From: an uncultured Actinomycetes bacterium
GTDB taxonomy: Bacteria; Actinomycetota; Thermoleophilia; Gaiellales; JAICJC01
Assembly: GCA_963723785.1 (NCBI GenBank)
Contig: CAVRSB010000004.1
Span: forward strand, 31,662 to 95,661
Direction of reading: 5' to 3'
DNA length: 64,000 bases
Part shown: positions 1 through 64,000 of the stretch, in pieces
Layout: each line of letters starts with the position of its first letter
How positions within the stretch are numbered: the stretch's first letter is position 1
The notes under the pieces: model-generated
The model's input: the letters and a program-made list of their open reading frames with translations, nothing else
The model's database searches: none
Told to the model about the DNA's origin: nothing
Position numbers and translations under genes: made by a program

Positions 1-467
1 GCGTTCTCGAGCCCCGCCTTGGCGACGTCGTAAGCGACAGTCCCCACCGCACCCAGCCGGGCGTGCACGGATGTGACGTTCACGATCCTCCCGTACCCGC
101 GCTCGACCATGCCGCGGGCGACGATCTGCATCAGAAACACGGGAGCGTCGAGATTGACCGCCAGCACCCGCCGCCACTCGTCCCGCTCGAACTCGAGCAC
201 CCCTGCGCCGGCAGGGATCCCGGCGCAGTTCACCAGCACGTCCAGCGGCCCCAGCTCGGACTCGATCTGCTCCACCGCCGCCTGGAGGCCGCCGGCGTCA
301 GCGAGATCGTGGGTCACCCAGCTTCGCGCAGCGCTCTCGACAGGCTGAGCCTCGACATCGATCACACCGACCGCGGCGCCCTCGGCCGTGAGCCGATCGA
401 CCACCGCCCGGCCGATCCCCATCGCCCCTCCGGTCACCAGCGCGCGGCGTCCATTCACCAACGACAT
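1..467 (-). CDS. short-chain dehydrogenase/reductase, N-terminal part (3' end lies beyond window start)
   Basis: Not in ORF track (edge-truncated). Reverse translation from ATG 467-465 gives MSLVNGRRALVTGGAMGIGRAVVDRLTAEGAAVGVIDVE with a TGxxxGxG Rossmann motif. The start overlaps the stop of the upstream ATPase gene (TGATG). Confidence 0.8.
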   Translation of the reverse strand, partial: MSLVNGRRALVTGGAMGIGRAVVDRLTAEGAAVGVIDVEAQPVESAARSWVTHDLADAGGLQAAVEQIESELGPLDVLVNCAGIPAGAGVLEFERDEWRRVLAVNLDAPVFLMQIVARGMVERGYGRIVNVTSVHARLGAVGTVAYDVAKAGLEN

Positions 468-1261
468 CAATGCTCCCTCTCAGGTGTGTCGCGACGCGTC
501 CGACCCGCCCAACCCGGAATCGACTCGACCAGCGACTGAGTGTACGGGTGACCGGGCGCCTCCAGCAACTGGTAGGTCGAGCCTCGCTCCACCACCTGGC
601 CTTCCTTCATCACCAGCGCCTCCTCGGTCATGTACCGGATCACCGCGAGGTCGTGGGAGATCAGCACCAGCGCCAGCTCGCGCTGGCGGCGCAGCTCCAG
701 CAGCAGGTTCAGGATCTGTGCCTGGACCGATACATCCAGCGACGAGGTCGGCTCATCGGCGATCAGCACGCTGGGCGAGCAGGCCAGCGCCCGCGCGATG
801 CCGACCCGCTGGCACTGGCCGCCGCTTAGCTCCCGCGGCCGGCGGCGCATCGCATCCTTGGGCAACCCGACTTGGGTCAAGAGTTCTCCCGCTCGGTCGC
901 GCGCCTCGCGCCGGCCGAGGCCCTCCCAGTGCTCGAGCACCTCGGCGACTGCGTCCAGACCCGACATCCCGCCGTTCAGCGAGCCATACGGATCCTGGAA
1001 GATCATCTGAACATTTCGGCGCTGCGCGTCGGTGCGGCGGACATCCTTCCACGCGCGTCCATCCACCAGCACCGAGCCCGAGCTGGGATGAAGCAGCCCA
1101 ACCAGCACCCGCCCGAAGGTGGTCTTGCCCGAACCACTCTCGCCGACGATCCCCACCGATGTCCCGGCATGCACGTCCATGGTGGCGTTCTCGAGTGCCG
1201 GCGTGGCTGCGCCGGGGTAGCGCACCCCGGCTTCAGACGCGGTCAAGATCGGCTGACTCAC
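467..1261 (-). CDS. oligopeptide/dipeptide ABC transporter ATP-binding protein (OppF/DppF type)
   Basis: ORF 467..1303. Walker A GESGSGKTT, signature LSGGQCQR, Walker B LLIADEPTS. Start trimmed to GTG 1261, preceded by GGAGG. Confidence 0.9.
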   Translation of the reverse strand: MSQPILTASEAGVRYPGAATPALENATMDVHAGTSVGIVGESGSGKTTFGRVLVGLLHPSSGSVLVDGRAWKDVRRTDAQRRNVQMIFQDPYGSLNGGMSGLDAVAEVLEHWEGLGRREARDRAGELLTQVGLPKDAMRRRPRELSGGQCQRVGIARALACSPSVLIADEPTSSLDVSVQAQILNLLLELRRQRELALVLISHDLAVIRYMTEEALVMKEGQVVERGSTYQLLEAPGHPYTQSLVESIPGWAGRTRRDTPEREH

Positions 1262-1299
1262 GCGCCACCTCCTTCCAGCGAATGCACGCGCACGCCTGC

Positions 1300-2217
1300 T
1301 CAATGGCGACAGTCTCGAGCGGCGGCGGTGCCTCTTCGCACGCCGGCCGGCAGAACGTGCAGCGCGGCGCGAACCGGCACCCCACCGGAAACTCGCCCAC
1401 CGCCGGCGGGAGTTCCGGGGATCCCGACCAGCGGCTGGCCGGACAAGACGCTGGCGGGACGGGCAGACAGGAGCGCCTTCGTGTACGGGTGGGTGGGATT
1501 TCCGATCACCGCTTCGGTGGGTCCGGTCTCGACGGTCACGCCGGCGTACACGATCGCCGTGTGGTCACTGGTCTCCTCCACCACCGCCAGATCGTGGGTG
1601 ACGAGCACCAGGCTCATCCCGGTTTCACGCCGAAGCCCCGTCAGCAACTCCAGGATCCCCCGCTGGACGGTGACGTCCAACGCAGTGGTGGCCTCGTCGG
1701 CGACCAGCAGCCGCGGCCGACCCGCGATCGCAAGCGCAATCATGATGCGCTGCCGCATCCCGCCCGAGAGCTGGTGTGGGTATGAGCGAAACACCCGCTC
1801 GGGATCTGACAGCTGCACGCTTTCGATCAGCTCCAACGCGCGTGACCTCGCCCCCGCCCTGCCGTCGAGATGGCGCACGGTCTCGACCAGCTGGTCGCCG
1901 GCACGCATCAGCGGATCGAGCGATGACAGCGAGCTCTGCGGAATCAGCGCCACCTCACGGCCACGCAGCTTGGCCCAGTCGGCCTCGCGGGCGGCGCCCA
2001 GATCGACATCGCCAAACCGGGCCGAGCCGCGGGTCACGGACCCGCCGATGCGACCCAACGTGCCGGTCAGCGCCCGGCAGGCAACCGTCTTGCCCGACCC
2101 GGTCTCACCCGCGATCCCGATGCAGCCGCCCTCGGGGAGCTGAAAGCTGATATCGCTCACGACCTCTTGCCCCCGAATGGCAATCGCCAGGTGTTCAACC
2201 GACAGTGCCCCGGCCAT
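1300..2217 (-). CDS. oligopeptide/dipeptide ABC transporter ATP-binding protein (OppD/DppD type)
   Basis: ORF 1300..2217. Walker A GETGSGKT, LSGGMRQR, LLVADEATTALD. Confidence 0.9.
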   Translation of the reverse strand: MAGALSVEHLAIAIRGQEVVSDISFQLPEGGCIGIAGETGSGKTVACRALTGTLGRIGGSVTRGSARFGDVDLGAAREADWAKLRGREVALIPQSSLSSLDPLMRAGDQLVETVRHLDGRAGARSRALELIESVQLSDPERVFRSYPHQLSGGMRQRIMIALAIAGRPRLLVADEATTALDVTVQRGILELLTGLRRETGMSLVLVTHDLAVVEETSDHTAIVYAGVTVETGPTEAVIGNPTHPYTKALLSARPASVLSGQPLVGIPGTPAGGGRVSGGVPVRAALHVLPAGVRRGTAAARDCRH

Positions 2218-3120
2218 TCAGGACTCCCTGCCGCCGACCAGCGCGTCGGCGATCAGGCTCGCTGCCAGGCCGGTCAGCGCCAGCGCGATGCCGGGGAAGA
2301 CGATGATCCACCAGGCCGTCTGAATCACCGTGCGGCCCTCGTACATGATCGCGCCCCACTCGGGTGTGGGCGGCTGCACTCCGGCGCCCAGGAACGGTAG
2401 CGAGGCGGTCACGATGATGATCAAGATGGCGTCGCTGACCGCGTACGTGGCAGTGGTCTTGAACACCGTGGGCAGCAGGTGGCGGCGCACGATCCGCGAG
2501 TGCGAGAACCCCAGCAGCCTGGCGGCGTCGATGAACTCCCGGTTTCGCAGCGCCAGCGTCTGTGCGCGCGCCAGGCGCGCATACAGCGCCCAGCTGGTGA
2601 GAAAGATGGCCACGAACAGCGATGGCAGGCCGGCCGGGAGCGGCCCCACCGTGCGATCCACCCCGAACACCACCACCAGCGCCAGCACCAAGATCACGAA
2701 CGGGAAGGCGACGATGGCGTCGATGATGCGCATGGTGATGATGTCGGGCCAGCGCCGCGCCGATCCGGCCACGACGGTGCCGATCAGCGTGCCCAGCACC
2801 AGCGGCACCGCAACCCCCACCAGCGCGACGAACAGATCGATGCGGCCGGCGGCAAAGACCCGCACGAACAGATCGCGGCCGAACGAGTCGGTACCGAACA
2901 GGTGAGCGGTCGACGGGGGCTGGTCGGGAGTGGCCACCAGCGCGTCGGGGGAGTACCTGCTGATCACAGGGACGATCGCACACAGCACCACGATCACCGC
3001 CAAAAGCACCACTCCAGCGATCAGGCTGCGGCGGCGATGGGCACCGACCACGCCTCCGCGCAGGAGGCGCCAGCGGCCGAGTGAAGCGTCAGCGAGAGTT
3101 GAGGATGCGGGGGTCGACAA
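2218..3120 (-). CDS. ABC transporter permease (DppC/OppC type)
   Basis: ORF 2218..3120, multi-TM, BPD-transporter-like core. Abuts the ATPase start. Confidence 0.85.
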   Translation of the reverse strand: MSTPASSTLADASLGRWRLLRGGVVGAHRRRSLIAGVVLLAVIVVLCAIVPVISRYSPDALVATPDQPPSTAHLFGTDSFGRDLFVRVFAAGRIDLFVALVGVAVPLVLGTLIGTVVAGSARRWPDIITMRIIDAIVAFPFVILVLALVVVFGVDRTVGPLPAGLPSLFVAIFLTSWALYARLARAQTLALRNREFIDAARLLGFSHSRIVRRHLLPTVFKTTATYAVSDAILIIIVTASLPFLGAGVQPPTPEWGAIMYEGRTVIQTAWWIIVFPGIALALTGLAASLIADALVGGRES

Positions 3121-4069
3121 GGGCGTAGATCGCGTCGGTTGCGAAGTTGATGAACACCACGAAGATGGCGGTCAGAAGTGCGACTCCCTGAACCACCGGG
3201 TAGTCGCGGGTGGCGACGGCGTTGACCAGGTCGGTGCCCACACCGGGCAGCGCGAACACCGCCTCGATCACCACCGCGCCGCCGATCAGTGCGCCCATGT
3301 TGAATCCCAGCAGCGTGATCACCGGCAACACGCTGTTGGGCAGCACATGCCGAAGCGTGACGGTGCGGCTGGGAAGACCCCGAGCGGTGGCCGCCTCGAT
3401 GAAGTGCTCGCGCACGGTCTCGTGGGCGGTCTGGCGCACCGCCCGAGCGGTAATCGGGATCAGGTAGGCGGCCAGCGCCAGGCTGGGAAGCCAGACGTAT
3501 CTGGCGTTGTCGGGCCAGCCTCCGCCCCAGCCGCCGGCCGGGGCGAGCCCCGCATCCAGCGACACGAACAGCAGCAATAGCAATCCGACGAAGAACGGCG
3601 GCATCGACAGGAGCAGCACCGAGGAGGAGCGCACCACCGTGTCGACCGGGCGGTACCGGCTGAGGGCCGCCCACAATCCCAGCGGGATACCCAGCAAGAT
3701 CGCAAACAGCACGCTGCAGGCCACCACAGACAGCGTGACCGCGAAGTCCGGCAGGATGATGTCTGCCACCGGACGCCCGCCGAGCACCAACGAGTTACCG
3801 AGATCGCCGTGGGCAAGCTGATTCACAAAGCTTCCGAACTGACGCACCAGCGGTTGGTCGATCCCCATCTCATGCCGCAGCGCGGCCAGCGTCTGGGGCG
3901 TGGCTCTGGTGCCGAGGATCGTCCGCGCAGGATCTCCCGGCACCAGGTGCACGAGCAGAAATGTGATCACCACGACCGCGGCGATCACGCCCAGCAGCTG
4001 GACGGCGCGACCGGCAAGCCGCGCCGTCCAGACTGCGAAGCGCCGGTCAGCTTCCGGCCGGCTGGACAT
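3089..4069 (-). CDS. ABC transporter permease (DppB/OppB type)
   Basis: ORF 3089..4282 trimmed to internal ATG 4069 (MSSRPEADRRF...). The upstream Arg/Pro-rich extension overlaps the binding-protein gene and looks non-coding. Confidence 0.85.
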   Translation of the reverse strand: MSSRPEADRRFAVWTARLAGRAVQLLGVIAAVVVITFLLVHLVPGDPARTILGTRATPQTLAALRHEMGIDQPLVRQFGSFVNQLAHGDLGNSLVLGGRPVADIILPDFAVTLSVVACSVLFAILLGIPLGLWAALSRYRPVDTVVRSSSVLLLSMPPFFVGLLLLLFVSLDAGLAPAGGWGGGWPDNARYVWLPSLALAAYLIPITARAVRQTAHETVREHFIEAATARGLPSRTVTLRHVLPNSVLPVITLLGFNMGALIGGAVVIEAVFALPGVGTDLVNAVATRDYPVVQGVALLTAIFVVFINFATDAIYALVDPRILNSR

Positions 4070-5608
4070 CGTAGAAGCTCGACGCCCCGAGATAGACCCA
4101 GTCTTGGGCCAGCCCGGTTCCGTTGATCTGCGACAGACCCACCAGCGGGACATACGGCATGTCCTTGGCGAAGATCTGACTGACCTGCGACAGGGCGTCG
4201 GTTCGAGCGGCGCCCGCTGAGGCAATCGCGCGGTTGGCCGCCGCATCCATCTGAGGCGAGTCGTAGCCCGAGAACAGGGCATTGATACCGCCGTCTGAGA
4301 TCAGGCCGTAGGTGAGCATCCCGTCCGGAATGTCCACGTAGTCGTACAGCGAGTTGACCTCGAGCTCGAAGGTACCGTTGCCTTCGGCCTCACCCGCAAC
4401 CGACGGGTCGACCTGCTGGATCGAGGCGTTGATCCCGATCGCCTTGAGGTTCTGCTGCACCACGACACCGGCGCGATCGGCGTAGTCCAAGCCGTTACGC
4501 AACATCAGCTTGAGGTTACACCCGTTCGCGCAGGGGGTCCCGGCCAGCAGGCTCTTGGCCTTGTCGATGTTCTGCTGAGCCGGGAATGACGACTGGTAGC
4601 AGCACTGGAACGTCTGCGGGAAGAACGCGTCCGAGATCGAGCTCTTGCCGGAGAACGCGATCTGGTTGATCTGATCGCGGTCCATGGCCAGACTGATCGC
4701 CTGGCGCACGTTGGTGTTGTTGAGCGGTGCGTTTCGATTGTTGACGTACAGGTACACGGCGCCGTACAGCGGTGTGATCGACGGGCGCAGGTTTCCGGTC
4801 AGCTGCGGGATCACCGATGACGACAGCGAATCGGCGATGTTGAGCTCGCCGCCCTTGAGCTGTACCAGCCGGGTATTGGGATCGATCACCGTGACCAGCT
4901 TGATCGTGTTCACGGCCGGCTTGGGGCCCCAGAAGTTCGGGTTCTTGACCAGCGTGATGTCCGACCCGTCCCACGACTGGATCTTGTACGGCCCGGCCGA
5001 GATCGGATTCTTCAGGAACGTCTTGGTGTCCGCCATACCGCTCGCCGGGAACACCAGGAATGCGGGTTCTCCGAGCACGGTGGGAAGCGACGGATAGGTG
5101 GACTTGAGGTTGAAGACGACGGTGTTGGCGTCCGGCGCGGTGCACCGACTTGACCGGCGCCAGCAGACCGGCGTTGACGTTGGCGGCGTCGGCAAGCTCG
5201 CGCTTGAAGGTGGCCACAACGTCGGCGGAGGTCAGTGGCGAGCCGTCCGAGAACTTCAGTCCCGGCCGTAGCCGGAAGGTCACTGACAACTGGTCGGAGG
5301 CAACCTCCCAGGACGACGCGAGGCCGGGCTGGAGGGCGCCGGGCTTGCCCGGGATGGTGGTGAGCGTGCCGCTCAGCAGGTGCAGCGCGTCGAGGTTCGA
5401 CGGCTCCAGCGCCAGGTCAGGGATCGAGGTTCGAGACCTTGAGCGGCAGGCCGATCGTGACCGTGGCCGGCGCGGGGTTGCCGGTGGCCGGTGCCGTGGC
5501 CGAGCTGGCGCTACTGCTACTGCCACCCCCGCAGGCGGTCACACCGACCACCGCGAGCAGCGCCACCACGGCACCGACAGCGCGGGTCAATCTTCGAGAC
5601 GTCTTCAC
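4047..5608 (-). pseudogene. ABC transporter substrate-binding lipoprotein (family 5 peptide/nickel type), reading frame interrupted twice
   Basis: Three collinear pieces. 5417..5608 holds the lipoprotein signal (MKTSRRL...VGVTACGG). The 4516..5526 frame holds the middle (DLALEPSNLDALHLLSGTL...). 4047..5219 holds the C-terminal 390 aa. Junctions near 5419 (CCC run) and 5143, each fixed by removing one base. Confidence 0.85.
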
Positions 5609-7012
5609 TGGAGTTCCCTTTCGTCGTGGGATGAAGGACTGAGAACGAGACGCGCGACACCGTCGATTACACGGGCCGAGGCATCGGGAAGGAACGGCGA
5701 GGCATCGACCTCGTAGCCACCCTCCGCGAACTGCTCATAGGCCGGCAGGTACCCGACCGAGTCGCACACATTGGTCGCGGTGATCACGTGCACCGGCTGG
5801 GCGGCGGCCTGGAACGCGTGGTCATAGGCGCCGGAGAGCTCTCCGGGCCAGCCGACCAGCGCCAGCTCGTCGCCCAGCCGGATCACCACCGGGCGGGCCC
5901 GGCCGGTGTCACCGTCGGGGAATCGCTCGGCCAGATCCTGCTCGATCAGCGCCCGCTGAAGATCCACAGACGCCGACTGATCACCTGCGCTGACGCGCTC
6001 ACGAGCCTGCTCGGCGCGGTGCCGGGCGACGGCGGCGATCGAGCGGCCGCAAGGGCAGATCGAGCTCGCTCACCCGCACCGAGACGTCGACGTCCGGTCG
6101 CTGCGGCAGCGAGGCTCGGGTAATGCACAGGGCCGCGCCGGATTCCCTCACCTCGACCGGTTCGATCTCGAGCAGCGCCTGGCGGCTCTCGAGCAGTGCA
6201 GCCACAGCCGCGTGCCCGACCGCCCTGCCGACCGCGTCGGCGTCGGCCACCTGGTTCGAGAACCCCGCGGCCGGCGCGCGGTCTGCGCCGCAGCCCTGCA
6301 GGAACAGTGCCGGCCCGCCGGTCTCACGCTCGACCACCTCACGCAGCTCGGCGATGTAGTCGGGAGAGACCAAGAAGTTGCCCCACGCCAGCACGGTGGG
6401 ATGGCAGCCAAACGCCACCACGGTGGCGAAGCTCGAACCGTCCTCGGCGAGCAGATCGACCACGTCCAGCGTCTCATCCGAGGGCACATCGGAGACTCCC
6501 ACCAGCCGGCGGCCGAATGCCTGTTGCCGGCGCGAGCGCGCAATCGCACAGGGGACGCGGGTCGCGATTGCCCGCACCGGTCGGCACGCGCTCGCCGCCG
6601 CGACCGCGATCCCGGGGATCTCGGCCATCAGCTCGGCCCGCCGCTCGCGGGCGCTGCCGTCGGGATCCCACGGCGCCAGGTAGGTCTCGTCCAGCGACAG
6701 CCCGCTGTGGGTGTGAGACGCCGCCAGGAACACCGCCGCGGGATCGACTCCCACGGCCGCGCCAACCTCCTCCGCCACCGAGGCTCCCAGGTCGGTGGGC
6801 CAGCTGACCGTGTCGATTGCGATTACCACCGCCGCGGGGCCGGTATCCAGTTGGCCGAGTACCAGCGCCGTTACGGTCAGCGGCTTGTGCACACCGGTCG
6901 ACGTCTGGGTCGCGCGTGCGCCCCACGGTCCGATCGGCATCCCGGCGGTGACCCGGTGCGGCGCGCGCGCGACTCCCGCCAGCAGGCTGCCGGTGACGGT
7001 TCGCCGCGTCAT
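5605..7012 (-). pseudogene. neutral/alkaline ceramidase-like hydrolase family protein (weak call), frame interrupted once
   Basis: ORF 5999..7531 trimmed to ATG 7012 (ATGA overlap with upstream stop), continued by ORF 5605..5967. SHTHSG motif. Junction near 6000-6060. Confidence 0.45.
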
Positions 7013-7800
7013 GACCGGCCTGCCGAGTAGTCGTGCAGCACGCGTCCCTCCGTGAGTGTGAAGTCGGTCCGCCACAGGAACCCGTCCAGCGGTTCTCGCA
7101 CCGGCAGCCGGAACACCGGGGCCTGCGCATTGGGGCGCAGCTCGACGGTGCAGGGGCCGGTGTGACACTCGGAGACCTGCACGTCCTGCAGCCTGCGGGC
7201 GGTCAGCTGACGGATGGCGAGCGATCCCTCGATCGACGGGATCAGCTTGAGGTTGATGTTCTCGCTGAAGTCGTAGTGCGCGAGCATGTCCTTGTGCGGA
7301 CACGCCCGCTGCTTGTACGGCAGGGTGGCGGTGAGCACCTCGATGCCGTTGCGGGCGACCCGGCCGACAACCAGGTCGCCATGCGTCTCGAGGCTCACCT
7401 GGGCGAGCTTCTTGGGCTGGCCGTGCACCTCGCGGCCGTGGGCCACCCCCTCGGGCGAGTCGAGGTACTGGGCGGTGGTGTAGCCACCGATCGTGTCGGC
7501 TCCCAGCCGCACACCCACCATCACGTTGCACTCGTTCACCTGCCCCATGAAGTCGACGTCGGGCATGCGATAGATGTGGGCTACGACCACGTCGCTGATC
7601 ACCTCGAGGGGCGCCGGCACCAGCTGCTCAATGGCCTCGCGGTCGCTGCGGTAGCAGACGGTCAGCACCGTGACGTCACGAAAGCCGACCGGGAAGGGAG
7701 GCACCGCAGGCGCGTCCCACGGCGTCGACCAGGCCCGCTCCGGGATGTCGGCTCGCTCGACTTGACTGGGCCGCCGCGCCCCTCTCCACAACTCGCTCAT
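7009..7800 (-). CDS. acetoacetate decarboxylase (ADC) family protein
   Basis: ORF 7009..7800, 263 aa. Size and sequence pattern typical of the ADC family. Stop overlaps the downstream gene start. Confidence 0.6.
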   Translation of the reverse strand: MSELWRGARRPSQVERADIPERAWSTPWDAPAVPPFPVGFRDVTVLTVCYRSDREAIEQLVPAPLEVISDVVVAHIYRMPDVDFMGQVNECNVMVGVRLGADTIGGYTTAQYLDSPEGVAHGREVHGQPKKLAQVSLETHGDLVVGRVARNGIEVLTATLPYKQRACPHKDMLAHYDFSENINLKLIPSIEGSLAIRQLTARRLQDVQVSECHTGPCTVELRPNAQAPVFRLPVREPLDGFLWRTDFTLTEGRVLHDYSAGRS

Positions 7801-8798
7801 GGCCGCCCCGATCGGAGAGCGTCGACGTATCGTGGATTGACGATCGCCTGAGGCCGGCGACCGGCCAGGAAATCCACCGTCTGGTGGGCGGCGCGCACCG
7901 TCAGGTCGGCCAGCGACTCGGGGGAGTACCAGGCTGCGTGCGGGGTCAGGATCACGTTGGGTGCATCCCGCAAGGGGCTCGACTCCGACAGCGGCTCGTG
8001 CTCGAACACGTCCAGGCCGGCGCCGCCGACGTGCCCCGAGAGGAGTGCACGGGCGAGTGCCTGCTCGTCGATCAGCCCGCCCCGGCAGGTGTTGACGATC
8101 AGGCTCCCCGGGGGGATCAGGGCCAGCTCCCGCTCGCCGATCAGGCCGCGTGTCTCCGGCGTCAACGGAACGTGCAGGGTGAGCACATCGGCAGCCAGAA
8201 GCGCTTGCTCCAAGGGTGCGGTCGCATACCCGAGATCGCCGATGTCGCCCAGCGGGACGTACGGGTCACTGACGATCACGCGGAAACCCACCGAATCCAG
8301 GATCCGAGCCACCCGGCGGCCGATCCGACCGAATCCGAGTACCACCGCTGTCATGGCCGACGGCCGGCGTGCCAGCGGTGCATGCTCGATCGGCTCCCAC
8401 TGGTTTCGGCGGATGCCCGCGTCGAGTGTGGGCAGGCCCCGAGTGCCGGCCAGCACCAGCGCGGCTGTGTGCGCCGCCACCTCCTCGACGCAATAGTCCG
8501 GTGTGTTGGCAACCGCGATGCCGTGACTGGTGGCGGCGTCCAGGTCGATCATGTCGAGACCGATTCCGATGCGGCTAATGAACTCGCAGGTATCGAGCGA
8601 GTCGATCACCGCTGCAGTGATCGGCGCCCACTGCACGATCAGCGCCCGCGCGCCGGTGGCGACGTCGAGCACGTCCTGCGCGGTCGCGCATGATGCCCGG
8701 ACGACCCGGTATCCGGCGTCGGAAAGCACATTCTCGGTCGCATTTCCGGGAAGATCCGAGTCGGTGATGACAATCAGGTCACTCCCCATCGGATTCAT
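7797..8798 (-). CDS. D-isomer-specific 2-hydroxyacid dehydrogenase (NAD-binding)
   Basis: ORF 7797..8888 trimmed to ATG 8798. NAD fold GFGRIGRRVARIL, RGGLID, HAAW near the C-terminus. Confidence 0.85.
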   Translation of the reverse strand: MNPMGSDLIVITDSDLPGNATENVLSDAGYRVVRASCATAQDVLDVATGARALIVQWAPITAAVIDSLDTCEFISRIGIGLDMIDLDAATSHGIAVANTPDYCVEEVAAHTAALVLAGTRGLPTLDAGIRRNQWEPIEHAPLARRPSAMTAVVLGFGRIGRRVARILDSVGFRVIVSDPYVPLGDIGDLGYATAPLEQALLAADVLTLHVPLTPETRGLIGERELALIPPGSLIVNTCRGGLIDEQALARALLSGHVGGAGLDVFEHEPLSESSPLRDAPNVILTPHAAWYSPESLADLTVRAAHQTVDFLAGRRPQAIVNPRYVDALRSGRP

Positions 8799-9471
8799 CC
8801 TCGTCGGAGACCAACGAATGATCGACGCGCGCGGCGGCGATCTGGATGTGCTCGGCCATCTTGGCCTTGGCCCGTTCCGGGTTACCACTGAAGATGGCGT
8901 CGATCAGCTCAACGTGCGAGGCGGTGTGCGCCACCAGCTGGCCCTGCTCCAGCAGATACGTGGCCCGGCGCAGGAAGGCGGCGATCCGCCCACGCAGGCC
9001 CTCGACCAGCTGAATCAGCGTCTGGTGATCGGTGGCCGTCCACAGCCGCTCGTGGAACTCCCGGTCGAGATCCGCCACCCGGTCTCGGTCGCCCTTGACC
9101 GCAGCGGCGGCCATGGCTGCCGCCACCGCCCGGAGCTCGTCCTCGGTGCCGGGCGGTGCATGCGTCTGGGCGCGCACCGCCACCAGCTGCTCGAGCACCA
9201 CCCGCACGCTGGAGATCTCCTCCAGCTCGCGCCTGCCCAGCGAGGCGACCCGGGCTCCCCGCCCGGCGGCGCGCTCGACCAGGCCGTCGTCACTGAGCCG
9301 TGCCAGCGCCTCGCGCACCGGGATATGGCTGATGTGGAACTGGGCTGCGATCCGGCGCTCGACCAGGCGGGTACCGGGCTGCAGCGATCCGTCCTGGATG
9401 GCCGTTCGCAGCTGCGTGTAGGCATCGTCCGCGACGCTTTGACGAGACAGCGGGCGGAGCGGCTCTGTCAC
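8779..9471 (-). CDS. GntR family transcriptional regulator (FadR/FCD subfamily)
   Basis: ORF 8779..9471. N-terminal winged HTH (ERRIAAQFHISHIPVREAL) plus a helical FCD-like C-terminal domain. Confidence 0.85.
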   Translation of the reverse strand: MTEPLRPLSRQSVADDAYTQLRTAIQDGSLQPGTRLVERRIAAQFHISHIPVREALARLSDDGLVERAAGRGARVASLGRRELEEISSVRVVLEQLVAVRAQTHAPPGTEDELRAVAAAMAAAAVKGDRDRVADLDREFHERLWTATDHQTLIQLVEGLRGRIAAFLRRATYLLEQGQLVAHTASHVELIDAIFSGNPERAKAKMAEHIQIAAARVDHSLVSDEDESDGE

Positions 9472-9578
9472 AGCGCGGGCCGCATCACGGATGGGTTGCC
9501 ACCAAGCATGGCGCTAGATACTATAGCGAAATCCAGCAGCGGTCAAGGGCCGAGAACACCGGCTTCGAGAGGAGATCC

Positions 9579-10353
9579 ATGACCCCCAACAGGGCCCGTA
9601 TCGCAGTCGTCACCGGGGGTGCCTCCGGGATCGGGTGGGCGATCGCCTCGCGGCTGGCGGCGGAAGGATGGACGACGGTGGCGGCCGACATCAACCCCGG
9701 CGAGACCGCCCGCGGTAGCGACCGGCGTCGTCTACCGAAACCTCGACATCCGCGACCGCGACCAGGTCGACCAGGTGTTCACCGACATCCGCAGTAGCGA
9801 AGGTGGGCTGGATCTGCTGGTCAACAATGCCGGCATCCAGATTCACGGCCGAACCGAGACGCTCAGCTGGGAGACATGGTCGGCGGTAGTCGACGTCAAC
9901 CTGCACGGGACATTCAACTGCCTCCAGGCCGCCGGCCGAATCATGCTGGCCGACGGTGCCGGCTCAATCGTGAACATCGCATCGGTGGCGGCCGCCCGCG
10001 GCGCTCCCGGCCGTGCTCCGTACGCGGCCACCAAAGCCGCGATCGTCTCACTCACCCGCACCGCCGCAGTGGAGTGGGCCGAGCCGGGGCGTGCGGGTAA
10101 ACGCGGTCGGGCCGGGCTACGTCGACACCGGGGTGTTCCGGGAAGGCCTTGCCAGCGGGGAGCTGGACGAAGCCGCGGTGATGGGCGCGGATACCGATGC
10201 GGCGGGCCGCCGGCAGCCGACGAGATTGCGGCCACCGTCAGCTTTCTCGCGTCACCCCAAGCGTCCTACATCACGGGCCAGGTGCTGTACGCCGACGGCG
10301 GCTTCCTGAGTGACTACGGCATCCCCACCACCGCGCTGGATCCACCTCCGTGA
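9579..10353 (+). pseudogene. short-chain dehydrogenase/reductase, frame interrupted three times
   Basis: Pieces in ORFs 9579..9797, 9619..10353 and 10013..10309. TGGASGIG, NNAG, YAATKAA motifs. Junctions near 9710 (CCC run), 10085 and 10200. Confidence 0.85.
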
Positions 10354-11468
10354 TCGACCCGATCGCCGCCATCGAGGTTGGAACCGCCCGACTCGACCTG
10401 CCCGCGCCGATCCGGATCGCGTCCGGCGAGATCCGCTCGCGCGAGTACGCAGCCGTCCGAATCACCACCGAACAGGGGCTTTCGGGGAAGGCGTACTGCC
10501 TGACCCGCGAGGCGCCGGTCGCGGCTTGCGTACAGCAGCTGGTCTCGCCGGCGCTGATCGGCAGCGACAGCGCCGATCCGGAGGCGGCATGGCGGCACGC
10601 GTCCCGGGCCACGATCATGCCTGGCCGGGTGGGTCTGGTGGTACGGGCGGTGGGATTGGCGGACATCGCCCTTTGGGACATCGCCGCCCAACGCCACGGC
10701 GTGCCGCTGTGGAAGCTGCTGGGGGCAGAGCACAGCCGGCTAGCGGTGATGTCGGTGGCCGCCTACCCCACCCCTGACCGAACACCCGAGTCGCTGGCCG
10801 AGGACGTGCTGCGAAACGCCGCCGCCGGCCATCGCCTGGTGAAGATCGCCCGCGACCCCGACCCCGCCCGCATGGCCCAGCTGTTGGAAGCGCTGAAAAC
10901 GCCGCTTCCGGCCGGGACGGGGCTCGTGATCGACGCCGGCTACGCCTGGGCGGACGCGGCCTCCGCCATCGCCGAGGTGGCGCTGTGGGACGCACCGGAA
11001 CTGGCCTGGCTCGAGGATCCGCTCGTCCCCGAGGACATCGAGGGTTACGGCGCCCTCAGCGAAGCGTTGCCGCAGCGGATCGGGGCGGGCGACGAGCTCA
11101 GCTCGATACCTGGTGTATCGCGACCTGCTGCAGGCATCGGCGCTGGACGTGCTGCGGCTCGATCTCGTCTGCATCGGGGGCGTCACCCCCGCCCGTGAGG
11201 TTCTGCAGCTGGCCGAGCACAACGGAGTCGAGGTGTCGTTCCACGTCTACCCCGAGATGAGCGCGCACGTGGCTGCAGCCTCGGGAGCCTTGATCGAGTC
11301 GTTCGAGCGCGATCTCCCCGGCGGCAACCCACTGCGACCCGGCCGACCGGCTGATCTCCGGCGGACCCGCCTTCGCTGCGGGCTCAGCGGTGATCGGTGA
11401 CCGGCCCGGGCTGGGGTTCGAGCTGGACTGGGAGCTGCTTCTCGATGTCGCCCTCGCCGGTGCGATGA
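10350..11468 (+). pseudogene. mandelate racemase/muconate lactonizing enzyme (enolase superfamily) protein, frame interrupted 2-3 times
   Basis: ORF 10350..11198, then 11113..11400, then the head of 11390..12424 (DRPGLGFELDWELL, a typical family C-terminus). The likely true stop is TGA 11466-11468, overlapping the next ATG. Confidence 0.75.
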
Positions 11469-12424
11469 GCCAGATCGCTGCAGGAGTGCACCGGCTCGAG
11501 GCGCCTCTCGGCGAGCAGTACGTATGCATCTTCGTGGTGGTGGGCGAGACGTCCGCACTGGTCGTGGACACCGGTGTTGCGAACTCACCCGAGGCGACCG
11601 TCGGCATGCTGGCGCCGGATCTGGGGGTCGAGATCTCACACGTGGTCGTCTCGCATGCCGACGTCGATCATTGCGGCGGGATCACGGCCATGCGAGCGAT
11701 CGCTCCGGCCGCACAGGTGCTGTGCTCCCAGGCCGATCGGCCATGGATCGACTCGGTCGACGCGCTGATCGACCACCGCTACCGGGAGTTCCGACACGAG
11801 TACGACATCGACGAGGACGAGGAGTTTTGCTCGTGGGTGCGCCAAAACGACGACGGAGGCCGCGTCGATCACGCGGTCACGCCGCCCGAGACGGTTGATC
11901 TGGGTGGACGCGCGGTCGAGCTCTTGCACACCCCGGGACACACTCGCGGACACCTGACCGTCTTCGACCCAGCGACCCGCACGGCGATCGTGGCCGACGC
12001 GGTGCTCGGAGCGGCGACCCCAGATGCCGCGGGAAACGCCGTCTACGCACCGACCTACCGATACGTGAGCGACTACCGAGCGACGGTCGCCACGCTGCGC
12101 GACCTGGCACCGCACTTCCTGCTCGGGTCGCATTTTCCGGTGGCCGAGGGAGGATCCCAGGTGAGCGCGTTCCTCGACACCACCGAGTCGTTCGTGGACG
12201 CCCTCGAGGCAGCGGCGGTAGCCGCCCTGGAGTCCTCTGCGCCGCTCACCGTGCGTGAGCTGATCGACCTGGCGGCCCCCAGCGTGAGATCCTGGCCGAG
12301 CGCCATGGACATCACACTTGCCGGGCCGGTGGTCGGCCACCTCGAAGACCTTCAAGCCCGCGGCCGGGTGCAGCGCCTCCCCGGGGTCCCCGCGACCTTC
12401 GTACGGGTGGCCGGCGATGGCTGA
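11465..12424 (+). CDS. MBL-fold metallo-hydrolase
   Basis: ORF 11390..12424 trimmed to ATG 11465 (MSQIAAGVHRLE). HADVDHCGG and HTPGHTRGH metal-binding motifs. Confidence 0.8.
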   Translation: MSQIAAGVHRLEAPLGEQYVCIFVVVGETSALVVDTGVANSPEATVGMLAPDLGVEISHVVVSHADVDHCGGITAMRAIAPAAQVLCSQADRPWIDSVDALIDHRYREFRHEYDIDEDEEFCSWVRQNDDGGRVDHAVTPPETVDLGGRAVELLHTPGHTRGHLTVFDPATRTAIVADAVLGAATPDAAGNAVYAPTYRYVSDYRATVATLRDLAPHFLLGSHFPVAEGGSQVSAFLDTTESFVDALEAAAVAALESSAPLTVRELIDLAAPSVRSWPSAMDITLAGPVVGHLEDLQARGRVQRLPGVPATFVRVAGDG

Positions 12425-13427
12425 GGCGACTGTCCAAACCGCACTTTTGGCTGGAACCCACCACGCGGTCGTGCTAGAGAACGACCGCATCCAGGTAACG
12501 ATGCTCCCCGGCCTCGGTGGGGACATCTACTCGGTGCAGGACGTCCGCACCGGAGTCGACGTGCTGTGGAAGACGCCCTGGGGGCTTCAGCCGGACGGCC
12601 CGACCAACGCCGGCGACTCGATCACGGCGTGGGTCAACCGGTATTCCGGTGGCTGGCAGGTGCTGCTTCCCTCCGGTGGCGGGCCGTCGGAGCACGGCGG
12701 CATCACCCACCCGTATCACGGCGAGGCGTGCATGCGCGGCTGGTCGTGGCGGGAGGCGCGCACCGCAGGCGGTGATGCCTGCGTGGCGTTGGACGTGCGG
12801 CTGATCGACACGCCGTTTCGGATCGAGCGAGAGGTGCGGCTGTCGACCGACGGCGCCGGTGTGGTGGTGGATGAACGGATCACCAACGAGGGTGCTTCGC
12901 CCGTTGACTACATGTGGTGTCACCACCCGTCGTTCGGTGCGCCGCTGATCGAGCCGGGGGTGCGCATCATCACCTCGGCCACGTCGCTGGAGGCCGACCC
13001 CGAGATCGACGCGGAATGGAACCCGTTGGTGTTGGGCAGCAGCCATCGCTGGCCGGTGGTGACCGGCCGCGACGGTGCCGACCTTGACCTCTCGGTTTTG
13101 CCGCCGACCGATCACCGGCGCAGTCTGGTCGGCTACCTGTCGAGGTTCACAGCCGGGGAGGCCACCGTCGAGAATCCGCGGCTGGGCCTGGCCTGCACGC
13201 TCAGCTGGCCGTTGGAGGTGTTCCCCTATGCGTGGGTGTGGCAGGAGTTCCGAGGGGAGGCGGGCTGGCCCTGGTACGGCCGCGCATACGTGATCGCGAT
13301 CGAGCCCTGCACCAGCTACCCGGGAGCCGGGCTGGGAGGCGTGATCGCAACCACCAAGACGCACCGGACGCTGGCACCGGGGGAGAGTGCACACGTCGAG
13401 GTGCGCATGACGCTGAACCGTATCTAG
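12417..13427 (+). CDS. aldose 1-epimerase-like (DUF4432-type) protein
   Basis: ORF 12318..13427 trimmed to ATG 12417 (ATGGCTGA overlap with the MBL stop). High GC3. Family call by overall resemblance only. Confidence 0.5.
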   Translation: MAEATVQTALLAGTHHAVVLENDRIQVTMLPGLGGDIYSVQDVRTGVDVLWKTPWGLQPDGPTNAGDSITAWVNRYSGGWQVLLPSGGGPSEHGGITHPYHGEACMRGWSWREARTAGGDACVALDVRLIDTPFRIEREVRLSTDGAGVVVDERITNEGASPVDYMWCHHPSFGAPLIEPGVRIITSATSLEADPEIDAEWNPLVLGSSHRWPVVTGRDGADLDLSVLPPTDHRRSLVGYLSRFTAGEATVENPRLGLACTLSWPLEVFPYAWVWQEFRGEAGWPWYGRAYVIAIEPCTSYPGAGLGGVIATTKTHRTLAPGESAHVEVRMTLNRI

Positions 13428-14164
13428 TCGATCCGCACGCCGCCGTTGACGTCATAGGTCGCGCCCGTTGTGAACGACGAGTCCGGCATCGCCAGCAGCA
13501 CGATGGCGGGAGCGACCTCCTCGGGACGGCCAAAGCGGCCCATCGGGGCACCCGTGGCCATCCGCTCGCGAGCGTCGGGGTGGAGCTGATCGGTGATCGA
13601 CGTATCGATCGGGCCCGGAGTGACCGCATTCACCCGGATGCCCTCGCCGGCCAGGCGGCGGGCGTCGGAGCGGGTGATCGCCAGGATCGCGCCCTTGCTG
13701 GCCGCGTAGTGAACGCTGGTGGTGTATCCGCCGGTCTGCCCCGCGATCGACGAGATGTTGACCACCGACCGGTCTCCGGCTGCAGCCCGAAGCAGCGGCA
13801 GCGCCGCCCGGGTCATCAAGAACGTTCCCCGGGCGTTCGTCTCCAGCACGGCATCCCACTCGTCGACGGTGATGTCGTCCGGCGGCGTGTAGGGACAGAT
13901 GCCGGCGTTGTCGATCAGAATCGAGAGCTCGCCCCAGGCATCGGCCACCTCTGCCACCAGCCCGTCGATCGACGCCGGATCGCGCACGTCGAGCTGCGAC
14001 ATACGAGCCTCCACGCCCCGCTCCCGGCACGCACTCACGACCTGCTCGGCGAGTTCCCTGCGCCCGCCGTAGGTGATCCAGACATCCACCCCTCGCTGGG
14101 CCAGCAGATCGGCTGTGGCGGATCCGATTCCCGAATTTCCGCCTGTTACGAGGGCGCGCGGCAC
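13424..14164 (-). CDS. SDR family oxidoreductase (FabG-like)
   Basis: ORF 13424..14164. TGGNSGIG, NAG, YAASKGA motifs. Confidence 0.9.
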   Translation of the reverse strand: MPRALVTGGNSGIGSATADLLAQRGVDVWITYGGRRELAEQVVSACRERGVEARMSQLDVRDPASIDGLVAEVADAWGELSILIDNAGICPYTPPDDITVDEWDAVLETNARGTFLMTRAALPLLRAAAGDRSVVNISSIAGQTGGYTTSVHYAASKGAILAITRSDARRLAGEGIRVNAVTPGPIDTSITDQLHPDARERMATGAPMGRFGRPEEVAPAIVLLAMPDSSFTTGATYDVNGGVRID

Positions 14165-14189
14165 GACCCGTACGACTATAACGCCGCTT

Positions 14190-16127
14190 CTAGATTGGGA
14201 ACGGAGCTGCCGTCTGGGCGCCGTTCAGGCGCGGCAGGCTCCAGGCGTCCTCCAGCCCTGCGAGCAATCCCGGATGGGTATAGAGGTGAGAATCCGTGGC
14301 GCCGGCGGCGAAGGAGCCGCCCACTCCGATGGTGGCGATGTGCTCATCGCTTTTGCTTCCCTCGTCCCAGGTGAGGATCACTTCGGCGCCGGCATTGAGC
14401 ATGGCGGGCATGTGCGCGGCCAGCCAGGCGTCACCGGCCTGGATCTGGGCGGTGCGACTGGCGCCGTCGTGCATGTCGTTGGCCAGATTGGGGACGACGT
14501 AGGAGAACGCGCGCAGGTTCGAGGCCGAGAACGAGGTGAACGGCAGCACGTTGGCACACGCGGTCGGGCTGGACGTGATGTCGTTGTAGTAGACGGCGGG
14601 GTTGTGGGCCTTCTTGTAGGAGCCGGTGTCCCCGCCGGTGTAGCAGGTGCTGGGCATCGACTCCACGTACTCACCCCAGCTGACGCCCTTGACCTGAAGC
14701 TGGTGGAAGATGTTGTCCGAGCCGCTGGTCGAGCCGTTCAGCCCGCTGGTGTTGAGCAGATAGTCGGGCAGGCTCCCCGGCTGGGCCTGATAGTTCGTGA
14801 AGTTCGTTCCCTTGGCGAGCAGCGTCTGAATGTAGGGGGCGGCGGAGTTGCCGACGATGTCCGCGTAGTGCTTGTTCTCCATCATGATCACGATGATCGG
14901 ATGGGACGGCCCGCCCCCGCTCCCGCCGCTCTGTGGAGTGGTGACCTGGGCGGGGGCCGACTGGGTCGATGTGTTCGGCACCGCGTCGAACGCATCGACG
15001 GTGTAGGAGTAGGTGGTGTTGGGCTGAACACTGGTGTCCGTCCACGACGTCGCCCCACCGGTCACTTTCTGAATCGCCGTGGTCGAGCCGTCTCGATAGA
15101 CGTCGTACCCGACCGTGCCGACCGCGTCGAAACTGGCGGCCCACGACACCGTCACCGAGGTCGGGCTGTTGGCCACGGCCTTTACGCCCGTGGGCATATC
15201 GGGCGGGGTTGTATCAAGCGCCGGCGAGGGCGTGGTCACTGGAACGGACGGCTGCGACTGCAATGAGGTGTTGGGCACCGCATCGAAGGCATCGACGGTG
15301 TACGTGTAGGTGCTGTTCGGCAGCACGGTGGTGTCAGTCCATGACGTCGCTCCACCGGTCACGGTCTTGATCGACGTGCTCGAACCGTTTCGATAAACGT
15401 GGTAGCCCACAGTCCCGACGGCGTCGAAGCTCGCCGCCCACGACACCGTCACCGAGGTGGCGCTATTGGCCACAGCAGTCACTCCTGTGGGCACGTCGGG
15501 CGCCGTCTGATCCGGCGGCGCGGCCGCACCTGCGGCAAGCACGAGGTTGTCGAACGAATACTTTGCGCCGGTGATCGCCGGCTTCTCCAGGACGTTGACC
15601 GTCAGGGAATCGCCCCCGGTCTTGACCGAATACGTCACCGTCGGGAAGTTCTGCCACGCCGAAGTCACGGTCGTGCACGCTTGGGCGCTTCCCACCGACG
15701 TCTGCGTGCCCGCCGTGAGCTCCTTCAGCACCAGACACACGCTCTGGCCGGAGGTCGCGCTCTGCACCTGTCCATCCAAATGATACGCGGTGCCGGCCAC
15801 GGCATTGGTGACCGGCTTGGAGGTCGTGTAGGCGTAGGTCTGGGTTGCGCCGGCATTGGCGGTCAGCTGTGCGGCGTGACCACCACCGTTTCCCGCCACC
15901 ACGCTGAGCGTGCCGTTGCTTCCGCCCCACCCGCTGGTGGATCCCGCACCGGAGCCCTCGAAGGTTCCGTTGGAGATCGCGTTGGTCGCCGCTACGGCAA
16001 TCGACGCGGTGATCGCGCCGGTTGCGGAGGTAACTCCCAGAGCAACGACGAGTACAGACGAGAGCCTGCGAGCGTTTGTGGCTATACGCACACCTGCACT
16101 ACAGCAGTGCGCAGTGGAATATGTCAA
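14190..16127 (-). CDS. secreted multidomain phosphoesterase: signal peptide, CBM_4_9-like domain, 2x fibronectin type III, PF04185-like phosphoesterase domain
   Basis: ORF 14190..16127 (TTG); GTG 16091 is an alternative start. NGTFEGSG...W CBM-like N-domain, two diverged FN3 modules (APDVPTGVTAVANS..., PPDMPTGVKAVANS...), C-terminal IIVIMMENKHY...PGSLPDYL...HNPAVYY. Confidence 0.8.
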   Translation of the reverse strand: MTYSTAHCCSAGVRIATNARRLSSVLVVALGVTSATGAITASIAVAATNAISNGTFEGSGAGSTSGWGGSNGTLSVVAGNGGGHAAQLTANAGATQTYAYTTSKPVTNAVAGTAYHLDGQVQSATSGQSVCLVLKELTAGTQTSVGSAQACTTVTSAWQNFPTVTYSVKTGGDSLTVNVLEKPAITGAKYSFDNLVLAAGAAAPPDQTAPDVPTGVTAVANSATSVTVSWAASFDAVGTVGYHVYRNGSSTSIKTVTGGATSWTDTTVLPNSTYTYTVDAFDAVPNTSLQSQPSVPVTTPSPALDTTPPDMPTGVKAVANSPTSVTVSWAASFDAVGTVGYDVYRDGSTTAIQKVTGGATSWTDTSVQPNTTYSYTVDAFDAVPNTSTQSAPAQVTTPQSGGSGGGPSHPIIVIMMENKHYADIVGNSAAPYIQTLLAKGTNFTNYQAQPGSLPDYLLNTSGLNGSTSGSDNIFHQLQVKGVSWGEYVESMPSTCYTGGDTGSYKKAHNPAVYYNDITSSPTACANVLPFTSFSASNLRAFSYVVPNLANDMHDGASRTAQIQAGDAWLAAHMPAMLNAGAEVILTWDEGSKSDEHIATIGVGGSFAAGATDSHLYTHPGLLAGLEDAWSLPRLNGAQTAAPFPI

Positions 16128-16138
16128 GTACGTGAGTT

Positions 16139-16160
16139 AACTCTCAGAGTTTTCTCATAA
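16139..16160 (+). promoter_or_regulatory. phased TCTCA direct repeat (candidate response-regulator box) upstream of phosphoesterase 14190..16127
   Basis: AACTCTCAGAGTTTTCTCATAA: TCTCA at 16142 and 16153 (11-bp spacing). The first unit lies within the 13-bp palindrome AACTCTCAGAGTT. Confidence 0.4.
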
Positions 16161-16265
16161 AACGTTAGCTAAATTGATCGTCTCGGGCGGCCACCTGCTC
16201 AGAGCCGAAAAGGTGGCCGCTCGGCCAATTGTTACGGAATGATGTAACCGCGCCGAGCCGCTCGA

Positions 16266-16286
16266 GACTTCACAGTTTTCTCACGA
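16266..16286 (+). promoter_or_regulatory. phased (C/T)TTCA / TCTCA repeat, distal site
   Basis: GACTTCACAGTTTTCTCACGA: CTTCA at 16268 and TCTCA at 16279 (11-bp spacing). Confidence 0.3.
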
Positions 16287-16319
16287 CCGGCATGGAACAA
16301 TCACCGCCCGGCGCCGTAC

Positions 16320-16622
16320 CTACCCCCGCGTAGCAACAGCGACCGTGGACACACCGGTCGGGTGGTCGAGGTCCTTCCCAAAGCACACCAAGGCCACCCG
16401 ACCGCGCGTCGTCACAGCCGTTTGGCTCTCGCGACTCTCCCGCCAGATCGACATCGCCAACAGGCTCACCACCGCGGGCGGCAGAATCCAGTACCCCGCC
16501 ACGCCCGCGTGTTCCAGCACTGCCGTGGCGGCGATAGCCACGAGTACACCAGCCGCCACGGCGGCGTCGTCTCCGACCACGAACCGGTAGACGAACCTGG
16601 CGAACCCAACCACTCCCCTCAT
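16320..16622 (-). CDS. small membrane protein (hypothetical)
   Basis: Tail of ORF 16320..17003 from ATG 16622 (MRGVVGFARFVYRFVVGDD...). ATGA overlap with the upstream stop at 16619. Two predicted TM helices. Confidence 0.6.
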   Translation of the reverse strand: MRGVVGFARFVYRFVVGDDAAVAAGVLVAIAATAVLEHAGVAGYWILPPAVVSLLAMSIWRESRESQTAVTTRGRVALVCFGKDLDHPTGVSTVAVATRG

Positions 16623-17377
16623 CGCTGCACCGCTCCGACGACGTGTCCGGCGCGCGCGGACAGCGCCCGCACCATCAGCCACGCGCTGACGGCGTAGAGC
16701 ACCAGCAGCACGACCAGGAACACATCTCCGCCCGGCCAGTCCCCGCCGGCGCCCTCGGCCGCCCAGAACGACCCATAGGTCACCAGCATCAACCCGACTG
16801 AGAACTTCATCGTGTTCTCGGGGACGCGCGCGAGCGGCACGCGTGCCCACAGCCCCGCTGCGACCACCGCCAGCACCGCCGCGATCGCTCCCGCAGCGGC
16901 CAGGGCCACGCTCCCGCCGTTGCTGCCGAACGTGACCACGATGAAGGCGACCTCGAGCCCCTCCAACAGCACCCCTTTGAAGGCGATGGTGAAGGCATAC
17001 CAATCCACCTCAGCGCGCTCATCAGCCGCAACCGTCCGGGCCGCCTCGACCTCGCGCTGATAGATCGCTCGCTCGTCGTGCAACTCGCGGTAGCCGCCGG
17101 CTCTCAGAATCGCCTTTCGCAGCCACTGGAGGCCAAACACGAGCAAGAGCCCGCCCACAACCAGACGCAGCGCGTCGATCGGAATCGCGGTCAACGCCGG
17201 GCCCAGCACGGCAACCACCGCCGCCAGCGCAACGCTCGCCGCCAGCACCCCTGCCATCGCCGACCGCCAGCCGCGCGTCAGGCCGACGGCGAGCACGATT
17301 GTGAGCGCCTCGACTGCCTCCACCCCGCTCGCCAAGAACGACACCAGCACGAGTACCGCCGGGGCCATCGGACTCAC
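16619..17377 (-). CDS. integral membrane protein (COG4280-like)
   Basis: ORF 16619..17377, 252 aa, about 6 TM helices. Start overlaps the PAP2 gene stop. Confidence 0.7.
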   Translation of the reverse strand: MSPMAPAVLVLVSFLASGVEAVEALTIVLAVGLTRGWRSAMAGVLAASVALAAVVAVLGPALTAIPIDALRLVVGGLLLVFGLQWLRKAILRAGGYRELHDERAIYQREVEAARTVAADERAEVDWYAFTIAFKGVLLEGLEVAFIVVTFGSNGGSVALAAAGAIAAVLAVVAAGLWARVPLARVPENTMKFSVGLMLVTYGSFWAAEGAGGDWPGGDVFLVVLLVLYAVSAWLMVRALSARAGHVVGAVQR

Positions 17378-18165
17378 CCCGCCGTCGGTATCCGCCAGAA
17401 CCGGTGCGAGCTGACCTTGACGGCTACGACCGCAACCACGATCCAGGTGGCCACGACCGTTAATTCCATCTCGTCCAGCAGGTGCGCCCGCTCAGCCGAG
17501 ACAATCCGGGCGAGCACCACGGCGCAGACCACGCCGACAACCGCACCGCGAAATCTGGGGCTCATGATCGTGATGCGCACCGGGCGCAGGAGTGACCCCC
17601 TAGCCAGCAGCGGGTCGGTGGCGCGGCTACAGGCGTTGATCACCGGCACCAGCACGCGCTCCATCGCGATTCGCGCGGCGAAGTAGCCGCTCGCGACCGA
17701 CACAACCAGGCTGCCGAGCACGTCGGTGGGGTAGTGCATTCCCGCCATCACCCGAGACGCTGAAACCACGGCGGCGAACACGAGCAGCAACCAACCGGCG
17801 CGACGCGACACGAAGTACACGCCGAAGGCGATCGACAGCGCGGCGGTCGCGTGATCGCTCGGAAAGGACGCGTCGATGGAGCGTGGCAGCAACGGGACGA
17901 TGCTTGGGTGGACCTCGTACGGCCGCGCGCGGTCCCATAGGTGCGAGATCACCTGGTTTGCGAGCAGCCCCAGCGCGGCGGCCGAAAGCCCGGCTGCGCA
18001 CGCCCGCTTCCAGGTGGTGTCGCCCGGAGGGGAGAGCAGCCACAGGCCGACCGCAAGGATGCCGAACAACGGGACGCCCCACGTCGAAAACTCCACAACG
18101 ACGCCGGCCAGCAGCGGGTGTGCATGCATCAGCCGGTTGACCCACTCCACAAACGTCGTTTCCAT
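17374..18165 (-). CDS. PAP2 superfamily phosphatase (membrane)
   Basis: ORF 17374..18165. SFPSDH and GMHYPTDV acid-phosphatase motifs, multi-TM. Confidence 0.85.
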   Translation of the reverse strand: METTFVEWVNRLMHAHPLLAGVVVEFSTWGVPLFGILAVGLWLLSPPGDTTWKRACAAGLSAAALGLLANQVISHLWDRARPYEVHPSIVPLLPRSIDASFPSDHATAALSIAFGVYFVSRRAGWLLLVFAAVVSASRVMAGMHYPTDVLGSLVVSVASGYFAARIAMERVLVPVINACSRATDPLLARGSLLRPVRITIMSPRFRGAVVGVVCAVVLARIVSAERAHLLDEMELTVVATWIVVAVVAVKVSSHRFWRIPTAG

Positions 18166-18262
18166 ATCACTCCCTGCTCGCGTTCACCGTCCATTTACAG
18201 CATACGAGCGATGTACAAACCGCGAGACAGTTACCTCTGCTCGTACTATTCAAGCGACCTAA

Positions 18263-18292
18263 CCTCTCACGAATCTCTCATACGTTCTCACG
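18263..18292 (+). promoter_or_regulatory. three phased TCTCA repeats in the divergent PAP2 / response-regulator intergenic region
   Basis: CCTCTCACGAATCTCTCATACGTTCTCACG: TCTCA at 18265, 18276 and 18286 (spacings 11 and 10 bp). Confidence 0.45.
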
Positions 18293-18372
18293 AGTGGCGT
18301 TTCGATACGCGACCTGCGAGCGGATATTGGCGGTATGGTTGTGGCTGGTGACGACCCCGTGAAGATCACTCC

Positions 18373-19035
18373 GTGATGCGGCCCCGAGTACTCCTCGTCG
18401 ACGACGACTCCGCCATCCTGCGCATGCTGGTGCGGACATTGGAAGCTGAGGGCTACGAGACCGATGCAGCCTCGGACGGGGCCACGGCGCTGGTGCGGGC
18501 GGAAGCCTCGGTGCCCGACGTGATCGTGCTCGATGTGGCCATGCCCGGTATGGATGGACTGGCGGTGTCACGGCGACTCCGGGAGAAGGGGCAGCGGGTG
18601 CCGATTCTGTTCCTGACCGCGCGGGATGCGGTCTCCGACCGGGTTGCCGGCCTGGACGCGGGGGGCGACGACTATCTGGTCAAGCCGTTTGCGACCGACG
18701 AGCTGGAGGCACGCCTGCGCGCTCTGCTCCGGCGCGGTCGTACCCGCAATCGGATCTCGTACGGCGATCTGACGGTCGACGCGGACGCCCGCACCGCCTC
18801 GCGGGCCGGGCGAGAGGTGAGGCTGACAGGCCGCGAGGCCGCCCTCCTGACGCTGCTGGTAAACCGGGCGGGCGAGGTGGTCAGCCGCGAGCAGGCGCTG
18901 GCGGCGGTCTGGGGCGAGGGACGGATGCCGACGGCAAACACGGTCGACCGCTACGTCGCCTATCTCCGCCAGAAGCTCGGTGATCCGCCGCTGATCCACA
19001 CGGTCAGAGGCGTCGGTTTCCAGCTCCGGCAATGA
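18373..19035 (+). CDS. OmpR/PhoB family response regulator
   Basis: ORF 18373..19035. Receiver domain (LLVDDD, VLDVAMPGMDG) plus a winged-helix output domain (TVDRYVAYLRQKL...IHTVRGVGF). Confidence 0.9.
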   Translation: MMRPRVLLVDDDSAILRMLVRTLEAEGYETDAASDGATALVRAEASVPDVIVLDVAMPGMDGLAVSRRLREKGQRVPILFLTARDAVSDRVAGLDAGGDDYLVKPFATDELEARLRALLRRGRTRNRISYGDLTVDADARTASRAGREVRLTGREAALLTLLVNRAGEVVSREQALAAVWGEGRMPTANTVDRYVAYLRQKLGDPPLIHTVRGVGFQLRQ

Positions 19036-20372
19036 GGCGCTGGAAGCTCCGCACCCGTATCGCGCTGGCATCGGCGCTGGCGATGCTGGTCGGGGTTGCG
19101 CTGATGGAGATCGGCGTCCAGGCACTGCTGGCCCGCGAGCTGCACCAGCAGCTCGACCACACGCTGCAGCAGAGAGCAGCCGACATCGACGAGATCGCGG
19201 AGTCGTACCCGGGGACAATCCCGCCGGCACGCGCCCTGGAGTCGGACCCGGTCGCGATCGGGACGACGGTCGAGGTAGTCAACGAGCAAGGCCGTGTGGT
19301 TCAACCCAAACCCAAGGACAAGCAGGGCCAGGTCCCCATCACTCCGGTTGTGAACGAAGTAATCAAGAGCGGGAAGTCTCGTTTCGTCACGACCACCATC
19401 CAGGGCCGCGAGCTGCGGGTGTTCATGCAGCCCCTGGAGCCCAGCGGCGCGGTGTTGGTCGCGTCGTCGACGGATGCGATCGAGGACGGCCTCTCCCAGG
19501 CCCGCTGGCTGACCCTTGTGGCCGGGATCGTCGCCGCCGGCGTGGCGGCCGGGGTGTGCCTGCTGGTGGCCAGCCGTGCGCTTCGGCCATTGACCGACCT
19601 CAACGCCCAGGTGATGGAGGTGCAGCGCACCGCCGATCCCAGCCGGCGGGTGGTGACCGAGCCCACCGGTGACGAGCTGGAGCAGCTGGGCACAGCGCTG
19701 AACGCGATGCTTGAGGCGCTGCAACGGGCCCGGGAGGTGGAGCGGCGGTTCCTGGCCGACGCCTCGCACGAGATGCGCACCCCGCTGACCGCGCTGCGGG
19801 GGAACGCCGCGTACCTGGCCCGGCACGGTGCCGACGCCGAGGCCGAGGCGTTTCTGGATCTCGAGAACGACATGGCCCGGCTGGCGCAGCTGCTCGACCG
19901 TCTGCTCGCTGTGGCCCGCGAGGATGCGGCCGCGCAGCCGACCCAGCCGGTGGCGGTGGACGACATCCTCGACCGGTTCAGAACCGACCCGCGGCTGCGC
20001 GTCACCCTCGATCCCGAGCTCTACGTCCGCGCCGACGCCGATGCGATCGAGCGTGCCCTCACCAACCTGATCGAGAACGCCAAGCTGTACGGGCCCGACG
20101 GCGGGTTGATCACCGTCAGCGCGGCGCTCGACCAGGGCGAGGTGGTACTGACCGTCACCGATACCGGGATGGGCATCCCCGGCGCCACCTTCGACGAGGC
20201 CACCACACGGTTCTGGCGCGGCTCCAACAGCGCCGGGCTAGAGGGTGCCGGGCTGGGGCTGGGACTGGTACGATCGACTGCCGAGCGACACGGCGGATCG
20301 CTCACAATCGACGACGCGAGCTTCTCCATTCGGCTGCCGGCGCTACTCGAAGTTCCTCAACCGCGCACGTAG
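19032..20372 (+). CDS. sensor histidine kinase (2 TM, HAMP, HisKA, HATPase_c)
   Basis: ORF 19032..20372, 4-nt overlap with the regulator gene. H-box SHEMRTPLT, N-box LIENAKLYG, DTGMGIP, GLGLGL. Confidence 0.9.
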   Translation: MRRWKLRTRIALASALAMLVGVALMEIGVQALLARELHQQLDHTLQQRAADIDEIAESYPGTIPPARALESDPVAIGTTVEVVNEQGRVVQPKPKDKQGQVPITPVVNEVIKSGKSRFVTTTIQGRELRVFMQPLEPSGAVLVASSTDAIEDGLSQARWLTLVAGIVAAGVAAGVCLLVASRALRPLTDLNAQVMEVQRTADPSRRVVTEPTGDELEQLGTALNAMLEALQRAREVERRFLADASHEMRTPLTALRGNAAYLARHGADAEAEAFLDLENDMARLAQLLDRLLAVAREDAAAQPTQPVAVDDILDRFRTDPRLRVTLDPELYVRADADAIERALTNLIENAKLYGPDGGLITVSAALDQGEVVLTVTDTGMGIPGATFDEATTRFWRGSNSAGLEGAGLGLGLVRSTAERHGGSLTIDDASFSIRLPALLEVPQPRT

Positions 20373-20380
20373 CTCTGGAA

Positions 20381-20403
20381 AACTCTCAGAGAACTCTCAG
20401 AAA
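20381..20403 (+). promoter_or_regulatory. phased AACTCTCAGA(G/A)A direct repeat upstream of phosphoesterase 20437..22494
   Basis: AACTCTCAGAGAACTCTCAGAAA: CTCTCA at 20383 and 20394 (11 bp). A -10-like TGTAAT/TAATGT at 20410-20417 follows about 11 bp later, the geometry of PhoB-type activation. Confidence 0.45.
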
Positions 20404-20436
20404 CTGCGCTGTAATGTAGTTGCGGGGAGGGCTCCA

Positions 20437-22494
20437 ATGCGCACTTTTACTGCGGTTGTGTTTGGTGTGTGTAGTGTCATGCTGATCGGTGCCGCGGCTG
20501 CACCTGCGGCGACCAACCTGGTTGCAAATCCCGGGTTCGAGGGGTCGGGCGCGGGCGCACTCTCGAGCTGGGGCGGAAGCGCCGGCACGCTCACGCTGGT
20601 CACCGGTGACGGCGGTGGCCACGCCGCGCGTCTGACAGCATCGGGCACCGGGCAGATGTACATCTACACCAGTTCGAAGCCGGCGAAGTCAATCGCGGCG
20701 GGAGCGCCCTACACCGCCGGGGGTCGCGTTTCCAGCATCTCCGCCGGGCAGTCCGTGTGTCTGCAGATCAAAGAGGTACCGGCCGGCGGCAGCTCCGCGG
20801 TCGGTTCGGCCAAACAGTGTGTAACCGCAACGTCGGCGTGGCAGTCGTTCCCGGCGGTCAACTACACGACCAAGACGGCGGGAGACTCACTGACCATCGA
20901 CGTGATCGACGCTGCGCCCGGCTCGAACGCGTCGTTTGACCTCGATAACGTCACACTCAGCACCGGTACCGGTGGCGGAGGTGGCGACACGGTTGCCCCT
21001 TCGGTACCTCAAAACGTGGCTGCCACCGGAGACAGCCCCACCAGCGTCCACATCACCTGGAACGCCTCCACCGACAACAGCGGCACCGTCGCCGGATACC
21101 ACGTCTACCGCGGCACCACCACCATCGCCACGCTCACCGGCACCACCACCAGCTTCGAAGACACCGGCCTGGCAGCATCCACGCCCTACACCTACTCCGT
21201 CGACGCCTTCGACGCAGTACCCAACACCTCCCTCCACTCCGCAACCGCCACCGGCACAACCCTCGCCGGCGGTGGCGGCGGTGACACCGTTGCCCCTTCG
21301 GTACCTCAAAACGTGGCTGCCACCGGAGACAGCCCCACCAGCGTCCACATCACCTGGAACGCCTCCACCGACAACAGCGGCACCGTCGCCGGATACCACG
21401 TCTACCGCGGCACCACCACCATCGCCACGCTCACCGGCACCACCACCAGCTTCGAAGACACCGGCCTGGCAGCATCCACGCCCTACACCTACTCCGTCGA
21501 CGCCTTCGACGCAGTACCCAACACCTCCCTCCACTCCGCAACCGCCACCGGCACAACCCTCGCCGGCGGTGGCGGCTCAGGCCCCTGCGGGCTGCTGCCG
21601 GCTTCGACCGCGCCGTACAAGCACGTGGTCGTGCTGATGGAGGAGAACCTCACCTACTCCGACTTCATCGCCGCCACCGACGCGCCCGAGATGCACGCGC
21701 TCGCCAACAACTGCCGGTTCCTGACCGATTCGGCAGGCGAGACGCACCCCAGCTTCCCCAACTACGAGGCGGTCACAAGCGGCCAGTTCTCGACCTGCCT
21801 GGGTTGCACGACCACCGCGGACAACATCTTCCACCAGATGAACGGGACCGGGCTGACGTGGCGCGACTACAACCAGTCGATGCCGTCCAACTGTGCCACC
21901 AACACCAGCAAGGTCTCGTATTACCGTGACGGCCACAATCCGGCGTTCTGGTACACAAATCTCGGCTCGAAGACCGGTGGCGACGGTTCATGTGCCAAAT
22001 ATGACGTGCCGCTGGATCCGTACTTCTGGAACGACGTCGCCGCCGACAACCTGCCCAGCTTCTCGTGGATCGCGCCCGATGACTGCCGCGACCTGCACTG
22101 GATGAACGGCGTGTGCGAGAACGTCGTGCCCGGCAAGACCCACGACGATCGCATCAACGTTGGCGACGGGTTCGTCCAGCAGGTCGTCTCGGCCATCACC
22201 GCCACTCCGAGCTATCAGGCTGGGGAAACGCTGATCGTGTTCACGTTCGACGAGTCGAACTATCTGTCCACGCAGGTCAAGGGCAACTGGGGCATCGACT
22301 GCTCGAACCACACTGTGTACCTCGCAAACACGAAGACCTGCCAGGTCGCGACTATCCTGATCTCGGCACGGATGCCGAAGGGGCCGACTTCGGCGTTCTA
22401 CAGCCTGTACAGCGTGGGCGCTGCAATCGAGCAGAACTTCGGTCTGCCGCTGCTTGGTCACGAAGGCTCGGTTACACCCGCCCCGATCTATTGA
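20437..22494 (+). CDS. secreted multidomain phosphoesterase: signal peptide, CBM_4_9-like domain, 2x identical FN3, PF04185-like phosphoesterase domain
   Basis: ORF 20245..22494 trimmed to ATG 20437 behind GGGGAGGG. MRTFTAVVFGVCSVMLIGAAAAPA signal, NPGFEGSG CBM-like domain, duplicated FN3, HVVVLMEENLTY...HPSFPNY...GHNPAFWY. Confidence 0.85.
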   Translation: MRTFTAVVFGVCSVMLIGAAAAPAATNLVANPGFEGSGAGALSSWGGSAGTLTLVTGDGGGHAARLTASGTGQMYIYTSSKPAKSIAAGAPYTAGGRVSSISAGQSVCLQIKEVPAGGSSAVGSAKQCVTATSAWQSFPAVNYTTKTAGDSLTIDVIDAAPGSNASFDLDNVTLSTGTGGGGGDTVAPSVPQNVAATGDSPTSVHITWNASTDNSGTVAGYHVYRGTTTIATLTGTTTSFEDTGLAASTPYTYSVDAFDAVPNTSLHSATATGTTLAGGGGGDTVAPSVPQNVAATGDSPTSVHITWNASTDNSGTVAGYHVYRGTTTIATLTGTTTSFEDTGLAASTPYTYSVDAFDAVPNTSLHSATATGTTLAGGGGSGPCGLLPASTAPYKHVVVLMEENLTYSDFIAATDAPEMHALANNCRFLTDSAGETHPSFPNYEAVTSGQFSTCLGCTTTADNIFHQMNGTGLTWRDYNQSMPSNCATNTSKVSYYRDGHNPAFWYTNLGSKTGGDGSCAKYDVPLDPYFWNDVAADNLPSFSWIAPDDCRDLHWMNGVCENVVPGKTHDDRINVGDGFVQQVVSAITATPSYQAGETLIVFTFDESNYLSTQVKGNWGIDCSNHTVYLANTKTCQVATILISARMPKGPTSAFYSLYSVGAAIEQNFGLPLLGHEGSVTPAPIY
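20992..21576 (+). repeat. perfect tandem duplication, period 297 bp (one FN3 module, 99 aa)
   Basis: 20992-21279 is identical base for base to 21289-21576 on line-by-line comparison. Lies inside CDS 20437..22494. Confidence 0.9.
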
Positions 22495-22520
22495 TCGGAT
22501 ACTTACACCGTCTACACAAC

Positions 22521-22540
22521 TCGTCATGGGTCTCTCATGT
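22521..22540 (+). promoter_or_regulatory. weaker phased CGTCA / TCTCA pair upstream of phosphoesterase 22562..23440
   Basis: TCGTCATGGGTCTCTCATGT: CGTCA at 22522 and TCTCA at 22533 (11 bp). Confidence 0.3.
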
Positions 22541-22561
22541 TCGACCGTTAGCTTGTGAGTA

Positions 22562-23440
22562 ATGGGCTCCCAAATACGAGTGGCAGTCATCGGACTAATA
22601 ACGACCTGCGCGTTGTTTTTGGCGATCGCCTCGCCGGCCTCCGCAGCACCACGATTGAAGCATGTGTGGGTGGTCGTTCTCGAGAACCACAGCACCGGCC
22701 AGATCCTGGGGAATCCGCAGGCGCCGTACCTGAACAAGCTGGCCCGCCGAAACGGCCTGGCAACCCGGTACTACAGCCTCGACCATCCCAGTCTTCCAAA
22801 CTACCTTGCGTTGATCTCAGGATCCACGCAGGGGTGCGGATCGGACAGCTGCAAGCCGGGGTACGGCGGCCCGCTCTTGACGCGCCAACTGCGACATCGC
22901 CACCTGGCTTGGCGGGGATATTTCCAGGGACTGCCGCACGCGGGATACATCGGTGGCGACAAAGGCTCGTACGTCCGGCACCACAACCCGTTCGCGTACT
23001 TCAAGTCGATCACCAACTCTCACCACGCCCGGCGAAACATCCGCCCGTTGACGTCACTACGGCGCAGCCTGCGCCATCCGCCGGCGTTCAGCCTCGTGGT
23101 TCCCGACAATCAGCACAACATGCATACCGGCAGCATTGCCAAGTCCGACAAATGGCTCCGCCACTGGATCCCGAAGATCATCCATTCGCGCAAGTTCAGG
23201 CATCAAAGTGCGCTCTTCATCACCTTTGACGAGGGCCACAACGACTCCAGCGGCTGTTGCCTGCGCGGCGTTCACGGGGGCCGCACGGTGCTGATCGCCA
23301 TCACCTCCCACCGGCATCGCTCGAGACTGCATAAACCTCGCACCGCATACTCGCTGCTGCGCACCATCGAGAGCGGATTCCGGCTCAAGCCGATCGCGCA
23401 CGCCTCCCGCGTCCGCCCGCTCAACGCCTTCTGGCGGTGA
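22562..23440 (+). CDS. secreted phosphoesterase family protein (PF04185-like, single domain)
   Basis: ORF 22562..23440. Signal peptide, HVWVVVLENHS...HPSLPNYLALISG...HHNPFAYF. The stop TGA lies inside palindrome copy A. Confidence 0.85.
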   Translation: MGSQIRVAVIGLITTCALFLAIASPASAAPRLKHVWVVVLENHSTGQILGNPQAPYLNKLARRNGLATRYYSLDHPSLPNYLALISGSTQGCGSDSCKPGYGGPLLTRQLRHRHLAWRGYFQGLPHAGYIGGDKGSYVRHHNPFAYFKSITNSHHARRNIRPLTSLRRSLRHPPAFSLVVPDNQHNMHTGSIAKSDKWLRHWIPKIIHSRKFRHQSALFITFDEGHNDSSGCCLRGVHGGRTVLIAITSHRHRSRLHKPRTAYSLLRTIESGFRLKPIAHASRVRPLNAFWR

Positions 23441-23469
23441 ATAATTGGTGCCTGGCACCAATTATTCAC
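23437..23469. repeat. palindromic repeat copy A (33-bp type 1)
   Basis: GTGAATAATTGGTGCC-T-GGCACCAATTATTCAC, perfect 16-bp arms. Confidence 0.95.
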
Positions 23470-23490
23470 CGTACGCCGATCAACGACTGA

Positions 23491-23515
23491 CGCCCTGAGG
23501 CGCGGCCAGCCTCAG
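23491..23515. repeat. secondary hairpin module downstream of copy A
   Basis: CGCCCTGAGGCGC GGCCAGCCTCAG: 7-bp stem CTGAGGC/GCCTCAG with a 7-nt loop. Both halves recur around 51652-51781. Confidence 0.7.
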
Positions 23516-23642
23516 CCGTAACGAGTTCGGGACGGTCCCTCTGACAGACTGAACCATCGACAGGATCCCGACCAATGCCGGTGGATCGATTCAAGGCGGA
23601 CGCCTGGGCGCAGTTGCGTGGGCCGGCCTGGCCGCGACACTG

Positions 23643-24800
23643 GTGTTGAACGCGGGCTCGCTGCTGCTGGGCGTGCTCGATCGCTCCAGCCAGGCGGCGT
23701 TCCCCCAGCTGTTCGAGCTGCTGGTGCTGCTTGCCTACGCCGTCATGGGTGCCGTGGTTGCAAGACGACAGCCGCGAAACCCGATCGGGTGGCTGTATCT
23801 GGCCATCGGATTCGCCACCTCGCTGAACATCTTCGCCGAGCAGTACGCGGTGCGCTCGCTGGTGGCAGATCCCGGCTCATTGCCGTACCCGAAAGCCGCT
23901 CTCTGGCTGGGTTCACCGGCGCTCGACTCGCTCTTCATCCTGGTCGTCACACTGGTGCTGTTGCTGTTTCCCAACGGCCGACCGCTGACACGTCGCTGGC
24001 GATTCGCGGTGTGGATCGCGGTGGCGGGTGCCGCGCTCGGTCTCTCCGAGGCGTTCGTCGATTACCCACTGGAAGCGCCGCTGGCTGGCTACCACAACCC
24101 GCTGTTGGTCACCGGAGCGGCCGGCAGCGTGATCGGCGGCCTCTACCAGATCTCCGGACCGCTCTTGATCGGGAGCTTTTTTGCCGGCATCGCGTGCGTG
24201 GCGCTGCGATTCCGGCGGTCGCGTGGGATCGAACGCCAACAGCTCAAGTGGTTCGCGGCGGCGGTCATGACCGTGCTCGCGGTGATCGTGGTGGTGTTTG
24301 CCGCCTACCAGGCCACCGGCGACGACTACAGCGATGCGATCTTCCTGATCGGCACCTCGATCATCCCGGTTGCCACGGGGCTGGCGATGCTCCGCTACCG
24401 GTTGTACGAGATCGACGTGATCATCCGGCGGACGGTCGTCTACGCCGCGTTGATCGCGGCTCTGGCAGCGCTGTACCTTGGTGGTGTCGCCCTGCTGGGC
24501 TGGATCTTCCGCTCTGTCACCGGTCAGTCCGGGGCGCTTGCGGTGACACTCTCGACACTTTTGGTGGCGGCCGCGTTCCAGCCGCTCCGCTCCCGGATCC
24601 AGCGCACGGTCGATCACCGCTTCTATCGCCGCAAGTACGACGCCGCAGTGACGCTCGACGCCTTCAGCGGTCGCCTCCGCGAGCAGATCGACCTGGACGC
24701 GCTGCAGAGCGAGGTGCTCGGCGTGGTCACAGAGACGCTCCAGCCAAGCCAGGCTTCGCTGTGGCTGCGTACGGTCGAACCGCCGCCGGCGACGCCGTAA
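23643..24800 (+). CDS. polytopic membrane protein resembling the N-terminal sensor module of actinobacterial histidine kinases, no kinase domains
   Basis: ORF 23643..24800, about 8 TM helices, then LRYRLYEIDVIIRRTVVY...RIQRTVDHRFYRRKYD. No H-box or ATPase motifs follow. Confidence 0.6.
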   Translation: MLNAGSLLLGVLDRSSQAAFPQLFELLVLLAYAVMGAVVARRQPRNPIGWLYLAIGFATSLNIFAEQYAVRSLVADPGSLPYPKAALWLGSPALDSLFILVVTLVLLLFPNGRPLTRRWRFAVWIAVAGAALGLSEAFVDYPLEAPLAGYHNPLLVTGAAGSVIGGLYQISGPLLIGSFFAGIACVALRFRRSRGIERQQLKWFAAAVMTVLAVIVVVFAAYQATGDDYSDAIFLIGTSIIPVATGLAMLRYRLYEIDVIIRRTVVYAALIAALAALYLGGVALLGWIFRSVTGQSGALAVTLSTLLVAAAFQPLRSRIQRTVDHRFYRRKYDAAVTLDAFSGRLREQIDLDALQSEVLGVVTETLQPSQASLWLRTVEPPPATP

Positions 24801-24845
24801 GTCCACCGTAATCGCGCCGTAAACGGCGAGGCGCATGATTGCGCC

Positions 24846-25757
24846 ATGAACTCCAAGATCACAGCATTGCTCCTCGGGATCGTGACTCTGGTGGCCATCG
24901 CCGCGGTGGTCGCGGTCGGCATGGGTAGCGCCACGGGGGCGCCGGGGCTGTTCGCGAAGGTCCACGGGTGGATTGCCGTGCGGGGAGTCAAGGGGATCGT
25001 GGCATTCGACCCAGATCACCCCAAGCAGCGGGTGCTGCTCGCACCCAGGTTCGGAGATCCCCTGGCATGGTCACGGGACGGATCGAAGCTGCTGGCGGTC
25101 GCAGGCGATGAGGGCCTGTATGTGCTGCACGGAGACGGCCGCTGGGTTCGAGTCGCCCCGGACGGCTCCACCGGCGGGTCGTTCACACCCGACGGCTCAC
25201 ACGTCGTCTACGAACACAACCACACCATCTACAAGGTGAGCTCCGGCGGAGGTCGGGCCGAGGTCATCGTCAAGCGACCGGCGGGGTCCGGCTTCGGGTT
25301 TCCGGACTTCACGGGGGGACAGCTCTCACCCGACGGAACCGCGATTGTCTACGGCGGACTGAGCCTGATGCGCAGCGACGGCACCCACCGTCGGGCGCTC
25401 GCAACTCCACGGGCGATCGCAGCCCTCACCGGACACCCAGACGCCAACCAGATCGCCGCGCTGGGGTGGTTTCCGGGCAGCAAGCGGATCCTGTTCATCG
25501 CACTCAACCAGAGCACGACCCACTGCGCCCTGCTGACGGTCAATACCGACGGCACGCATCTCCGGCACTGGGGGCCGGCGAGATTCTGCCCGATTCGCGC
25601 CTCATTCTCACCCGATCGTCACCAGGTCGCATTCACGAACTCGCTGTCGCCCCTGATCGTGGCGATCACGCGAACCGACGGCAGCCATCCCCGGACGCTC
25701 AAGAACCTCGGCGTCGTCAACTCCGGGCTCTCACTCGCCTGGAGCGCTGCGGGCTGA
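24846..25757 (+). CDS. membrane-anchored TolB/PD40-like beta-propeller protein
   Basis: ORF 24846..25757. N-terminal TM anchor and repeated S/TxDGS motifs (SRDGSKL, TPDGSHV, SPDGTAI, SPDRHQV, RTDGSHP). Confidence 0.6.
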   Translation: MNSKITALLLGIVTLVAIAAVVAVGMGSATGAPGLFAKVHGWIAVRGVKGIVAFDPDHPKQRVLLAPRFGDPLAWSRDGSKLLAVAGDEGLYVLHGDGRWVRVAPDGSTGGSFTPDGSHVVYEHNHTIYKVSSGGGRAEVIVKRPAGSGFGFPDFTGGQLSPDGTAIVYGGLSLMRSDGTHRRALATPRAIAALTGHPDANQIAALGWFPGSKRILFIALNQSTTHCALLTVNTDGTHLRHWGPARFCPIRASFSPDRHQVAFTNSLSPLIVAITRTDGSHPRTLKNLGVVNSGLSLAWSAAG

Positions 25758-25762
25758 TGCTT

Positions 25763-26465
25763 TCAGCGAACCGGAGCGAGCAGCCGCTCCACCACGCCAA
25801 CCAGACCGTCAAGTGAGGCCAGCTCCGCGTCGGGTTCGACGTCGGCGGGCAGCTCCGCCCCGTTTCGGTTGATCCACACCGCCCGCATCCCCATCGCTTG
25901 CGCACCGCGAATGTCGGTGTCGAGATCGTCGCCCACGTGCACCCACCTGGCCGGGTCGCCGCCCGAGAGCTCCACCGCGTGCAGGAAGGCATCGGCGGCC
26001 GGCTTGGGATCGCCCACACGCTCGGCGTGAACGATGAACGTGAACGTCTCCGCCAGCGGCAGCCGATCGACCGGAAAATTGCCGTTGGTGATCGCCCCCA
26101 GCACGTGCCCGGCCGAGGCCAGCTGCGACAAGGCCGGCTCCACATCGGGATGCAGGACGACACTGGTCACGCGCGCATCCATCCAGGTGGCCACCATCCA
26201 CTCGGGCAGGCCCTCCTCGACCACCCCGTGGTCGGCCGAGCACCCGCCGAAACGACTCCCGCCGGAGGTCTTCGAAGCTGCCGTGCTGCTCAGCCGCCAC
26301 CTGCGCCCGGACGCGGTGAAGCTCCGCCACGTCGATCGCGCCACGGAGATCCGGCCGGCGCTCTTCCAATCCGGCCAGCGTCGCCCGCAGCGCGCCGTCC
26401 ATCATCGGCAAGAACTCCCACAGCGTCTCGTCGAGGTCGAATGACACGACGCTGGTACCGCTCAC
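25763..26465 (-). pseudogene. HAD family hydrolase, frame interrupted once
   Basis: ORFs 25809..26465 (N-terminus, FDLDETLW motif I) and 25763..26344 (C-terminus, GDDLDTDI). Junction near 26235 (extra G in a GG run). Confidence 0.75.
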
Positions 26466-26947
26466 GACCGCCCCAAGAGTGCGACCGCGTGGCAGGCCGC
26501 TCCCTCACCCCGCCCGGCGAAGCCCAGGTGGTCCGTGGTCGACGCCCGCACCGTCACTCGTGTGACCTCCACTCCGAGCACCTCCGCCAGCGCCGATCGC
26601 ATGGCATCGCGGTGAGGGGCGAGTTTGGGAGCCTGCATGATCACGATCGCGTCGACGTTTCGGATCTGCCAACCTTGCCCTGCCAGGGCTGCCCACGCGA
26701 TCCGCAGAAGCTCCAATGACGAGGCGCCCTCCAGCGCCGGATCGTCCGAGGGAAACAGCGCGCCGATATCCTCTCCGCCCGCCGCACCCAGCAGTGCGTC
26801 GGTGACGGCGTGGCACACCAGGTCGGCGTCAGAGTGCCCTGCCAGACCGCGGGCGCCGGGGATCGTAACCCCGGCCAGCACCAATGCACGCCCGTCCGCG
26901 AACGCGTGGGCGTCGAAGCCGATGCCGACACGGAGATCGTCGCTCAC
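26462..26947 (-). CDS. ispF: 2-C-methyl-D-erythritol 2,4-cyclodiphosphate synthase
   Basis: ORF 26462..27019 trimmed to GTG 26947 (GTGA overlap with the ispD stop). GFDAHAF and HSDADL motifs. Confidence 0.9.
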   Translation of the reverse strand: MSDDLRVGIGFDAHAFADGRALVLAGVTIPGARGLAGHSDADLVCHAVTDALLGAAGGEDIGALFPSDDPALEGASSLELLRIAWAALAGQGWQIRNVDAIVIMQAPKLAPHRDAMRSALAEVLGVEVTRVTVRASTTDHLGFAGRGEGAACHAVALLGRS

Positions 26948-27618
26948 GCCAGGGCCTCGGCCAGACGCAGGTCGTCCGGCTCGGTGATCTTGAGATTCGT
27001 CCGTTCGCCCGGTACCCACACAACTCGCATGCCCGCATTCTCGAGCAGGGACGAGCAGTCGGTGGCGGCGTGCAGCTCCGCCAGAGGTCGATCGTAGGCT
27101 CGCCGCAGGCAGTCGGCCCGAAATCCCTGGGGCGTCTGCACTGCGACCAGACCGTCACGCTCGAGCGTGGAGGCGATCGCCTCGCCGGCGGTGCGCTTGA
27201 TCGTGTCGGCCACCGGCAGGGCGGGCACGGCTCCGTCCGCATCGGTGAGTGCCGCCAGCACGCGCGTGACCAGATCGTGCGAGGCCAGGGGGCGCGCGGC
27301 ATCGTGCACCAGGATCAGATCAGCCGTGTCGGGCAGCTCCGCCAGACCGGCTGCCACCGATTCGGCCCGGGTGGCACCGCCTGCGATCACACTTGCGACC
27401 TTGCCCGCCACCATCTGATCGGCCAGCAGCTGGGCCGGGTCCTCCCACCCCGCCGGCACCACCAAGACCATCCGGTGGACGTCGTCGTGGTCCTCGATCA
27501 GGGTAATTGCGCGTTTCAGTAACACGTCACCCTGGAAACCGACGAACGCCTTGGGCCGGTCGGCACCAAACCGCTTGCCCTCTCCCGCCGCCACGACGAT
27601 CGCCCACGTCTGCGCCAA
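26944..27618 (-). CDS. ispD: 2-C-methyl-D-erythritol 4-phosphate cytidylyltransferase
   Basis: ORF 26944..27618 (TTG start). AAGEGKRFG, VHDAARP motifs. Confidence 0.9.
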   Translation of the reverse strand: MAQTWAIVVAAGEGKRFGADRPKAFVGFQGDVLLKRAITLIEDHDDVHRMVLVVPAGWEDPAQLLADQMVAGKVASVIAGGATRAESVAAGLAELPDTADLILVHDAARPLASHDLVTRVLAALTDADGAVPALPVADTIKRTAGEAIASTLERDGLVAVQTPQGFRADCLRRAYDRPLAELHAATDCSSLLENAGMRVVWVPGERTNLKITEPDDLRLAEALA

Positions 27619-28668
27619 CTACGACTCCGTCATGCGCGTGAAGATCATCTTGCCCGACGGCGACTGCAGCACCGAGGTGACCTGCACCGAGACGCTCGAT
27701 CCGACCTGGGAGCGACCGCCTTCGACAACCACCATGGTGCCGTCGTCCAGATAGCCGACGCCCTGGTCGGCCTCCTTGCCTTCACGGATCAGCCGCACCG
27801 TGAACTGCTCGCCCGGGAGCACCGCCGGTTTGAGCGCGTTTGCCAGCTCGTTCACGTTCAGGATCTCGACGTCCTGGATCCGCGCCAGGCGGTTCAGGTT
27901 GTAGTCGGTGGTGAGGATCCGAAGGCTGCGCTGCTTGGCCAGCTTGAGCAGCTTGGAGTCGACCTCGGGGATGTCGGGGAAGTCGACGTCGGGTACCGAG
28001 ACGGTGACCTCGCCGCGCAGCCCCTGCACCACTTCCAGGCCGCGGCGGCCACGGTTGCGCTTCAGCGGGTCAGCCGAGTCGGCCACCTGCTGCAGCTCCT
28101 TGAGCACGAACTCCGGCACCACCAGCTCGCCAGACAGGAATCCGGTCTTGACGATGTCAGCGATCCGTCCGTCGATGATCGCGGAGGTGTCGACCAGCGT
28201 GGCGGAGTCGCGGTTGGCGGCGTCCATCTCGGGCTCACCCACCGAATGGACGCCCACCAGCCGGAGGATGCCGCGATGTTTTTTGGCGCCCACCACCGCA
28301 AACGCGTACCCCAGGATCAGGAACAGCGGAAGCAGCACCCAGTCGCCGATGTACGGCAGCGAGTGCACGGGGAAGTACAGCAGCACAGCCACCAGCAGGC
28401 CCACCAGCAGGCCGACCGCGGCCACCGTGAGCTCACCCGCACTGCGAGATTGGACTGCGCGTTCAAGTCGCTTGAAGGAGCGCTGTAATCCCTTCCCGAC
28501 CAATCCGCCAACCATCCAGCCAACGGCGAAGATCAGGAGAATGATGATGCCAGCGGCGACGTACGCGTAAGAAGCCGAAAAATGATCTCGAAGCCTGGAA
28601 TACAGGCCCGCCTGTATGGCACCCAGCACAGCCAAGAGCGAGAGAACGACTCGGGATACCACCACCAT
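27619..28668 (-). CDS. PIN/TRAM domain-containing membrane protein (YacL-like)
   Basis: ORF 27619..28668. N-terminal TM helices, PIN-like core (LVDTSAIIDGRI), C-terminal TRAM-like beta domain. Conserved position upstream of ispD. Confidence 0.75.
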   Translation of the reverse strand: MVVVSRVVLSLLAVLGAIQAGLYSRLRDHFSASYAYVAAGIIILLIFAVGWMVGGLVGKGLQRSFKRLERAVQSRSAGELTVAAVGLLVGLLVAVLLYFPVHSLPYIGDWVLLPLFLILGYAFAVVGAKKHRGILRLVGVHSVGEPEMDAANRDSATLVDTSAIIDGRIADIVKTGFLSGELVVPEFVLKELQQVADSADPLKRNRGRRGLEVVQGLRGEVTVSVPDVDFPDIPEVDSKLLKLAKQRSLRILTTDYNLNRLARIQDVEILNVNELANALKPAVLPGEQFTVRLIREGKEADQGVGYLDDGTMVVVEGGRSQVGSSVSVQVTSVLQSPSGKMIFTRMTES

Positions 28669-28754
28669 CGTCTGTTCACTCCTCTGATGTGTTCTCTATG
28701 TCAACGTGTCGGTTGGGCTATCGGCCTCCGACCGCGACTCCTTGAAGGTATCGG

Positions 28755-29267
28755 CTACGCCCGCGCCTTCCGGGTGGAGCCAATGTCGTCCAGCACCTCC
28801 TCGAGATACTCGCGGGCCTCATCCTCATCCATGCCCTTGGCGTACATCAACTCGGACGCAAGAATCCGCTTGGCCTTGGAGAACATCTGCTTCTCTCCGG
28901 TCGACAGGCCCTTCTCCTGGTCGCGCTGGGCCAGGTTGCGAACAACCTCGGCCAGCTCGAACACGTCGCCGGTCTTCATCTTGTCCCGGTTGTGCTTGAA
29001 CCGCCGATTCCAGTTCTTCGGCATCTTGGTGCCGTCGCCCTGGAGCACCGCCAAAACCTCTTCGACCGTCTCCTCGCCGATTACCTTGCGCAGACCTGCC
29101 CGGTCAGCGCTGTCGGACGGGATCATCACGGTCATGTCGTTGTGCAGAATCTTGATCGTGAGGTATTCGCGTTCGGACTCGGAGTCCTTACGCACTTCCT
29201 TGGTCACAATTGTGCCCGCCCCGTGGTGCGGATACACGACCTTATCGCCGATGTCGTACAAGGCCAA
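28755..29267 (-). CDS. carD: CarD family transcriptional regulator
   Basis: C-terminal part of ORF 28755..29807. GDKVVYPHHGAGTI...EYLTIKI RNAP-interacting domain. Probable TTG start at 29267 or 29261, behind GGAAGGG. Confidence 0.85.
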   Translation of the reverse strand: MALYDIGDKVVYPHHGAGTIVTKEVRKDSESEREYLTIKILHNDMTVMIPSDSADRAGLRKVIGEETVEEVLAVLQGDGTKMPKNWNRRFKHNRDKMKTGDVFELAEVVRNLAQRDQEKGLSTGEKQMFSKAKRILASELMYAKGMDEDEAREYLEEVLDDIGSTRKARA

Positions 29268-29346
29268 ATAACCCTTCCATTGGTGCCGTGAAAAGACCCG
29301 TGCGAGCGCTTGTAGAACCGCGACCCAACAGGCGCCCAGAGTGAAC

Positions 29347-29355
29347 ATTCTATCA
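29347..29355 (-). promoter_or_regulatory. extended -10 element (TGATAGAAT) upstream of carD
   Basis: Reverse complement of ATTCTATCA, about 80 nt upstream of the proposed carD start, in a locally AT-richer stretch. No clear -35. Confidence 0.3.
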
Positions 29356-29467
29356 GAGAGCGGCTCCCGCGAGGATGAAAGAATCGACCTCATTTGCAAC
29401 ACTTCCAGGATGATTCTTGCCGTTCGTGCCAACATTGCAAAGAATCGGTCAACCTGTGCTGCGAGAG

Positions 29468-30564
29468 TTACAGGTTCAGGTACCGGTCGACCAAATTCTG
29501 TTCCTGCAGCCGCCGCAGGCCCTCCCGAATCTCGCGGGCGCGCACGGTACCCACGCCCTCGACCTCCTCGAGCTCGGACTGGCGAGGCGCGCATGAACGA
29601 CTCGAGGCCCGTCGAAGTGCTCCACCACGTGGCTGATGACCGTTTCGGGGAGCCGCGGGACGTTTGAGAGCACTCGATAGCCGCGCGGCGCCACCGAGTG
29701 GTCGAGCGGGTTGACCGTGCGCGGGTACCCGAGCACCTCGGCCACATCCTCGAGTTCCAGCAGGCGGCTGTCGGGGAGCGTTCGCAGGCCGCGCAGGGCC
29801 TGCTCATGGCCGCCGGTGACCTCGGGCACGTGGTAGTCGCGCACCATCGACTCCTCGTCGCCGGGCACCCACTCGCTGAGCTCGTCCAGCTGGAGCTTGA
29901 TCAGCCGGCCCTCCACCCCCAGCTCGACCACGTTTCGCTCGATCTCACGTCTGATCCGGGTGGTCATCTCGGCTCGCTGAAGCGCCACCAGCACGTCGTC
30001 GAGCATCACCGCCCCCTGGAACTCCAGCGCGGTCAGCCGGGTCGACACCTGCTCCAGACGGGTGCGGTAGGTCTCGAGCGTGGTGACGGCCTGGTTGGTC
30101 TTTGCCAGCACGTCTGAGATCTCCTCCAGCTGGTAGCGCACGTCCCCGATGTAGATCGTGACCACGTCGCGCTGCTGGGAGATCGAGATCACCAGCGCCC
30201 CGGTCTGCTTGGCGACCCGCTCGGCGGTGCGATGGCGCGTGCCGGTCTCCGACGACGGAATGGTCGGGTCGGGCATCAGCTGCACGTTGGCGTACACGAT
30301 CCGGCTGGCATTGGCGCTGAGAATGATCGCGCCGTCCATTTTCGCCAGCTCGTACAGGAGATAGGGCGAGAAGGCTTGATCCAGCCGGATGCCGCCGGAG
30401 AACAGAAACGACAGCTCGGCCGGCTCGCCGATCACGATCAATGCCCCCAGATCGGCGCGCAGAATGTCGTTCAGCCCCTGGCGCATCATCGTGCCGGGCG
30501 CGATCCGGCGAAGAGCGTCCATGAGCACGGGATCCGACCGCACATCCGGAGCAAGTTCTGCCAT
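29468..30564 (-). pseudogene. disA: DNA integrity scanning protein DisA (diadenylate cyclase), frame interrupted twice near the 3' end
   Basis: ORF 29476..30564. DAC domain (GALIVIG, DGAIILS, TGTRHRTAERV). The C-terminal HhH region is restored (LESFMRASPVELEEVEGVGTVRAREIREGLRRLQEQNLVDRYLNL, stop TAA 29468-29470) by removing one base near 29609 and one near 29575. Confidence 0.9.
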
Positions 30565-30589
30565 GCCGAGAGCTTACCGGCTAGGGCTC

Positions 30590-31272
30590 TCAGGCTGCGC
30601 GTAGAGCGGTACGCAGCGTCTCGGTGATCCATTCGGCCGCGCGGCACCTCGCGGGCGCTCACGGCGGCAATGGTGACGTCCACCGCGATACTCGGTACGC
30701 CGCAGCCCCACCACGCCGTCTTCGACCATCGCCCAGGCGGCCCGGCGATCGCCGTCGAACGGCAGTCCCACCGATCCTGGGTTGACCAGTTCGATGCCGC
30801 CCACCGACCGCCGGTACTGGATGTGGATATGGCCGTACAGCACCGTGTGCTGGGCGACGCCGGACAGTTCGGCCTCCACCTCCTGATCGGGCGTGTCGGG
30901 CGCGATGATGTCCTCATCCGACCGCGGAGTGGCGTGGACGGCGAGCAGGTCGTGCTGTTCCAGCGTAACCGTGGGCGGGAGCGAGCCCAGCCAGGCGCTG
31001 CGCTCCGTCCCCACAGCTGCCCGTGTCCACGCGGGCGAATCGTCGGGCTGGTCGGATGCCACCCAGCGGTCGGTATTGCCGCGGATCGCGATCAGGCGAT
31101 CGCCGTAGGAGCGAAGCAGGTCGATACAGGCCGCCGGTTCGGGCCCGAGCATGGCCATGTCGCCGCCGCACAGCAGCCGATCGAAACCCTCAGCCTCAGC
31201 CTCGCTCAACACTGCCTGGAGAGCGCTGAGGTTGCCGTGGATGTCGTACACGACCGCAACCCGCTCTGACAT
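30590..31272 (-). pseudogene. metallophosphoesterase family protein (YfcE-like), frame interrupted twice near the 3' end
   Basis: ORF 30574..31272. DIHGN, GGDM, GNTD, GHIH motifs. Corrected tail ...AEWITETLRTALRAA ends at TGA 30590-30592. Junctions near 30688 and 30632. Confidence 0.75.
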
Positions 31273-32600
31273 CAGAACGCTCCATCGATGGCGGCGCCGA
31301 CCGTGTCCGCGGTTACCAGCTTGAGCCGAGACGCCGCAGGTGTCTCGGTCGGCACGACCAGTTCGGTGACGCCAAACTTGCGCGCCTCCTGCAGGCGCGG
31401 CCCGACATGTCCGACCGCCCGCACTCGACCGGTGAGACCGAGCTCGCCGAACGCGGCCAGCCGGGGACGCAGCGCACGCCCGCGCAGGGCTGACACGATC
31501 GCCAGCGCGACCGCCAGGTCGGCTGCGGGCTCGTCGATGCGAACGCCGCCGGCCACGTTCACAAAGATGTCGCTCGACCCCAGGGGCACTCCGGCGTGGC
31601 GTCCGAGCACCGCCACGATCATGGACAGTCGGTTGCGGTCAAACCCGGTGGCCGCCCGCCGCGGCATCGCCAGGTCGGAGTCGGCCACCAGCGCCTGCAC
31701 CTCCAGCAGGATCGGGCGGGTGCCCTCGATCGCAGGCAGCAGTACCGAGCCGGGCGCTGGCTCGCCGTCGCCGGCGAACGCCGACGAGGGGTCGTCCACC
31801 GGCTCCAAGCCCAGGCCGGTCATCTCGAAGATGCCGATCTCGTTGGTCGATCCAAACCGGTTCTTGACGGCCCGCAGCACTCGCAGGAAGCGGTAGCGAT
31901 CACCCTCGAACTGCAGCACCGCGTCCACCAGATGCTCGAGCACGCGCGGCCCGGCGACGTTGCCGTCCTTGGTCACGTGCCCGACCAGGATGATGGTGAC
32001 CCCATGGCTCTTGGCCACTCGGGCAAGCCGGTCGGCGGCCTCCCGCACCTGGCCGACACTGCCGGGCGAGGAGCTCAGATCTGCGGAGTGCATCGTCTGC
32101 ACCGAGTCAACCACGCACACCTGGGGCGCGGTGGCCACGATCGCCTCACATACCGACTCGAGCTCTGTCTCGGCCAGGATCGAGATCCCGTCGATCGCTC
32201 CCAGCCGCTCGGCCCGCAGCCGCACCTGGGCGGGCGACTCTTCACCGGCCACCAGCAGCACAGGCCTGCCCGCGGCCGCGATCCGCCCGAGCGACTGCAG
32301 GAGCAGCGAACTCTTGCCCACGCCGGGCTCACCCCCGATCAGCACCAGCGACCCCGGCACCAGACCGCCGCCCAGCACCCGATCGAACTCCTCCAGGCCG
32401 GTCGAGATGCGGTCGGAATCGGTCAGCGCGACATCAGACAGGGCCCTGACCGGCCGCCCCACCGGTGCCCGCCGAGACGTGGAGCGCTCGCGCACCTCCT
32501 CGACCAGCGTGTTCCATTCGCCGCAGCCGGAGCATTGGCCCAGCCACTTGGGCGACTCGTGGCCACACTGGCTGCAGGTGAATATGGTGAGCGTCTTGGG
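31272..32600 (-). CDS. radA: DNA repair protein RadA
   Basis: ORF 31272..32648, likely GTG start at 32600. Zinc ribbon CSQCG...CSGCGEW, Walker A GEPGVGKSSL, KNRFG, Lon-like C-domain. Confidence 0.9.
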   Translation of the reverse strand, partial: PKTLTIFTCSQCGHESPKWLGQCSGCGEWNTLVEEVRERSTSRRAPVGRPVRALSDVALTDSDRISTGLEEFDRVLGGGLVPGSLVLIGGEPGVGKSSLLLQSLGRIAAAGRPVLLVAGEESPAQVRLRAERLGAIDGISILAETELESVCEAIVATAPQVCVVDSVQTMHSADLSSSPGSVGQVREAADRLARVAKSHGVTIILVGHVTKDGNVAGPRVLEHLVDAVLQFEGDRYRFLRVLRAVKNRFGSTNEIGIFEMTGLGLEPVDDPSSAFAGDGEPAPGSVLLPAIEGTRPILLEVQALVADSDLAMPRRAATGFDRNRLSMIVAVLGRHAGVPLGSSDIFVNVAGGVRIDEPAADLAVALAIVSALRGRALRPRLAAFGELGLTGRVRAVGHVGPRLQEARKFGVTELVVPTETPAASRLKLVTADTVGAAIDGAF

Positions 32601-32646
32601 CACGGCCCCCCATTGTGACACCCGCCCCGGTCGTACCCAGCCCAGC

Positions 32647-32679
32647 ATGAATAATTGGTGCCTGGCACCAATTCTTCAC
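32647..32679. repeat. palindromic repeat copy B (33-bp type 1, 2 mismatches)
   Basis: ATGAATAATTGGTGCC-T-GGCACCAATTCTTCAC. Confidence 0.9.
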
Positions 32680-32692
32680 TCCGGCCGCCCCG

Positions 32693-32723
32693 GTGAATAC
32701 CGGTGCCTGGCACCGTTATTCAC
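32693..32723. repeat. palindromic repeat copy C (31-bp type 2, 1 mismatch)
   Basis: GTGAATACCGGTGCC-T-GGCACCGTTATTCAC, 13 nt downstream of copy B. Confidence 0.9.
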
Positions 32724-33565
32724 TAGTACGTGCCGAACTGTTTCCAGAGTTGTTCGGCGGTATCCATGCGCCGATTGCGGGCGCCGCCCTTGCGCAAGGC
32801 GACACCTGCGGCCAGTGCCTCCAGCACCACCATGGCCGTGGCCGCGCTGGCGAAGCCGTCGCGCTTTCCCTGGCAGACCAGCACGTGATTTGCCTGACCC
32901 GCGGCCGGCGCCAGCAGGTCATCGGTGATCAGCACCACCGGCGCCCCGGCCGCGCGGAACAGCCGCACCACGTCGGCGGTCACCTTCGCGTAGCGCTGGA
33001 ACGTGAAGGCAATCAGGCGGTCGCGCGGCTCGAGGTCGATCAACTGGTCGGCGATCGTCGGCTCGCCGGCAGCGATCGGCCACACGTTCGAGAGCAGCGG
33101 GTTGAGCAGGTAGTAGGCGTACTCGGCCAGCGCCGCCGACTTGCGGTGTCCGAAGATCCCGATCTTGCCGTGTCCACGAACCAGCATCTCCACGGCGGCG
33201 TCGAACTGGCGGCGATCAACGCCCGCAGCCAGCGCCTCCAGATCACCGGCTGCCTGAAAGGCGATCTGCTCGATCGGGTGGGCCGAGGGGACGGTGCCGC
33301 GCACAGCGGGCTGCAGACGGGTGATCGCCTCGGATGCCAGCGCGTCGTGCAGCTCTGCGAACCCGGCGAACCCCACCCTGGTCGAGAACCGCACCACGGC
33401 CGCCTTGCTGACCCCGGTCTTGGCGGCCAGCGACTCGGCTGTCTCGAACGGCGCTTCCGCCGGGTGCTCGAGCACATAGGTCGCAATGCGACGGTCGTTC
33501 GGCGACAGCCGATCGAGATGGGAGCGGATCAACGCTGATACCGCCCCGTCGCCGAGGTCGATCAT
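32723..33565 (-). CDS. MurR/RpiR family transcriptional regulator (HTH_6 + SIS)
   Basis: ORF 32723..33565. N-terminal HTH (IATYVLEHPAEAPFETAESLAAKTGVSKAAVVRF) plus a SIS-like domain. The stop TAG overlaps the last base of palindrome copy C. Confidence 0.8.
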   Translation of the reverse strand: MIDLGDGAVSALIRSHLDRLSPNDRRIATYVLEHPAEAPFETAESLAAKTGVSKAAVVRFSTRVGFAGFAELHDALASEAITRLQPAVRGTVPSAHPIEQIAFQAAGDLEALAAGVDRRQFDAAVEMLVRGHGKIGIFGHRKSAALAEYAYYLLNPLLSNVWPIAAGEPTIADQLIDLEPRDRLIAFTFQRYAKVTADVVRLFRAAGAPVVLITDDLLAPAAGQANHVLVCQGKRDGFASAATAMVVLEALAAGVALRKGGARNRRMDTAEQLWKQFGTY

Positions 33566-33577
33566 GTGGCAATCATC

Positions 33578-33603
33578 GCACCCCGGCGCGAACGCCGGGG
33601 TGC
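33578..33603 (-). terminator. GC-rich hairpin downstream of clpC
   Basis: GCACCCCGGCG-CGAA-CGCCGGGGTGC: perfect 11-bp stem with a 4-nt loop, 10 nt after the clpC stop. Only a weak U-rich tail. Confidence 0.45.
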
Positions 33604-33613
33604 GAATGCCAAA

Positions 33614-36166
33614 TCAGTCCTCAGACGATGCCTCGTCGCCGTTCTCAGACGTCGGCTCGTCGTCGGCGGGACCCTCTGCGGGCACGAGATCGGCAGGCAG
33701 TGAATCGGGCACATCCACCGGCTCGATCAGCTGCAACGTCATCTCCTCGTCGCCCTCGTGATGATCGACCAGCACGGTCGATCCGGGCTGAAGCGCGCGG
33801 CCCAGAACGAAGTCGGCCAGCGGATCCTCGATGAAGCGCTGGATCGCCCGGCGCAGCGGTCGGGCACCCATGGTCGGGTCGTAGCCCTTGTCGACCATCA
33901 TGTCCTTGGCGGCATCGGTCAGCTCGATCGACACCTCGTGCACCTTCATCTGCTCGCGCAGACGCTTCATCAGCTGATCGACGATCAGCTTGATCTCGTC
34001 CTTGGTCAGCTTCTGGAACACGATGATCTCGTCGATGCGGTTGAGCAGCTCGGGCCGGAAGACCTTCTTCACGTCGCCCATGATGCGGCTCTTCATGTCC
34101 TCGTAGGACACTCCGGTCTCCGCCTCCTCGACCTGGAAGCCGAGCTGGCTGTTCTTGGCGATCGACGACGCTCCGATGTTGGAGGTCATGATCACGATCG
34201 TGTTCTTGAAGTCGACCTGACGGCCCTGAGCGTCGGTCAGCCGCCCCTCCTCCAGCATCTGCAGGAGGATGTTGAACACATCGGGGTGGGCCTTCTCGAT
34301 CTCGTCCAGCAGCACCACCGAGTACGGCTTGCGCCGCACGGCCTCGGTCAGCTGGCCGCCCTCGTCATATCCGACGTAGCCAGGAGGCGAGCCCACCAAC
34401 CTGGAGACCGCGTGCTTCTCCATGTACTCGGACATGTCGACCTGGATCATCGCGTCCTCGTCGCCGAACAGGAACTCGGCGAGCGTACGGGCCAGCTCGG
34501 TCTTGCCGACACCCGAGGGGCCGAGGAAGATGAACGAGCCGGTCGGCCGCTTGGGATCCTTGATCCCGGCGCGGGCGCGGCGGATGGCCTTGGACACGGC
34601 CTCGATCGCCACGTGCTGGCCGATCATCCGCTTGTGCAGCTCGTCCTCCATCCGGATCAGCTTCTGAGACTCAGCCTCGGTCAGCTTGAACACCGGGATG
34701 CCGGTCCACATGGACACGATGTCGGCGACCTCTTCCTCGCCGATCTGGGCATGGTCGGCCTCGCCGGAGGACTTCCAGTTCTCCTCGAGGTCGCGCTTCT
34801 TGAGGGTCAGCTTGCGCTCGGAGTCGCGCAGCGCCGCAGCCTTCTCGAACTCCTGCGACTCGATCGCCGACTCCTTCTCCTTGCGCACCGTCTCGATCTC
34901 GTCGTCGAGCTCCTTGTGCACCGGAGGTGCGGTCATCAGCTTGATGCGCATGCGCGACGCGGCCTCGTCGATCAGGTCGATGGCCTTGTCCGGAAGCTGG
35001 CGCTCCTGGATGTAGCGATCCGACAGCTCCGCAGCGGCCTGCAGCGCCTCGTCGGTGATGGCGACGCGATGGTGGGCCTCGTAGCGGTCGCGCAGCCCGC
35101 GCAAGATCTGCACGGTGTCCTCGATCGACGGCTCCTCCACCTTGATCTGCTGGAAGCGCCGCTCCAGCGCTGAGTCGCGCTCGAGGTACTTGCGGTACTC
35201 GTCCAGGGTGGTGGCACCGATCGTCTGCAGCTCGCCACGGGCCAGCGCCGGCTTCAGGATCGAGGCCGCGTCGATGGCGCCCTCGGCAGCACCCGCGCCG
35301 ACCAGGTTGTGCAGCTCGTCGATGAACAGCACGATGTCGCCGCGCTGGCCGATCTCCTTCATCACCTTCTTGAGCCGCTCCTCGAACTCACCGCGGTACT
35401 TGGAGCCGGCCACCAGAGCGGCCAGGTCAAGCGTGTAGATCTGCTTGCCCTTGAGCAGCTCGGGCACCTGGTTGGACGAGATCCGCTGGGCCAGTCCCTC
35501 GACCACCGCGGTCTTGCCGACACCGGGCTCACCGATCAGCACCGGATTGTTCTTGGTGCGGCGCGACAGGATCTGCATCACGCGCTCGATCTCGTTCTGA
35601 CGGCCGACGACCGGATCCAGCTTGCCCTCGGTCGCGAGCTTGGTCAGGTTGCGCCCGAACTGGTCGAGCAGCTTGGAGCTCTTGCCGCCCTTCTCGCCGG
35701 TCGCGCCGGTGCCCGCGCCCTGACGGCGGCCGGGGCCGGACAGCATCCGGATGATCTCGTTGCGAATCTTCTCTGCGTCGGCGTCGAAGTCGAGCAGGAT
35801 GCGGGCGGCCACGCCTTCGTTCTCGCGCACCAGCCCCAGCAGGATGTGCTCGGTGCCGATGTAGTTGTGACCCAGCGACAGCGCCTCGCGCAGCGCCAGC
35901 TCCAGCACCTTCTTGGCGCGCGGCGTGAACGGGATCTGGCCGGTGGTCACCTCGTCACCCTGGCCGACGATGCGGGCGACCTGCGCGCGCACCTCTTCCA
36001 CGGTGATATCGAGCGAGTCGAGGACACGGGCAGCGAGCCCTTCCTCCTCGCGCAGGAGACCCAGGAGGATGTGCTCAGTGCCGATGTAGTTGTGCTTGAG
36101 CGTGCGGGCCTCGTCCTGTGCAAGCACGACGACCTGGCGGGCACGCTCGGTGAAGCGTTCAAACAT
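33614..36166 (-). CDS. clpC: ATP-dependent Clp protease ATP-binding subunit ClpC
   Basis: ORF 33614..36166, 850 aa, uninterrupted. Two Clp_N repeats and two AAA+ modules ([16 protein letters not shown]). Confidence 0.95.
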
Positions 36167-36417
36167 GTTCGTGCCCCTTGTCGCTGATCTGGAAAAAGTT
36201 GGATGTCATGAAATGCTGAAGGCCGGCCTGCCAAACCGGCCGCGGATGGCTCGGTGGCATTCCGGTATCGAGGGAACGGATCGCACTATAGCACCCACCT
36301 TAACGGGCTCCCGGTGTGGTTTATTGCACGTTCGTTGGCCCCCTAATCGACCTTCTGTGACGGGCGCTTGAGGGGTTTTTCGCACCGCTGGGGAATCTGC
36401 CTGCAAATGGGCGTAAG

Positions 36418-36666
36418 ATGGACGTCGTGAATTTCGCGGTCGAACACTTCCGCGCGATCGACGCGCCGGAGTCGCCGCTCGGTATCGAGTACGTCTCGAC
36501 CGGCCAGATCGACCGGGTCGAGGCCCACGACGAGCCGGCCGCGGCAGCCATCGCGTTGTCGGCCCGCGACGACTTGCAGGAGCTCGACGTGGTGTCGTAC
36601 AACCCCGGCAAGGATCTGTACGGCGTTCTGGGCGAGGACGAGGCCGTGACGGGTGCGCCCGCCTAG
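36418..36666 (+). CDS. hypothetical small acidic protein (82 aa)
   Basis: ORF 36418..36666. Very high third-position GC, unlike the Arg/Pro-rich opposite-strand reading. No family recognised. Confidence 0.55.
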   Translation: MDVVNFAVEHFRAIDAPESPLGIEYVSTGQIDRVEAHDEPAAAAIALSARDDLQELDVVSYNPGKDLYGVLGEDEAVTGAPA

Positions 36667-37265
36667 CGCACGGGTCACCCAGCAGTTCTGCGTCGACCGC
36701 CGCGAGCCCGTCGAGGCTGGAGGTGTTCTTCTCGAGCATGTAGTCGATCAACGCCCGGTCGCCGCCCTTGCGCAGCTTGGTCTCGACCCATGCCGCCGCC
36801 TGCGGGCGCTCTCCCACCTGCTCCATCAGCGGCACGCCGAAGCCGCACGAGTCGGCGATCCGGTGCACGTCGACCACCACCACCGCCCGGCGATCAGCCC
36901 CGCCGGCGGGGGAATCGGGGTGATCGAAGCTTGCGGCCAGCTGCTCGAAGCCCTCGTCTCCGCGCTGCACGATCGTGCCGCGTGCCGTGCAGTCGCAGGA
37001 TCAGCGGCGGCCCGCTGAAGGCGCAGAACATGATCACGATGCGGCCGTTCTGGCGCACATGCGCGATCGTCTCGGCGCCGCTTCCCACCACGTCCAGGTA
37101 CGCGACCGTATGGCCGTCCAGCACCCGGAAGGTGCCGATCGGGCCCTTGGGCGACAGGTTGATGTGCCCGCCGTCGCCGGAGGGCGCCGAGCCGACGAAG
37201 AACATCGGCTGGTGCATGATCCACTCCGACAGCCGTTGATCGATGTGCTCGTGCACCTTGCCCAC
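36663..37265 (-). pseudogene. pyridoxamine 5'-phosphate oxidase family protein, frame interrupted; 3' end uncertain
   Basis: ORF 36894..37265 (N-terminus), then the frame of ORF 36206..36970 (VQRGDEGFEQL...VVVVDVHRIADSCGFGVPLMEQ...). Junction near 36975. Downstream of about 36690 the open frame is an antisense shadow of the 36418 gene. Confidence 0.6.
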
Positions 37266-37268
37266 TGG

Positions 37269-38724
37269 TCAACTCCCCTCGCGGCTGGGAGGGAAGAGGA
37301 TCACCTCGCGGATCGAGCGGATCCCGGTCAGCAGCATCATCAGACGGTCGATGCCGATGCCCACCCCGCCGGTGGGAGGCATGCCGTACTCGAGTGCCAG
37401 CAGGAAGTCCTCGTCCATCGGCGCCGCCTCGTCATCGCCGGCGGCGGCGGCCACGCGCGCCTCCTCGAACCGCGCCCGCTGCTCGGCCGGGTCGTTCAGC
37501 TCGGTGAACCCGTTCCCGATCTCCATGCCGTTGCAGAATGCCTCGAACCGCTCGGTCAGCCCGGGTTTGTCCGGCGCACGCTTGGCAAACGGCGACAGCT
37601 CGACCGGATACTCGGTGAGGAACACCGGGGCGGTGATCTTCGGCTCCACGTAGTGCGACAGCAGGTGGTCGACGGCCTGCGCCCAGGTGTGGTCGGCGGA
37701 GGTGTCGATGTCGTCGGCGCGCATGTGTGCGATCAGCCGGTCGAGGTCACGGTCGGCCATCGGGTCGATCCCCGCGTCGGCGATGATCGCGTCGCGCAAC
37801 GGCAGCCGCGGCCACGGCGGAGTCAGGTCGATCTCACTGCCCACCGCCTCGCCGGCGGCGGCCACCAGCCGCTCGGTCATGTTCATGCCGCTCTGGTAGT
37901 CGCCGTAGGCCTCGTACCACTCCAGCATCGTGAACTCGGGGCTGCGCTTGAAGCTGACGCCCTCGTTGCGAAAGTCCTTGCCGATCTCGTACACCCGCTC
38001 GAGGCCGCCGACGATCAGCCGCTTGAGATAGAGCTCGGTCGCGATCCGCAGGTAGAAGTCGCGCTCGTACGCGTTGTAGTAGGTGGTGAACGGCCGGGCG
38101 GCGCCGCCGCCGTAGAGCGGCTGCAGCACGGGCGTCTCGACCTCCACGAAGCCGTCGGCGTCCAGCACCCGGCGAAGCGCCGCGATCGCCACCGGACGGG
38201 CCATCGCCAGCGTCCGCGACTCCTCGTTGACCGCCAGGTCGAGGTAGCGGCGGCGGTGGCGCGTATCGACGTCGGTGAGCCCGTGGAACTTCTCGGGCAG
38301 CGGCCGCAGGCACTTGGCCAGCAGCGTCCACTCGGCCACCCGCAGGGACAGCTCACCGCGGCGGGAGACGAACACCTCTCCCTCGGCGGTGATCACGTCG
38401 CCCAGGTCGGAGTCCGACAGCGCGTCGTACCGATCCTCTCCGAGCCCGTCCAGGGTGGCGTGCAGCTGCAGCTGCCCGCTGCGGTCGGTGAGATCCAGGA
38501 ACATGGCCTTGCCGTGGCCGCGCCGAGCGGTGATGCGGCCGGCCAGCCGGGCTCGTTCACCGGTCTCGGCGCCCGGCTTCCAGCTCGGAGTAGCGGGCCC
38601 GCACGTCCTGCACCGGCTCCCGATCGACAGCTCGCGGCGGGTAGGGATCGACCCCCGACTCCCGCAGGACGTCGAGCTTGGCCAGGCGATCCGCCCGGAT
38701 CTGGGCTTCGGCGTCTGTGCTCAC
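37269..38724 (-). pseudogene. lysS: lysine--tRNA ligase (class II), frame interrupted once
   Basis: ORF 37269..38504 plus an N-terminal anticodon-binding part reached from GTG 38724. Junction near 38573 (GGG run). Class II motifs FRNEG and GGVGIGIDRL. Confidence 0.9.
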
Positions 38725-38736
38725 GAGAGGCGCCGC

Positions 38737-39213
38737 CTAGGCGGCTTTGATGTCCATGATCTTGAGCCGGATCGCGCCGGCCGGCGCCGCCACTTCGACG
38801 GTCTCGCCCTTCTTGTGGCCGATCAGGGCACGGCCGACAGGGGACTCGTTGGAGAGCCGCCCTGCTCCCGGGTCGGCTTCGGCCGATCCGACGATCTCGT
38901 AGGTGTCGGTGTCGCCGTGGTCGACGTCCTTGACGCGCACCTTCGACCCGACCGACACGACGTCGGTGGGCACGTCCTTGGCGTCGATCACCCGGGCCGA
39001 CCGCAGCTGTTCCTTCAGGCGCGCGATCCGATGCTCCAGCAGCGCCTGCTCGTTCTTGGCGTCGTCGTACTCGGAGTTCTCGGAGATGTCTCCGAACTCG
39101 CGCGCCTCCCGGATCCGATCAGCAACCTCGCGACGCCTGGTTGTTTCGAGTTCTTCGATCTGCGCCTTGAGCCGCTCGTAGCCTTCTGGGGTGAGGATTA
39201 CGTCCTTTTCCAC
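38737..39213 (-). CDS. greA: transcription elongation factor GreA
   Basis: ORF 38737..39294 trimmed to GTG 39213 behind AAGGA. ILTPEGYERLKAQIEEL coiled coil, SENSEYDDAK, C-terminal FKBP-like domain. Confidence 0.9.
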   Translation of the reverse strand: MEKDVILTPEGYERLKAQIEELETTRRREVADRIREAREFGDISENSEYDDAKNEQALLEHRIARLKEQLRSARVIDAKDVPTDVVSVGSKVRVKDVDHGDTDTYEIVGSAEADPGAGRLSNESPVGRALIGHKKGETVEVAAPAGAIRLKIMDIKAA

Positions 39214-39389
39214 GCTGACGTCCTTAGTTGGGGCCCATCCGGGCTCGCTCGCAAACACGAACGGTGTCGCCCCAGAGTGTGCGATTTGCAGCACTTTTCC
39301 TCTGGGCTGACACCGAGGAACGCCGGATTATACCCGTTTCCATGTGCACCGCAAACGTCGCATTCGAGCACGCTGGCTAGGATCCTGCC

Positions 39390-40459
39390 ATGAACCCGCT
39401 GACCGAGAACTGGTACATCAGGGATGTCGAGATTCCGTCCCGGATCGTGCTGGCGCCGATGGCGGGTGTCTCGGTGCAGGCGTTCCGCCGCCAGGGGCGT
39501 CGATTCGGGGCCGGGCTGGTGTGCTCGGAGATGGTTTCGTCGTGCGGGCTGTCCTACGGCAACGAGCGCACTCTGGGGTACCTGCGGATCGCCCGGGACG
39601 AGCATCCGCTGGCCGTCCAGATCTTTGGCTCCGAGCCCGAGCGGATGGCCGAGGCGGCCGAGATGGTGGTCGCGGCGGGCGCCGACATCGTCGACATCAA
39701 CTTCGGCTGCCCGGTTCGCAAGGTGACCAAGACCGGGGCCGGCGCCAGCGCGCTCGAGCAGCACGACCTCGCCTGCTCGCTTGGCCCGGGCGGTGGTGGA
39801 CGCGGTCGACGTGCCGGTGACGGTGAAGATGCGCCGCGGACTCGAGAACGGCTCGCGCACGGCTCTCGACCTGGGGCCCAAGCTCGAGGCCGAGGGGGTC
39901 GCGGCGCTGACGCTGCACCCGCGCTCGGCCAAGCAGATGTACACCGGCACCGCCGACCACACGCTCACGGCCGAGCTGGTCGAGCGCGTGTCGATTCCCG
40001 TGATCGCCTCGGGCGACATCACCGACCGCGCCCGGGCGCAGGTGGTGCTGGAGTCGACCGGCGCCGACGCGGTCATGGTCGGCCGCGGCGCGCAGGGGCG
40101 GCCGTGGGCGCTGAGCGAGATGGCCGGCGGCGAGTCGGCCGAGCCCGATCGCGCCGAGCTCTACGCCGAGCTGGTGCGGTTCATGCGCGAGGTGGTGCGG
40201 GAGATGGGCGACGAGCGCTCGGTCGGATTCCTGCGCAAGTTTTACGGCTGGTACCTGCGCGGTACCGAGGGCGCCCGCGCGGTGCGCGGCGAGCTGATGC
40301 TGTGCCAGACGGTGGACGCCGCCGAGCAGGTGCTGCTGAATGCCTGCCCCGAGGCCCGTGAGCTGCTGATCGCCCACGCGGCCGAGATCGACCTGCTGCC
40401 CGACCTCCGAGTCCGATCGCCTGCTCGACCTGCCGATCTCGATCTACGGCGGCGGGTGA
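39390..40459 (+). pseudogene. dus: tRNA-dihydrouridine synthase, frame interrupted twice
   Basis: ORFs 39390..40361 and 39781..41019. LAPMAGVS, DINFGCP, HPRS motifs. Junctions near 39775 and 40408. The high-GC3 tail (SESDRLLDLPISIYGGG) ends at TGA 40457-40459 inside palindrome copy D. Confidence 0.85.
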
Positions 40460-40487
40460 ATAACGGTGCCTGGCACCATTTATTCAC
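40456..40487. repeat. palindromic repeat copy D (32 bp; type 2 left arm, irregular right arm)
   Basis: GTGAATAACGGTGCC-T-GGCACCATTTATTCAC, between convergent dus and the GNAT gene. Confidence 0.9.
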
Positions 40488-40998
40488 CCCGACGACCTGG
40501 AGCCATTCCGGCTTGAGGCCGGGATTGACCTCGATTCGCATGCCGAGCTTGCGCATGACGCTGATCGAGGCCGAGGTTGGCGTGCTCGGTGGTGGCCACG
40601 ATCCGGGCCAGCTGCAGGTGGTCGAAGCCGAAGGCGATCAGCGCCGCAGCCGCCTCGGTGGCGTAACCCTGGCCGCGCTCGGCGGGCGCCGTTGCCCAGT
40701 ACAGACCGACCTCTGGGCGAAACCGGTGGGGATCGCTGCCGTCGCCGAGGCCGGGGATCAGCCCGAACGGCGCCAGGCACGGCACCAGCCCGACCAGTCC
40801 GACCAGCTCCCCATCGCTTTGGCGCTCCACGGCCCGTTCGCCGTAGGGCGGCTGGTTCAGATCCGCGAGCTGGGCGTATCCCGCCACGGTCCACTCGAGC
40901 CACTGGTCACGCCGCTCTCCCAGCACCCGCTGGACGCCCGCTGCATCACCGCCGGTCAGTGGACGCACCAGGAGACGTTCAGTCTCGAGCAACGGCAT
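40484..40998 (-). pseudogene. GNAT family N-acetyltransferase (RimJ/RimL-like), frame interrupted
   Basis: ORF 40480..40998 (N-terminus) continued in the frame of ORF 40242..40556 (ASISVMRKLGMRIEVNPGLKPEWLQVVG). As given the ORF stops at TAA 40480-40482. The corrected frame would stop at TGA 40484-40486. Both lie in the right arm of copy D. Confidence 0.75.
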
Positions 40999-41011
40999 CG
41001 CGCGATGATAG

Positions 41012-41042
41012 GTGAATAACGGTGCCCGGCACCGTTATTCAC
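41012..41042. repeat. palindromic repeat copy E (31-bp type 2, centre C)
   Basis: GTGAATAACGGTGCC-C-GGCACCGTTATTCAC, between the divergent GNAT and PhyH genes. Confidence 0.95.
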
Positions 41043-41056
41043 GACTAGTGCCGGGC

Positions 41057-41846
41057 ATGGGCAGAGTGGACGACTTTCAGCGAGACGGGGCGGTGGTGGT
41101 GCGGGCCGCGTTCACGCCCGCCGAGGTCGAGCAGGTCACACGCGGGATCGAGCGGAACCTGGCCGAGCCCAGCCCGCGGGCGCTGGTGGCGTCACGGGAT
41201 GACGATCCCGGGCAGGTTCTTCGAGGACTTCTGCAACTGGAGCCGCTTTCCCGAACTCGAGCAGGTGATTCGCGAGAGCCATGCCGCTGCGATCGCGGGA
41301 GAGCTGACGCGAAGCTCGCAGATCCGGCTCTATCACGATCACGTGCTCGTGAAGGAGGCTGCCACGCGCCAGCCGACTCCCTGGCACCAGGATCAGCCCT
41401 ACTACAACGTCGAGGGCCGCCAGACCTGCAGCGTGTGGATGCCGGTCGACCCGGTGCCGCGATCGGCCACGCTCGAGTTCGTGGCCGGCTCCCACCTGGG
41501 GCCGTGGCTGATGCCGCGGACATTCATGGACGGCCAGGCCAGCTGGTTCCCCGAGGGTGCGCTCGCCGACCTGCCCGACATCGAGGCCGACCGCGGCGCC
41601 TTCCCGATCATCGGCTGGGAGCTCGAGCCCGGCGATGCCGTCTTCTTCAACATGCTGACGCTGCACGCCTCCGGCCCCAGCAACGGTCTTCGGCGTGCCT
41701 TCTCGATCCGCTTCATCGGCGACGACGTGACCCACGCGCCGCGGGCCTGGAAGACCTCGCCCGAGTTTCCCGGCCTGGCCGAGCGACTGCCGGCCGGCGC
41801 GGCGATGCAGGACGAGCTGTTCCCGGTCGTGTGGGAGCGGCGCTAG
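41057..41846 (+). pseudogene. phytanoyl-CoA dioxygenase (PhyH) family 2OG-Fe(II) oxygenase, frame interrupted once
   Basis: Head in ORF 41012..42532 from ATG 41057 (MGRVDDFQRDGAVVV), body in ORF 41199..41846 (WHQDQPYY, HAS). Junction near 41211 (GGG run). Confidence 0.7.
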
Positions 41847-41849
41847 ACG

Positions 41850-42542
41850 CTACCGGCGCGAGCAGCGCCAACCCGCGCAGCGTCAGCCACGGATCGACAT
41901 GCGAGACGGTGCGACAGTGGGGAGCGACCACCTCCGAGTGCCCGCCGGTCGCCACCGCCGGCAGCTCCGCGCCCAGCTCGGCCCGAAACCGGGTGACAAG
42001 GCCGTCCACCATGGCCGCGTGCCCGAACACCGCCCCGGAGCGGATCGCTTCGGCGGTGTCGCGCTGCGATGGCATGGGCCGGGGCGTCGCAGCTCGATCA
42101 CCGGGAGTCGATCGGCGTGCTCGGTCAGCGCCGCCACCGAGATACCGATCCCCGGGGCAATCGCACCGCCCGCCCACTCGCCGGACGATGACACCACGTC
42201 CACCGTGGTTGCGGTACCCATGTCGACAACGATGCACGGCCCGCCCACCAGCGCGAACGCGGCGGCCGCGTCAGCCAGACGGTCGGCTCCCACCGGAGCC
42301 GCCGGCACCACGATCGGCGGGCGACCGGTCAGCTCGGTCACGACCGCGTGGTAGCCGGCATCGAGTGCCGGCCCGGCAGTCGCAACCACCACGCCGTCGA
42401 TGCCGTCGCCGATCAGCACCCCCACCAGCTCGCGATCGGCGTGGTCATGGTCGGTGGGGATCCGCCGGTGGGCGATCAACTCGTCGCCGTCGAACAGGCC
42501 TGCGACCGTGTCCGAGTTGCCTGCGTCGATGACCAGCAGCAC
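41850..42542 (-). pseudogene. coaX: type III pantothenate kinase, frame interrupted; 3' end approximate
   Basis: ORF 41883..42770 trimmed to GTG 42542 (LLVIDAGNSDT, VDMGTATTVD), continued in ORF 41713..42237 (DTAEAIRSGAVFG...DPWLTLRGLALL). Junction near 42110. Stop probably TAG 41850-41852 after one further indel. Confidence 0.8.
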
Positions 42543-42553
42543 TGCCGGCGTGG

Positions 42554-42892
42554 CTAGTCGTCCGACAGTTCGAAGCCGGGCGGCAGCACGGTGTCGATCG
42601 TGCCTTCGGGGCGCAGCTCCTCGACCGTCACGTCCTGGGTGGTGTGCACCTCTGCCCGCGGGATGATGCGGCTGGGCCGGTTCTTGTCCCACACCCACAC
42701 GTCCTCCATCGACAGGTGCACCATCGGGTAGGCGGTGGTGTGCTGGGACTCCATCACCAGCCGGTTGCACAGGTAGGTGGCCTCGGCCGTGAGCACGCAG
42801 TAGCGAAACATCCCGAAGACGGTTGCGTATTCGCGTTTCAGCCGGAGCTCAAGCTCGGCGTCGAACTCCTCGAGGTCCTCGAGAAACGACAT
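42554..42892 (-). CDS. DUF2469 domain-containing protein
   Basis: ORF 42554..42892, 112 aa. Conserved actinobacterial pattern (ELELRLKREY...DVWVWD). Confidence 0.75.
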   Translation of the reverse strand: MSFLEDLEEFDAELELRLKREYATVFGMFRYCVLTAEATYLCNRLVMESQHTTAYPMVHLSMEDVWVWDKNRPSRIIPRAEVHTTQDVTVEELRPEGTIDTVLPPGFELSDD

Positions 42893-42901
42893 GCCCCAAG
42901 T

Positions 42902-43404
42902 CTACGCATAAATGCGGCGGTCGCGCACGCCGATCACACCCGCACGACGCCCTGGGGCTCGATCTGCGACAGCCAGTCGCGGCGCGGTGCGTCCGCGGAT
43001 GATCGTCCCGGGGGCGATGTCGGCCAGCGGCCGCAGCACGAACTCGCGCTCGTGTGCACGCGGATGCGGCAGCTCCAGCGCGGGATCGTCGCGACTCGAC
43101 ACCGTCGTACCAGATCAGGTCGAGGTCGAGCGTGCGCGGGCCCCAGCGCCGGTCGCGCACGCGGCCGAACTCGGCTTCGATCGCCTGGAGGCCGGCGCAG
43201 CAGCTCGGCGGGAGCCAGCGGCGTCTCGAGCTCAGCCACGAGGTTGAGAAAGTCGGGCTGGTCGGTCACTCCGATGGCGGCGGTGCGGTAGGTCGGTGAC
43301 ACCGCCCGGACCTCACCGAGACGCTCGCAGGCACTCACCGCCCGGGGCAGCGTGTCCGCAGGATCCCCAAGATTCGCGCCGAATCCTACGAGCGCAACAG
43401 TCAC
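42902..43404 (-). pseudogene. folK: 2-amino-4-hydroxy-6-hydroxymethyldihydropteridine diphosphokinase, frame interrupted twice
   Basis: Pieces in ORFs 42934..43821 (VALVGFGANLGDP...), 42849..43160 (RDRRWGPRTLDLDLIWYDG) and 42902..43102 (LELPHPRAHEREFVLRPL). Start is GTG 43404, or ATG 43449. Confidence 0.85.
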
Positions 43405-43516
43405 CCGATGGGGTGCACTTTCCTTCGCGACCTTGACGAATTTGCTCATCTTTGCCGATGCTCGTGGGGGACGGCTTTTCGCGGGCCGTACCAAAGCTCC
43501 CACGCTCTGACGAAGG

Positions 43517-43831
43517 ATGACCATGTCGACCCTCATGGAATTGACCGTCGTGCTCCTGATCTGTCCGGCCGCCCTCGCCACGTGGGCCGACGCACGGTAC
43601 CCCAAGCTGCGGCCGCGCGAGATCCGGCGAACCACGATCCACCTCGGCATGACCGGCCTGATCGCGTTCGTCGCGATGAAGCCGCTGCTGAGCGAGATCT
43701 TCCAGCTGCTGTCCGGCCCCGCCGGGCGCGCAACCGCGCTGTGCATCTCCTGCATCGCCATCACGTACTGCCTGATGGTGTCGCTGTGGGTCGTGCGGCT
43801 CGCAACCGAGACCGCTCGCACCCGCCGCTAG
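43517..43831 (+). CDS. small membrane protein (hypothetical, 3 TM)
   Basis: ORF 43517..43831, high GC3, hydrophobic helices. Stop TAG lies 7 nt before palindrome copy F. Confidence 0.6.
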   Translation: MTMSTLMELTVVLLICPAALATWADARYPKLRPREIRRTTIHLGMTGLIAFVAMKPLLSEIFQLLSGPAGRATALCISCIAITYCLMVSLWVVRLATETARTRR

Positions 43832-43838
43832 GCTCGGG

Positions 43839-43869
43839 GTGAATAACGGTGCCTGGCACCGTTATTCAC
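43839..43869. repeat. palindromic repeat copy F (31-bp type 2, perfect)
   Basis: GTGAATAACGGTGCC-T-GGCACCGTTATTCAC. Confidence 0.95.
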
Positions 43870-43885
43870 AACCCACCGCTCAGGC

Positions 43886-43918
43886 GTGAATAATTGGTGC
43901 CTGGCACCAATTATTCAC
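43886..43918. repeat. palindromic repeat copy G (33-bp type 1, perfect)
   Basis: GTGAATAATTGGTGCC-T-GGCACCAATTATTCAC, 16 nt downstream of copy F. Confidence 0.95.
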
Positions 43919-44575
43919 GCCATAGCTACCTGGTGGAGGGCCGCTGCGGCTTCAGCCCGGGTGCGGGCGTTGAGCTTGCGCAGGATCGCCTTCACGTGCC
44001 AGCGCACGGTCTCGGGCGACAGGTACAGCTCGGCCGCGATCTGCCCGGTGGTGTAGCCACTGGCGATCAGCCGCAGGATCTCGAGCTGGCGGGGCGTCAG
44101 CTTCTCGCGCTGCTGCGGCCGTGGAGCCAGCTCCAGGCGCTGCTCCGCGCCGCGCACCTCGTCAAGCAGGTAGGACACCATCCGGCGTGACACCGCCGCT
44201 TCGCCACCGACCACGCCCAGCGATCGCTTCGGCCAGCCGGTCGGGCGTCTGATCCTTGGTCAGGTAGCCCACCGCGCCGGCGCGCACCGCCGCCAGCATC
44301 ACCTGTGGGTCGTGCGACTCCGACAGCATCACGACCTTGACGCCTGCGCCGACGGCGTCCAGCAACCGCCGGGTGGCAAGGATGCCGCTGCCGTCCTTCA
44401 GCTCCAGATCCATCAGCACCACATCGGGACGCAGGCGCACACCCCGCTCGATCGTCTCCAGCACACTCGAAGCGGTACCCACGACCTCCATGCCGGCGCC
44501 CTCGAGCAGCGTGATCAGCCCCCGTCGAAAGAGCGGGTGATCGTCAACAACAACAATCCGGATGGGAGCCCCCAT
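43915..44575 (-). pseudogene. NarL/FixJ (LuxR) family response regulator, frame interrupted once
   Basis: ORF 44162..44575 (receiver: VVVDDHPLFR, VVLMDLELKDGSG) plus ORF 43915..44214 (LuxR HTH: LTPRQLEILRLIASGYTTGQIAAELYLSPETVRWHV). Junction near 44215. The stop TGA lies inside palindrome copy G. Confidence 0.85.
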
Positions 44576-44596
44576 TGGTTCAGTTATACGTGGGTT

Positions 44597-44960
44597 TCAG
44601 CGGACGCGCGAGACGGTCACGGCGACGTGATCGAACGGATGCTCGATCGGTGCGTCGGGCTTGGCCACCCGCACCGCTACTTCATCCACCGGGAACTCCG
44701 CCAGAAGCGCGGCGCAGACCACGTCGGCGACCTTCTCGATCAGGTTGTAGGGGCCGCCGCTGACGAGCTCCACAACGCGGTCGCACACCGCCCCGTAGTC
44801 GACGGTGCCGGCCAGCTCGTCGTTTCGCCCGGATTCGGCGTCACTGGCCCGCAGGGTCACGTCGATCACGAACCGCTGCCCGTCGCGGCGCTCGTGCTCG
44901 AACACGCCGTGGTGGGCGAACACCTCGCAGCCCTCGGATCTCGATCAGCGGGCCGCTCAC
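44597..44960 (-). pseudogene. folB: dihydroneopterin aldolase, frame interrupted once
   Basis: ORF 44597..44923 plus the N-terminus VSGPLIEIRGL from GTG 44960. Junction near 44924 (one extra base). Confidence 0.85.
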
Positions 44961-45777
44961 CGATCCCCCGAATCGCTGCCTCGACCGCCAGCCCATGGCG
45001 CATGGCCGCACGTCGTGCACCCGCACCATCCACGCACCGGCCCGCACGGCGGCCAGGCTGGCCACCAGCGAGGCCGCCCCCGGTCGCCCTCATCCGCACC
45101 CGTGACTGCACCCCAGGAAGCGCTTGCGCGACACCCCGACCACCACCGGGTAGCCCAGCGCGACGATCTCGTCCAGCCGCCGCAGCAGCTCGAGGTTGTG
45201 CGCGAGCGTCTTGCCGAAGCCGATGCCGGGATCCACGCAGATCCGGTCGGCCTGGACACCGTGCGCGCAGCGCCCACTCCGCCCGCTCGGCCAGGAACGC
45301 CGACGACCTCGGCGACCACGTCGTCGTAGCGCGGGTCGTGCTGCATCGTGCGCGGCTCGCCCAGCATGTGCATCAGGCACACCGGCACCGCGGCGGCGGC
45401 CACCACCTCCACCATCCGCGGATCGCCGCGCAGCGCCGTCACGTCGTTGACGAAGCTCGCGCCCGCCGCCAGCGCCGCCTCGGCGACGTCGGCCTTCATC
45501 GTGTCGATCGAGACCGGCACGTCGGTCACCGCCGCGATCCCCTCGATCACCGGGATGACCCGGCGCAGCTCCTCTGCGAGCGCCACCGGCTGTGCGCCCG
45601 GACGGGTCGACTCGCCGCCGACGTCGAGCAGATCGGCGCCCTCGCTCGCCAGCCGCCCGGCCGTGCGCGATCGCCGCCGCGGCGTCCAGGAACTCGCCCG
45701 CCGTCCGAGAAGGAGTCGGGCGTGACGTTGACGATGCCCATCACCGCGGGGCCGGGGAACCGATCCAGAACGCTCAT
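44957..45777 (-). pseudogene. folP: dihydropteroate synthase, frame interrupted at least 5 times
   Basis: Pieces in ORFs 45547..45789 (MGIVNVTPDSFSDGG), 44957..45916 (LLDVGGESTRPGA...SIDT...NDV), 45090..45380 (ICVDPGIGFGKT...GVSRKRFLG) and 44841..45065 (VRVHDV). Resolved junctions near 45698 and 45657 (CCC runs). Confidence 0.85.
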
Positions 45778-45846
45778 CGGTCGGGACACTACCGACGGGG
45801 GCGCCGGGGCGGGCAGCTCGCCCCGACGCTCTCGTGGGCGAGGGGG

Positions 45847-47280
45847 CTATCTGAACGACAGGGCGGTCGCCTCGGGGATGTCGCGCTCCCAGTGGTTGGC
45901 ACTGTCGAACGTCCATCCGTGGGAAGGGCTGAGCCCCGGCACCAGCAGCTCGGTGGAGGAGTTGTTGTCAAAGCCGATGGCATCGCGGGCGCCCAGCTGG
46001 CGCAACATCGATGTCCACTGCCACCCGTAGACGCCGGAGTCGGCCGAGCCGGTGATCAGCATCGATCCCCAGCCGTTGGTGCCCATCATCACCGCCGGCC
46101 GCCAGAACCGGCCGCACCACTGGTAGCACGGGTTTTGATCCATCATCGGCGGATCCGCCCAGGGGGTCGTGTAGCGGGCGACGCCATTCTTGACCAGCAG
46201 CGGCTTCCCGCCCATCACCTCGGCGACATGCGCCCACTTGGCCGAGTCGACTGCGACCTTCACGGCCGCGGCCGGCGCCGCCGCAGCGTCCTCCAGGCCG
46301 GTGGCGGCGAAGCGGTCGGCACGCGCCACCAGCAGCGCCTGGCCGGTGTGCAGCGTGATCGACGTGCCCGCGGAGCAGACCCCGCCGGCGCACGCGGTCA
46401 TGGAGATCGGCAGGAGCAGAGAACGGGTGGCCACGCCGCGCTCGCCGAACCGGAACCCCACCACCGTCTCCTTGGCCGAGGTCGAGCTGTTGGTGGGATT
46501 GTGGTAGCCGGTCTTGGTGCCTTGCAGCATCGAGCCAAACGGGCTGGGGACCGCTGCGCTGCCCAGTATCACTCCGATCATCCCCGAGGGGATCTTGAAG
46601 GCGACATTGTGGGCGGTCGCGACCGCCACCTGATCGCCCGGCAGGTCGCCGGTCTTCGAGGCCAGACTGCCGGGGGACGACACGAAGCTGCCGATGGTAG
46701 TCAGCCCGCCGTGGGGCAGCGAAATGTTGGCAGGCACCGCCCGAGGGTTGCCGAACACCATCCCGCCGGGCTGGCCGCCGAGGCCCTTGGTCTCGTACCC
46801 GACGCCGGGACCGCCCCAACCGAACGCATCGACCGTTCGCGCGCGCACCAGCATTCCGCTGGGGTAGCCGCCGTACCAGCCCTTGTACCCGAAGAAATCG
46901 CCGTTGAGGGCACCCACAAGGCCCTTGGGGCCGCTGCGCGTCCAGCTGGAGATGGTGGCCAGGGCGATCGATCCCACAGGGCTCAGGGGGCGCAGCGCCT
47001 CCGCGTCCAGGTGCACGTGTGAATCGCCCACCTTCCACGACAGCTGGTAGATGTTCTGCGTGGGGCCGCCGCGCATGGCCGCGTGCAGGCGAGTGAGCGT
47101 CACCACGGGGTGTCCACCGGCGCGCCGCAGCGTCTTCACACAGGGCGAAGAAGCGCAGCTCAACTTGGTGATCGGCCCACTACCGTGAAGGGTCAGCGGC
47201 CCAGCCGCCGCGCTCGGCGCAAACGCCAGCAGCGCGACAGCCGGGGCCGCAAGCACGACCCCCCTGCCTCGAAATCGCAT
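45847..47280 (-). CDS. secreted protein, phosphodiester glycosidase (NAGPA/DUF2233)-like C-terminal domain
   Basis: ORF 45847..47280, uninterrupted, with signal peptide. The C-terminal region resembles DUF2233. Weak family call. Confidence 0.5.
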   Translation of the reverse strand: MRFRGRGVVLAAPAVALLAFAPSAAAGPLTLHGSGPITKLSCASSPCVKTLRRAGGHPVVTLTRLHAAMRGGPTQNIYQLSWKVGDSHVHLDAEALRPLSPVGSIALATISSWTRSGPKGLVGALNGDFFGYKGWYGGYPSGMLVRARTVDAFGWGGPGVGYETKGLGGQPGGMVFGNPRAVPANISLPHGGLTTIGSFVSSPGSLASKTGDLPGDQVAVATAHNVAFKIPSGMIGVILGSAAVPSPFGSMLQGTKTGYHNPTNSSTSAKETVVGFRFGERGVATRSLLLPISMTACAGGVCSAGTSITLHTGQALLVARADRFAATGLEDAAAAPAAAVKVAVDSAKWAHVAEVMGGKPLLVKNGVARYTTPWADPPMMDQNPCYQWCGRFWRPAVMMGTNGWGSMLITGSADSGVYGWQWTSMLRQLGARDAIGFDNNSSTELLVPGLSPSHGWTFDSANHWERDIPEATALSFR

Positions 47281-47383
47281 GAAAAGTCCGTCCTGAAGAA
47301 AACAAACGCGCTTTCCTACAATCGGCCGGCAGAGGCCGCAATCTCACCTCCCTGAGGGGGATCCCGCTCCACCAAAGGGGTGA

Positions 47384-49370
<1,987 letters not shown>

Positions 49371-49537
49371 ACCTCCCCCGGGAGCTGCTTCTAATGTCGT
49401 CCAGAGTGCGGCCGGGGAGCTCGCCCAATTACCCATCCCGGATGCTAGCACGGTGGATTTCCGCGTCATCGGCACTACGTCCACGCGTCTGAAGCGGATT
49501 GACGGCATCTCACTCAAGGATGCCCGCAAAGTGCGAC

Positions 49538-50113
49538 TTATGCGAGCCCGCCCACAATTTTCGTTTCATCGAGGGCTGCGACGTACGGCAGGCTGCGGTA
49601 GCGCTCGGCGTAATCCAGCCCGTATCCGATCGCGAAACGGTTGGGGATCTCGAACCCGACGTAGCGGCATTCGATGTCTGCAACCCGGCGGTCGGGCTTG
49701 GTCAGAAGCGCACACACCTCGACCGATGCCGGGTTGCGGGCCTCCAGATTGCGCAGCAGGTACGAGAGCGTCAGGCCGGAGTCGACGATGTCTTCGATCA
49801 CAACCACATTGCGCCCCTCGATGCTGGCATCGAGATCCTTGAGGATCCGCACCACCCCGGATGAGTCGGTGCTGTTGCCGTAGCTGGAGACGGCCATGAA
49901 GTCGATCTCGCAGGGGATCGTGAGGCGTCGGATCAGGTCGGCCATGAAGAACACCGCGCCCTTCAGCACTCCGATCAGCAGCAGGTCGGTATCGGCGTAG
50001 TCACGCGAGATCTCGGCACCGAGCTCGGCGACGCGGGCCTCGAGCGCTTCCTCTGTGACCAGCACCTCGGCGATCAAACTCTCCTGGCCGGCGTGCTCGA
50101 GGTCTGCGCTCAT
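49538..50113 (-). CDS. hpt: hypoxanthine phosphoribosyltransferase
   Basis: ORF 49538..50113. PRPP-binding [13 protein letters not shown]. Confidence 0.9.
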
Positions 50114-51055
50114 CTCGAGTGAGGATACCGCGTCGGCGCAGTGAAGCTGAGGGTTCGGCGGTCGCGCACGGCTTCGAGATCGCGTGCCAGCGATAACCGC
50201 TCGACGCCGTCCCCGCGCGTCGCCAGCTGTTCCAGCCTGCCGGTCAGCTCGCGGGGCAGCCGCAGCGGGCGCCCGGCGGCGCGCTCGGCGGCGGCCCGCA
50301 GTACCACCACCCGCAGCCCGCGGGGCAGCTGTGAGAGCGAGTCGAGGTCGAGCTGGTCGGTCACGTGCTCCTCGGCCAGCTCGCTCAGCAGGTCGTCCAG
50401 TTCGGCCAGCAGCTCAGCCGTGCGGGCCAGGTTGACCTCGGCCCCGGGATGCACCCGACGAAGTGCGGGCATCACCTCGTGCCGGATCAGGTTGCGGCGA
50501 TGGAGCGTGTCCCGGTTGGTGGCGTCGACCCGCGGCTCCAGCCCGCGCTGCATCGCACCACGCCCGCGTCTCGCCGGCGGTCAGGCACAGCAGCGGGCGC
50601 ACCAGGTCGCCGTCGCGGGGGCGCATCGCGGCCGCCGCCCGGGGCCCGGACGACGACGCCAGCCGATAGAGCACCGTCTCGGCCTGATCGGACACCGTGT
50701 GCCCGGTCGTGATCACTCTGCCCGCGGCGTACTCGCGGGCGGCGCGGTAGCGGGCCTCGCGGGCGCGGGCTTCCAGATTGCCGCCGGGCGGGATCTCCAC
50801 GTTGACCACCGCCGCCCCCAACTCGGCGCAGAACTCGGCGTCCGCATGTCCCTCTTGGCCTCGCAGCCCGTGCTCGACGTGGAGCGCGTCGACCGGGTAT
50901 CCGAGCTCGCTCATCAGCGTCCACAGGCACAGCGAGTCGGCGCCGCCCGACACCAGCGCGACCAGTTCCTGTCCGGGTTCGAGCAGCCGACCGCCGGCGA
51001 TGTAGTCGGCGACTCGCTCAGCCAGGGCGGCTGTCACGAAGTGCCCGGGTGGCAT
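50110..51055 (-). pseudogene. tilS: tRNA(Ile)-lysidine synthase, frame interrupted once
   Basis: ORF 50414..51127 trimmed to ATG 51055 (PP-loop SGGADS) plus ORF 50110..50553. Junction near 50555. ATGA overlap with hpt. Confidence 0.85.
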
Positions 51056-51566
51056 AGGTCGTGGCCAGCTCGACGTACCGAGCGTGGGCGGTCTCGGCGG
51101 CGTCTTCGTCGCCCGCGCGGTGGGCACGCTCGATCTGGATCAGCAGGTCGTTGAGGCGCTCTTCCAGCCGCAGCTCCAGCACCTGCTCACCCGACAGCTC
51201 CTCCCCGCGCCCGGTCGCACGCAGCCCGCGTGCCTGCCACACGACGGCCAACTCGGCCAGCTTCGGCTCGGCGTTGAGCACGTCGAAGCCGCGAATCGCG
51301 AACGGGCGAAGCGCGTCTGCATCGAAGCGTGGCACCGCGATCTCACCGTCCGAGCCGCCCGGCTGGAAGCGGCCGCCGCACTCACACGCCGCCAACAGCG
51401 GTGCGATCTCGGATTCCACCCCGGCGCTGCCCAGTCGAAACCCTTCGGCGCCGTGATCGGCCAGCCGCACCAGCCCGATCTCGGCCGACAGCGGGGCCAG
51501 ATCGGCGGCGGCCCCGCAATCGCTGCAGCGCCATGGATCGGTGCGGGCGGTGGTGATCGAACTCAC
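51018..51566 (-). CDS. hypothetical protein (possible Cys-pair zinc-ribbon, helical C-terminus)
   Basis: ORF 51018..51566, high GC3. CSDCG and CECGG pairs. No family recognised. Confidence 0.5.
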   Translation of the reverse strand: MSSITTARTDPWRCSDCGAAADLAPLSAEIGLVRLADHGAEGFRLGSAGVESEIAPLLAACECGGRFQPGGSDGEIAVPRFDADALRPFAIRGFDVLNAEPKLAELAVVWQARGLRATGRGEELSGEQVLELRLEERLNDLLIQIERAHRAGDEDAAETAHARYVELATTYATRALRDSRPG

Positions 51567-51588
51567 GCCGTGAAGCGTAGAGCAGCCG

Positions 51589-51621
51589 GTGAATAATTGG
51601 TGCCTGGCACCAATTATTCAC
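51589..51621. repeat. palindromic repeat copy H (33-bp type 1, perfect)
   Basis: Identical to copies A and G. Lies in the 211-nt gap between the hydrolase gene and the 51018 gene. Confidence 0.95.
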
Positions 51622-51651
51622 TCCGACGCCCAGGTGGTGAGTCACGACAGG

Positions 51652-51781
51652 CGCCCTGAGGCGCAGGCCGTTGGGTCTGTGGCAAGGATCGAGCCGCGAG
51701 CGGAGCGCAGGCGTGGCAAAGCCACGGCGAGCACCGCACGCGGCGTGGGACGCCGCCACAGACCCAACGGGCCAGCCTCAG
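51652..51781. repeat. secondary hairpin module downstream of copy H, carrying a nested insertion
   Basis: CGCCCTGAGGCGC (51652-51664) and GGCCAGCCTCAG (51770-51781) match the copy-A module but are separated by about 105 nt that form a long extended stem. Confidence 0.7.
51670..51768. repeat. 99-bp MITE-like or hairpin insertion bounded by 14-bp perfect inverted repeats
   Basis: GTTGGGTCTGTGGC (51670-51683) and GCCACAGACCCAAC (51755-51768), flanked by GGCC on both sides. The interior holds a smaller hairpin, CGTGGC-AAA-GCCACG. Confidence 0.6.
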
Positions 51782-52578
51782 AGGAAGTCGGAGACGGCGA
51801 CGCCGAAGGAGTATGGGGCTTCGATCATAGGCATGTGGCCGACGCCGGGAAGCACCACTTCCTCGGCGCCGAGCAGGTCGGCGAACTCGGGGCCGTTGTC
51901 CCAGCCGGACTGGTCGTGCTCGCCCCACACCACCAGGCAGGGCACGTCCACGTCAGCGGCGATCGTGCGCAAGTCGAGATCTTCGAGCGCAGGCAGGGCT
52001 GACGGCACCACCGGCGCAGCCCGGGCCGCGCCTCGCAGCAGTGACCGGGCCTGATCCGGCTCCAAGCCGTCCAGGTCGTTCATGCCGACGAACCAGCCGA
52101 AGATCACCCTTCGCGGCCACCGCGAACGCGATGCGGCGGCTTCCCACAACCGCTCGCTGCGGGCCAGCACCTTGTGCACCGGCATCACCGCCCGCGCCCG
52201 CCGAATGTGCAGCGGCGTGATTCCCACGGGCGAGGCCAGCACCAGCGCCGACACCGGCCGCGCGGCCGCCCAGCAGACTGCGATCGGCACGCCGAACGAG
52301 TGACCCACAATCGCCGGGTTCTCGGCCTCGAGCTGATCGGCGGCGTCGGCCAGCACCGTCACCAGCCCGTCGAACGTGAACGGGTCCAGCGCCTCGCTGT
52401 CGCCGTGACCGGGGACGTCGAAGGCGATTACCCGGTGTCGCCGCGACAGGCGCTCGGCGAACGGTGCCCAGTAATCGAGCGACCCGGTGAGCCCATGGAC
52501 CAGCACCACCGGAGGCCCGGACCCCCACTCGGTGACGTTGATTCGCAGCCCGTCGACCGAGAGTGTACGGTTCTTCAC
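51778..52578 (-). CDS. alpha/beta hydrolase
   Basis: ORF 51778..52818 trimmed to GTG 52578. VVLVHGL oxyanion region, GHSFG nucleophile elbow, C-terminal GHMP. Confidence 0.8.
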   Translation of the reverse strand: MKNRTLSVDGLRINVTEWGSGPPVVLVHGLTGSLDYWAPFAERLSRRHRVIAFDVPGHGDSEALDPFTFDGLVTVLADAADQLEAENPAIVGHSFGVPIAVCWAAARPVSALVLASPVGITPLHIRRARAVMPVHKVLARSERLWEAAASRSRWPRRVIFGWFVGMNDLDGLEPDQARSLLRGAARAAPVVPSALPALEDLDLRTIAADVDVPCLVVWGEHDQSGWDNGPEFADLLGAEEVVLPGVGHMPMIEAPYSFGVAVSDFL

Positions 52579-53445
52579 ATGTCGGAAGGTAGCACCGAGA
52601 CCGCTGACGAGTACCGGGCGCGCAGCGCCCAGAACTGGGAAGAAGCAGCCGGTTCGTGGGAGCAGAAGCGCGAGTACACCCGCAAGACCTTCCAGCCGTT
52701 GACCGAGTGGCTGCGAGCCCAGACGATGCTCGCCCCGGGCAAGCAGGTGCTGGAGTTGGCGGCCGGTCCCGGCGACACCGCCATCGAACTGGCGCCGGCG
52801 ATCGTCCCCGGCGGCCACTACGTGGCGACCGATCGGGCCGCGGGGATGGTTGCGGCTGCGACCCGCTCAGCCGCCGCCGCAGGACTCACCGACGTGATCG
52901 AATGCCGGGTTGTCGACGCCGAGGCGATCGACGTGGACGACGACAGCTTCGACGCGGTCGTGTGCCGGTTCGGGCTGATGCTGATACCCGACCAGGCCGC
53001 GGTTCTCAGCCAGACGCAGCGGGTCTTGAAGCCCGGTGGGGTGTGCGGATTTGTGGTGTGGGGCGACGAAGACCGAAATCCGTGGGCCACCCGTCTTTGG
53101 GGAGTGCTGGAGCGGCTGGTCGACATTCCCGCATCACCGCCCGGGTCGCCGGGGATGTTCTCACTGGCCGACCGCACACACCTGTCGCAGCTGATAGCCG
53201 GAGCCGGGCTCACGCAGACGGCGATGGAGGCGATCGACATCGAGTTCGAGTACTCGTCGTTCAACGAGTACTGGGAGACGAACTCGGCGCTGGCCGGCGG
53301 CCTTGCGCGGCTGCTGCCCACGCTGACCCAGGCCAAGCGCGATCACCTGATCGAGAGCGTGCGCGACGGGATGGCCGAATTCCGTCTCGCCGACGGGCGC
53401 TACCGCGTCACCGGCCAGGCTCTCTGCGTCGCGGCCGCCCGATAG
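52579..53445 (+). CDS. class I SAM-dependent methyltransferase
   Basis: ORF 52174..53445 trimmed to ATG 52579 (MSEGSTETADEY). Motif I VLELAAGPGD, LKPGG. Confidence 0.8.
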   Translation: MSEGSTETADEYRARSAQNWEEAAGSWEQKREYTRKTFQPLTEWLRAQTMLAPGKQVLELAAGPGDTAIELAPAIVPGGHYVATDRAAGMVAAATRSAAAAGLTDVIECRVVDAEAIDVDDDSFDAVVCRFGLMLIPDQAAVLSQTQRVLKPGGVCGFVVWGDEDRNPWATRLWGVLERLVDIPASPPGSPGMFSLADRTHLSQLIAGAGLTQTAMEAIDIEFEYSSFNEYWETNSALAGGLARLLPTLTQAKRDHLIESVRDGMAEFRLADGRYRVTGQALCVAAAR

Positions 53446-53454
53446 GATCAGCCG

Positions 53455-54168
53455 ATGCCGATCCACCTGCGGGCCGAGCCGGGCGACTACGCCCCGGCGG
53501 TGTTGCTCCCCGGCGATCCCCTCCGGGCTCGCTGGATCGCTGACACGTTCTTGGAGTCGCCCCGGCAGGTCAACGGCGAACGCGGCCTGTTGGGATTCAC
53601 CGGCTCGTTCGACGGCACGCCGGTGTCGGTGCAGGCCACCGGCATGGGCTGTCCCAGCGCTGCGATCGTGATCGAAGAGTTGATCCAGCTCGGCTGCACC
53701 CGGTTGATCCGCGTGGGCACGTGCGGAGCGCTGCAGCCCCAGCTGGCACTGGGAGACATGATCGTGGGCATCTCGGCGGTGCCCGCCGACGGCACCGCGC
53801 GGGCCTACACGGCCGGGGAGCCGCACGCCCCCACCGCCGACTTCGGGCTCACCCACGGGATCATCCACGCCGCCAAAGGCTTCGGCGTGCGGCCCCACGT
53901 GGGTGCGATCGCGAGCTCGGACACCTTCTACGACCCCGACCCCGAGCGGCACAGGCGCTGGGGTGAACGGGGCGTGCTGGCAGTCGAGATGGAGGCTGCG
54001 GTGCTGTTTACGATCGGCGGCCTGCGCAAGGTGCAGACCGCGTGCCTTCTGACCGTGTCCGACCTGGTCTACGGAGAGACGTTCGAACGCATCGGCGACG
54101 ACGACTTGGCCGCCGGTGTCGAGCGCATGTGCCGGTTGGCGATCGCGGCGGCGGTCGACCCCAAGTGA
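53455..54168 (+). CDS. deoD: purine nucleoside phosphorylase, DeoD type
   Basis: ORF 53455..54168. GDPLRARWIADTFLE, GMGCPSAAI, VEMEAA. Collinear with E. coli DeoD. Confidence 0.85.
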   Translation: MPIHLRAEPGDYAPAVLLPGDPLRARWIADTFLESPRQVNGERGLLGFTGSFDGTPVSVQATGMGCPSAAIVIEELIQLGCTRLIRVGTCGALQPQLALGDMIVGISAVPADGTARAYTAGEPHAPTADFGLTHGIIHAAKGFGVRPHVGAIASSDTFYDPDPERHRRWGERGVLAVEMEAAVLFTIGGLRKVQTACLLTVSDLVYGETFERIGDDDLAAGVERMCRLAIAAAVDPK

Positions 54169-55085
54169 CCGCCGTGATGATCGTCAACCCGGCCTCCGAC
54201 AGCGGCGGCACTGCCAAGGCCTGGCCGGGGATCGCCGAGGGAGCGAAGCTGCGCGGGATCGACGCCGACGTGCGCCTCACCACCGCCCCCGGGCACGCCA
54301 CCGAGCTCACCCGCGAAGCACTCACCGAGGGAGCCCGGCTGATCGTGGCGGTGGGTGGCGACGGCACCATCTCGGAGGTCGCCAACGGCTTTTTCGACGG
54401 CGAGCGGGCGATCGCGCCGGAGGCGGAGCTGGCGGTGGTCTGCCGCGGCTCGGGGTGTGACTTCATCCGTACCTTCGGCATCTCCAAGAAGACCGACCGC
54501 GCTCTGGACGTGGCCGCCGGGGGTACCGCGCGCACGATCGACGTGGGTGTGGCCCGCTTCACCGGCCCCGACGGCCTGCCGGCCGAGAGGCTGTTCGTCA
54601 ACGTCGCCAGCGCCGGCATGACCGGCTTTGCCGCCGAGAAGGCCAACCAGTCCTCCAAGCGCCTGGGCGCCACCGTGACCTTCGCCTGGGCGGGCCTGAG
54701 CTCGCTGATCTCCTACACCAACCGCCGCATGCGCGTCACCATCGACGGCCAGGAACGCGAGCTCGTCTCCAACAACGTGATCGTGGCCAACTGCCGCAGC
54801 TGGGCCGGCGGCATGAAGATCCTGCCGATGGCCGAGCCCGACGACGGCGAGCTGGACGTGCTGGTGTGGGGAGACATCTCCAAAGCCGATCTGGTCAAGA
54901 CGCTCCCCAAGCTCTATCGCGGCACCCACATCAACCACCCCAAGGCCAGCATCAGCCGCGCTCGCGAAGTCACGGTCACGCCCGAACAGCCGCTACCGAT
55001 CGAGCTGGACGGGGAACTGCCCGGCCTCACGCCGGTGACGTTCACCATCCGCAAGCAGGCACTCCGGCTGCGCGTACCGGGGTGA
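54165..55085 (+). CDS. diacylglycerol kinase family lipid kinase (YegS/BmrU-like)
   Basis: ORF 54042..55085 trimmed to GTG 54165 (GTGA overlap with the deoD stop). GGDGT motif. Confidence 0.8.
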   Translation: MTAVMIVNPASDSGGTAKAWPGIAEGAKLRGIDADVRLTTAPGHATELTREALTEGARLIVAVGGDGTISEVANGFFDGERAIAPEAELAVVCRGSGCDFIRTFGISKKTDRALDVAAGGTARTIDVGVARFTGPDGLPAERLFVNVASAGMTGFAAEKANQSSKRLGATVTFAWAGLSSLISYTNRRMRVTIDGQERELVSNNVIVANCRSWAGGMKILPMAEPDDGELDVLVWGDISKADLVKTLPKLYRGTHINHPKASISRAREVTVTPEQPLPIELDGELPGLTPVTFTIRKQALRLRVPG

Positions 55086-55088
55086 GCC

Positions 55089-55421
55089 CTACGTAGTCTC
55101 GGACGCCTCGGCAGCGGGCTCTGCGGCCGGCGGCTTCGGCTTGGTGGTGCGCGGACGGCGCGCGGCGGGTTTGGCCGGCTTCTTGGTCAGCTCTGCCAGA
55201 GCAGCCTCGATCCGGTCGACTGACTCCTGCAGCCGCGCGATGTCGTCACGGGTGGCCAGGGGCAGCGCGCCGGCCGCCTGCTGGGCCTTGGTGCGCACCG
55301 CATTGGCGCGATCGCGGGTAGCCGAGACGACCGGGTTGACCTCGTTCTGAACGCGGGTCACTTTCTCGTTGGTGGCATCCACCACGCGCTCGACCAGAGT
55401 CTTGCGATCGTCGTCTTCCAT
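55089..55421 (-). CDS. hypothetical coiled-coil protein with Lys/Pro/Ala-rich C-terminal tail
   Basis: ORF 55089..55583 trimmed to ATG 55421 (MEDDDRKTLVERV). Confidence 0.5.
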   Translation of the reverse strand: MEDDDRKTLVERVVDATNEKVTRVQNEVNPVVSATRDRANAVRTKAQQAAGALPLATRDDIARLQESVDRIEAALAELTKKPAKPAARRPRTTKPKPPAAEPAAEASETT

Positions 55422-55506
55422 CGTTCCCTCCTGGGAAGGCCTGAAACTACTCCGTCGCGGGCACCGTATCAGTCCGGAGGCCGAGTTTTCCAGTAGCTTC
55501 CCGTGC

Positions 55507-55917
55507 GTGAGCACCCCCCGCCGCCACCGCGTCTCGCTGCGCGTGCGCTTCTCGGAGACCGACGCAATGGGAGTCGCCAACAACGGCGTCTACCTGGCGT
55601 GGCTGGAGATCGCCCGGATCGAATACCTGCGCGCCCTGGGCCACAGCTATCGCGACGTGCACGACGGCGGGATCGACCTGGTGGTGGCCGAGGCCAGCGT
55701 CCGCTACCTCAAGCCGCTGCGTTTCGATGATCAGTTCGAGATCGACTGCGGCTGCGCCGAGATCACCCGAGCGACGGTCACCTTCGACTACGAGCTCGTA
55801 TCAGACGCAGGTGTGCATGCGCGGGCGACCACCCGACACGCCTGCGTCAACCGCGAGCTGATGCGACCGGTGCGGCTGCCCGAGTGGCTGCGCGAGATCG
55901 TTACCGCGACCAGCTGA
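55507..55917 (+). CDS. acyl-CoA thioesterase (4HBT/YbgC family hotdog fold)
   Basis: ORF 55369..55917 trimmed to GTG 55507. RVRFSETDAMGVANNGVYLAW pattern. Confidence 0.8.
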   Translation: MSTPRRHRVSLRVRFSETDAMGVANNGVYLAWLEIARIEYLRALGHSYRDVHDGGIDLVVAEASVRYLKPLRFDDQFEIDCGCAEITRATVTFDYELVSDAGVHARATTRHACVNRELMRPVRLPEWLREIVTATS

Positions 55918-56749
55918 CGCCGCCGTCGTCGGAGCGCAGCAGTAGCCCCGACGCCGTCCCGGCAAAGGCATTTTGGGGGTTTCGGGTGTCGACCGCAAGC
56001 GCGGTGATACCCGGCTCCCCGAGCACTCGGGTGAAGCTCTTGCCGTCGTTGCCGGAGTGCATCAGACCGGTCGCGTCTGCGACCAGCAGCACCTCGTCGT
56101 GCGGGGTCGAGGTCGCCACCGCAGTGGCGGAGGCCACGCCCGCGACCCGCTCAAAGCTGGCCCCGGAGTCGGTCGATTTCCACAGCCCCGCAGGCCCGGC
56201 GGCAACGTAGATGGTGTCGGGCTGAGAGGTGTCGGGTCGCCGCGCGGCGACTGCCACGCCACTTGCGGGCAGCCCCGAGGCACGCAGCGGCACCCACGAC
56301 CGGCCGACGTTGACCGAGAGCCACAGGCCGCCCTCTCCATCCAGGGCGTACAGGCGATGGGTCACGTAGTAGGGCGAGGTGACGGCCACCAGCGGTTGGG
56401 GAGCCGGGCGAAACGGCCGCACCACCAGGCCCGTGAACGGCCCCACCCGGGCGCCCAGCGCACCGTACAGGTAGGTGTGTTTCTCCCCGAACGCGATCGC
56501 ACCGCCGCCGGCCGATCCGGCCACCGTCTTCCAGGAGTGGCCACCGTCCTGAGAGCGGTATGCTCTCGCCGGTGTGGTCATCCACAGGGTGCCGTAGTTG
56601 TCAGGCGCCACTGCAACCGCACCTGCCCGGCCCGGCATCGCCACGGGTGACTCGGCCGATTTTGCACAGCCGGCACATGCAACCACGACAGTGACCACTG
56701 TCACCGCAGTGCCCAGCACCGTCCGAAATCGCTCAATAGAAGCCCACAT
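55901..56749 (-). CDS. lipoprotein with BNR/Asp-box (sialidase-like beta-propeller) repeats
   Basis: ORF 55901..57550 trimmed to ATG 56749. Lipobox VVACAGC. Asp-box-like SQDGGHSW, STDSGASF, SGNDGKSF, SDDGGVSW. Confidence 0.65.
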   Translation of the reverse strand: MWASIERFRTVLGTAVTVVTVVVACAGCAKSAESPVAMPGRAGAVAVAPDNYGTLWMTTPARAYRSQDGGHSWKTVAGSAGGGAIAFGEKHTYLYGALGARVGPFTGLVVRPFRPAPQPLVAVTSPYYVTHRLYALDGEGGLWLSVNVGRSWVPLRASGLPASGVAVAARRPDTSQPDTIYVAAGPAGLWKSTDSGASFERVAGVASATAVATSTPHDEVLLVADATGLMHSGNDGKSFTRVLGEPGITALAVDTRNPQNAFAGTASGLLLRSDDGGVSWSR

Positions 56750-56815
56750 ACGCCGAAAAACATAGAACACCCCCCAATTTCCGGGTTCACCGCTCAGCCG
56801 TGGACCGATTCTCCC

Positions 56816-58411
56816 GTGGCGCATACTGACCCAACCCCCATCACCCGCCTGCGCGGGTTGCTCGATGCCACCCGGTTGATCCGGGAAGAGCCCGACCCCG
56901 CCCGCTTGCTCGACGCGATCGCCCAGACAGTGTCGGAATCGCTGGGATATCGCTCGGTGGTGATGAACACCTACAGGCCCGCCTGGGACGACTTCGAGGT
57001 GACCGCGGTGGTGGGCAGCGATGCTGCCCGCGAGGCGCTGATGGGCGATCGGCTGCCATGGTCGGAGTGGGAGATGCTGCTGGACGCGCGGTTTGAGCGC
57101 CGCGGTGCCTACCTGATTCCCGAAGGTGAGTTCGATTGGGAGTCGAGCGCAAGCCGCACATACGTGCCCGCGACCTCGAGCCCCACCGGGTCGTGGCGGG
57201 CGGGAGACGCGCTGTTCGCCCCGCTCAAGCACTCCCGCGGCCACATCCTGGGAATCATCTCGGTGGACGAGCCGCTGTCGGGACATCGTCCCGAGGACGC
57301 GGAGCTCCAGGTGCTGGTGGCGGTCGCAGAACACGCGGCCATGGCACTCGAAGCGAGTCACGAGCACGCCGCCTCCGAGCGCCAGCAGGCCGCGCTGGGG
57401 CAGCTGCTGCAGGTGTCGTCGCAGATGACCGAGACGCTGGCAGCCGACGCCGTGCTGACCTCCATCTGCGAGGGCATCTCTGAGGCACTGGGGTTTGCCA
57501 AGGTGGCGCTGGACATCCCCGATCCCGAGACGGGAGTGATGCAGATGCACGCCGGGGTCGGTTGGGGGGCCGAGGAGCTGGCCGCCCTGACACCGCCCTC
57601 ACTGGCAGAGCTGAAGCCGCTGCTGGATCCGGCGTTCGAGATCGAGGGTTGCTACGTCATGACCCGCGACGAGGCGCTGGCCCGGCTGCCTTCGGGACTC
57701 AGCGTGTACCGGTCGGAGCGAAACGGGGTCGGCCCGTGGGCGTGGGACTGCCACTGGCTGTTGGTGCCGCTGTGGGATCGAAACGGCAACGTGAGCGGCC
57801 TGATCCGAGCCGACGAGCCACTCGATCGGCTGATGCCGGAGCGACCGATGCTGCAGACGCTGCGGGTGTTCGCGAACCACGCCACTGCGGCGCTCGACTC
57901 GGCCGCACGGTTTGAAGAGATGCGATTCCTGGCCGAGCACGACCCGCTCACGCGACTGCTCAACCGGCGCGCGTTCACCACCCGCCTCCAGGCCGCTATC
58001 GAGCGGTCAGAGCGCTACGAGGAGCAGTTCGCACTGGTGTTGTGCGACCTCGACGACCTCAAGCAGACCAACGACCGGCACGGCCACGAGGCCGGCGACG
58101 CCGCCTTGATCAGGGTCGCGATCCAGCTGTCCGGCTCGGTGCGAGGCTCCGACACCGTCTTTCGCATCGGTGGCGACGAGTTCGCACTGCTGCTGCCCTC
58201 CGCCGACGCCACCACCGTGACCGCGGTGACGGAGCGAATCGCCGCCGGCCTGAGCTCGGCGGCAGACGACCAGACACCGCTGCGGGCCAGCCTGGGCGCC
58301 TCGATCTACCCCGACGACGGCACCGACGCCGACGGCTTGTTCCACGCCGCCGACACCGCCATGTACGACGACAAGCGCGACGGCCGGCGTGAACAGGGCA
58401 AGGCGGCCTGA
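56816..58411 (+). CDS. GAF-GAF-GGDEF diguanylate cyclase
   Basis: ORF 56816..58411. Two GAF-like modules, then a GGDEF domain (DPLTRLLNRRAF, RIGGDEF) with an RxxD I-site (RGSD) 5 residues upstream. Confidence 0.9.
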   Translation: MAHTDPTPITRLRGLLDATRLIREEPDPARLLDAIAQTVSESLGYRSVVMNTYRPAWDDFEVTAVVGSDAAREALMGDRLPWSEWEMLLDARFERRGAYLIPEGEFDWESSASRTYVPATSSPTGSWRAGDALFAPLKHSRGHILGIISVDEPLSGHRPEDAELQVLVAVAEHAAMALEASHEHAASERQQAALGQLLQVSSQMTETLAADAVLTSICEGISEALGFAKVALDIPDPETGVMQMHAGVGWGAEELAALTPPSLAELKPLLDPAFEIEGCYVMTRDEALARLPSGLSVYRSERNGVGPWAWDCHWLLVPLWDRNGNVSGLIRADEPLDRLMPERPMLQTLRVFANHATAALDSAARFEEMRFLAEHDPLTRLLNRRAFTTRLQAAIERSERYEEQFALVLCDLDDLKQTNDRHGHEAGDAALIRVAIQLSGSVRGSDTVFRIGGDEFALLLPSADATTVTAVTERIAAGLSSAADDQTPLRASLGASIYPDDGTDADGLFHAADTAMYDDKRDGRREQGKAA

Positions 58412-58412
58412 C

Positions 58413-59972
58413 GTGCTCCGCGACGACCTCACATCGATCAAGCGCCTGCGCGGATTCCTCCAGGTCACCCGGCTGGTGCGCGGCGAGGAAGAGCTGTCGC
58501 TGCTGCTGGACGAGATGGCCGCGGCCATCTCCGACGCGCTCGGGTTTCGCCTGGTGGTGGTGCACATGTACCGGCCGGCCTGGGACGACTTCGAAGCCAC
58601 CACGGTGCACGGCGACGAGCAGGCACGGGCTGCGCAGCTGGAGCAGACCAACGGGTGGGAGCGGTGGTCGCCGCTTCTGGACGACCGGTTCCTCCGCGGT
58701 GGGGCGTATTTCGTGCCCCGCGGCCGCACCGACGTAGCCGACCTGCCCTCGATCAGCTCCACCGAGGACCCCAACACCTGGCATCCCGACGATCAGCTGA
58801 TCGTGCCCCTGCGCCACTCCCAGGGTCAGCTGGTGGGCATCCTGTCCGTGCACGAGCCGGTGTCGGGACGAGTACCCGGCGGCGACGAACTGGACATCCT
58901 GTCGGCCATGGCCGAACACGCCGCGCTGGCAATCCAGGGGGCCCAGGAGACTGCGGCCGCCGCCCGCCATCGCACCGCGCTGGAACAGCTGCTGACGGTG
59001 TCGTCCAAGCTCACCGAGACGTTTGCGATCGACGCCATCCTGCAGGCGGTGTGCGACGGCATCCATACGTCGCTGGGCTTCGAGAACGTCTGCATCGACC
59101 TGCCCGACCCCGAGACCGGGGCGTATCGCACCCGCGCCGCCCACGGCTGGAATGTCGACGACGCGGCCGTCAACCTGCCGATGCAGCCGGCCGAGCTGCG
59201 GCCGTTGATGGCCGCGCGCTTCGAGGTGGAGGGCTGCCACCTGATCGATCATGTGACTGCCGAGGAGCTGATCGGCGACCACCACGTCACCTATCACTCG
59301 GAGCTGCGCGGACACGGCCCCCACGCCTGGGACGATCACTGGCTGTTCGTGGTGTTGTGGTCGCGCAGCGGCGAGGTGATCGGTGTGATCTGGGTGGACG
59401 ATCCCCGCGACCGGCTGCTGCCGTCGGCGCGCAAGCTGCAGGCCCTGCGAGTGTTCGCCAACCAGGCCACCACCGCCCTGGATGCCGCCGCCCAGTACGA
59501 GGAGATGCAGTTTCTGGCGGAGCATGACCCGCTCACACGGCTCTTGAACCGGCGCGCGTTCGACGCCGAGCTGGACGCCGAGATGGCCCGGGCGGTGCGC
59601 TACGAGCACCCGCTGGCGCTGCTTTTGTGCGACCTCAACGGGTTCAAGCAGCTCAACGACGATCACGGTCACGCCGCGGGCGACCTCGCGCTGGAGCGAG
59701 TCGGAGCGGCGCTGCAGGCCACCGTCCGCACGGTCGATTCCGCGTTTCGCATCGGCGGCGACGAGTTTGCCGTGCTGCTGCCCCAAACCGACCGGGCCGA
59801 GGCGCTGGCGGTGATCGACCGGATCTCCGAAGCACTGCAGCACGATCTCGAGATCGGCAGCGTGACGGCCACCTTCGGGCTGGCCGTGTATCCCGAGGAC
59901 GGCGGCGACCCGCACCGGCTGGTACGCACCGCCGATGCCGCCATGTACGCGGCCAAACCCGCTCGCGGATAG
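58413..59972 (+). CDS. GAF-GAF-GGDEF diguanylate cyclase (tandem paralog)
   Basis: ORF 58389..59972 trimmed to GTG 58413, 1 nt after the preceding stop. Same architecture; RIGGDEF with I-site RTVD. Confidence 0.9.
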   Translation: MLRDDLTSIKRLRGFLQVTRLVRGEEELSLLLDEMAAAISDALGFRLVVVHMYRPAWDDFEATTVHGDEQARAAQLEQTNGWERWSPLLDDRFLRGGAYFVPRGRTDVADLPSISSTEDPNTWHPDDQLIVPLRHSQGQLVGILSVHEPVSGRVPGGDELDILSAMAEHAALAIQGAQETAAAARHRTALEQLLTVSSKLTETFAIDAILQAVCDGIHTSLGFENVCIDLPDPETGAYRTRAAHGWNVDDAAVNLPMQPAELRPLMAARFEVEGCHLIDHVTAEELIGDHHVTYHSELRGHGPHAWDDHWLFVVLWSRSGEVIGVIWVDDPRDRLLPSARKLQALRVFANQATTALDAAAQYEEMQFLAEHDPLTRLLNRRAFDAELDAEMARAVRYEHPLALLLCDLNGFKQLNDDHGHAAGDLALERVGAALQATVRTVDSAFRIGGDEFAVLLPQTDRAEALAVIDRISEALQHDLEIGSVTATFGLAVYPEDGGDPHRLVRTADAAMYAAKPARG

Positions 59973-60013
59973 GATCCCACGGCAATCCGACCGCTTCGAG
60001 GGGAGCCGCTCAG

Positions 60014-61174
60014 GTGGACTTCGATCTCACCGACGAGCAACGCGCGATCCAAGAGACTGTGCGCGAGTTCGTCGACCGCCGGGTGTTACCGGTGGCACAG
60101 GAAAACGACATCAATCATCACCTCGATATGGGCATCATCGAGGGCATGGCCGAGTTGGGCCTTCTGGGAGCGCCAATCCCGACCGAGTACGGCGGCGCCG
60201 GGCTCGACTTCGTGTGCGAGGCGCTGATCTGCGAGGAGATCGAGCGGGGCGAGTCGGCCTTCCGCACGCTGATCTCGGTGCATGTCGGCTTGAACTCGCT
60301 GTCGCTTTTGAAGTTCGGGTCTGAGGAGCAGAAGCAGAAGTACCTGGTGCCGATGGCCAAGGGCGAGAAGCTCGGCTGTTTTGGCCTGACCGAGCCGGCC
60401 GCCGGATCCGACGTGGCGGCGATGCTGACCAACGCGATCCGCCAGCCGGACGGCACCTACGTGCTCAACGGACAGAAGAACTGGATCTCGTACGCGACCG
60501 AGGCCGACTACGAGCTGGTGTTTGCAAAGACCGATCCCAGCGCCGCCCACAAGGGCATCTCGGCATTCATCGTGGAGCGCGAGTGGAAGGGCGTCGAGGC
60601 CCGCCAGATCCCGAACAAGCTGGGCATCTGGGCAGGGTCGACCGGCGAGCTGTTCTTCTCCGACGTGCACATCCCCGCCGAGAACCGGGTGGGCGAGGAG
60701 GGCGAGGGCTTCAAGATCGCGATGAACTCACTCGACCAGGGCCGCTTCACCGTCGCAGCCGGCGCGGTCGGCGTGATCCGCGCGTGCCTGGAGGCGTCGG
60801 TCAAGTACGCCAACGAGCGCAGCACCTTCGGCCAGGAGATCGGCAAGTACCAGTTCGTGCAGGACATGATCGCCGACATGGTGCTTGGCTATGAGACCTC
60901 GCGGCTCTTGGTGATGCAGGCCGCCGCCGCCAAGGACAAGGGCGTTCGCAACACCCGCGAGACGTCGCTGGCCAAGTGGCACGCCACCGAGAGCGCGTTC
61001 GACGCCGCCAACAAGGCCATCCAGGTGCACGGCGCCTACGGCTACTCGGCCGAGTACCCGGTGGAGCGCTACTTCAGAAACAGCCGCGCGCCGATCATCT
61101 ACGAAGGCACCACCCAGATCCACAAGATGATGCAGGCAGAGCACGCACTCGGATATCGCAAGCTCAATGGCTGA
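60014..61174 (+). CDS. acyl-CoA dehydrogenase
   Basis: ORF 59627..61174 trimmed to GTG 60014 behind GAGGGGAG. GCFGLTEPAAGSD, QIHGAYGY-type C-terminus, catalytic YEGT. Confidence 0.9.
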   Translation: MDFDLTDEQRAIQETVREFVDRRVLPVAQENDINHHLDMGIIEGMAELGLLGAPIPTEYGGAGLDFVCEALICEEIERGESAFRTLISVHVGLNSLSLLKFGSEEQKQKYLVPMAKGEKLGCFGLTEPAAGSDVAAMLTNAIRQPDGTYVLNGQKNWISYATEADYELVFAKTDPSAAHKGISAFIVEREWKGVEARQIPNKLGIWAGSTGELFFSDVHIPAENRVGEEGEGFKIAMNSLDQGRFTVAAGAVGVIRACLEASVKYANERSTFGQEIGKYQFVQDMIADMVLGYETSRLLVMQAAAAKDKGVRNTRETSLAKWHATESAFDAANKAIQVHGAYGYSAEYPVERYFRNSRAPIIYEGTTQIHKMMQAEHALGYRKLNG

Positions 61175-62055
61175 TCAGCGGCTGGTGGAACTGGACGACG
61201 GCGGCGTGCTGAGCGTCGTCGAGCTGGGAAGCGGGCATCCGCTGGTGCTGCTGCACGGCGGTCCCGGCCTCGATCACCAGGAGTTCCGGCCGTGGCTGGA
61301 TCCGCTGGCCGAGCAGGGCCTGCGGCTGATCATGGTGGATCAGCGCGGCCAGGGTGCGTCCCCTCGGGTCGACCCGGCCGAGTTGACGATCTCGAAGCTG
61401 GCCCAGGACATCGACCGGCTGGCGCGGGCGCTGCAGCTCGACGATTACGCGGTGCTGGGCCACTCGTTCGGTGCCGTGGTCGCGCTCTAGCCATGCGCTC
61501 GAGCGGGGCACCGCCTCGCAGTATGTGATCTCGTCAGGGGCGGCGTCCAGCGAGGCGCTGGTGGCCGACATCGAGCGCGAGCTGGGCCGGTTCGAGCCGG
61601 CCTCCATGCGCGATCAGATCAAGCGCAGCTTCGAGGCGGAGGCAACGCTCACCACCGTCGAGCAGGCCCGGGCCGTTTCAGAGGCGCAGATGCCGTTCCA
61701 CTTCTGGGAGCTGGGCGATGCCTACAGCGCGTTCGTGCAGGCCGACAAGACGCTGTACGCCCCCGAGGTGCTGGCCCACTTCGCCGCCAACGGCTACGGC
61801 GCGTTCGAGTGGGTCGATCACCTGCGCTGGATCCGAAAGCCGATGCTGGTGATCGCCGGCCGGTACGACCGCACCTGCACGCTGGCGCGGTCACAGGAGA
61901 TCCACGCCGAGGTCGAGGGCTCCGAGCTGGTGGTGATCGAGAAGGCCGCCCACATGACCTATGTGGAGCAGCCCAAGGCATATCTGAGCGCGGTGCGCTC
62001 CTGGTTCATCAGCCAGGGCGTGTTGCCGGATCCAACGCTTCCGACTGCGGCCTGA
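61167..62055 (+). pseudogene. alpha/beta hydrolase (proline iminopeptidase-like), frame interrupted once
   Basis: ORF 61167..61490 (LLHGGPG, GHSFG) plus ORF 61471..62055. Junction near 61485. The start overlaps the acyl-CoA dehydrogenase stop. Confidence 0.75.
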
Positions 62056-62863
62056 GGCTCGGGTGGAGATGATCGAGCGCCGGTAGCGACGCCCGGATCT
62101 GGGCGAGCCGCTCGAAATCCAGGTCGGCAGTGATCACGCCGTCGCCGTCGGGCGACTGTGCCAGCACCGTGCCCCACGGGTCGATGATCATGCTGTGGCC
62201 GTAGGACGGCTTGTTGCGACCGCCCGGGAAGCCGTGCTGGCCGGTGGCGAGCACGTAGGCCTGGTTTTCGATCGCGCGCGCCCGCAGCAGCACCTCCCAG
62301 TGGGCCATGCCGGTGTGCAGCGTGAAGTTGGACGGCACCGTCAGCACGGTGGCGCCGCCGCCCAGGGTGAGCAGCCGGTAGAGCTCGGGGAAACGCAGGT
62401 CGTAGCAGACGGTCAGCCCGTAGCGGACGCCCTCGATATCGACCACCACCGGGTCTGATCCGGGCTCGGTGCCGTCCGACTCGCGGTAGCTGTGGCCGCC
62501 CACATCGACGTCGAACAGATGGATCTTGGTGTAGCTGCCGATCCGGTTGCCGTCGCGGTCGTACACGATCTCGACATTGCCGACGCGCTCGCCGGCTTCG
62601 ATCGCGATCGAGCCGCCGATCAGGTTGACGCGATGCTCGCGGGCCCACCCCGCCATCGCCTCGACCGTCTCGCCGGAGTCGATCCGCTCGGCTTCGCGGC
62701 GCATGCCCTCGCCGTCCACCCAGGCGTTCCACTTCTCCGGCAAGAGGATCACGTCGGCGCCGCGGCCGGCGGCCTCGGCCACCAGCGGCGCCATGTCGCG
62801 CACGCTGTCGCTCTTCTCGGGGCGGGCGGCAAACTGGATGCAGGCGGCGCGGACGATGGTCAT
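62009..62863 (-). CDS. carbon-nitrogen hydrolase (nitrilase superfamily) protein
   Basis: ORF 62009..62863. Glu-Lys-Cys triad context (LLPEKW, YTKIHLFD, VCYDLRFPE). Confidence 0.85.
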   Translation of the reverse strand: MTIVRAACIQFAARPEKSDSVRDMAPLVAEAAGRGADVILLPEKWNAWVDGEGMRREAERIDSGETVEAMAGWAREHRVNLIGGSIAIEAGERVGNVEIVYDRDGNRIGSYTKIHLFDVDVGGHSYRESDGTEPGSDPVVVDIEGVRYGLTVCYDLRFPELYRLLTLGGGATVLTVPSNFTLHTGMAHWEVLLRARAIENQAYVLATGQHGFPGGRNKPSYGHSMIIDPWGTVLAQSPDGDGVITADLDFERLAQIRASLPALDHLHPSLRPQSEALDPATRPG

Positions 62864-62872
62864 GGTGGAAGC

Positions 62873-63608
62873 CTAGTCCGGTTCGCTCTTCTTGGTCGAT
62901 GACTGCCGCGAAGGCGATGGCACAGGCCACGAACAGGATCGCGGCCTGCTCGAGTGCCATCGTGATCGCCCCCACCTCCTGGTCACGCAGGGCCGAGAAG
63001 CCCCACAGCTTGGGGGTGTCCAGGTAGAAGTGGTAGATCGGCGACTGGGCCAGTGCGAGCACCAGTGACAGCGGTGAGGCGGCGAAGAAGGCGATCAGCA
63101 GGTATCCCAGCCGGGCCGGCGGCCGCATCCGCCCGGGCGACAGCACCGCCCACCAGAACACCAGCCCGGCGAGCACGAAGATCACGTGCTCGACACCCAG
63201 CGCCCAGTGGTGTCGCAGGGCGTAGTCGTAGAACGCGGGGACGTGCAGGCCGTACCAGGCGGCCAGCCAGAAGACCAGCGCGAACACGGGGTTGGTGGCG
63301 GCCCGCACCACGGTGTGACGCTCGGCCATCGCGAACATCGCAGGAGTCAGCCCCAGCACCAGAAGCGGCGGCGCCCAGTCGGCGATGACCACGTTTTGGA
63401 GCAGGTGGAAGCTGACCATCGACGTCAGCGCGAGATGCTCGATCGGGGAGAGCAGGGCAACTGCGATCAGCCCCAGTCCGGCGGCGAAGGCGGCAATCCG
63501 ATACCACGGGGTGGGCTCGCCGCGGCGGCCCAGCGCCCGCACCACCAGCCCGTAGTCGACCGCCACGATCGCGATCGCGAGCATCCACTCCCAGTCGAAC
63601 ACGAACAC
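62873..63608 (-). pseudogene. cytochrome c oxidase assembly factor CtaG-like membrane protein; 3' end restored by one indel correction
   Basis: N-terminal about 245 aa of ORF 61959..63608 are polytopic (7 TM). The rest of that ORF overlaps the nitrilase gene in another frame and is Arg-rich nonsense. One base removed near 62885 gives stop TAG 62873-62875. Confidence 0.6.
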
Positions 63609-63614
63609 CCACGG

Positions 63615-63646
63615 GTGAATAAACGGTGCCTGGCACCGTTATTCAC
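63615..63646. repeat. palindromic repeat copy I (32 bp, type 2 with one extra A in the left arm)
   Basis: GTGAATAAACGGTGCC-T-GGCACCGTTATTCAC, between the ctaG-like start and the clpS stop. Confidence 0.9.
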
Positions 63647-63948
63647 CCCGAGCTCGAGAGGGGGGCGAGCGTGAGGCCGAAGCCTTGCAGCTGCTCGTGG
63701 TAGTGCTCGGCCTGCTCCTTCTGCCCCGACCACACCACCGCGCGACCGGCCGTGTGGATGGTGTTGGCCAGCTCCATGCCGCGGTCGAACGTCACGCCCG
63801 GGATCGTCCGGGCAAGTGCGAAGGCGACGCCGTCGAAGGTGTTGTGGTTGTCGTTCAGCACCACCACCAGCCACGGGCGGTCGCTGCCGCTGCCGGGATC
63901 GCCGGAGCGGGGGCGCTGCTTTCGCTCGGGCGGGGCAACGGTGCTCAC
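63643..63948 (-). CDS. clpS: ATP-dependent Clp protease adaptor ClpS
   Basis: ORF 63643..63948. VVVLNDNHNTFDGVAFAL core. The stop TGA lies inside palindrome copy I. Confidence 0.85.
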   Translation of the reverse strand: MSTVAPPERKQRPRSGDPGSGSDRPWLVVVLNDNHNTFDGVAFALARTIPGVTFDRGMELANTIHTAGRAVVWSGQKEQAEHYHEQLQGFGLTLAPLSSSG

Positions 63949-64000
63949 GGCTCGATTCTACGGCGGGATCGCAGCGTCGGGGTTTCCCTGATGCCAGGGG

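Follow-up and report, generated by a model that had tools for sequence, protein, structure and literature searches.

Mirrored subtypes of a dispersed palindrome in a Gaiellales actinobacterium probably represent REP-type classes tied to RAYT-like transposase lineages

The analyzed stretch of 64,000 nucleotides (the window) carries nine palindromes of 31 to 33 bp, six of them within positions 32647-43918, and all the positions assigned to these copies (A to I) in a preliminary description were confirmed. Their layout is GTGAATAA-linker-GGTGCC-W-GGCACC-linker'-TTATTCAC. Type 1, the long class, is 33 bp long with AATT/AATT linkers (AATTGG...CCAATT), while type 2, the short class, is 31 bp long with AAC/GTT linkers (AACGG...CCGTT). 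As had been claimed, the two types differ by mirrored changes; these are confined to the 2- to 3-bp linker, with the conserved outer block and the CCWGG core on either side. The full palindrome pattern matched 7 times in the window and 0 times in 100 shuffles, and the core GGTGCCNGGCACC matched 9 times (0.78 expected).

Copy A (23437-23469) is a perfect 33-bp palindrome of type 1 with a central T, and its TGA (23438-23440) terminates the upstream phosphoesterase-family ORF. Copies B (32647-32679; long, AATT/AATT) and C (32693-32723; short, AAC/GTT) are the left and right halves of a doublet with a 13-bp spacer; an rpiR-like gene lies upstream and a radA-like gene downstream of B, and the last base of C overlaps the TAG that terminates the minus-strand rpiR-like gene. 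The outer blocks had been called invariant, which is too strong: B has two unmirrored outer-block changes (ATGAATAA...TTCTTCAC), and C has an A-to-C change in the left arm only (GTGAATACC). In genome G004 the ortholog of B is intact, and G005 and G006 lack a copy at this site. Copy D (40456-40487), located between convergent dus and GNAT genes, holds the GNAT TAA in its right arm. It had been taken for a near-variant of type 2 but is a chimera that joins a short-class AAC left arm to an ATTT right arm from a different class; at this site G004 has AAC/GTT, G001 AAAA/TTTT, G002 AAAA/ATTT, and G005 AAAT/ATTT.

Copy E (41012-41042; short, AAC/GTT) has a rare central C and, with divergent genes around it, lies 14 nt 5' of the GNAT start codon; its orthologs have a central T in G002 and a central A in G001 and G004, and G005 has an empty site. 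Copy F (43839-43869; short, AAC/GTT, central T), preceded at 7 nt by a TAG stop, forms the left half of a second doublet, with copy G (43886-43918; long, AATT/AATT) on its right across a 16-bp spacer. The TGA stop of a minus-strand luxR/GerE-family gene is the TCA of G at 43915-43917. At the F site the class is the same in G001 and G004; the G001 ortholog of G is AAAA/TTTT, and the spacer there is nearly the same (one base different). Copy H (51589-51621) is of type 1 and is also AAAA/TTTT in G001. A second hairpin repeat of roughly 128 nt has one copy 3' of H. Copy I (63615-63646), also described as a near-variant of type 2, is a short-class copy with a one-base insertion in its left arm (AAAC/GTT); its TCA at 63643-63645 is the stop of a minus-strand ORF, and its ortholog in G004 is a perfect AAC/GTT.

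We found approximately 129 copies in the 1.78 Mb of the host assembly (54% complete) and 195 to 299 in each of four sister genomes; the palindrome is absent from most other genomes of the order. The CCWGG core is present in 127 of the 129 genomic copies, and tight doublets always combine a short- and a long-class copy. The gene contexts were convergent for 61 copies, tandem for 30 + 21, and divergent for 5, placing the palindromes at gene 3' ends rather than at promoters. Sixty-five gene ends use a TGA or TAA inside the palindrome, which overlaps stop codons over 4 or 8 nt.

Complementarity at mirrored positions was far above chance, but many genomic copies were unmirrored. The linker was fully complementary in 69% of 150 copies of the 33-bp class, compared with 19% when the right arms were shuffled (0 of 2,000 shuffles). 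Across 75 distinct sequences, 93.1% of the cells were paired (86.5% shuffled), 86 cells were altered on both sides (23.6 shuffled), and the covariation score was 0.191 (0.068 shuffled), each a value that none of 500 shuffles reached, with 30 to 46% pairing in slid controls; the set was gathered with a block-fixing pattern and its copies are related, so these figures describe families rather than independent events. The statement that differences are always mirrored was overstated, since copies B, C, D, and I have single-arm changes and 49 of the 129 genomic copies (38%) have non-mirrored linkers. In fourteen of these 49, both arms are canonical but belong to different classes, with the break in the shared core; AAAA/GTT, AAC/ATTT, and AATT/TTTT are examples from the host genome. 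Selection on a hairpin, one of three explanations originally offered, is the best supported of them, but not as selection on each copy: because dispersed copies are often unmirrored or chimeric, their complementarity appears to be inherited from a source element and not maintained locus by locus.

Orthologous sites showed the classes replacing one another. At 11 of 18 gene ends common to sister genomes, the class differed on both arms, with flanks 83 to 96% identical. AATT or AATT-derived copies of G000 are matched by AAAA copies of G001/G002 at five sites and by an AAAT copy of G002 at one. The chimera AAAA/GTT at C3:82885 of G000 has AAAA/TTTT at the same site in G002 and AAC/GTT in G004. 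Empty sites in G005/G006, or in G000, lie opposite filled sites in relatives, which speaks for mobility.

The sister genomes carry RAYT-like Y1/HuH transposase genes encoding approximately 230 aa with the HuH motif NHAHLL, the motif RYIALNP, and a C-terminal HTH. Their Pfam Y1_Tnp scores were 27 to 37 bits (cut-off, 23), and their best NCBIfam match was REP-associated tyrosine transposase, at 61 to 73 bits (below the curated cut-off of 80). An AlphaFold model (pLDDT 89.5) had PDB 4ER8 as its top fold match (E = 8.7e-8, target TM = 0.75), the structure of TnpA_REP in complex with a REP hairpin. Of 14 close RAYT-like genes from sister genomes and related contigs, 13 have one class of the palindrome at one or both ends. 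Nine of the 14 are flanked on both sides and in inverted polarity: one copy, with a central A in the coding-strand reading, lies approximately 70 to 200 bp upstream, and the other, with a central T, sits on the stop codon. Only an upstream palindrome was found for P0002, P0004, P0006, and P0013; the upstream palindrome of P0005 is exceptional in having a central T, and no flanking palindrome was found for P0011.

The flanking class followed transposase phylogeny. AAC flanks the genes of G004, G005, and P0001-3; AATT those of G001, G002_C18, and P0013; AAAA those of G002_C29 and P0012; and AAAT those of P0008, P0009, and G005_C6; in other genera the flanking palindromes differ. The transposase tree had one clade per class (AAC 81/90, AATT 100/98, AAAA 100/99, AAAT 86/71), and the class labels changed 9 times, the minimum (shuffled mean, 15.8; 0 of 200 shuffles as low), in a test that covered 12 genes and four classes and included some close relatives. 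G004 has only an AAC-type gene, and of 31 copies sampled there, 25 are AAC. The genes of G005 are of the AAC and AAAT types, the latter with two in-frame TGA codons, and its copies belong to these two classes only. G002 (93% completeness) has many AAC copies, and no AAC-type gene was found in it. A search of the host assembly (54% complete) found no transposase gene; the region corresponding to the transposase locus of four relatives is not assembled. Because Y1_Tnp homologues are widespread in the order (33 of 41 genomes), palindrome-free genomes included, gene presence alone is not diagnostic.

We consider it probable (roughly 0.78) that the palindromes are REP-type dispersed repeats and substrates for a predicted RAYT/TIRYT-type Y1 (HuH) transposase, and that the subtypes are classes each tied to their own transposase lineage, because each class corresponds to one transposase clade and flanks its own genes. 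The transposase would recognize REP hairpins as folded single strands and would probably spread and replace them. Each class would stem from one source hairpin, and the class differences would be mirrored because its arms must pair to serve as a substrate; dispersed copies would then decay and swap arms, yielding unmirrored and chimeric copies. Enzymes of this family bind folded single-stranded hairpins, with 4ER8 as the top fold match, and the transposases here would bind and cut the palindromes, with the linker presumably setting specificity. The centre base tracks GC skew rather than gene direction (P = 2.4e-7) and G.T wobbles are strand-biased (53 versus 19), which together constitute a single-strand signature; mobilization may take place on single-stranded DNA at replication forks.

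The placement of the copies, mostly at convergent 3' ends and over stop codons, could instead reflect host RNA hairpins, namely putative factor-independent terminators or protectors of mRNA 3' ends, with pairing selected at each gene end and the transposase link incidental or secondary. Both classes are equally stable as folded RNA (-20.6 and -21.1 kcal/mol), and E. coli REPs reportedly influence mRNA stability and termination, according to work summarized in bioRxiv 10.1101/279083. A precedent is TRIT, the 'Tuberculosis Rho-independent terminator' motif of Mycobacterium (Gardner et al. 2011, PMC3152330), which is likewise an actinobacterial palindromic hairpin, strongly conserved and bidirectional, with approximately 150 copies per genome on or just before stop codons (centred approximately 8 nt before them). 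Its sequence differs, however, it is reported as restricted to Mycobacterium and with no associated transposase (PMC3152330), and the present elements are candidate terminators. We regard this explanation as quite unlikely, given that unmirrored linkers show pairing not to be held per locus, that classes track transposase clades, that centre-base polarity ignores transcription direction, that no T-run follows the hairpin (T 9 to 25% at positions +1 to +12), that copy E occupies the promoter region between divergent genes, and that some sister genomes have empty orthologous gene ends. A secondary use of the palindromes by the host as gene-end hairpins may accompany their role as transposase substrates.

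Recognition as duplex by a symmetric dimeric protein (nucleoid, regulatory, or the HTH domain of the transposase), with the subtypes as half-site variants that the dimer keeps symmetric, accords with the perfect dyad symmetry around a single base in most copies, the nearly universal CCWGG core, and the C-terminal HTH. The wobble strand bias would be meaningless for such recognition, though, and asymmetric linkers persist in related lineages, for example TTT/GGA (a wobble on one strand only) and CAC/TAA; the sites number in the hundreds, sit at gene ends rather than promoters, and have a polarity that follows replication-related skew, leaving this option highly unlikely. The third possibility is mechanical: within an extruded hairpin one arm would serve as template for the other, or conversion would exchange whole arms between copies, so that a change in a single arm ends up mirrored or erased and homogenization spreads the classes. 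The chimeras broken in the core, the three-genome comparison at C3:82885, the two-armed differences within similar flanks, and the AAAA or AAAT replacements all fit, but many uncorrected single-arm variants persist, and neither the bracketing of each transposase clade by its own class nor the small number of abundant linker variants is explained. As a separate explanation we find it improbable; such copying or exchange may underlie the chimeras and in-place class switches as a step within the transposase-based account.

Comparison with known systems places the elements near REPs. RAYT genes are bordered by inverted REPs, with one REP class per RAYT, palindromy is preserved through complementary mutations, and orthologous RAYTs can have different REP classes ('orthoswitch') (PMC2817692, PMC3686654, bioRxiv 10.1101/279083). 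Mirrored differences of this sort are already known; the lineage, of uncultured soil actinobacteria, is little studied. Besides these traits, the gammaproteobacterial REPtrons (E. coli yafM/TnpA_REP with Y/Z REPs; Pseudomonas, Stenotrophomonas; PMC2817692, PMC3686654, PMC3116915) share short extragenic palindromes present over 100 times per genome, a low-copy Y1/HuH gene between inverted copies, doublets, stop codons given to neighbouring genes, and the enzyme fold. Unlike canonical REPs, the elements here lack the GT[AG]G foot and begin with GTGA; they are near-perfect palindromes with a one-base centre rather than imperfect looped hairpins, their classes differ solely in the linker, their doublets unite two different classes, and dispersed copies switch class in place. 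The enzyme differs in its C-terminal HTH and in scoring below the NCBIfam RAYT cut-off, and the host is a Gaiellales/Thermoleophilia actinobacterium. IS200/IS605 elements (IS608, ISDra2) have the same Y1/HuH fold, recognize subterminal hairpins in single-stranded DNA (predicted here), and couple orientation to replication direction, paralleling the link between centre base and GC skew; there, however, transposase and ends move as one multi-copy unit, whereas in the present system dispersal is confined to the 31- to 33-bp hairpins and the low-copy gene occupies a fixed locus.

The RAYT-like TIRYT genes, bordered by self-complementary repeats (TIRtrons; Di Nocera et al. 2013, PMC3733652), were assigned to TnpA_Y1 subclass 2.1 by Quentin et al. 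2018, who found no REP-like structures adjoining subclass 2.1 genes (bioRxiv 10.1101/279083). TIRYT proteins also have HTH-type C-terminal extensions, and the inverted repeats around their genes, some self-complementary, recur in the genome singly or as dimers; in S. maltophilia K279a each gene has its own repeat family. Flanking repeats in sister genera are based on GGGGTCAG, matching the published GGGGWSAS motif. The core in the present genus is GGTGCCWG instead, and its 200 to 300 copies per genome exceed the published families, described as 'moderately abundant'.

The palindromic element starts with GTGAATAA; the pattern GTGAATAA-N(10-22)-TTATTCAC matched seven times in the window versus none in 100 shuffles, and the core GGTGCCNGGCACC matched nine times versus 0.78 expected. 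Among the nine palindromes, lettered by position, A (23437), B (32647), G (43886), and H (51589) have the 33-bp form with AATT/AATT as left and right linkers, C (32693), E (41012), and F (43839) have the 31-bp AAC/GTT form, and D (40456) and I (63615) are 32 bp long. The preliminary description had claimed a mirrored difference between two palindrome forms, which is real in these copies. It had also held the outer blocks to be invariant, but copy B carries ATGAATAA and TTCTTCAC, and copy C carries GTGAATACC on a single arm only. No Rfam family matched anywhere in the window at gathering thresholds. The second reading frame of a dihydrouridine synthase (dus) gene at 39390-40455 continues through copy D; this gene is split across two frames (39390-40361; 39781 onward), with the Pfam Dus profile matched at positions 2-112 in one and 113-304 in the other, which is a frameshift or an assembly error.

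In the assembly to which the window belongs (G000, in which it spans C4:31662-95661; 1.78 Mb, 29 contigs, 68% GC, 54% complete), a tolerant pattern retrieved about 129 copies, and four sister genomes held 195 to 299. The G000 linkers were AAC/GTT in 38 copies, AATT/AATT in 32, AAAA/TTTT in 7, AATC/GATT in 2, and AAAT/ATTT in 1. It had been supposed that the difference is always mirrored, but in copy D the left arm is AAC and the right arm ATTT, and the linkers are non-mirrored in 49 of the 129 copies, 14 of which combine canonical arms of two classes (e.g., AAAA/GTT, AAC/ATTT, or AATT/TTTT). The centre of the core was W in 127 of 129 copies, so that it reads CCWGG, a Dcm/EcoRII-type site; copy E (centre C, 41012-41042) is one of the two exceptions.

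We pooled the G000 copies with 166 others taken from related genomes, for a total of 294, and found the covariation of mirrored positions that had been proposed as a check, far above shuffles. Because the copies are related and were gathered with a block-fixing pattern, the figures are to be read at the level of the family: in the 33-bp class the linker was fully complementary in 69% of 150 copies versus 19% after shuffling (0 of 2,000 shuffles as high), and among 75 distinct sequences the covariation score was 0.191 versus 0.068 and the cells altered on both sides numbered 86 versus 23.6 (0 of 500 shuffles as high in either case). Slid controls scored far lower than the true pairing. At least three Watson-Crick types occurred at pairs 8-26, 9-25, and 10-24, and pair 4-30 also covaried, from A-T to C-G in GTGCATAA...TTATGCAC variants. 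Nine three-base linkers were found in mirrored form (AAA, AAC, AAT, ACC, ATC, ATT, CCC, GCC, and TCC). The hosts of the related copies were metagenome-assembled genomes (MAGs) of uncultured Actinomycetes, Gaiellales, and Thermoleophilia. In the more distant genomes the core and outer blocks were kept and the linkers differed, with mirrored linkers (ACC/GGT, CCC/GGG, and TCC/GGA) as well as linkers that were asymmetric or paired by one-strand wobbles (TTT/GGA and CAC/TAA). Single full-pattern matches at three loci (L048, L096, and L113), whose contigs were assigned to MAGs of Eubacteriales, Steroidobacteraceae, and Eggerthellaceae, could be due to mis-binning, chance, or transfer.

We looked into how these classes relate to REP-associated Y1/HuH single-strand DNA transposases (RAYTs). 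A Pfam Y1_Tnp search had matches in 33 of 41 relatives' genomes, and a protein search within the genus yielded one to four homologues per sister genome and none in G000. Pfam-based, protein, and tblastn searches of the 54%-complete G000 assembly found no RAYT; since this assembly also lacks the sequences that flank the RAYT locus in the relatives, absence of the gene from the genome cannot be claimed. In loci excised from the sister genomes, a palindrome of the family lay upstream of the transposase gene and another on its stop codon. Nine close homologues had the same class at both ends, the coding-strand centre base being A in the upstream copy and T in the copy on the stop codon, so that the two flanking copies have inverted polarity. 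Four homologues (P0002, P0004, P0006, and P0013) had the upstream copy only, P0011 had none, and P0005, one of 13 with palindromes, had an upstream copy with centre T. The class was AAC/GTT at the genes G004_C24 and G005_C11, AATT/AATT at G001_C13 and G002_C18, AAAA/TTTT at G002_C29, and AAAT/ATTT at G005_C6 (G005:C6:115149-115793, locus L030). This last gene is interrupted by two in-frame TGA codons, although AAAT was the commonest class sampled in G005; P0009 is an intact close relative. Eleven more homologues came from a protein collection, and 10 of the 11 had flanking palindromes, of class AAC (P0001 to P0003), AATT (P0013), AAAA (P0012), or AAAT (P0008 and P0009), or variants in which changes in the outer blocks are compensated (P0004 to P0006; e.g., GTGACTAAAC...GTTTAGTCAC). 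In other genera, homologues were flanked by other palindromes, e.g., GTGAATAGACGGGGTCWGACCCCGTTTATTCAC (G007) and GCAACAAACGTGCCWGGCACGTTTGTTGC (G003).

A maximum-likelihood tree placed each class in one clade (support 81/90 for AAC, 100/98 for AATT, 100/99 for AAAA, and 86/71 for AAAT), and, in a small sample of 12 genes and four classes, the class label changed 9 times, the minimum, versus 15.8 times after shuffling (0 of 200 as low). On related contigs the RAYT locus lies between leuD and DUF8230. At this syntenic locus G001 and G002 have a gene with AATT and G004 and G005 a gene with AAC; the downstream flank is common to all four genomes, and the upstream gene end is common to G001, G002, and G005. 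This matches the "orthoswitch" described for different REP classes at syntenic RAYT genes (PMC3686654). These results indicate that the mirrored subtypes represent REP classes, each with its cognate transposase, and give no grounds for proposing a new structured RNA or regulator site. A metagenome scan for RAYT relatives retrieved only distant proteins (33 to 48% identity); 14 of the 25 loci had a 14-mer or longer common to both flanks, in line with TIR/REP flanks generally and uninformative on the subtypes.

The transposase, of about 230 amino acids, has NHAHLL (HuH) and RYIALNP motifs conserved in 29 homologues, all seen in sister genomes, and the latter matches the Y---NP signature of class-2 TnpA_Y1 proteins (bioRxiv 10.1101/279083). 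It scored 27 to 37 bits against Pfam Y1_Tnp (cut-off, 23), and Sigma70_r4, HTH_23, and HTH_28 matched at residues ~195-229, where the structural model has helices. The top NCBIfam match was NF047646 (REP-associated tyrosine transposase), at 61 to 73 bits under a curated cut-off of 80. A sequence search of the PDB with the transposase profile gave no match, so a fold search was needed: the AlphaFold model (pLDDT, 89.5) had as its top match 4ER8_A (E = 8.7 × 10−8, TM 0.75 of target), the structure of the REP-associated transposase of E. coli in complex with a REP hairpin, followed by the IS200, IS608, and ISDra2 transposases.

The class repertoires of the relatives were counted in 8-kb samples around pattern matches. 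In G004, whose sole gene is AAC-type, 25 of 31 sampled copies were AAC; G005, with genes of both types, had only AAAT (12) and AAC (9). G002 had AAAA (14), AAC (12), and AATT (5) together with AAAA- and AATT-type genes, and no AAC-type gene was found in it despite the 12 sampled AAC copies. We then compared orthologous sites of G000 with those of G001, G002, G004, and G005, matched by flanking sequence. The class was unchanged at about 7 shared sites, and at 11 of 18 both arms belonged to another class, the junctions being identical; several sites were empty in one genome. Five sites had AAAA in G001/G002 versus AATT or an AATT-derived form in G000 (copies G and H among them), and one had AAAT in G002 versus AATT or an AATT-derived form in G000. 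Site D showed five states among five genomes, and the chimeric G000 copy at C3:82885 (AAAA/GTT) faced AAAA/TTTT in G002 and AAC/GTT in G004. These differences suggest that copies are replaced, or exchange arms, in place. A cut-and-replace or arm-exchange reaction recurring at a fixed gene end would swap the hairpin class. In the published copy-and-decay model, old classes erode at old sites, and in-place replacement is not part of it. We tentatively suggest, at a probability of roughly three in ten, that REP copies are stable in site and labile in sequence, the hairpin being replaced or converted on both arms toward the class favoured by the current transposase repertoire; if true, this would account jointly for the 11 class switches among 18 sites, the chimeric arms, and the centre-base flips.

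Doublets may be a related product of in-place class replacement. Tight doublets (12- to 20-bp spacer) always joined a short copy (AAC/GTT) to a long one (AATT, AAAA, or AAAT), in 11 of 11 cases in G000 (P value ~ 4 × 10−4), all 14 on the G001 list, and all 10 in the sampled loci of relatives, and never two copies of one class. The rule held in G004 too, where long copies are scarce. The window has two such doublets, at 32647-32723 and 43839-43918. They are not a single conserved composite repeat: apart from a frequent CAC the spacers show no conservation, and they look like residual intergenic DNA. Nor are they REPINs, in which a same-class inverted pair with a conserved spacer forms one long hairpin and moves as a unit: here the classes differ, the spacers vary, and each member folds alone.

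The preliminary description had offered several mechanisms for the mirrored changes. Selection for pairing at each copy is unsupported, given that the arms are unmirrored in 38% of copies. Apart from its single centre base, T or A, the palindrome is symmetric, and in G000 (126 copies) this base tracked local GC skew (Fisher test, P value = 2.4 × 10−7): where skew over ±25 kb was negative, T was on the plus strand at 70 of 79 T-centre copies, and where it was positive, A was on the plus strand at 26 of 47 A-centre copies. In G001, centre-base polarity was clustered by contig (χ2 = 40, 9 df). Despite tracking skew, the centre base flipped between orthologous copies of sister genomes. Transcription direction did not explain the polarity, as T prevailed on the plus strand whether the context was '--' (26:4) or '++' (14:6), and in a logistic fit gene-strand bias contributed nothing beyond GC skew. 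Furthermore, G.T wobbles numbered 53 on the centre-T strand versus 19 on the other (P value = 8 × 10−5 overall, with copies non-independent), and 23 versus 8 in G000 alone; the AATC/AATT mismatch was not coupled to the centre base in G000 (3 versus 3). A symmetric dimer binding the duplex, which had been proposed because it would produce the same mirrored arms, is not needed and fits these strand asymmetries poorly. A folded single strand is favoured among the proposed mechanisms because the enzyme family binds hairpins, the G.T wobbles are strand-biased, some lineages keep linkers that pair only by one-strand wobbles, and the centre base tracks replication-related GC skew. The link to skew and the strand-biased wobbles are indirect signs that the enzyme may cut and rejoin the REP as single-stranded DNA.

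The main features of the system are already described for Gammaproteobacteria, where there is one REP family per tnpA_REP (bioRxiv 10.1101/279083). As in a REPtron, the copies are numerous (~129 in 1.78 Mb) and mostly extragenic, the predicted fold has 4ER8_A as its top match, and, in the sister genomes, the Y1 motifs, flanking inverted REPs, and one class per lineage are present. Unlike a REPtron, the elements lack the 5' GT[AG]G foot, starting with GTGA rather than GTAG or GTGG, and the NF047646 scores remain below the curated one. TIRYTs (TIRtrons; TnpA_Y1 subclass 2.1) are RAYT-like genes with inverted-repeat flanks, some self-complementary and repeated, and a GGGGWSAS motif (PMC3733652). 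Their C-terminal HTH extension is present in the enzymes studied here, and the motif fits GGGGTCAGACCCC of the sister genera G007 and G020, whose core GGGGTCAG agrees with it, but does not fit GGTGCCWGGCACC of this genus. The comparison with TRIT of Mycobacterium covered the position relative to stop codons (PMC3152330). We found no mention of Actinobacteria in bioRxiv 10.1101/279083, PMC3686654, or PMC3733652, and the founding REP/RAYT paper placed such systems in Gammaproteobacteria only; a REP/RAYT-type system is now placed in uncultured soil Gaiellales (Actinomycetota). It is distinctive in that the GT[AG]G foot is missing, the palindrome is nearly perfect, the enzyme bears an HTH, and the classes are told apart by a short linker only. 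HTH-tailed enzymes are a protein type earlier reported without REP-like neighbours, and here they have REP-like flanks. Moreover, as the classes (at least four) differ by 2 to 3 bp in one linker and their enzymes are 55 to 75% identical, they form a compact natural series for HuH hairpin specificity. Class switching in place, heterotypic doublets, and replication-linked polarity are informative on how populations of REPs track the transposase they depend on.

About 126 G000 copies were assigned a gene context from GC3-based calls, which are crude and in part wrong (e.g., around 40456) and were used for statistics only: 61 were convergent, 30 and 21 tandem, 5 divergent, and 9 within ORFs. In G000, 65 gene ends overlapped a palindrome by exactly 4 or 8 nt, so that these genes terminate at its TGA or TAA. 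The palindromes thus provide stop codons, and they also produce long spurious ORFs, which is relevant to gene callers. Both classes form hairpins of equal stability with a 3-nt loop (about −14.7 kcal/mol as DNA and −21 as RNA). They are not canonical intrinsic terminators: T made up only 9 to 25% of positions +1 to +12 of the 3' flank, without a T/U run, and the stem foot is AT-rich. We found no insertion target motif in the flanks; the sole signal, G at −1 and C at +1, adds one pair to the stem. Another repeat family, consisting of a ~128-nt hairpin (CCTGAGGCGCAGGCCGTTGGGTCTGTGGCAAGG...GCCACAGACCCAACGGGCCAGCCTCAGAGG), always adjoined a REP copy and was found at 51654-51782 of the window (G000 C4:83315-83443) and at C3:33544, C3:251365, C8:30982, and C20:44859; as DNA, window positions 51622-51810 folded at −67 kcal/mol (z = −8.1). 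It was also inserted in relatives, at site AB in G004 and site FH in G002. At G000 C9:55197-55277, one REP copy had its left arm, GTGAATAACG, three times in tandem ahead of the core.

Follow-up and report, generated by a model that had tools for sequence, protein, structure and literature searches.

Genes and palindrome copies in the window

The window analyzed here (the whole 64-kb stretch) contains a tRNA dihydrouridine synthase gene (dus; 39390..40459, plus strand) that converges with a RimJ/RimL-like GNAT gene (40444..40998, minus strand) on a 32-bp palindrome at 40456..40487. This palindrome, which we call copy D, has unequal spacers (C and AT) and reads GTGAATAA-C-GGTGCCTGGCACC-AT-TTATTCAC. 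The dus reading is broken by two apparent 1-nt indels, one near 39760 and the other an extra C at 40399–40401. A sequence-only reading of this DNA had placed the end of dus at the TGA of the left arm (40457–40459), and this holds, with the ending ...PISIYGGG*, after one frame correction, the removal of the extra C by comparison with L106. The translation of 40403–40462 is ...DRLLDLPISIYGGG*, and Dus ends invariably with this DRLLDLPISIYGGG tail across 78 relatives.

The GNAT gene had been thought to end in the right arm, either at TAA 40480–40482 or, after indel correction, at TGA 40484–40486, and neither placement survived. In the deposited sequence, the frame of this gene is disrupted both by an extra G near 40573 and by the 32-bp length of the palindrome, and the homologous frame extends to 40242. 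The TAA belongs to a wrong-frame ORF downstream of the extra G, and the TGA requires a further deletion in GGGG 40487–40490 that is unsupported by L106, L107, L201, and L202. The homologous frame (...MRKLGMRIEVNPGLKPEWLQVVG) divides the arm into GTG AAT AAA and is thus the one that reads through. The closest relatives translate GNAT across the palindrome, with the tail VNKWCQAPFIHPPP* and a stop 10 nt past the palindrome; by homology, the stop in the window would be TAG 40444–40446, giving a 16-nt overlap with dus. The proposal that one copy ends both convergent genes thus fails at copy D, where GNAT reads through, and is borne out for Dus and GNAT in the more distant ortholog L108. GNAT tails vary among orthologs (..GVALFGEGA*, ..GCDE*, ..GVMNRGE*, and ..GVNKWCQAPFIHPPP*). 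The position of the copy 3' of dus is kept at 79% DNA identity, and other lineages have a same-core hairpin directly after dus.

The window holds nine copies, about one per 7 kb. Copy A (23437..23469; 33 bp, TT..AA subtype) supplies TGA 23438–23440 to an ORF (22562–23440) that matches Pfam Phosphoesterase, in line with the gene end proposed earlier. A copy at 32647..32679 (ATGAATAATTGGTGCCTGGCACCAATTCTTCAC), missed in that reading and the ninth to be recognized, forms a doublet of 46-nt period with copy C (32693..32723; left arm GTGAATAC); the rpiR-type stop TAG 32723–32725 (minus strand) does overlap copy C as had been described, its G being common to the right arm. Copy E (41012..41042; centre base C) has no 3' end beside it, since the genes on its two sides start there and diverge: GNAT at 40998 (minus strand) and PhyH at ∼41057 (plus strand). 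The right arm of copy E has decayed in L106. A second doublet consists of copy F (43839..43869), which follows the TAG of the upstream ORF 43511–43831 (plus strand) by 10 nt, and copy G (43886..43918), where TGA 43915–43917 (minus strand) indeed ends a GerE/LuxR-type regulator gene. The arm TGA of copy H (51589..51621) ends the upstream gene in ortholog L049. In the window, copy H is split from the gene by a ∼128-bp MITE-like insert (51654–51781), an end of which gives TGA 51778–51780 (minus strand); the protein tail, ..DFL*, is identical in L049 and the window. Finally, copy I (63615..63646) occupies a clpS-ctaG junction that spans just 1–3 nt in relatives without the palindrome, and its TGA 63643–63645 (minus strand) ends clpS at the ancestral position, again as proposed.

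Sequence, fold, and turnover of the family

The consensus is GTGAATAA-N1-2-GGTGCC(T/A)GGCACC-N1-2-TTATTCAC, 31–33 bp long, with near-perfect twofold symmetry, A/T-rich arms, and a G+C-rich core in a host genome of 68% G+C. The arm GTGAATAA occurs 15 times in the 64-kb window (0.07 expected), each time as an arm of a 31–33 bp palindrome; isolated arms were absent from the window. More than 105 DNA blocks with the palindrome, from about 10 related MAGs, were found among the matches listed. We assembled a sample of 137 good copies from the window and these ∼10 soil MAGs (Gaiellales-like Actinomycetota). Copies were selected by one exact arm together with an exact core, which leaves decayed ones under-represented.

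The hairpins fold with energies between −24 and −30 kcal/mol, and their z-scores range from −3.7 to −6.3. Spacer lengths are equal in 130 copies, with 1+1 and 2+2 making up roughly half each, and seven complementary spacer pairs (C:G, AA:TT, TT:AA, AT:AT, CC:GG, AC:GT, and TC:GA) amount to covariation. Pairing ends at the palindrome boundary; flanking bases pair at chance level, and selection for pairing past the edges was rejected on this ground. The few imperfect copies showed no excess of G-U over A-C mismatches. The ends, GTGA...TCAC, are present in 85%–100% of arms. Spacer subtypes are biased by genome, and seven of 13 orthologous sites differ in subtype with both arms changed: palindrome copies turn over or are homogenized within genomes.

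Several other identities were set aside. An assembly artefact was rejected because the palindrome also occurs in MEGAHIT/Illumina-type and JGI assemblies (L003, L074, and L202) and in a Logan contig (L107), and a phage origin because no viral contig matched. The length of 31–33 bp does not suit a MITE (50–500 bp with terminal inverted repeats), nor was there a target-site duplication at the copy junctions examined. As an integron attC site, AATAAC and GTTATTC misfit the R''/R' cores (RYYYAAC ... GTTRRRY) that mark the 3' ends of arrayed cassettes, and the flanking genes are housekeeping genes such as clpS, dus, and proA. The TGGCAC inside the core recalls a sigma-54 promoter with the wrong −12 element; to our knowledge, sigma-54 is generally absent from the host phylum. 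The window had no Rfam match at gathering score, and literature searches for the motif itself turned up only unrelated operator sites.

Arm stop codons across the sampled copies

Direct reading of the arm bears out the statement that it carries TGA and TAA and leaves a single read-through frame per strand: TGA lies at offset 1 and TAA at offset 5, in different frames, and the third frame is open throughout the palindrome. Gene ends in these MAGs, which are indel-rich nanopore assemblies, were called with a codon-usage classifier (96% sensitivity, 6% false calls). Three cruder gene callers led to the same outcome. Calling by GC3 only was abandoned for the classifier after it produced false incoming genes, among them the shadow ORF 39781–41019 with its seeming end at the copy E TAA; the conclusion was unchanged.

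A total of 160 genes run into a copy. The arm provides the stop for 82 of them (49 at TGA and 33 at TAA), and 50 have their own stop 3–30 nt upstream of the copy. Stops lie inside the copy or at most 30 nt from it in 134 genes. Of the 134 stops within −30..+5, 82 fall in the arm, against 7.4 expected under uniform placement (binomial P = 3 × 10^−67), far too many for coincidence, so the general observation that arms serve as stop codons stands and is strong. At least one stop is supplied by 71 of the 137 copies, and 11 copies end both convergent genes. Read-through was seen in none of the 160 classifier-called genes; two cases came by other routes. Stop frames are distributed 25:70:60 overall versus 25:21:27 for the genes' own stops, and the genes' own stops near copies are TGA less often (19 of 52) than stops in the background (62%).

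Copies sit almost exclusively where genes end: 48 lie between convergent genes and 38 between genes of the same direction, as opposed to four in divergent contexts. In same-direction contexts, the next gene starts a median of ∼35 nt past the copy.

Ancestral stops and altered tails

The arm stop coincides with the ancestral stop position of ClpS in 115 of 120 homologs and of Dus in 78 of 78. QueD and ProA likewise have the arm stop at the ancestral position, and their final two ancestral codons (GE and RE) match those of the arm; L027 and L062 share one tail. By these comparisons, all four of the conserved C-termini tested (ClpS, Dus, QueD, and ProA) are untruncated. Among loci selected by pattern there were essentially no orthologous empty sites, only filled sites or a half-deleted copy (L075); empty sites were located through protein look-ups. 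At two such sites, the gene's own TGA stays and becomes the arm TGA. Both empty sites read GGC TGA and the filled ones GGG TGA ATAA, and the two empty/filled pairs are unclean insertions with 10–13 nt replaced.

Variable tails look different. The phosphoesterase ends in ..FWR* in the window versus ..FWVHSGARHRHVR* in L098, and Dtd, with its tail RPRGGRE, extends further than solved homologs do. The tails of GNAT, of the phosphoesterase in L098, and of Dtd are remodeled. The idea that insertion occurred in or immediately after 3' ends and replaced the native stop is therefore right about the site, which is on or directly after 3' ends, and wrong in making truncated or replaced tails the rule: orthologs lacking the palindrome have identical C-termini in the conserved proteins, an outcome that the earlier reading had itself named as refuting, and the truncation reading fails.

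Interpretation and alternatives

We put at about 60% the probability that the palindrome is a REP-type interspersed family of a Gaiellales-like actinomycetotal clade whose arm stops result from placement on native gene ends. In a genome of 68% G+C, the arms would be the only stop-rich sequence near gene ends, and a palindrome would be placed on the gene's own end or collapse onto it. A native (G)TGA could then become the first arm bases, and a native ..G/R-E-stop could become (G/C)GTGAATAA; because the native stop would become the start of the arm, conserved C-termini would be left untouched, and free tails would be rewritten by the arm or by a decayed copy. Copies may have been inserted at TGA...TCA(C), guided by microhomology or by the target, or small deletions may have removed the sequence that separated the native stop from the arm. 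At the RNA level, a strong stem-loop would directly follow or overlap the stop in both directions, and could act as a REP-like 3'-end barrier or stabilizer. With its A-tract, GC stem, and U-rich tract, it could also terminate transcripts in part, in either direction. The supply of stops would be a by-product and not the purpose.

A possible alternative, which we regard with some doubt, is a dedicated and portable bidirectional intrinsic terminator, selected at gene ends, in which stop overlap couples the end of translation to the hairpin. Its AATAA(AA)-stem-(UU)UUAUU architecture, the enrichment of convergent contexts (48 of 137 copies), and the retained position after dus, with the same-core hairpin of other lineages, all fit. 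Moreover, canonical terminator-like sites in 32–52 kb are at chance level (six vs. 5.8), and therefore something else must end transcripts there. Against this stand a short inner stem and a weak U-tract, the latter short and interrupted, with (UU)UUAUUCAC after the core stem and UUUUAUU in the AA..TT subtypes, and a simple terminator scan (5-of-8 T rule) passes copy D alone. Many copies lie between cistrons too close together to fit a promoter, and one lies between divergent starts. Strong termination would also do harm, because the next genes start so close and copy I sits in the tight clpS-ctaG junction. Subtype replacement at orthologous sites looks more like repeat dynamics than selection acting at each site. 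The interrupted U-tract, the closeness of downstream genes, and the siting of copy E weigh on the favored reading as well.

Less likely, in our judgment, is a selfish element that homes on stops, in which a transposase (RAYT/IS200-like or other) inserts beside (G)TGA and the arm TGA is the target. The preference for one exact position speaks for it, with 49 cases at exact overlap versus about two to three per neighboring position. Arms that overlap a stop at TGA begin with C in 23% of cases, compared with 3% for the others, the native TGA (62% of stops) is retained at both empty sites, read-through was absent from the sample of 160, and genes with TGA plus a copy relate to those with TAG plus a copy as 68:26, near the 2.2:1 background. 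Yet copies distant from stops likewise have GTGA at both ends, and GGC became GGG at both empty sites, so the G arrived with the palindrome. A TGA target leaves the 33 TAA-frame genes unexplained, both arms are used in 11 copies, and the orientation of the centre base is only mildly biased (55:30). ORFs between closely spaced copies, inspected by eye, were ordinary genes with none transposase-like, and no target-site duplication was seen.

More speculative, and in our view improbable, is the idea that the palindrome homes on stop codons with (G)TGA or a ..GAA-TAA-like end and a nearby TCA(C) as anchors. The protein would be left unchanged, and the stop-in-stem hairpin would couple the end of translation with the transcript 3' end bidirectionally. 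If so, the stop codon would define what the repeat family targets as well as what it does.

We also think it unlikely that truncation is the general rule, with insertion in the last codons, loss of the native stop, and shortened or re-tailed proteins. GNAT and phosphoesterase tails do differ among orthologs, the Dtd tail is lengthened, and E-ending tails are about fivefold over-represented (21 GE and eight RE). But the four conserved proteins end at the ancestral residue, and random insertion predicts that one third of genes read through, which neither the count of 0/160 nor the two additional cases approach. A DNA-level site (a dimeric-regulator operator, a nucleoid or gyrase site, or a DNA-uptake signal in inverted pairs) is highly improbable: despite the perfect twofold symmetry, TGAAT/ATTCA half-sites that we take to resemble ARG-box halves, and the binding of gyrase and IHF by Escherichia coli REPs, nearly all copies lie at 3' ends at about one per 7 kb, the complementary spacer pairs suit a stem and not a fixed protein site, and the window has no isolated arms. 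The ARG box and other operators were rejected on half-site spacing (21–23 bp, wrong for an ARG box) and copy number.

Under the favored REP-type reading, a clean high-copy family is added for a poorly known uncultured soil clade in which canonical terminators are scarce. The family shows how often a repeat can be drawn into coding ends: about half of the flanking genes stop in an arm, some copies close two genes, and a few are translated. The coincidence of the arm with the ancestral stop in four of four conserved proteins hints at how copies are placed, whether by insertion guided by microhomology or a target, or by collapse through deletions. As a practical aid to annotation of these nanopore MAGs, the palindrome can mark true gene ends and flag frameshift errors.

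Comparison with known systems

Bidirectional intrinsic terminators consist of a symmetric A-tract, a G+C-rich stem-loop, and a U-rich tract between convergent genes. The palindrome shares this layout and convergent siting; it differs in recurring many times as a near-identical sequence, in its short, interrupted U-tract, and in the many intercistronic copies. Among actinobacterial intergenic repeats, mycobacterial MIRUs (tandem direct repeats of 40–100 bp with small ORFs) have ends that overlap flanking stop or start codons, and TRIT is a repeated conserved terminator hairpin of Mycobacterium tuberculosis. The likeness lies in the location at gene ends or in the repeated hairpin; neither is similar to the palindrome in sequence, and MIRUs are not palindromic.

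Rickettsia RPEs and intragenic REPs are in-frame palindromes that add residues (PMC3733652); here, GNAT gains its tail VNKWCQAPFIHPPP in this way, as does the phosphoesterase of L098. Translation is rare in our family (0/160 plus the two cases from other routes) and confined to C-terminal tails.

The closest likeness is to REPs. REP termini often supply the stop codon of the flanking ORF (Di Nocera et al. 2013; PMC3733652), so the phenomenon itself was already reported, and the family described here is a strong fresh example of a REP-like repeat supplying stops. In the same survey, REPs between convergent genes are separated from either ORF by <20 bp, and translated REPs occur. REPs are short palindromes (20–40 bp) of high copy number, compared with 31–33 bp and nine copies per 64 kb here; they are found mainly between convergent or same-direction genes, at most 20 bp from 3' ends (PMC3733652), and rarely between divergent ones. 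Both systems have termini used as stops, some translated copies, singletons and doublets (also REPINs), and species- or genome-specific families. As a stem-loop palindrome in many dispersed, extragenic copies near 3' ends, the repeat studied here is a REP sensu lato. The superfamilies of Di Nocera et al. (2013) carry a GTAG or CGTC tag at one end, whereas the palindrome, being fully twofold symmetric, has GTGA at both. Further differences are that each arm here contains both TGA and TAA, which lie in two frames, that A/T-rich arms stand out in a genome of 68% G+C, and that the host is an uncultured Gaiellales-like actinomycetotal clade. A RAYT (Y1/HUH transposase) gene flanked by repeats is a hallmark of REP superfamilies; the ORFs between close copies included none by eye.

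For E. coli, PMC12306157 cites stop-proximal REPs as stalling ribosomes (Liang, Rudd and Deutscher 2015), with 260 of 496 REPs, or 11% in a newer census, at ≤15 nt from the stop. These REPs resemble the palindrome in placing a strong hairpin near the stop; here about half of the flanking genes have their stop within the stem itself. The family is also a natural system for the study of hairpins that overlap stop codons.

A palindrome family at gene ends

The palindrome is a stem-forming repeat at gene ends that is turned over within genomes and whose arms serve as stop codons far above chance. Copy D (window positions 40456-40487) reads directly as GTGAATAA-C-GGTGCCTGGCACC-AT-TTATTCAC. The window contains the octamer GTGAATAA 15 times versus 0.07 expected, in every case as an arm of one and the same palindrome. 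A core search identified a ninth copy at 32647-32679, paired with copy C as a doublet; the second doublet consists of copies F and G. In each arm a TGA (offset 1) and a TAA (offset 5) fall in different frames, and the third arm frame (GTG AAT AA.) is open across the entire element on both strands. RNA folds of the copies had stems of 14-18 pairs (-24 to -30 kcal/mol, z-scores -3.7 to -6.3), and a doublet reached -65 kcal/mol.

We assembled a family sample of 154 cores from the window and 105 loci of other assemblies (L001-L105), selected by one exact arm plus an exact core; both arms were within one mismatch in 137. Spacer lengths were 1+1 in 67 of these copies and 2+2 in 63, and spacers were complementary in nearly all (C:G, AA:TT, TT:AA, AT:AT, CC:GG, AC:GT, TC:GA), leaving the centre base, T or A, as the sole orientation mark. 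Stem pairing ends at GTGAATAA/TTATTCAC; outer flank pairs were complementary at chance level, and no target-site duplication was seen at the copy junctions examined. Spacer subtypes were skewed by genome. At seven out of 13 orthologous sites from different MAGs (flanks ∼90% identical), the copy was of a different subtype, with both arms changed and the centre often flipped; copies are therefore replaced or homogenised, not simply inherited.

In a scan of genome contigs, the matches listed included more than 105 blocks with the element, all of them from soil MAGs: several MFD bins named "uncultured Actinomycetes", one MEGAHIT-assembled Gaiellales MAG and one GS_HAYS MAG. The named protein neighbours of ClpS, Dus and GNAT were Gaiellales. 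A search of viral contigs for the element found no carrier, and an Rfam search of the window gave no match.

The window also holds other repeats. A MITE-like element of ∼128 bp at 51654-51781, with ∼28-bp terminal inverted repeats (CCTGAGGCGCAGGCCGTTGGGTCTGTGGC ... GCCACAGACCCAACGGGCCAGCCTCAG), is inserted with a gene end on one side and palindrome H on the other, and the orthologous locus L049 lacks it; a remnant lies at 23470-23517 and a related copy in L002 at ∼3145-3298. The end of the element (CTC TGA GG) gives that gene its stop at 51778-51780 (minus strand), with the protein tail unchanged. Within the large ORF 20245-22494, a 297-bp unit is tandemly duplicated at 20986-21576 (2.0 copies, 99% identical), which doubles a ∼99-aa module (..DTVAPSVPQNVAATGDSPTSVHITWNAS..).

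Arms supply stop codons across the family

Gene ends were called with our own codon-usage log-odds score, trained on 110 long ORFs (96% sensitivity on held-out data, 6% false calls on open antisense windows) and run on indel-rich MAGs. ORF calling by GC3 was dropped owing to false incoming genes such as the shadow ORF 39781-41019, which seemingly ended at copy E. By the codon-usage classifier, 48 copies lay between convergent genes, 38 between genes of the same direction and four between divergent genes; 26 had one incoming gene and an unclear other side. Copy E (41012-41042) is not at a 3' end; it occupies part of the 58 nt that separate GNAT (start 40998, minus) from the divergently starting PhyH gene (∼41057, plus); its centre is an unusual C, and its right arm is decayed in the related locus L106.

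Among 160 incoming genes, 49 ended at the arm TGA and 33 at the arm TAA. Own stops overlapped the arm by 1-2 nt in two cases, lay 3-30 nt upstream in 50 and lay 31-120 nt upstream in 26 (often at the far unit of a doublet); none of the 160 read through the element. Three cruder gene callers gave the same overall pattern. In-arm stops made up 82 of the 134 stops within -30..+5, where uniform placement predicts 7.4 (p = 3e-67), so the overlap with stop codons raised by the sequence-only reading exceeds expectation in the 137-copy sample. At least one stop was supplied by 71 out of 137 copies (63 out of 123 sites once orthologous sites were merged), and 11 copies ended both convergent genes. Own stops near copies showed no frame preference (25:21:27), so arm stops come on top of a uniform class as an excess. 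TGA was rarer among these own stops (19 out of 52, versus 62% of 482 background stops) and TAG commoner. Tails ending in E were ∼5× over-represented in element-associated genes (21 GE and 8 RE, from arm-TAA genes, versus 6% in the background).

Conserved protein ends are kept

The sequence-only reading held that arms act as stops and that one copy can close two genes, both of which stand, and that insertion truncates or replaces native tails. As a rule the latter fails, since the conserved ends of ClpS, Dus, QueD and ProA are unchanged. In 115 out of 120 ClpS homologs (67%-96% identity), the chain terminates in ..APLxxx(G/A), in register with the end of the window protein. The empty ClpS site (L109) reads GGC TGA C GTG (GTG being the ctaG start) and the window GGG TGA ATAA...TTATTCAC CCG TGG: The TGA is retained and both flanks align, with 10-13 nt replaced, among them the annotated ctaG start. 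In relatives (L109, L112, L114) the gap from clpS to the Caa3_CtaG gene is only 1-3 nt (TGA-N-GTG); in the window (63540-63690) the palindrome fills this junction and the annotated ctaG start is removed, the next in-frame GTG lying 6 nt past the element, ∼6 codons downstream of the L109 annotated start.

All 78 metagenomic Dus relatives (63%-80% identity) end in ..YGGG, with TGA, TAG or TAA as stop, and the palindrome is present in none of them. The empty Dus site (L203) reads GGC TGA and filled sites GGG TGA ATAA; these two empty sites (n = 2) are those compared. In L074 (79% DNA identity), Dus has its own TAA 5 nt upstream of the copy and the protein end is unchanged. QueD (L090; ..CTYAGE) and ProA (L068; ..GHVRE) align with the chain ends of Escherichia coli QueD (..CIYRGE) and Thermotoga maritima ProA (..YHVRE), the arm GGT/CGT GAA TAA coinciding with the two final codons and the stop of the ancestral gene. 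Two pairs of loci, L027/L062 and L049/window, have tails identical within the pair (QYE and DFL) and a different arrangement.

Other ends do vary. GNAT tails are variable or element-encoded, the Dtd tail RPRGGRE exceeds the length of solved homologs' tails, and TruA ends one residue past a conserved Y. At 7003-7080 of L098, the phosphoesterase ortholog takes its tail (FW-VHSGARHRHVR) from a translated decayed copy, GTGCATAGCGGTGCCAGGCATCGCCATGTAC, and stops at the TGA of the adjacent intact copy. Both outcomes thus happen: The arm falls on the ancestral stop where the C-terminus matters and rewrites a few residues otherwise.

At copy D only Dus ends in the arm

For the phosphoesterase, the LuxR-type regulator, ClpS and the RpiR-type gene, the coordinates and identities first proposed proved correct. 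As a family property, the use of arms as stops is real and statistically overwhelming; at copy D the proposal is half right. Window positions 34448-46974 and L106 are 95.9% identical yet differ by 71 gap openings in 12.5 kb, suggesting that at least one is an indel-rich long-read assembly, which would account for the many broken frames in the window. Single-base indels that look like long-read assembly error break dus, GNAT, PhyH and other genes (for example, 40399-40401 has an extra C and ∼40573 an extra G), and any ORF-based reading of the window calls for caution.

The Dus coding phase changes twice in the window. Positions 40403-40462 translate as ...DRLLDLPISIYGGG, with the stop TGA 40457-40459, and L106, which lacks the extra C at 40399-40401, encodes an intact 355-aa Dus with the same arm stop. 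Once this base is discounted, Dus ends at the arm TGA, as proposed. The GNAT ORF was thought to end in the right arm at TAA 40480-40482, but this is the wrong frame, entered past the extra G near 40573, and the "indel-corrected" stop TGA 40484-40486 finds no support. The homologous frame meets the arm as GTG AAT AAA. GNAT reads through a 33-bp copy in four other assemblies (L106 and Logan contig L107, 99% protein identity to the window GNAT; JGI contig L202, 78%; L201, 76%), giving the tail VNKWCQAPFIHPPP and stopping at a TAG 10 nt past the palindrome, within the last dus codons, for a GNAT/dus overlap of 16 nt. Because copy D in the window is 32 bp, the frame misses this TAG and continues to 40242; the shorter length may stem from an error, or the copy may truly have been converted in part to the C..G subtype.

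A single copy does end both genes in L108 (82% protein identity), where GNAT ends in ..VMNRGE at the arm TAA and Dus at the opposite arm's TGA, 19 nt apart. In L200 the GNAT stop lies inside a decayed arm remnant immediately before the copy. At the element-free junction of L203 (1020-1121), the called GNAT ORF meets no stop close by and extends into dus for 89 nt in antisense, with a tail (..RRRRSRSAGRACGRT..) resembling the frameshifted GNAT tail of the window; this may be a real overlap or an indel error.

Placement and function

Exact overlap forms a spike of 49 cases versus ∼2-3 per neighbouring offset. Two routes fit this pattern, the two empty sites being too few to choose between them. 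Insertion or copying could be guided by short homology or a target, turning a native ..TGA and a nearby TCA(C) into the outer stem; GGC became GGG at both filled sites, so the converted tract would take in the first arm base. Alternatively, small deletions between native stop and arm could act through direct repeats (TGA/TGA, GGTGAAT/GGTGAAT), making overlap an absorbing state. We infer that the spike is not a product of random insertion followed by selection, and the absent read-through cases and conserved C-termini point the same way.

As in other REPs (repetitive extragenic palindromes), the element would function through an RNA hairpin that coincides with the stop or lies at it, whichever strand is transcribed. 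Such a hairpin would serve at the 3' end as a barrier or stabiliser and would terminate transcription partially in both directions. Its A-tract/GC-stem/U-rich layout favors this role, as do the excess of convergent contexts, a number of canonical terminators no different from chance and same-core hairpins directly after dus in other lineages. A strong terminator is harder to reconcile with the weak U-tract, the intercistronic copies and copy E between divergent starts.

The 11-mer core GTGCCWGGCAC occurs 10 times in 258 kb of other-lineage dus loci, with different arms and always (10 out of 10) ≤150 nt downstream of the dus stop (for example, L118 2595; L143 2560-2700; L150 2564-2590; L174 2580); L143 carries three doublets arranged in tandem at a 56-nt period. 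This recurrence points either to a broader superfamily or to conservation of a hairpin site after dus.

Comparison with known REPs

Both this kind of element and its stop-supplying behaviour are already known; what deserves follow-up is that arms land exactly on ancestral stops. Most REPs are found between ORFs that converge or share a direction, within 20 bp of 3' ends; REP termini frequently supply a neighbouring ORF with its stop codon, and some REPs are translated (Di Nocera et al. 2013; PMC3733652). Stop-proximal REPs of E. coli stall ribosomes, according to work cited in PMC12306157. We file the palindrome family as REP sensu lato, not assigned to the RAYT-linked superfamilies. Unlike the REPs of PMC3733652, which carry GTAG or CGTC at one end, it has GTGA at both ends and is fully symmetric, with two stop frames in each arm; the arm stop is used by about half of the flanking genes, and the host clade is a different one.

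Follow-up and report, generated by a model that had tools for sequence, protein, structure and literature searches.

Two copies of a 33-bp palindrome in the window, A and H, are each followed by a second hairpin, and the question raised by the H locus is why the two halves of this second hairpin are contiguous after A and about 105 nt apart after H. The window is the whole stretch of DNA that was analyzed, 64,000 nt long; the assembly holding it, G000, has a size of 1.78 Mb and is 54% complete. An earlier note on this DNA proposed that a 99-bp element with 14-bp inverted repeats had entered the loop of a small original hairpin, CGCCCTGAGGCGC/GGCCAGCCTCAG, and had possibly duplicated the 4-bp sequence GGCC. 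The explanation that we favour, and consider very probably correct, is that positions 51622-51781 are one full-length copy of a non-coding hairpin repeat dispersed in one family of the Gaiellales (Thermoleophilia, Actinomycetota), that the short forms are deletion derivatives of it, and that the repeat is selfish, non-autonomous DNA. The H locus comprises the following features.

51589-51621, no strand assigned: REP-type 33-bp palindrome H (GTGAATAATTGGTGCCTGGCACCAATTATTCAC), with AATT arms, lying 5' of the hairpin unit in the composite (read from the sequence)
51622-51651, plus strand: 5' leader ("spacer") of the unit, 30 nt, missing at this site from the six sister genomes (copy comparison)
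51652-51781, plus strand: full-length long hairpin element, 130 nt (fold, covariance model, alignment and covariation)
51652-51664, plus strand: 5' half CGCCCTGAGGCGC, 30 nt past palindrome H
51670-51683, plus strand: 5' arm of helix 2, GTTGGGTCTGTGGC, the left "terminal inverted repeat" of the earlier note; varies between copies and covaries
51684-51754, plus strand: conserved imperfect core, AAGGATCGAGCSGCGAGCGGAGCGSAGGCGTGG-loop-CCACGKYGAGCACCGCACGCSGCGTGGGACGCC, with fixed bulges and two fixed G.U pairs
51755-51768, plus strand: 3' arm of helix 2, GCCACAGACCCAAC, the right "terminal inverted repeat"; varies and covaries
51770-51781, plus strand: 3' half GGCCAGCCTCAG, 105 nt from the 5' half
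51778-51780, minus strand: TGA stop codon of the hydrolase, from the reverse complement of CCTCAG, within the last six bases of the element
51778-52818, minus strand: alpha/beta-hydrolase ORF (Pfam Abhydrolase_1)

Upon re-reading the sequence, the two halves, their distances from the palindromes (21 nt after A, 30 nt after H) and their separation at H were found as described, and GTTGGGTCTGTGGC and GCCACAGACCCAAC of the H copy are indeed perfect 14-bp inverted repeats. GGCC also stands on both sides (51666-51669 and 51770-51773), but two additional bases, A at 51665 and G at 51769, make the duplication imperfect, a point against nested insertion. The H hairpin folds far above chance. For 51648-51785 a single rod of about 50 pairs was obtained, with -95.1 kcal/mol vs -61.3 +/- 3.6 in 200 shuffles, none of which folded equally well (z = -9.4); the reverse strand reached -90.7 kcal/mol (z = -8.7). 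The rod consists of an outer helix (CTGAGGC/GCCTCAG), a variable helix 2, an invariant imperfect core and an apical loop, and the overlap of this long hairpin with the hydrolase stop codon, already reported in the earlier note, was confirmed.

The locus was compared with those of six sister genomes (G001-G006), the genus comparison thus covering seven genomes. In G001, G002 and G004 the palindrome directly abuts the hydrolase end (TTATTCAC followed by AAGAAGTC), and in G003, G005 and G006 both the palindrome and the hairpin are missing. Against all six sisters the indel is exactly 51622-51781, a segment that takes in the leader, the two halves and the core, and since this whole segment is missing in the sisters it represents one indel. 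The empty site that the earlier note had envisaged in relatives does exist, but it is empty of the two halves as well, which is at odds with an insertion into the loop of a resident small hairpin. With the direction of the indel taken by parsimony over the seven related genomes, with no rooted tree, the H hairpin appears to be a mobile unit gained recently and in this lineage alone, by which the last codon and the stop codon of the hydrolase were rewritten: the sisters read GAC TTC TTG TGA, with the stop provided by the REP arm, and G000 reads GAC TTC CTC TGA. This corrects the annotation of the locus, in which the hairpin should be considered neither a regulator of the hydrolase nor the product of a two-step nested insertion. 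The unit sits between two co-directional genes, where relatives have approximately 10-50 nt, and it is dispensable there because six relatives are without it. Its flanks at H carry no target duplication. The palindrome at H shows fully compensated arm variants, AATT in G000, AACGG in G004 and AAAAGG in G001 and G002. As read from these sequences, arm variants at orthologous sites speak for an exchange of whole REPs rather than for point drift, and those at H suggest that the composite of REP, leader and hairpin took the place of the REP already there, or recombined at it, in one piece. In the same part of the window, a tilS-like gene on the minus strand (50110-51127) appears to be divided between two ORFs that overlap, 50414-51127 and 50110-50553, which is a frameshift or an assembly error.

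That the element is a MITE-like structured repeat linked to the palindromes, one of the identities suggested in the earlier note, is borne out by further copies both in G000 and in its relatives. A covariance model (R1), built on 41 diverse copies, matched the H copy at G000:C4:83310-83448 (window 51649-51787) with 141.6 bits. The content of G000 is of five full-length copies, one half copy and three short copies, those other than H being:

C20:44729-44866, full-length
C8:30851-30989, full-length
C3:33412-33551, full-length
C3:251236-251372, full-length
C9:38102-38185, 3' half copy
C4:55152-55176, short form (that of A)
C14:6064-6089, short form
C3:110219-110248, short form

All five full-length copies of G000 have a REP-type palindrome on their 5' side and none on their 3' side, which gives the unit a fixed polarity; the same holds for the sister-genome loci that were read. 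Between copies the leader sequence seen at H is partly conserved (...GACGC...TCACGACAGGCGCC), and its homologue in other genera is a leader that reads ...GCGTCGTCAC.... Presence of the full-length form varies from site to site. The C3:33 locus is filled in G000 only, G002 having a 12-nt 3' remnant, GACCAGCCTCGG; the C8 locus is filled in G000 and G004; the C20 locus is filled in G000, G001 and G005, with an internal deletion between GCGGCG repeats in G004 and a terminal remnant, TCCGAACCC, in G002. At gene ends the unit, of about 130 nt, is acquired or lost in one piece; in this genus it is attached in fixed polarity 3' of the 33-bp REP, in a composite that resembles a BIME mosaic. As a separate observation at C20 (G000:C20:44690-45020, L020; compared with L150 and L034), the shell-type copy of the sisters, a class of copies described below, has outer inverted repeats GGGTTCGGGTTGGGGTGCGGTTC/GAACCGCACCCCAACCCGAACCC, and in G000 a genus-type copy is fused to a 3' remnant of the shell (...CCTCAG joined to CCGCAACAGAACCGCACC...). 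This fusion suggests, from its sequence, replacement by recombination in the common core.

The short form at A has the following parts.

23437-23469, no strand assigned: REP-type palindrome A, AATT variant, carrying the TGA stop of an upstream plus-strand ORF (22562-23440)
23470-23515, plus strand: decayed copy made up of a 5' leader (23470-23490) and the short form CGCCCTGAGGCGC joined to GGCCAGCCTCAG, without helix 2 and without core

The halves are contiguous here (CGCCCTGAGGCGC at 23491-23503 and GGCCAGCCTCAG at 23504-23515, 21 nt past palindrome A), and this arrangement, set against that of H, is what first speaks for a nested insertion. At A, G000 is 47 nt longer than G002, in which the palindrome abuts the right flank, and no relative has a long form at this site. 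The extra segment is bounded by a 5-bp direct repeat, CCGTA (23469-23473 and 23516-23520), which could, on its sequence, be either a 5-bp duplication or a deletion microhomology. A pattern search in the seven genomes located seven short forms in the genus, with five junction types:

junction 1: GAGGCGC joined to GGCCAGCC
junction 2, three copies: GAGGC joined to CCAACGGGCC
junction 3: GAGGCGC joined to AACGGGCC
junction 4: ...AGGCCGTTGGG joined to CCAGCC
junction 5: ...AGGACGCGG joined to ACCAGCC

An insert would thus have different boundaries in each of five junction types, which counts against nested insertion. In addition, five of the seven short forms keep remnants of helix 2, the supposed terminal repeat, and since they hold pieces of the terminal repeats they cannot be empty targets. 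At the C3:110 locus, where one convergent gene has the end ...AACTGCTGA in both genomes, the form is long in G002 and short in G000, with CGCGG at either edge of the segment by which they differ. Like the perfect inverted repeats and the GGCC on each side of the separated part of H, these CGCGG boundaries would fit an insertion with target duplication. Both GGCC and CGCG, however, are self-complementary, and a stem in which they occur must for this reason show them as direct repeats on its two arms, at mirror positions; the apparent target duplication, being forced by the self-complementarity of the stem, is a by-product of it. Repeats of this kind are the classical substrate on which strand slippage removes the tip of a hairpin, as is established for unstable palindromes, and the GGCC and CGCGG "duplications", being stem motifs, favour such a deletion. 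A trap in the comparison of short and long forms is hereby illustrated: self-complementary stem motifs give deletion products that resemble target-site duplications. The short form of A and the six others would be, in our proposal, remnants left after deletion of the tip between short repeats on the two arms. The earlier note had itself considered that the long form might be ancestral and the A form an unrelated coincidence; the former part holds, but the A form is no coincidence, as it is most probably a deletion derivative. To the left of the C3:110 short form (G000:C3:109700-110200), G000 is about 400 nt longer than G002 and contains extra REP variants and a small ORF.

Conservation within the element was analyzed in an alignment of 41 copies with pairwise identity below 94%; a 5' motif of the copies has an internal look-alike in the element, GAGCGGAGCGCAGG. 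There are 56 invariant columns, concentrated in the core of about 70 nt, and the same bulges and the two fixed G.U pairs occur in every copy. In all genera GAGGCGCAGG and CCAGCC, two outer motifs contained in the halves, are kept together with the core. Variation within the family is greatest in helix 2, whose 5' arm reads GTTGGGTCTGTGGC, GTTGGGCCTGTGGC, GCGGTGGTTCTGGC and others, with compensating changes in the 3' arm; 12 of its 15 pairs have changed on both sides with pairing retained. Across the element as a whole, compensatory changes affect 15 pairs, the 12 of helix 2 included. Paired cells amount to 97.7%, vs 86.9% in column shuffles and 26-46% with slid partners, and the covariation score is 0.296 vs 0.108 in shuffles. 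The covariation across copies that the earlier note had suggested looking for was therefore found. The 14-bp repeats as conserved termini were not: the sequences taken for them differ from copy to copy, and covary. Only one strand keeps the pairing, as G.U cells number 161 and A.C cells 10 (79 vs 10 without the invariant pairs); within subfamilies G.U variants are common, and A.C variants are few, one or two cells at any position. Two other interpretations of the arms and core were tried and dropped. Mini-palindromes within each arm (CCGCGAGCGG and CCGCACGCGG) are not kept in the subfamily with a G/C swap, and the core has no start codon and shows changes that are compensatory, not codon-like, so that it was not taken as coding.

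The association of the halves with the core was also followed through the Gaiellales genomes. Both outer halves are present in 90 of the 95 core copies, the other five being mutated, truncated or tandemly rearranged, and none of the 95 has the core or the inner part in another context. An inner part that never occurs without the halves, and halves conserved with the core across genera, complete the evidence by which we regard the nested insertion as highly improbable.

The long hairpin is present in all six sisters; it also occurs in three further genera of their family, where the AT-armed palindrome is often missing (BLAST against 40 relatives). The R1 model was run on 32 same-family genomes, nine of which have the family, and on 88 genomes from four other families of the order, none of which does; several relatives yielded 10 to 22 matches each. 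A scan for an exact core 25-mer, in one genome per prokaryotic species, matched solely Gaiellales or "uncultured Actinomycetes" soil metagenome-assembled genomes. At H, Rfam (15) gave chance-level matches alone, up to E = 10, and at six copy-bearing loci it gave one tRNA and nothing else. A literature search for Gaiellales palindromic repeats found no paper on the element.

RAYT-like Y1_Tnp genes with palindromes on both sides were found in three sisters:

L185, G001:C13:93000-94400
L186, G002:C18:6200-7500
L187, G004:C24:595000-596500

The proteins are of about 230 aa, with Y1_Tnp and a C-terminal helix-turn-helix (Pfam PF01797, 27 bits with a cut-off of 23), and the palindrome arm type is identical on both flanks of each gene. 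The 33-bp palindromes are REPs by the defining property of flanking a RAYT gene. No RAYT gene was found in G000, whose assembly is 54% complete. Of 41 relatives, 33 have RAYT genes, some of them in genera that lack the hairpin, and since most genomes of the order have RAYT with or without the hairpin, its presence does not single it out as the mobilizer; as a correlate of the hairpin it was discarded as uninformative. Clustering of 334 flanking ORFs, within 1.5 kb of copies, gave only orthologous loci and no recurrent neighbouring protein or transposase. For the form found in this genus, any link between RAYT and the hairpin is putative. The repeat would be moved in trans, as selfish non-autonomous DNA, and the agent would most likely be RAYT (an HUH tyrosine transposase) or else a REP-targeted process acting on the single-stranded hairpin.

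The core found here lies, in other genera, within subfamily-specific terminal inverted repeats, to which we refer as shells, with termini GAGGTGGTTCCTTAATG... and GAACCCGTTTCAGAATG.... Reading by eye showed direct repeats, CCWGG or CTWAG, on both sides of shell copies, in many cases with a surrounding GGTGCCWGGCACC palindrome. Those with matching pentamers are:

L027, L078, L102, L106 and L107: CAGG/CAGG, CTGG/CTGG
L039, L074, L106 and L109: CTAAG/CTAAG, CTTAG/CTTAG

As far as can be judged from their sequence, these flanks indicate targeting of REP centres and a probable target duplication of 3-5 bp, which would be in keeping with transposition of the DDE type. The shells, with their terminal inverted repeats and direct repeats of 3-5 bp, suggest a DDE-type mode of transposition in those genera.

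A selfish DDE-type MITE does not need all the features described. The 70-nt core shared across genera and the pairing kept on one strand exceed the needs of a purely selfish element of this type, and leave room for a function as RNA or as single-stranded DNA. Among bacterial hairpin repeats it is unusual to find together a cross-genus core, a stem that is hypervariable yet paired, and pairing on one strand, and this trio would point to selection on the single-stranded form. One reading of this kind is that the invariant 70-nt core is a functional single-stranded module, either a structured RNA or an HUH-type recognition hairpin, which different shells have captured repeatedly. We consider it possible but doubtful. 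If it were true, the core would be a conserved cargo carried by several vehicles, namely REPs in this genus and at least two terminal-inverted-repeat subfamilies elsewhere, and not a decaying MITE.

Another proposal is that of a multicopy gene for a structured small RNA, in which a rod of about 110-130 nt would be transcribed from the pairing strand, the core being functional and the mobile shells secondary. The one-strand pairing (161 G.U vs 10 A.C cells) is in agreement with it, as are core bulges and loops that are invariant across genera and an orientation of the element that is independent of its neighbours (in tandem contexts, 17 antisense and 10 sense). No promoter-like site, however, was found at H. 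Upstream of the core, the sequence is wholly different between shells, with no shared -10-like motif. The lack of Rfam matches also weighs against a small-RNA gene, as does the free loss, truncation and internal deletion of copies between close relatives. Altogether we judge this proposal quite unlikely.

The position of the copies relative to genes bears on a third alternative. Flanking coding strands were assigned by codon-usage score for 91 non-redundant copies, and among those called on both sides 32 contexts are convergent, 27 tandem and two divergent; in the tandem ones the genes are antisense to the element in 17 and sense in 10. Gene 3' ends are strongly preferred, with no clear orientation rule. 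The terminal CCTCAG, by way of the TGA of its reverse complement, ends the convergent coding ORF in 11 of 18 non-redundant copies of the genus subtype. Stop codons supplied by the element, the excess of convergent over divergent contexts and a hairpin that is very stable in both orientations would all suit a device selected by the host at gene ends, which terminates transcription or protects mRNA 3' ends and for which mobility is the means of delivery. But the H unit lies between co-directional genes and, missing in six sisters, is not needed there; the U tract is absent; depletion from promoter regions is expected of any tolerated insertion; and the one-strand pairing is left unexplained, as mRNAs read the element both ways. 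Such a device is, in our estimate, unlikely. Intrinsic (Rho-independent) termination was rejected on its own account, the U tract being missing and 51300-52000 containing no terminator-like site on either strand. The best supported explanation is that of selfish, non-autonomous DNA tolerated at gene ends, because the unit is dispensable at H and its copies decay freely. At gene 3' ends a strong hairpin would do little harm, and it may incidentally act as a structure at the end of transcripts.

We compared the element with several known systems. With the REP, BIME and REPIN-RAYT systems of Escherichia coli and Pseudomonas fluorescens SBW25, the composite shares short extragenic palindromes, present in high copy number at gene ends, and a Y1 (HUH) RAYT gene flanked by palindromes. 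As in BIMEs, a palindrome is joined in fixed polarity to another repeated motif, and, as in REP systems, clean target duplications appear to be absent and turnover between close relatives is rapid. The long hairpin is, however, not two inverted 33-bp REPs as a REPIN would be; this candidate was rejected since the arms have no sequence in common with the 33-bp palindrome. Another difference from REP systems is the conservation of the hairpin core across genera, elsewhere without the genus REP.

Correia/NEMIS elements of Neisseria, ERIC/IRU of enterobacteria and RUP and BOX of Streptococcus pneumoniae are likewise non-coding dispersed repeats, of 100-180 nt, that form a single long intergenic hairpin, differ in presence between strains and have internally deleted variants beside full-length ones. 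In these elements the terminal inverted repeats are conserved and target duplications are regular (for example TA), whereas the element found at H, when set against MITEs that are hairpins over their whole length, has a hypervariable and covarying stem near its termini, an invariant centre and, in this genus, no regular duplication. Copy numbers, filled vs empty sites and the lack of an ORF show a multicopy, non-coding sequence with insertion polymorphism, as in MITEs; conserved terminal repeats of the classical MITE were not found, as the only constants in the genus are CTGAGGC/GCCTCAG and the outer repeats of other genera are specific to each subfamily.

Integron attC sites resemble the element in being imperfect hairpins whose structure and not sequence is conserved, in strand-specific folding, in fixed unpaired bases and in a location directly after ORF ends. 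The R''/R' core sites (RYYYAAC ... GTTRRRY) are, in contrast, not conserved here, and copies are scattered singly, without cassette arrays. An attC identity was discarded, as the GTTGGGT/ACCCAAC of H, whose likeness to the core sites had suggested it, is in reverse order and found in one subfamily only, with no arrays. TRIT motifs and other hairpin terminators without U tract of actinobacteria are, like the element, hairpin repeats rich in GC that lie at gene ends of a high-GC actinobacterium; the element differs from TRIT motifs by its much greater length (130 nt), its conserved imperfect core and its varying presence between sisters, and any role in termination is putative.

Two minor observations concern rearranged copies. 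In another genus (MFD06085.bin.2.163; L028, L030, L050, L058, L062 and L074), several copies have a 12-nt expansion of the apical loop that adds a mini-hairpin, CACCGGCCCGAAGGGCCGCGGAGG; with apical-loop expansions present as extra mini-hairpins, the tip of the rod tolerates true nested additions. At L111:2837-3079 there is a tandem partial duplication, in which two cores lie head to tail with one common arm.
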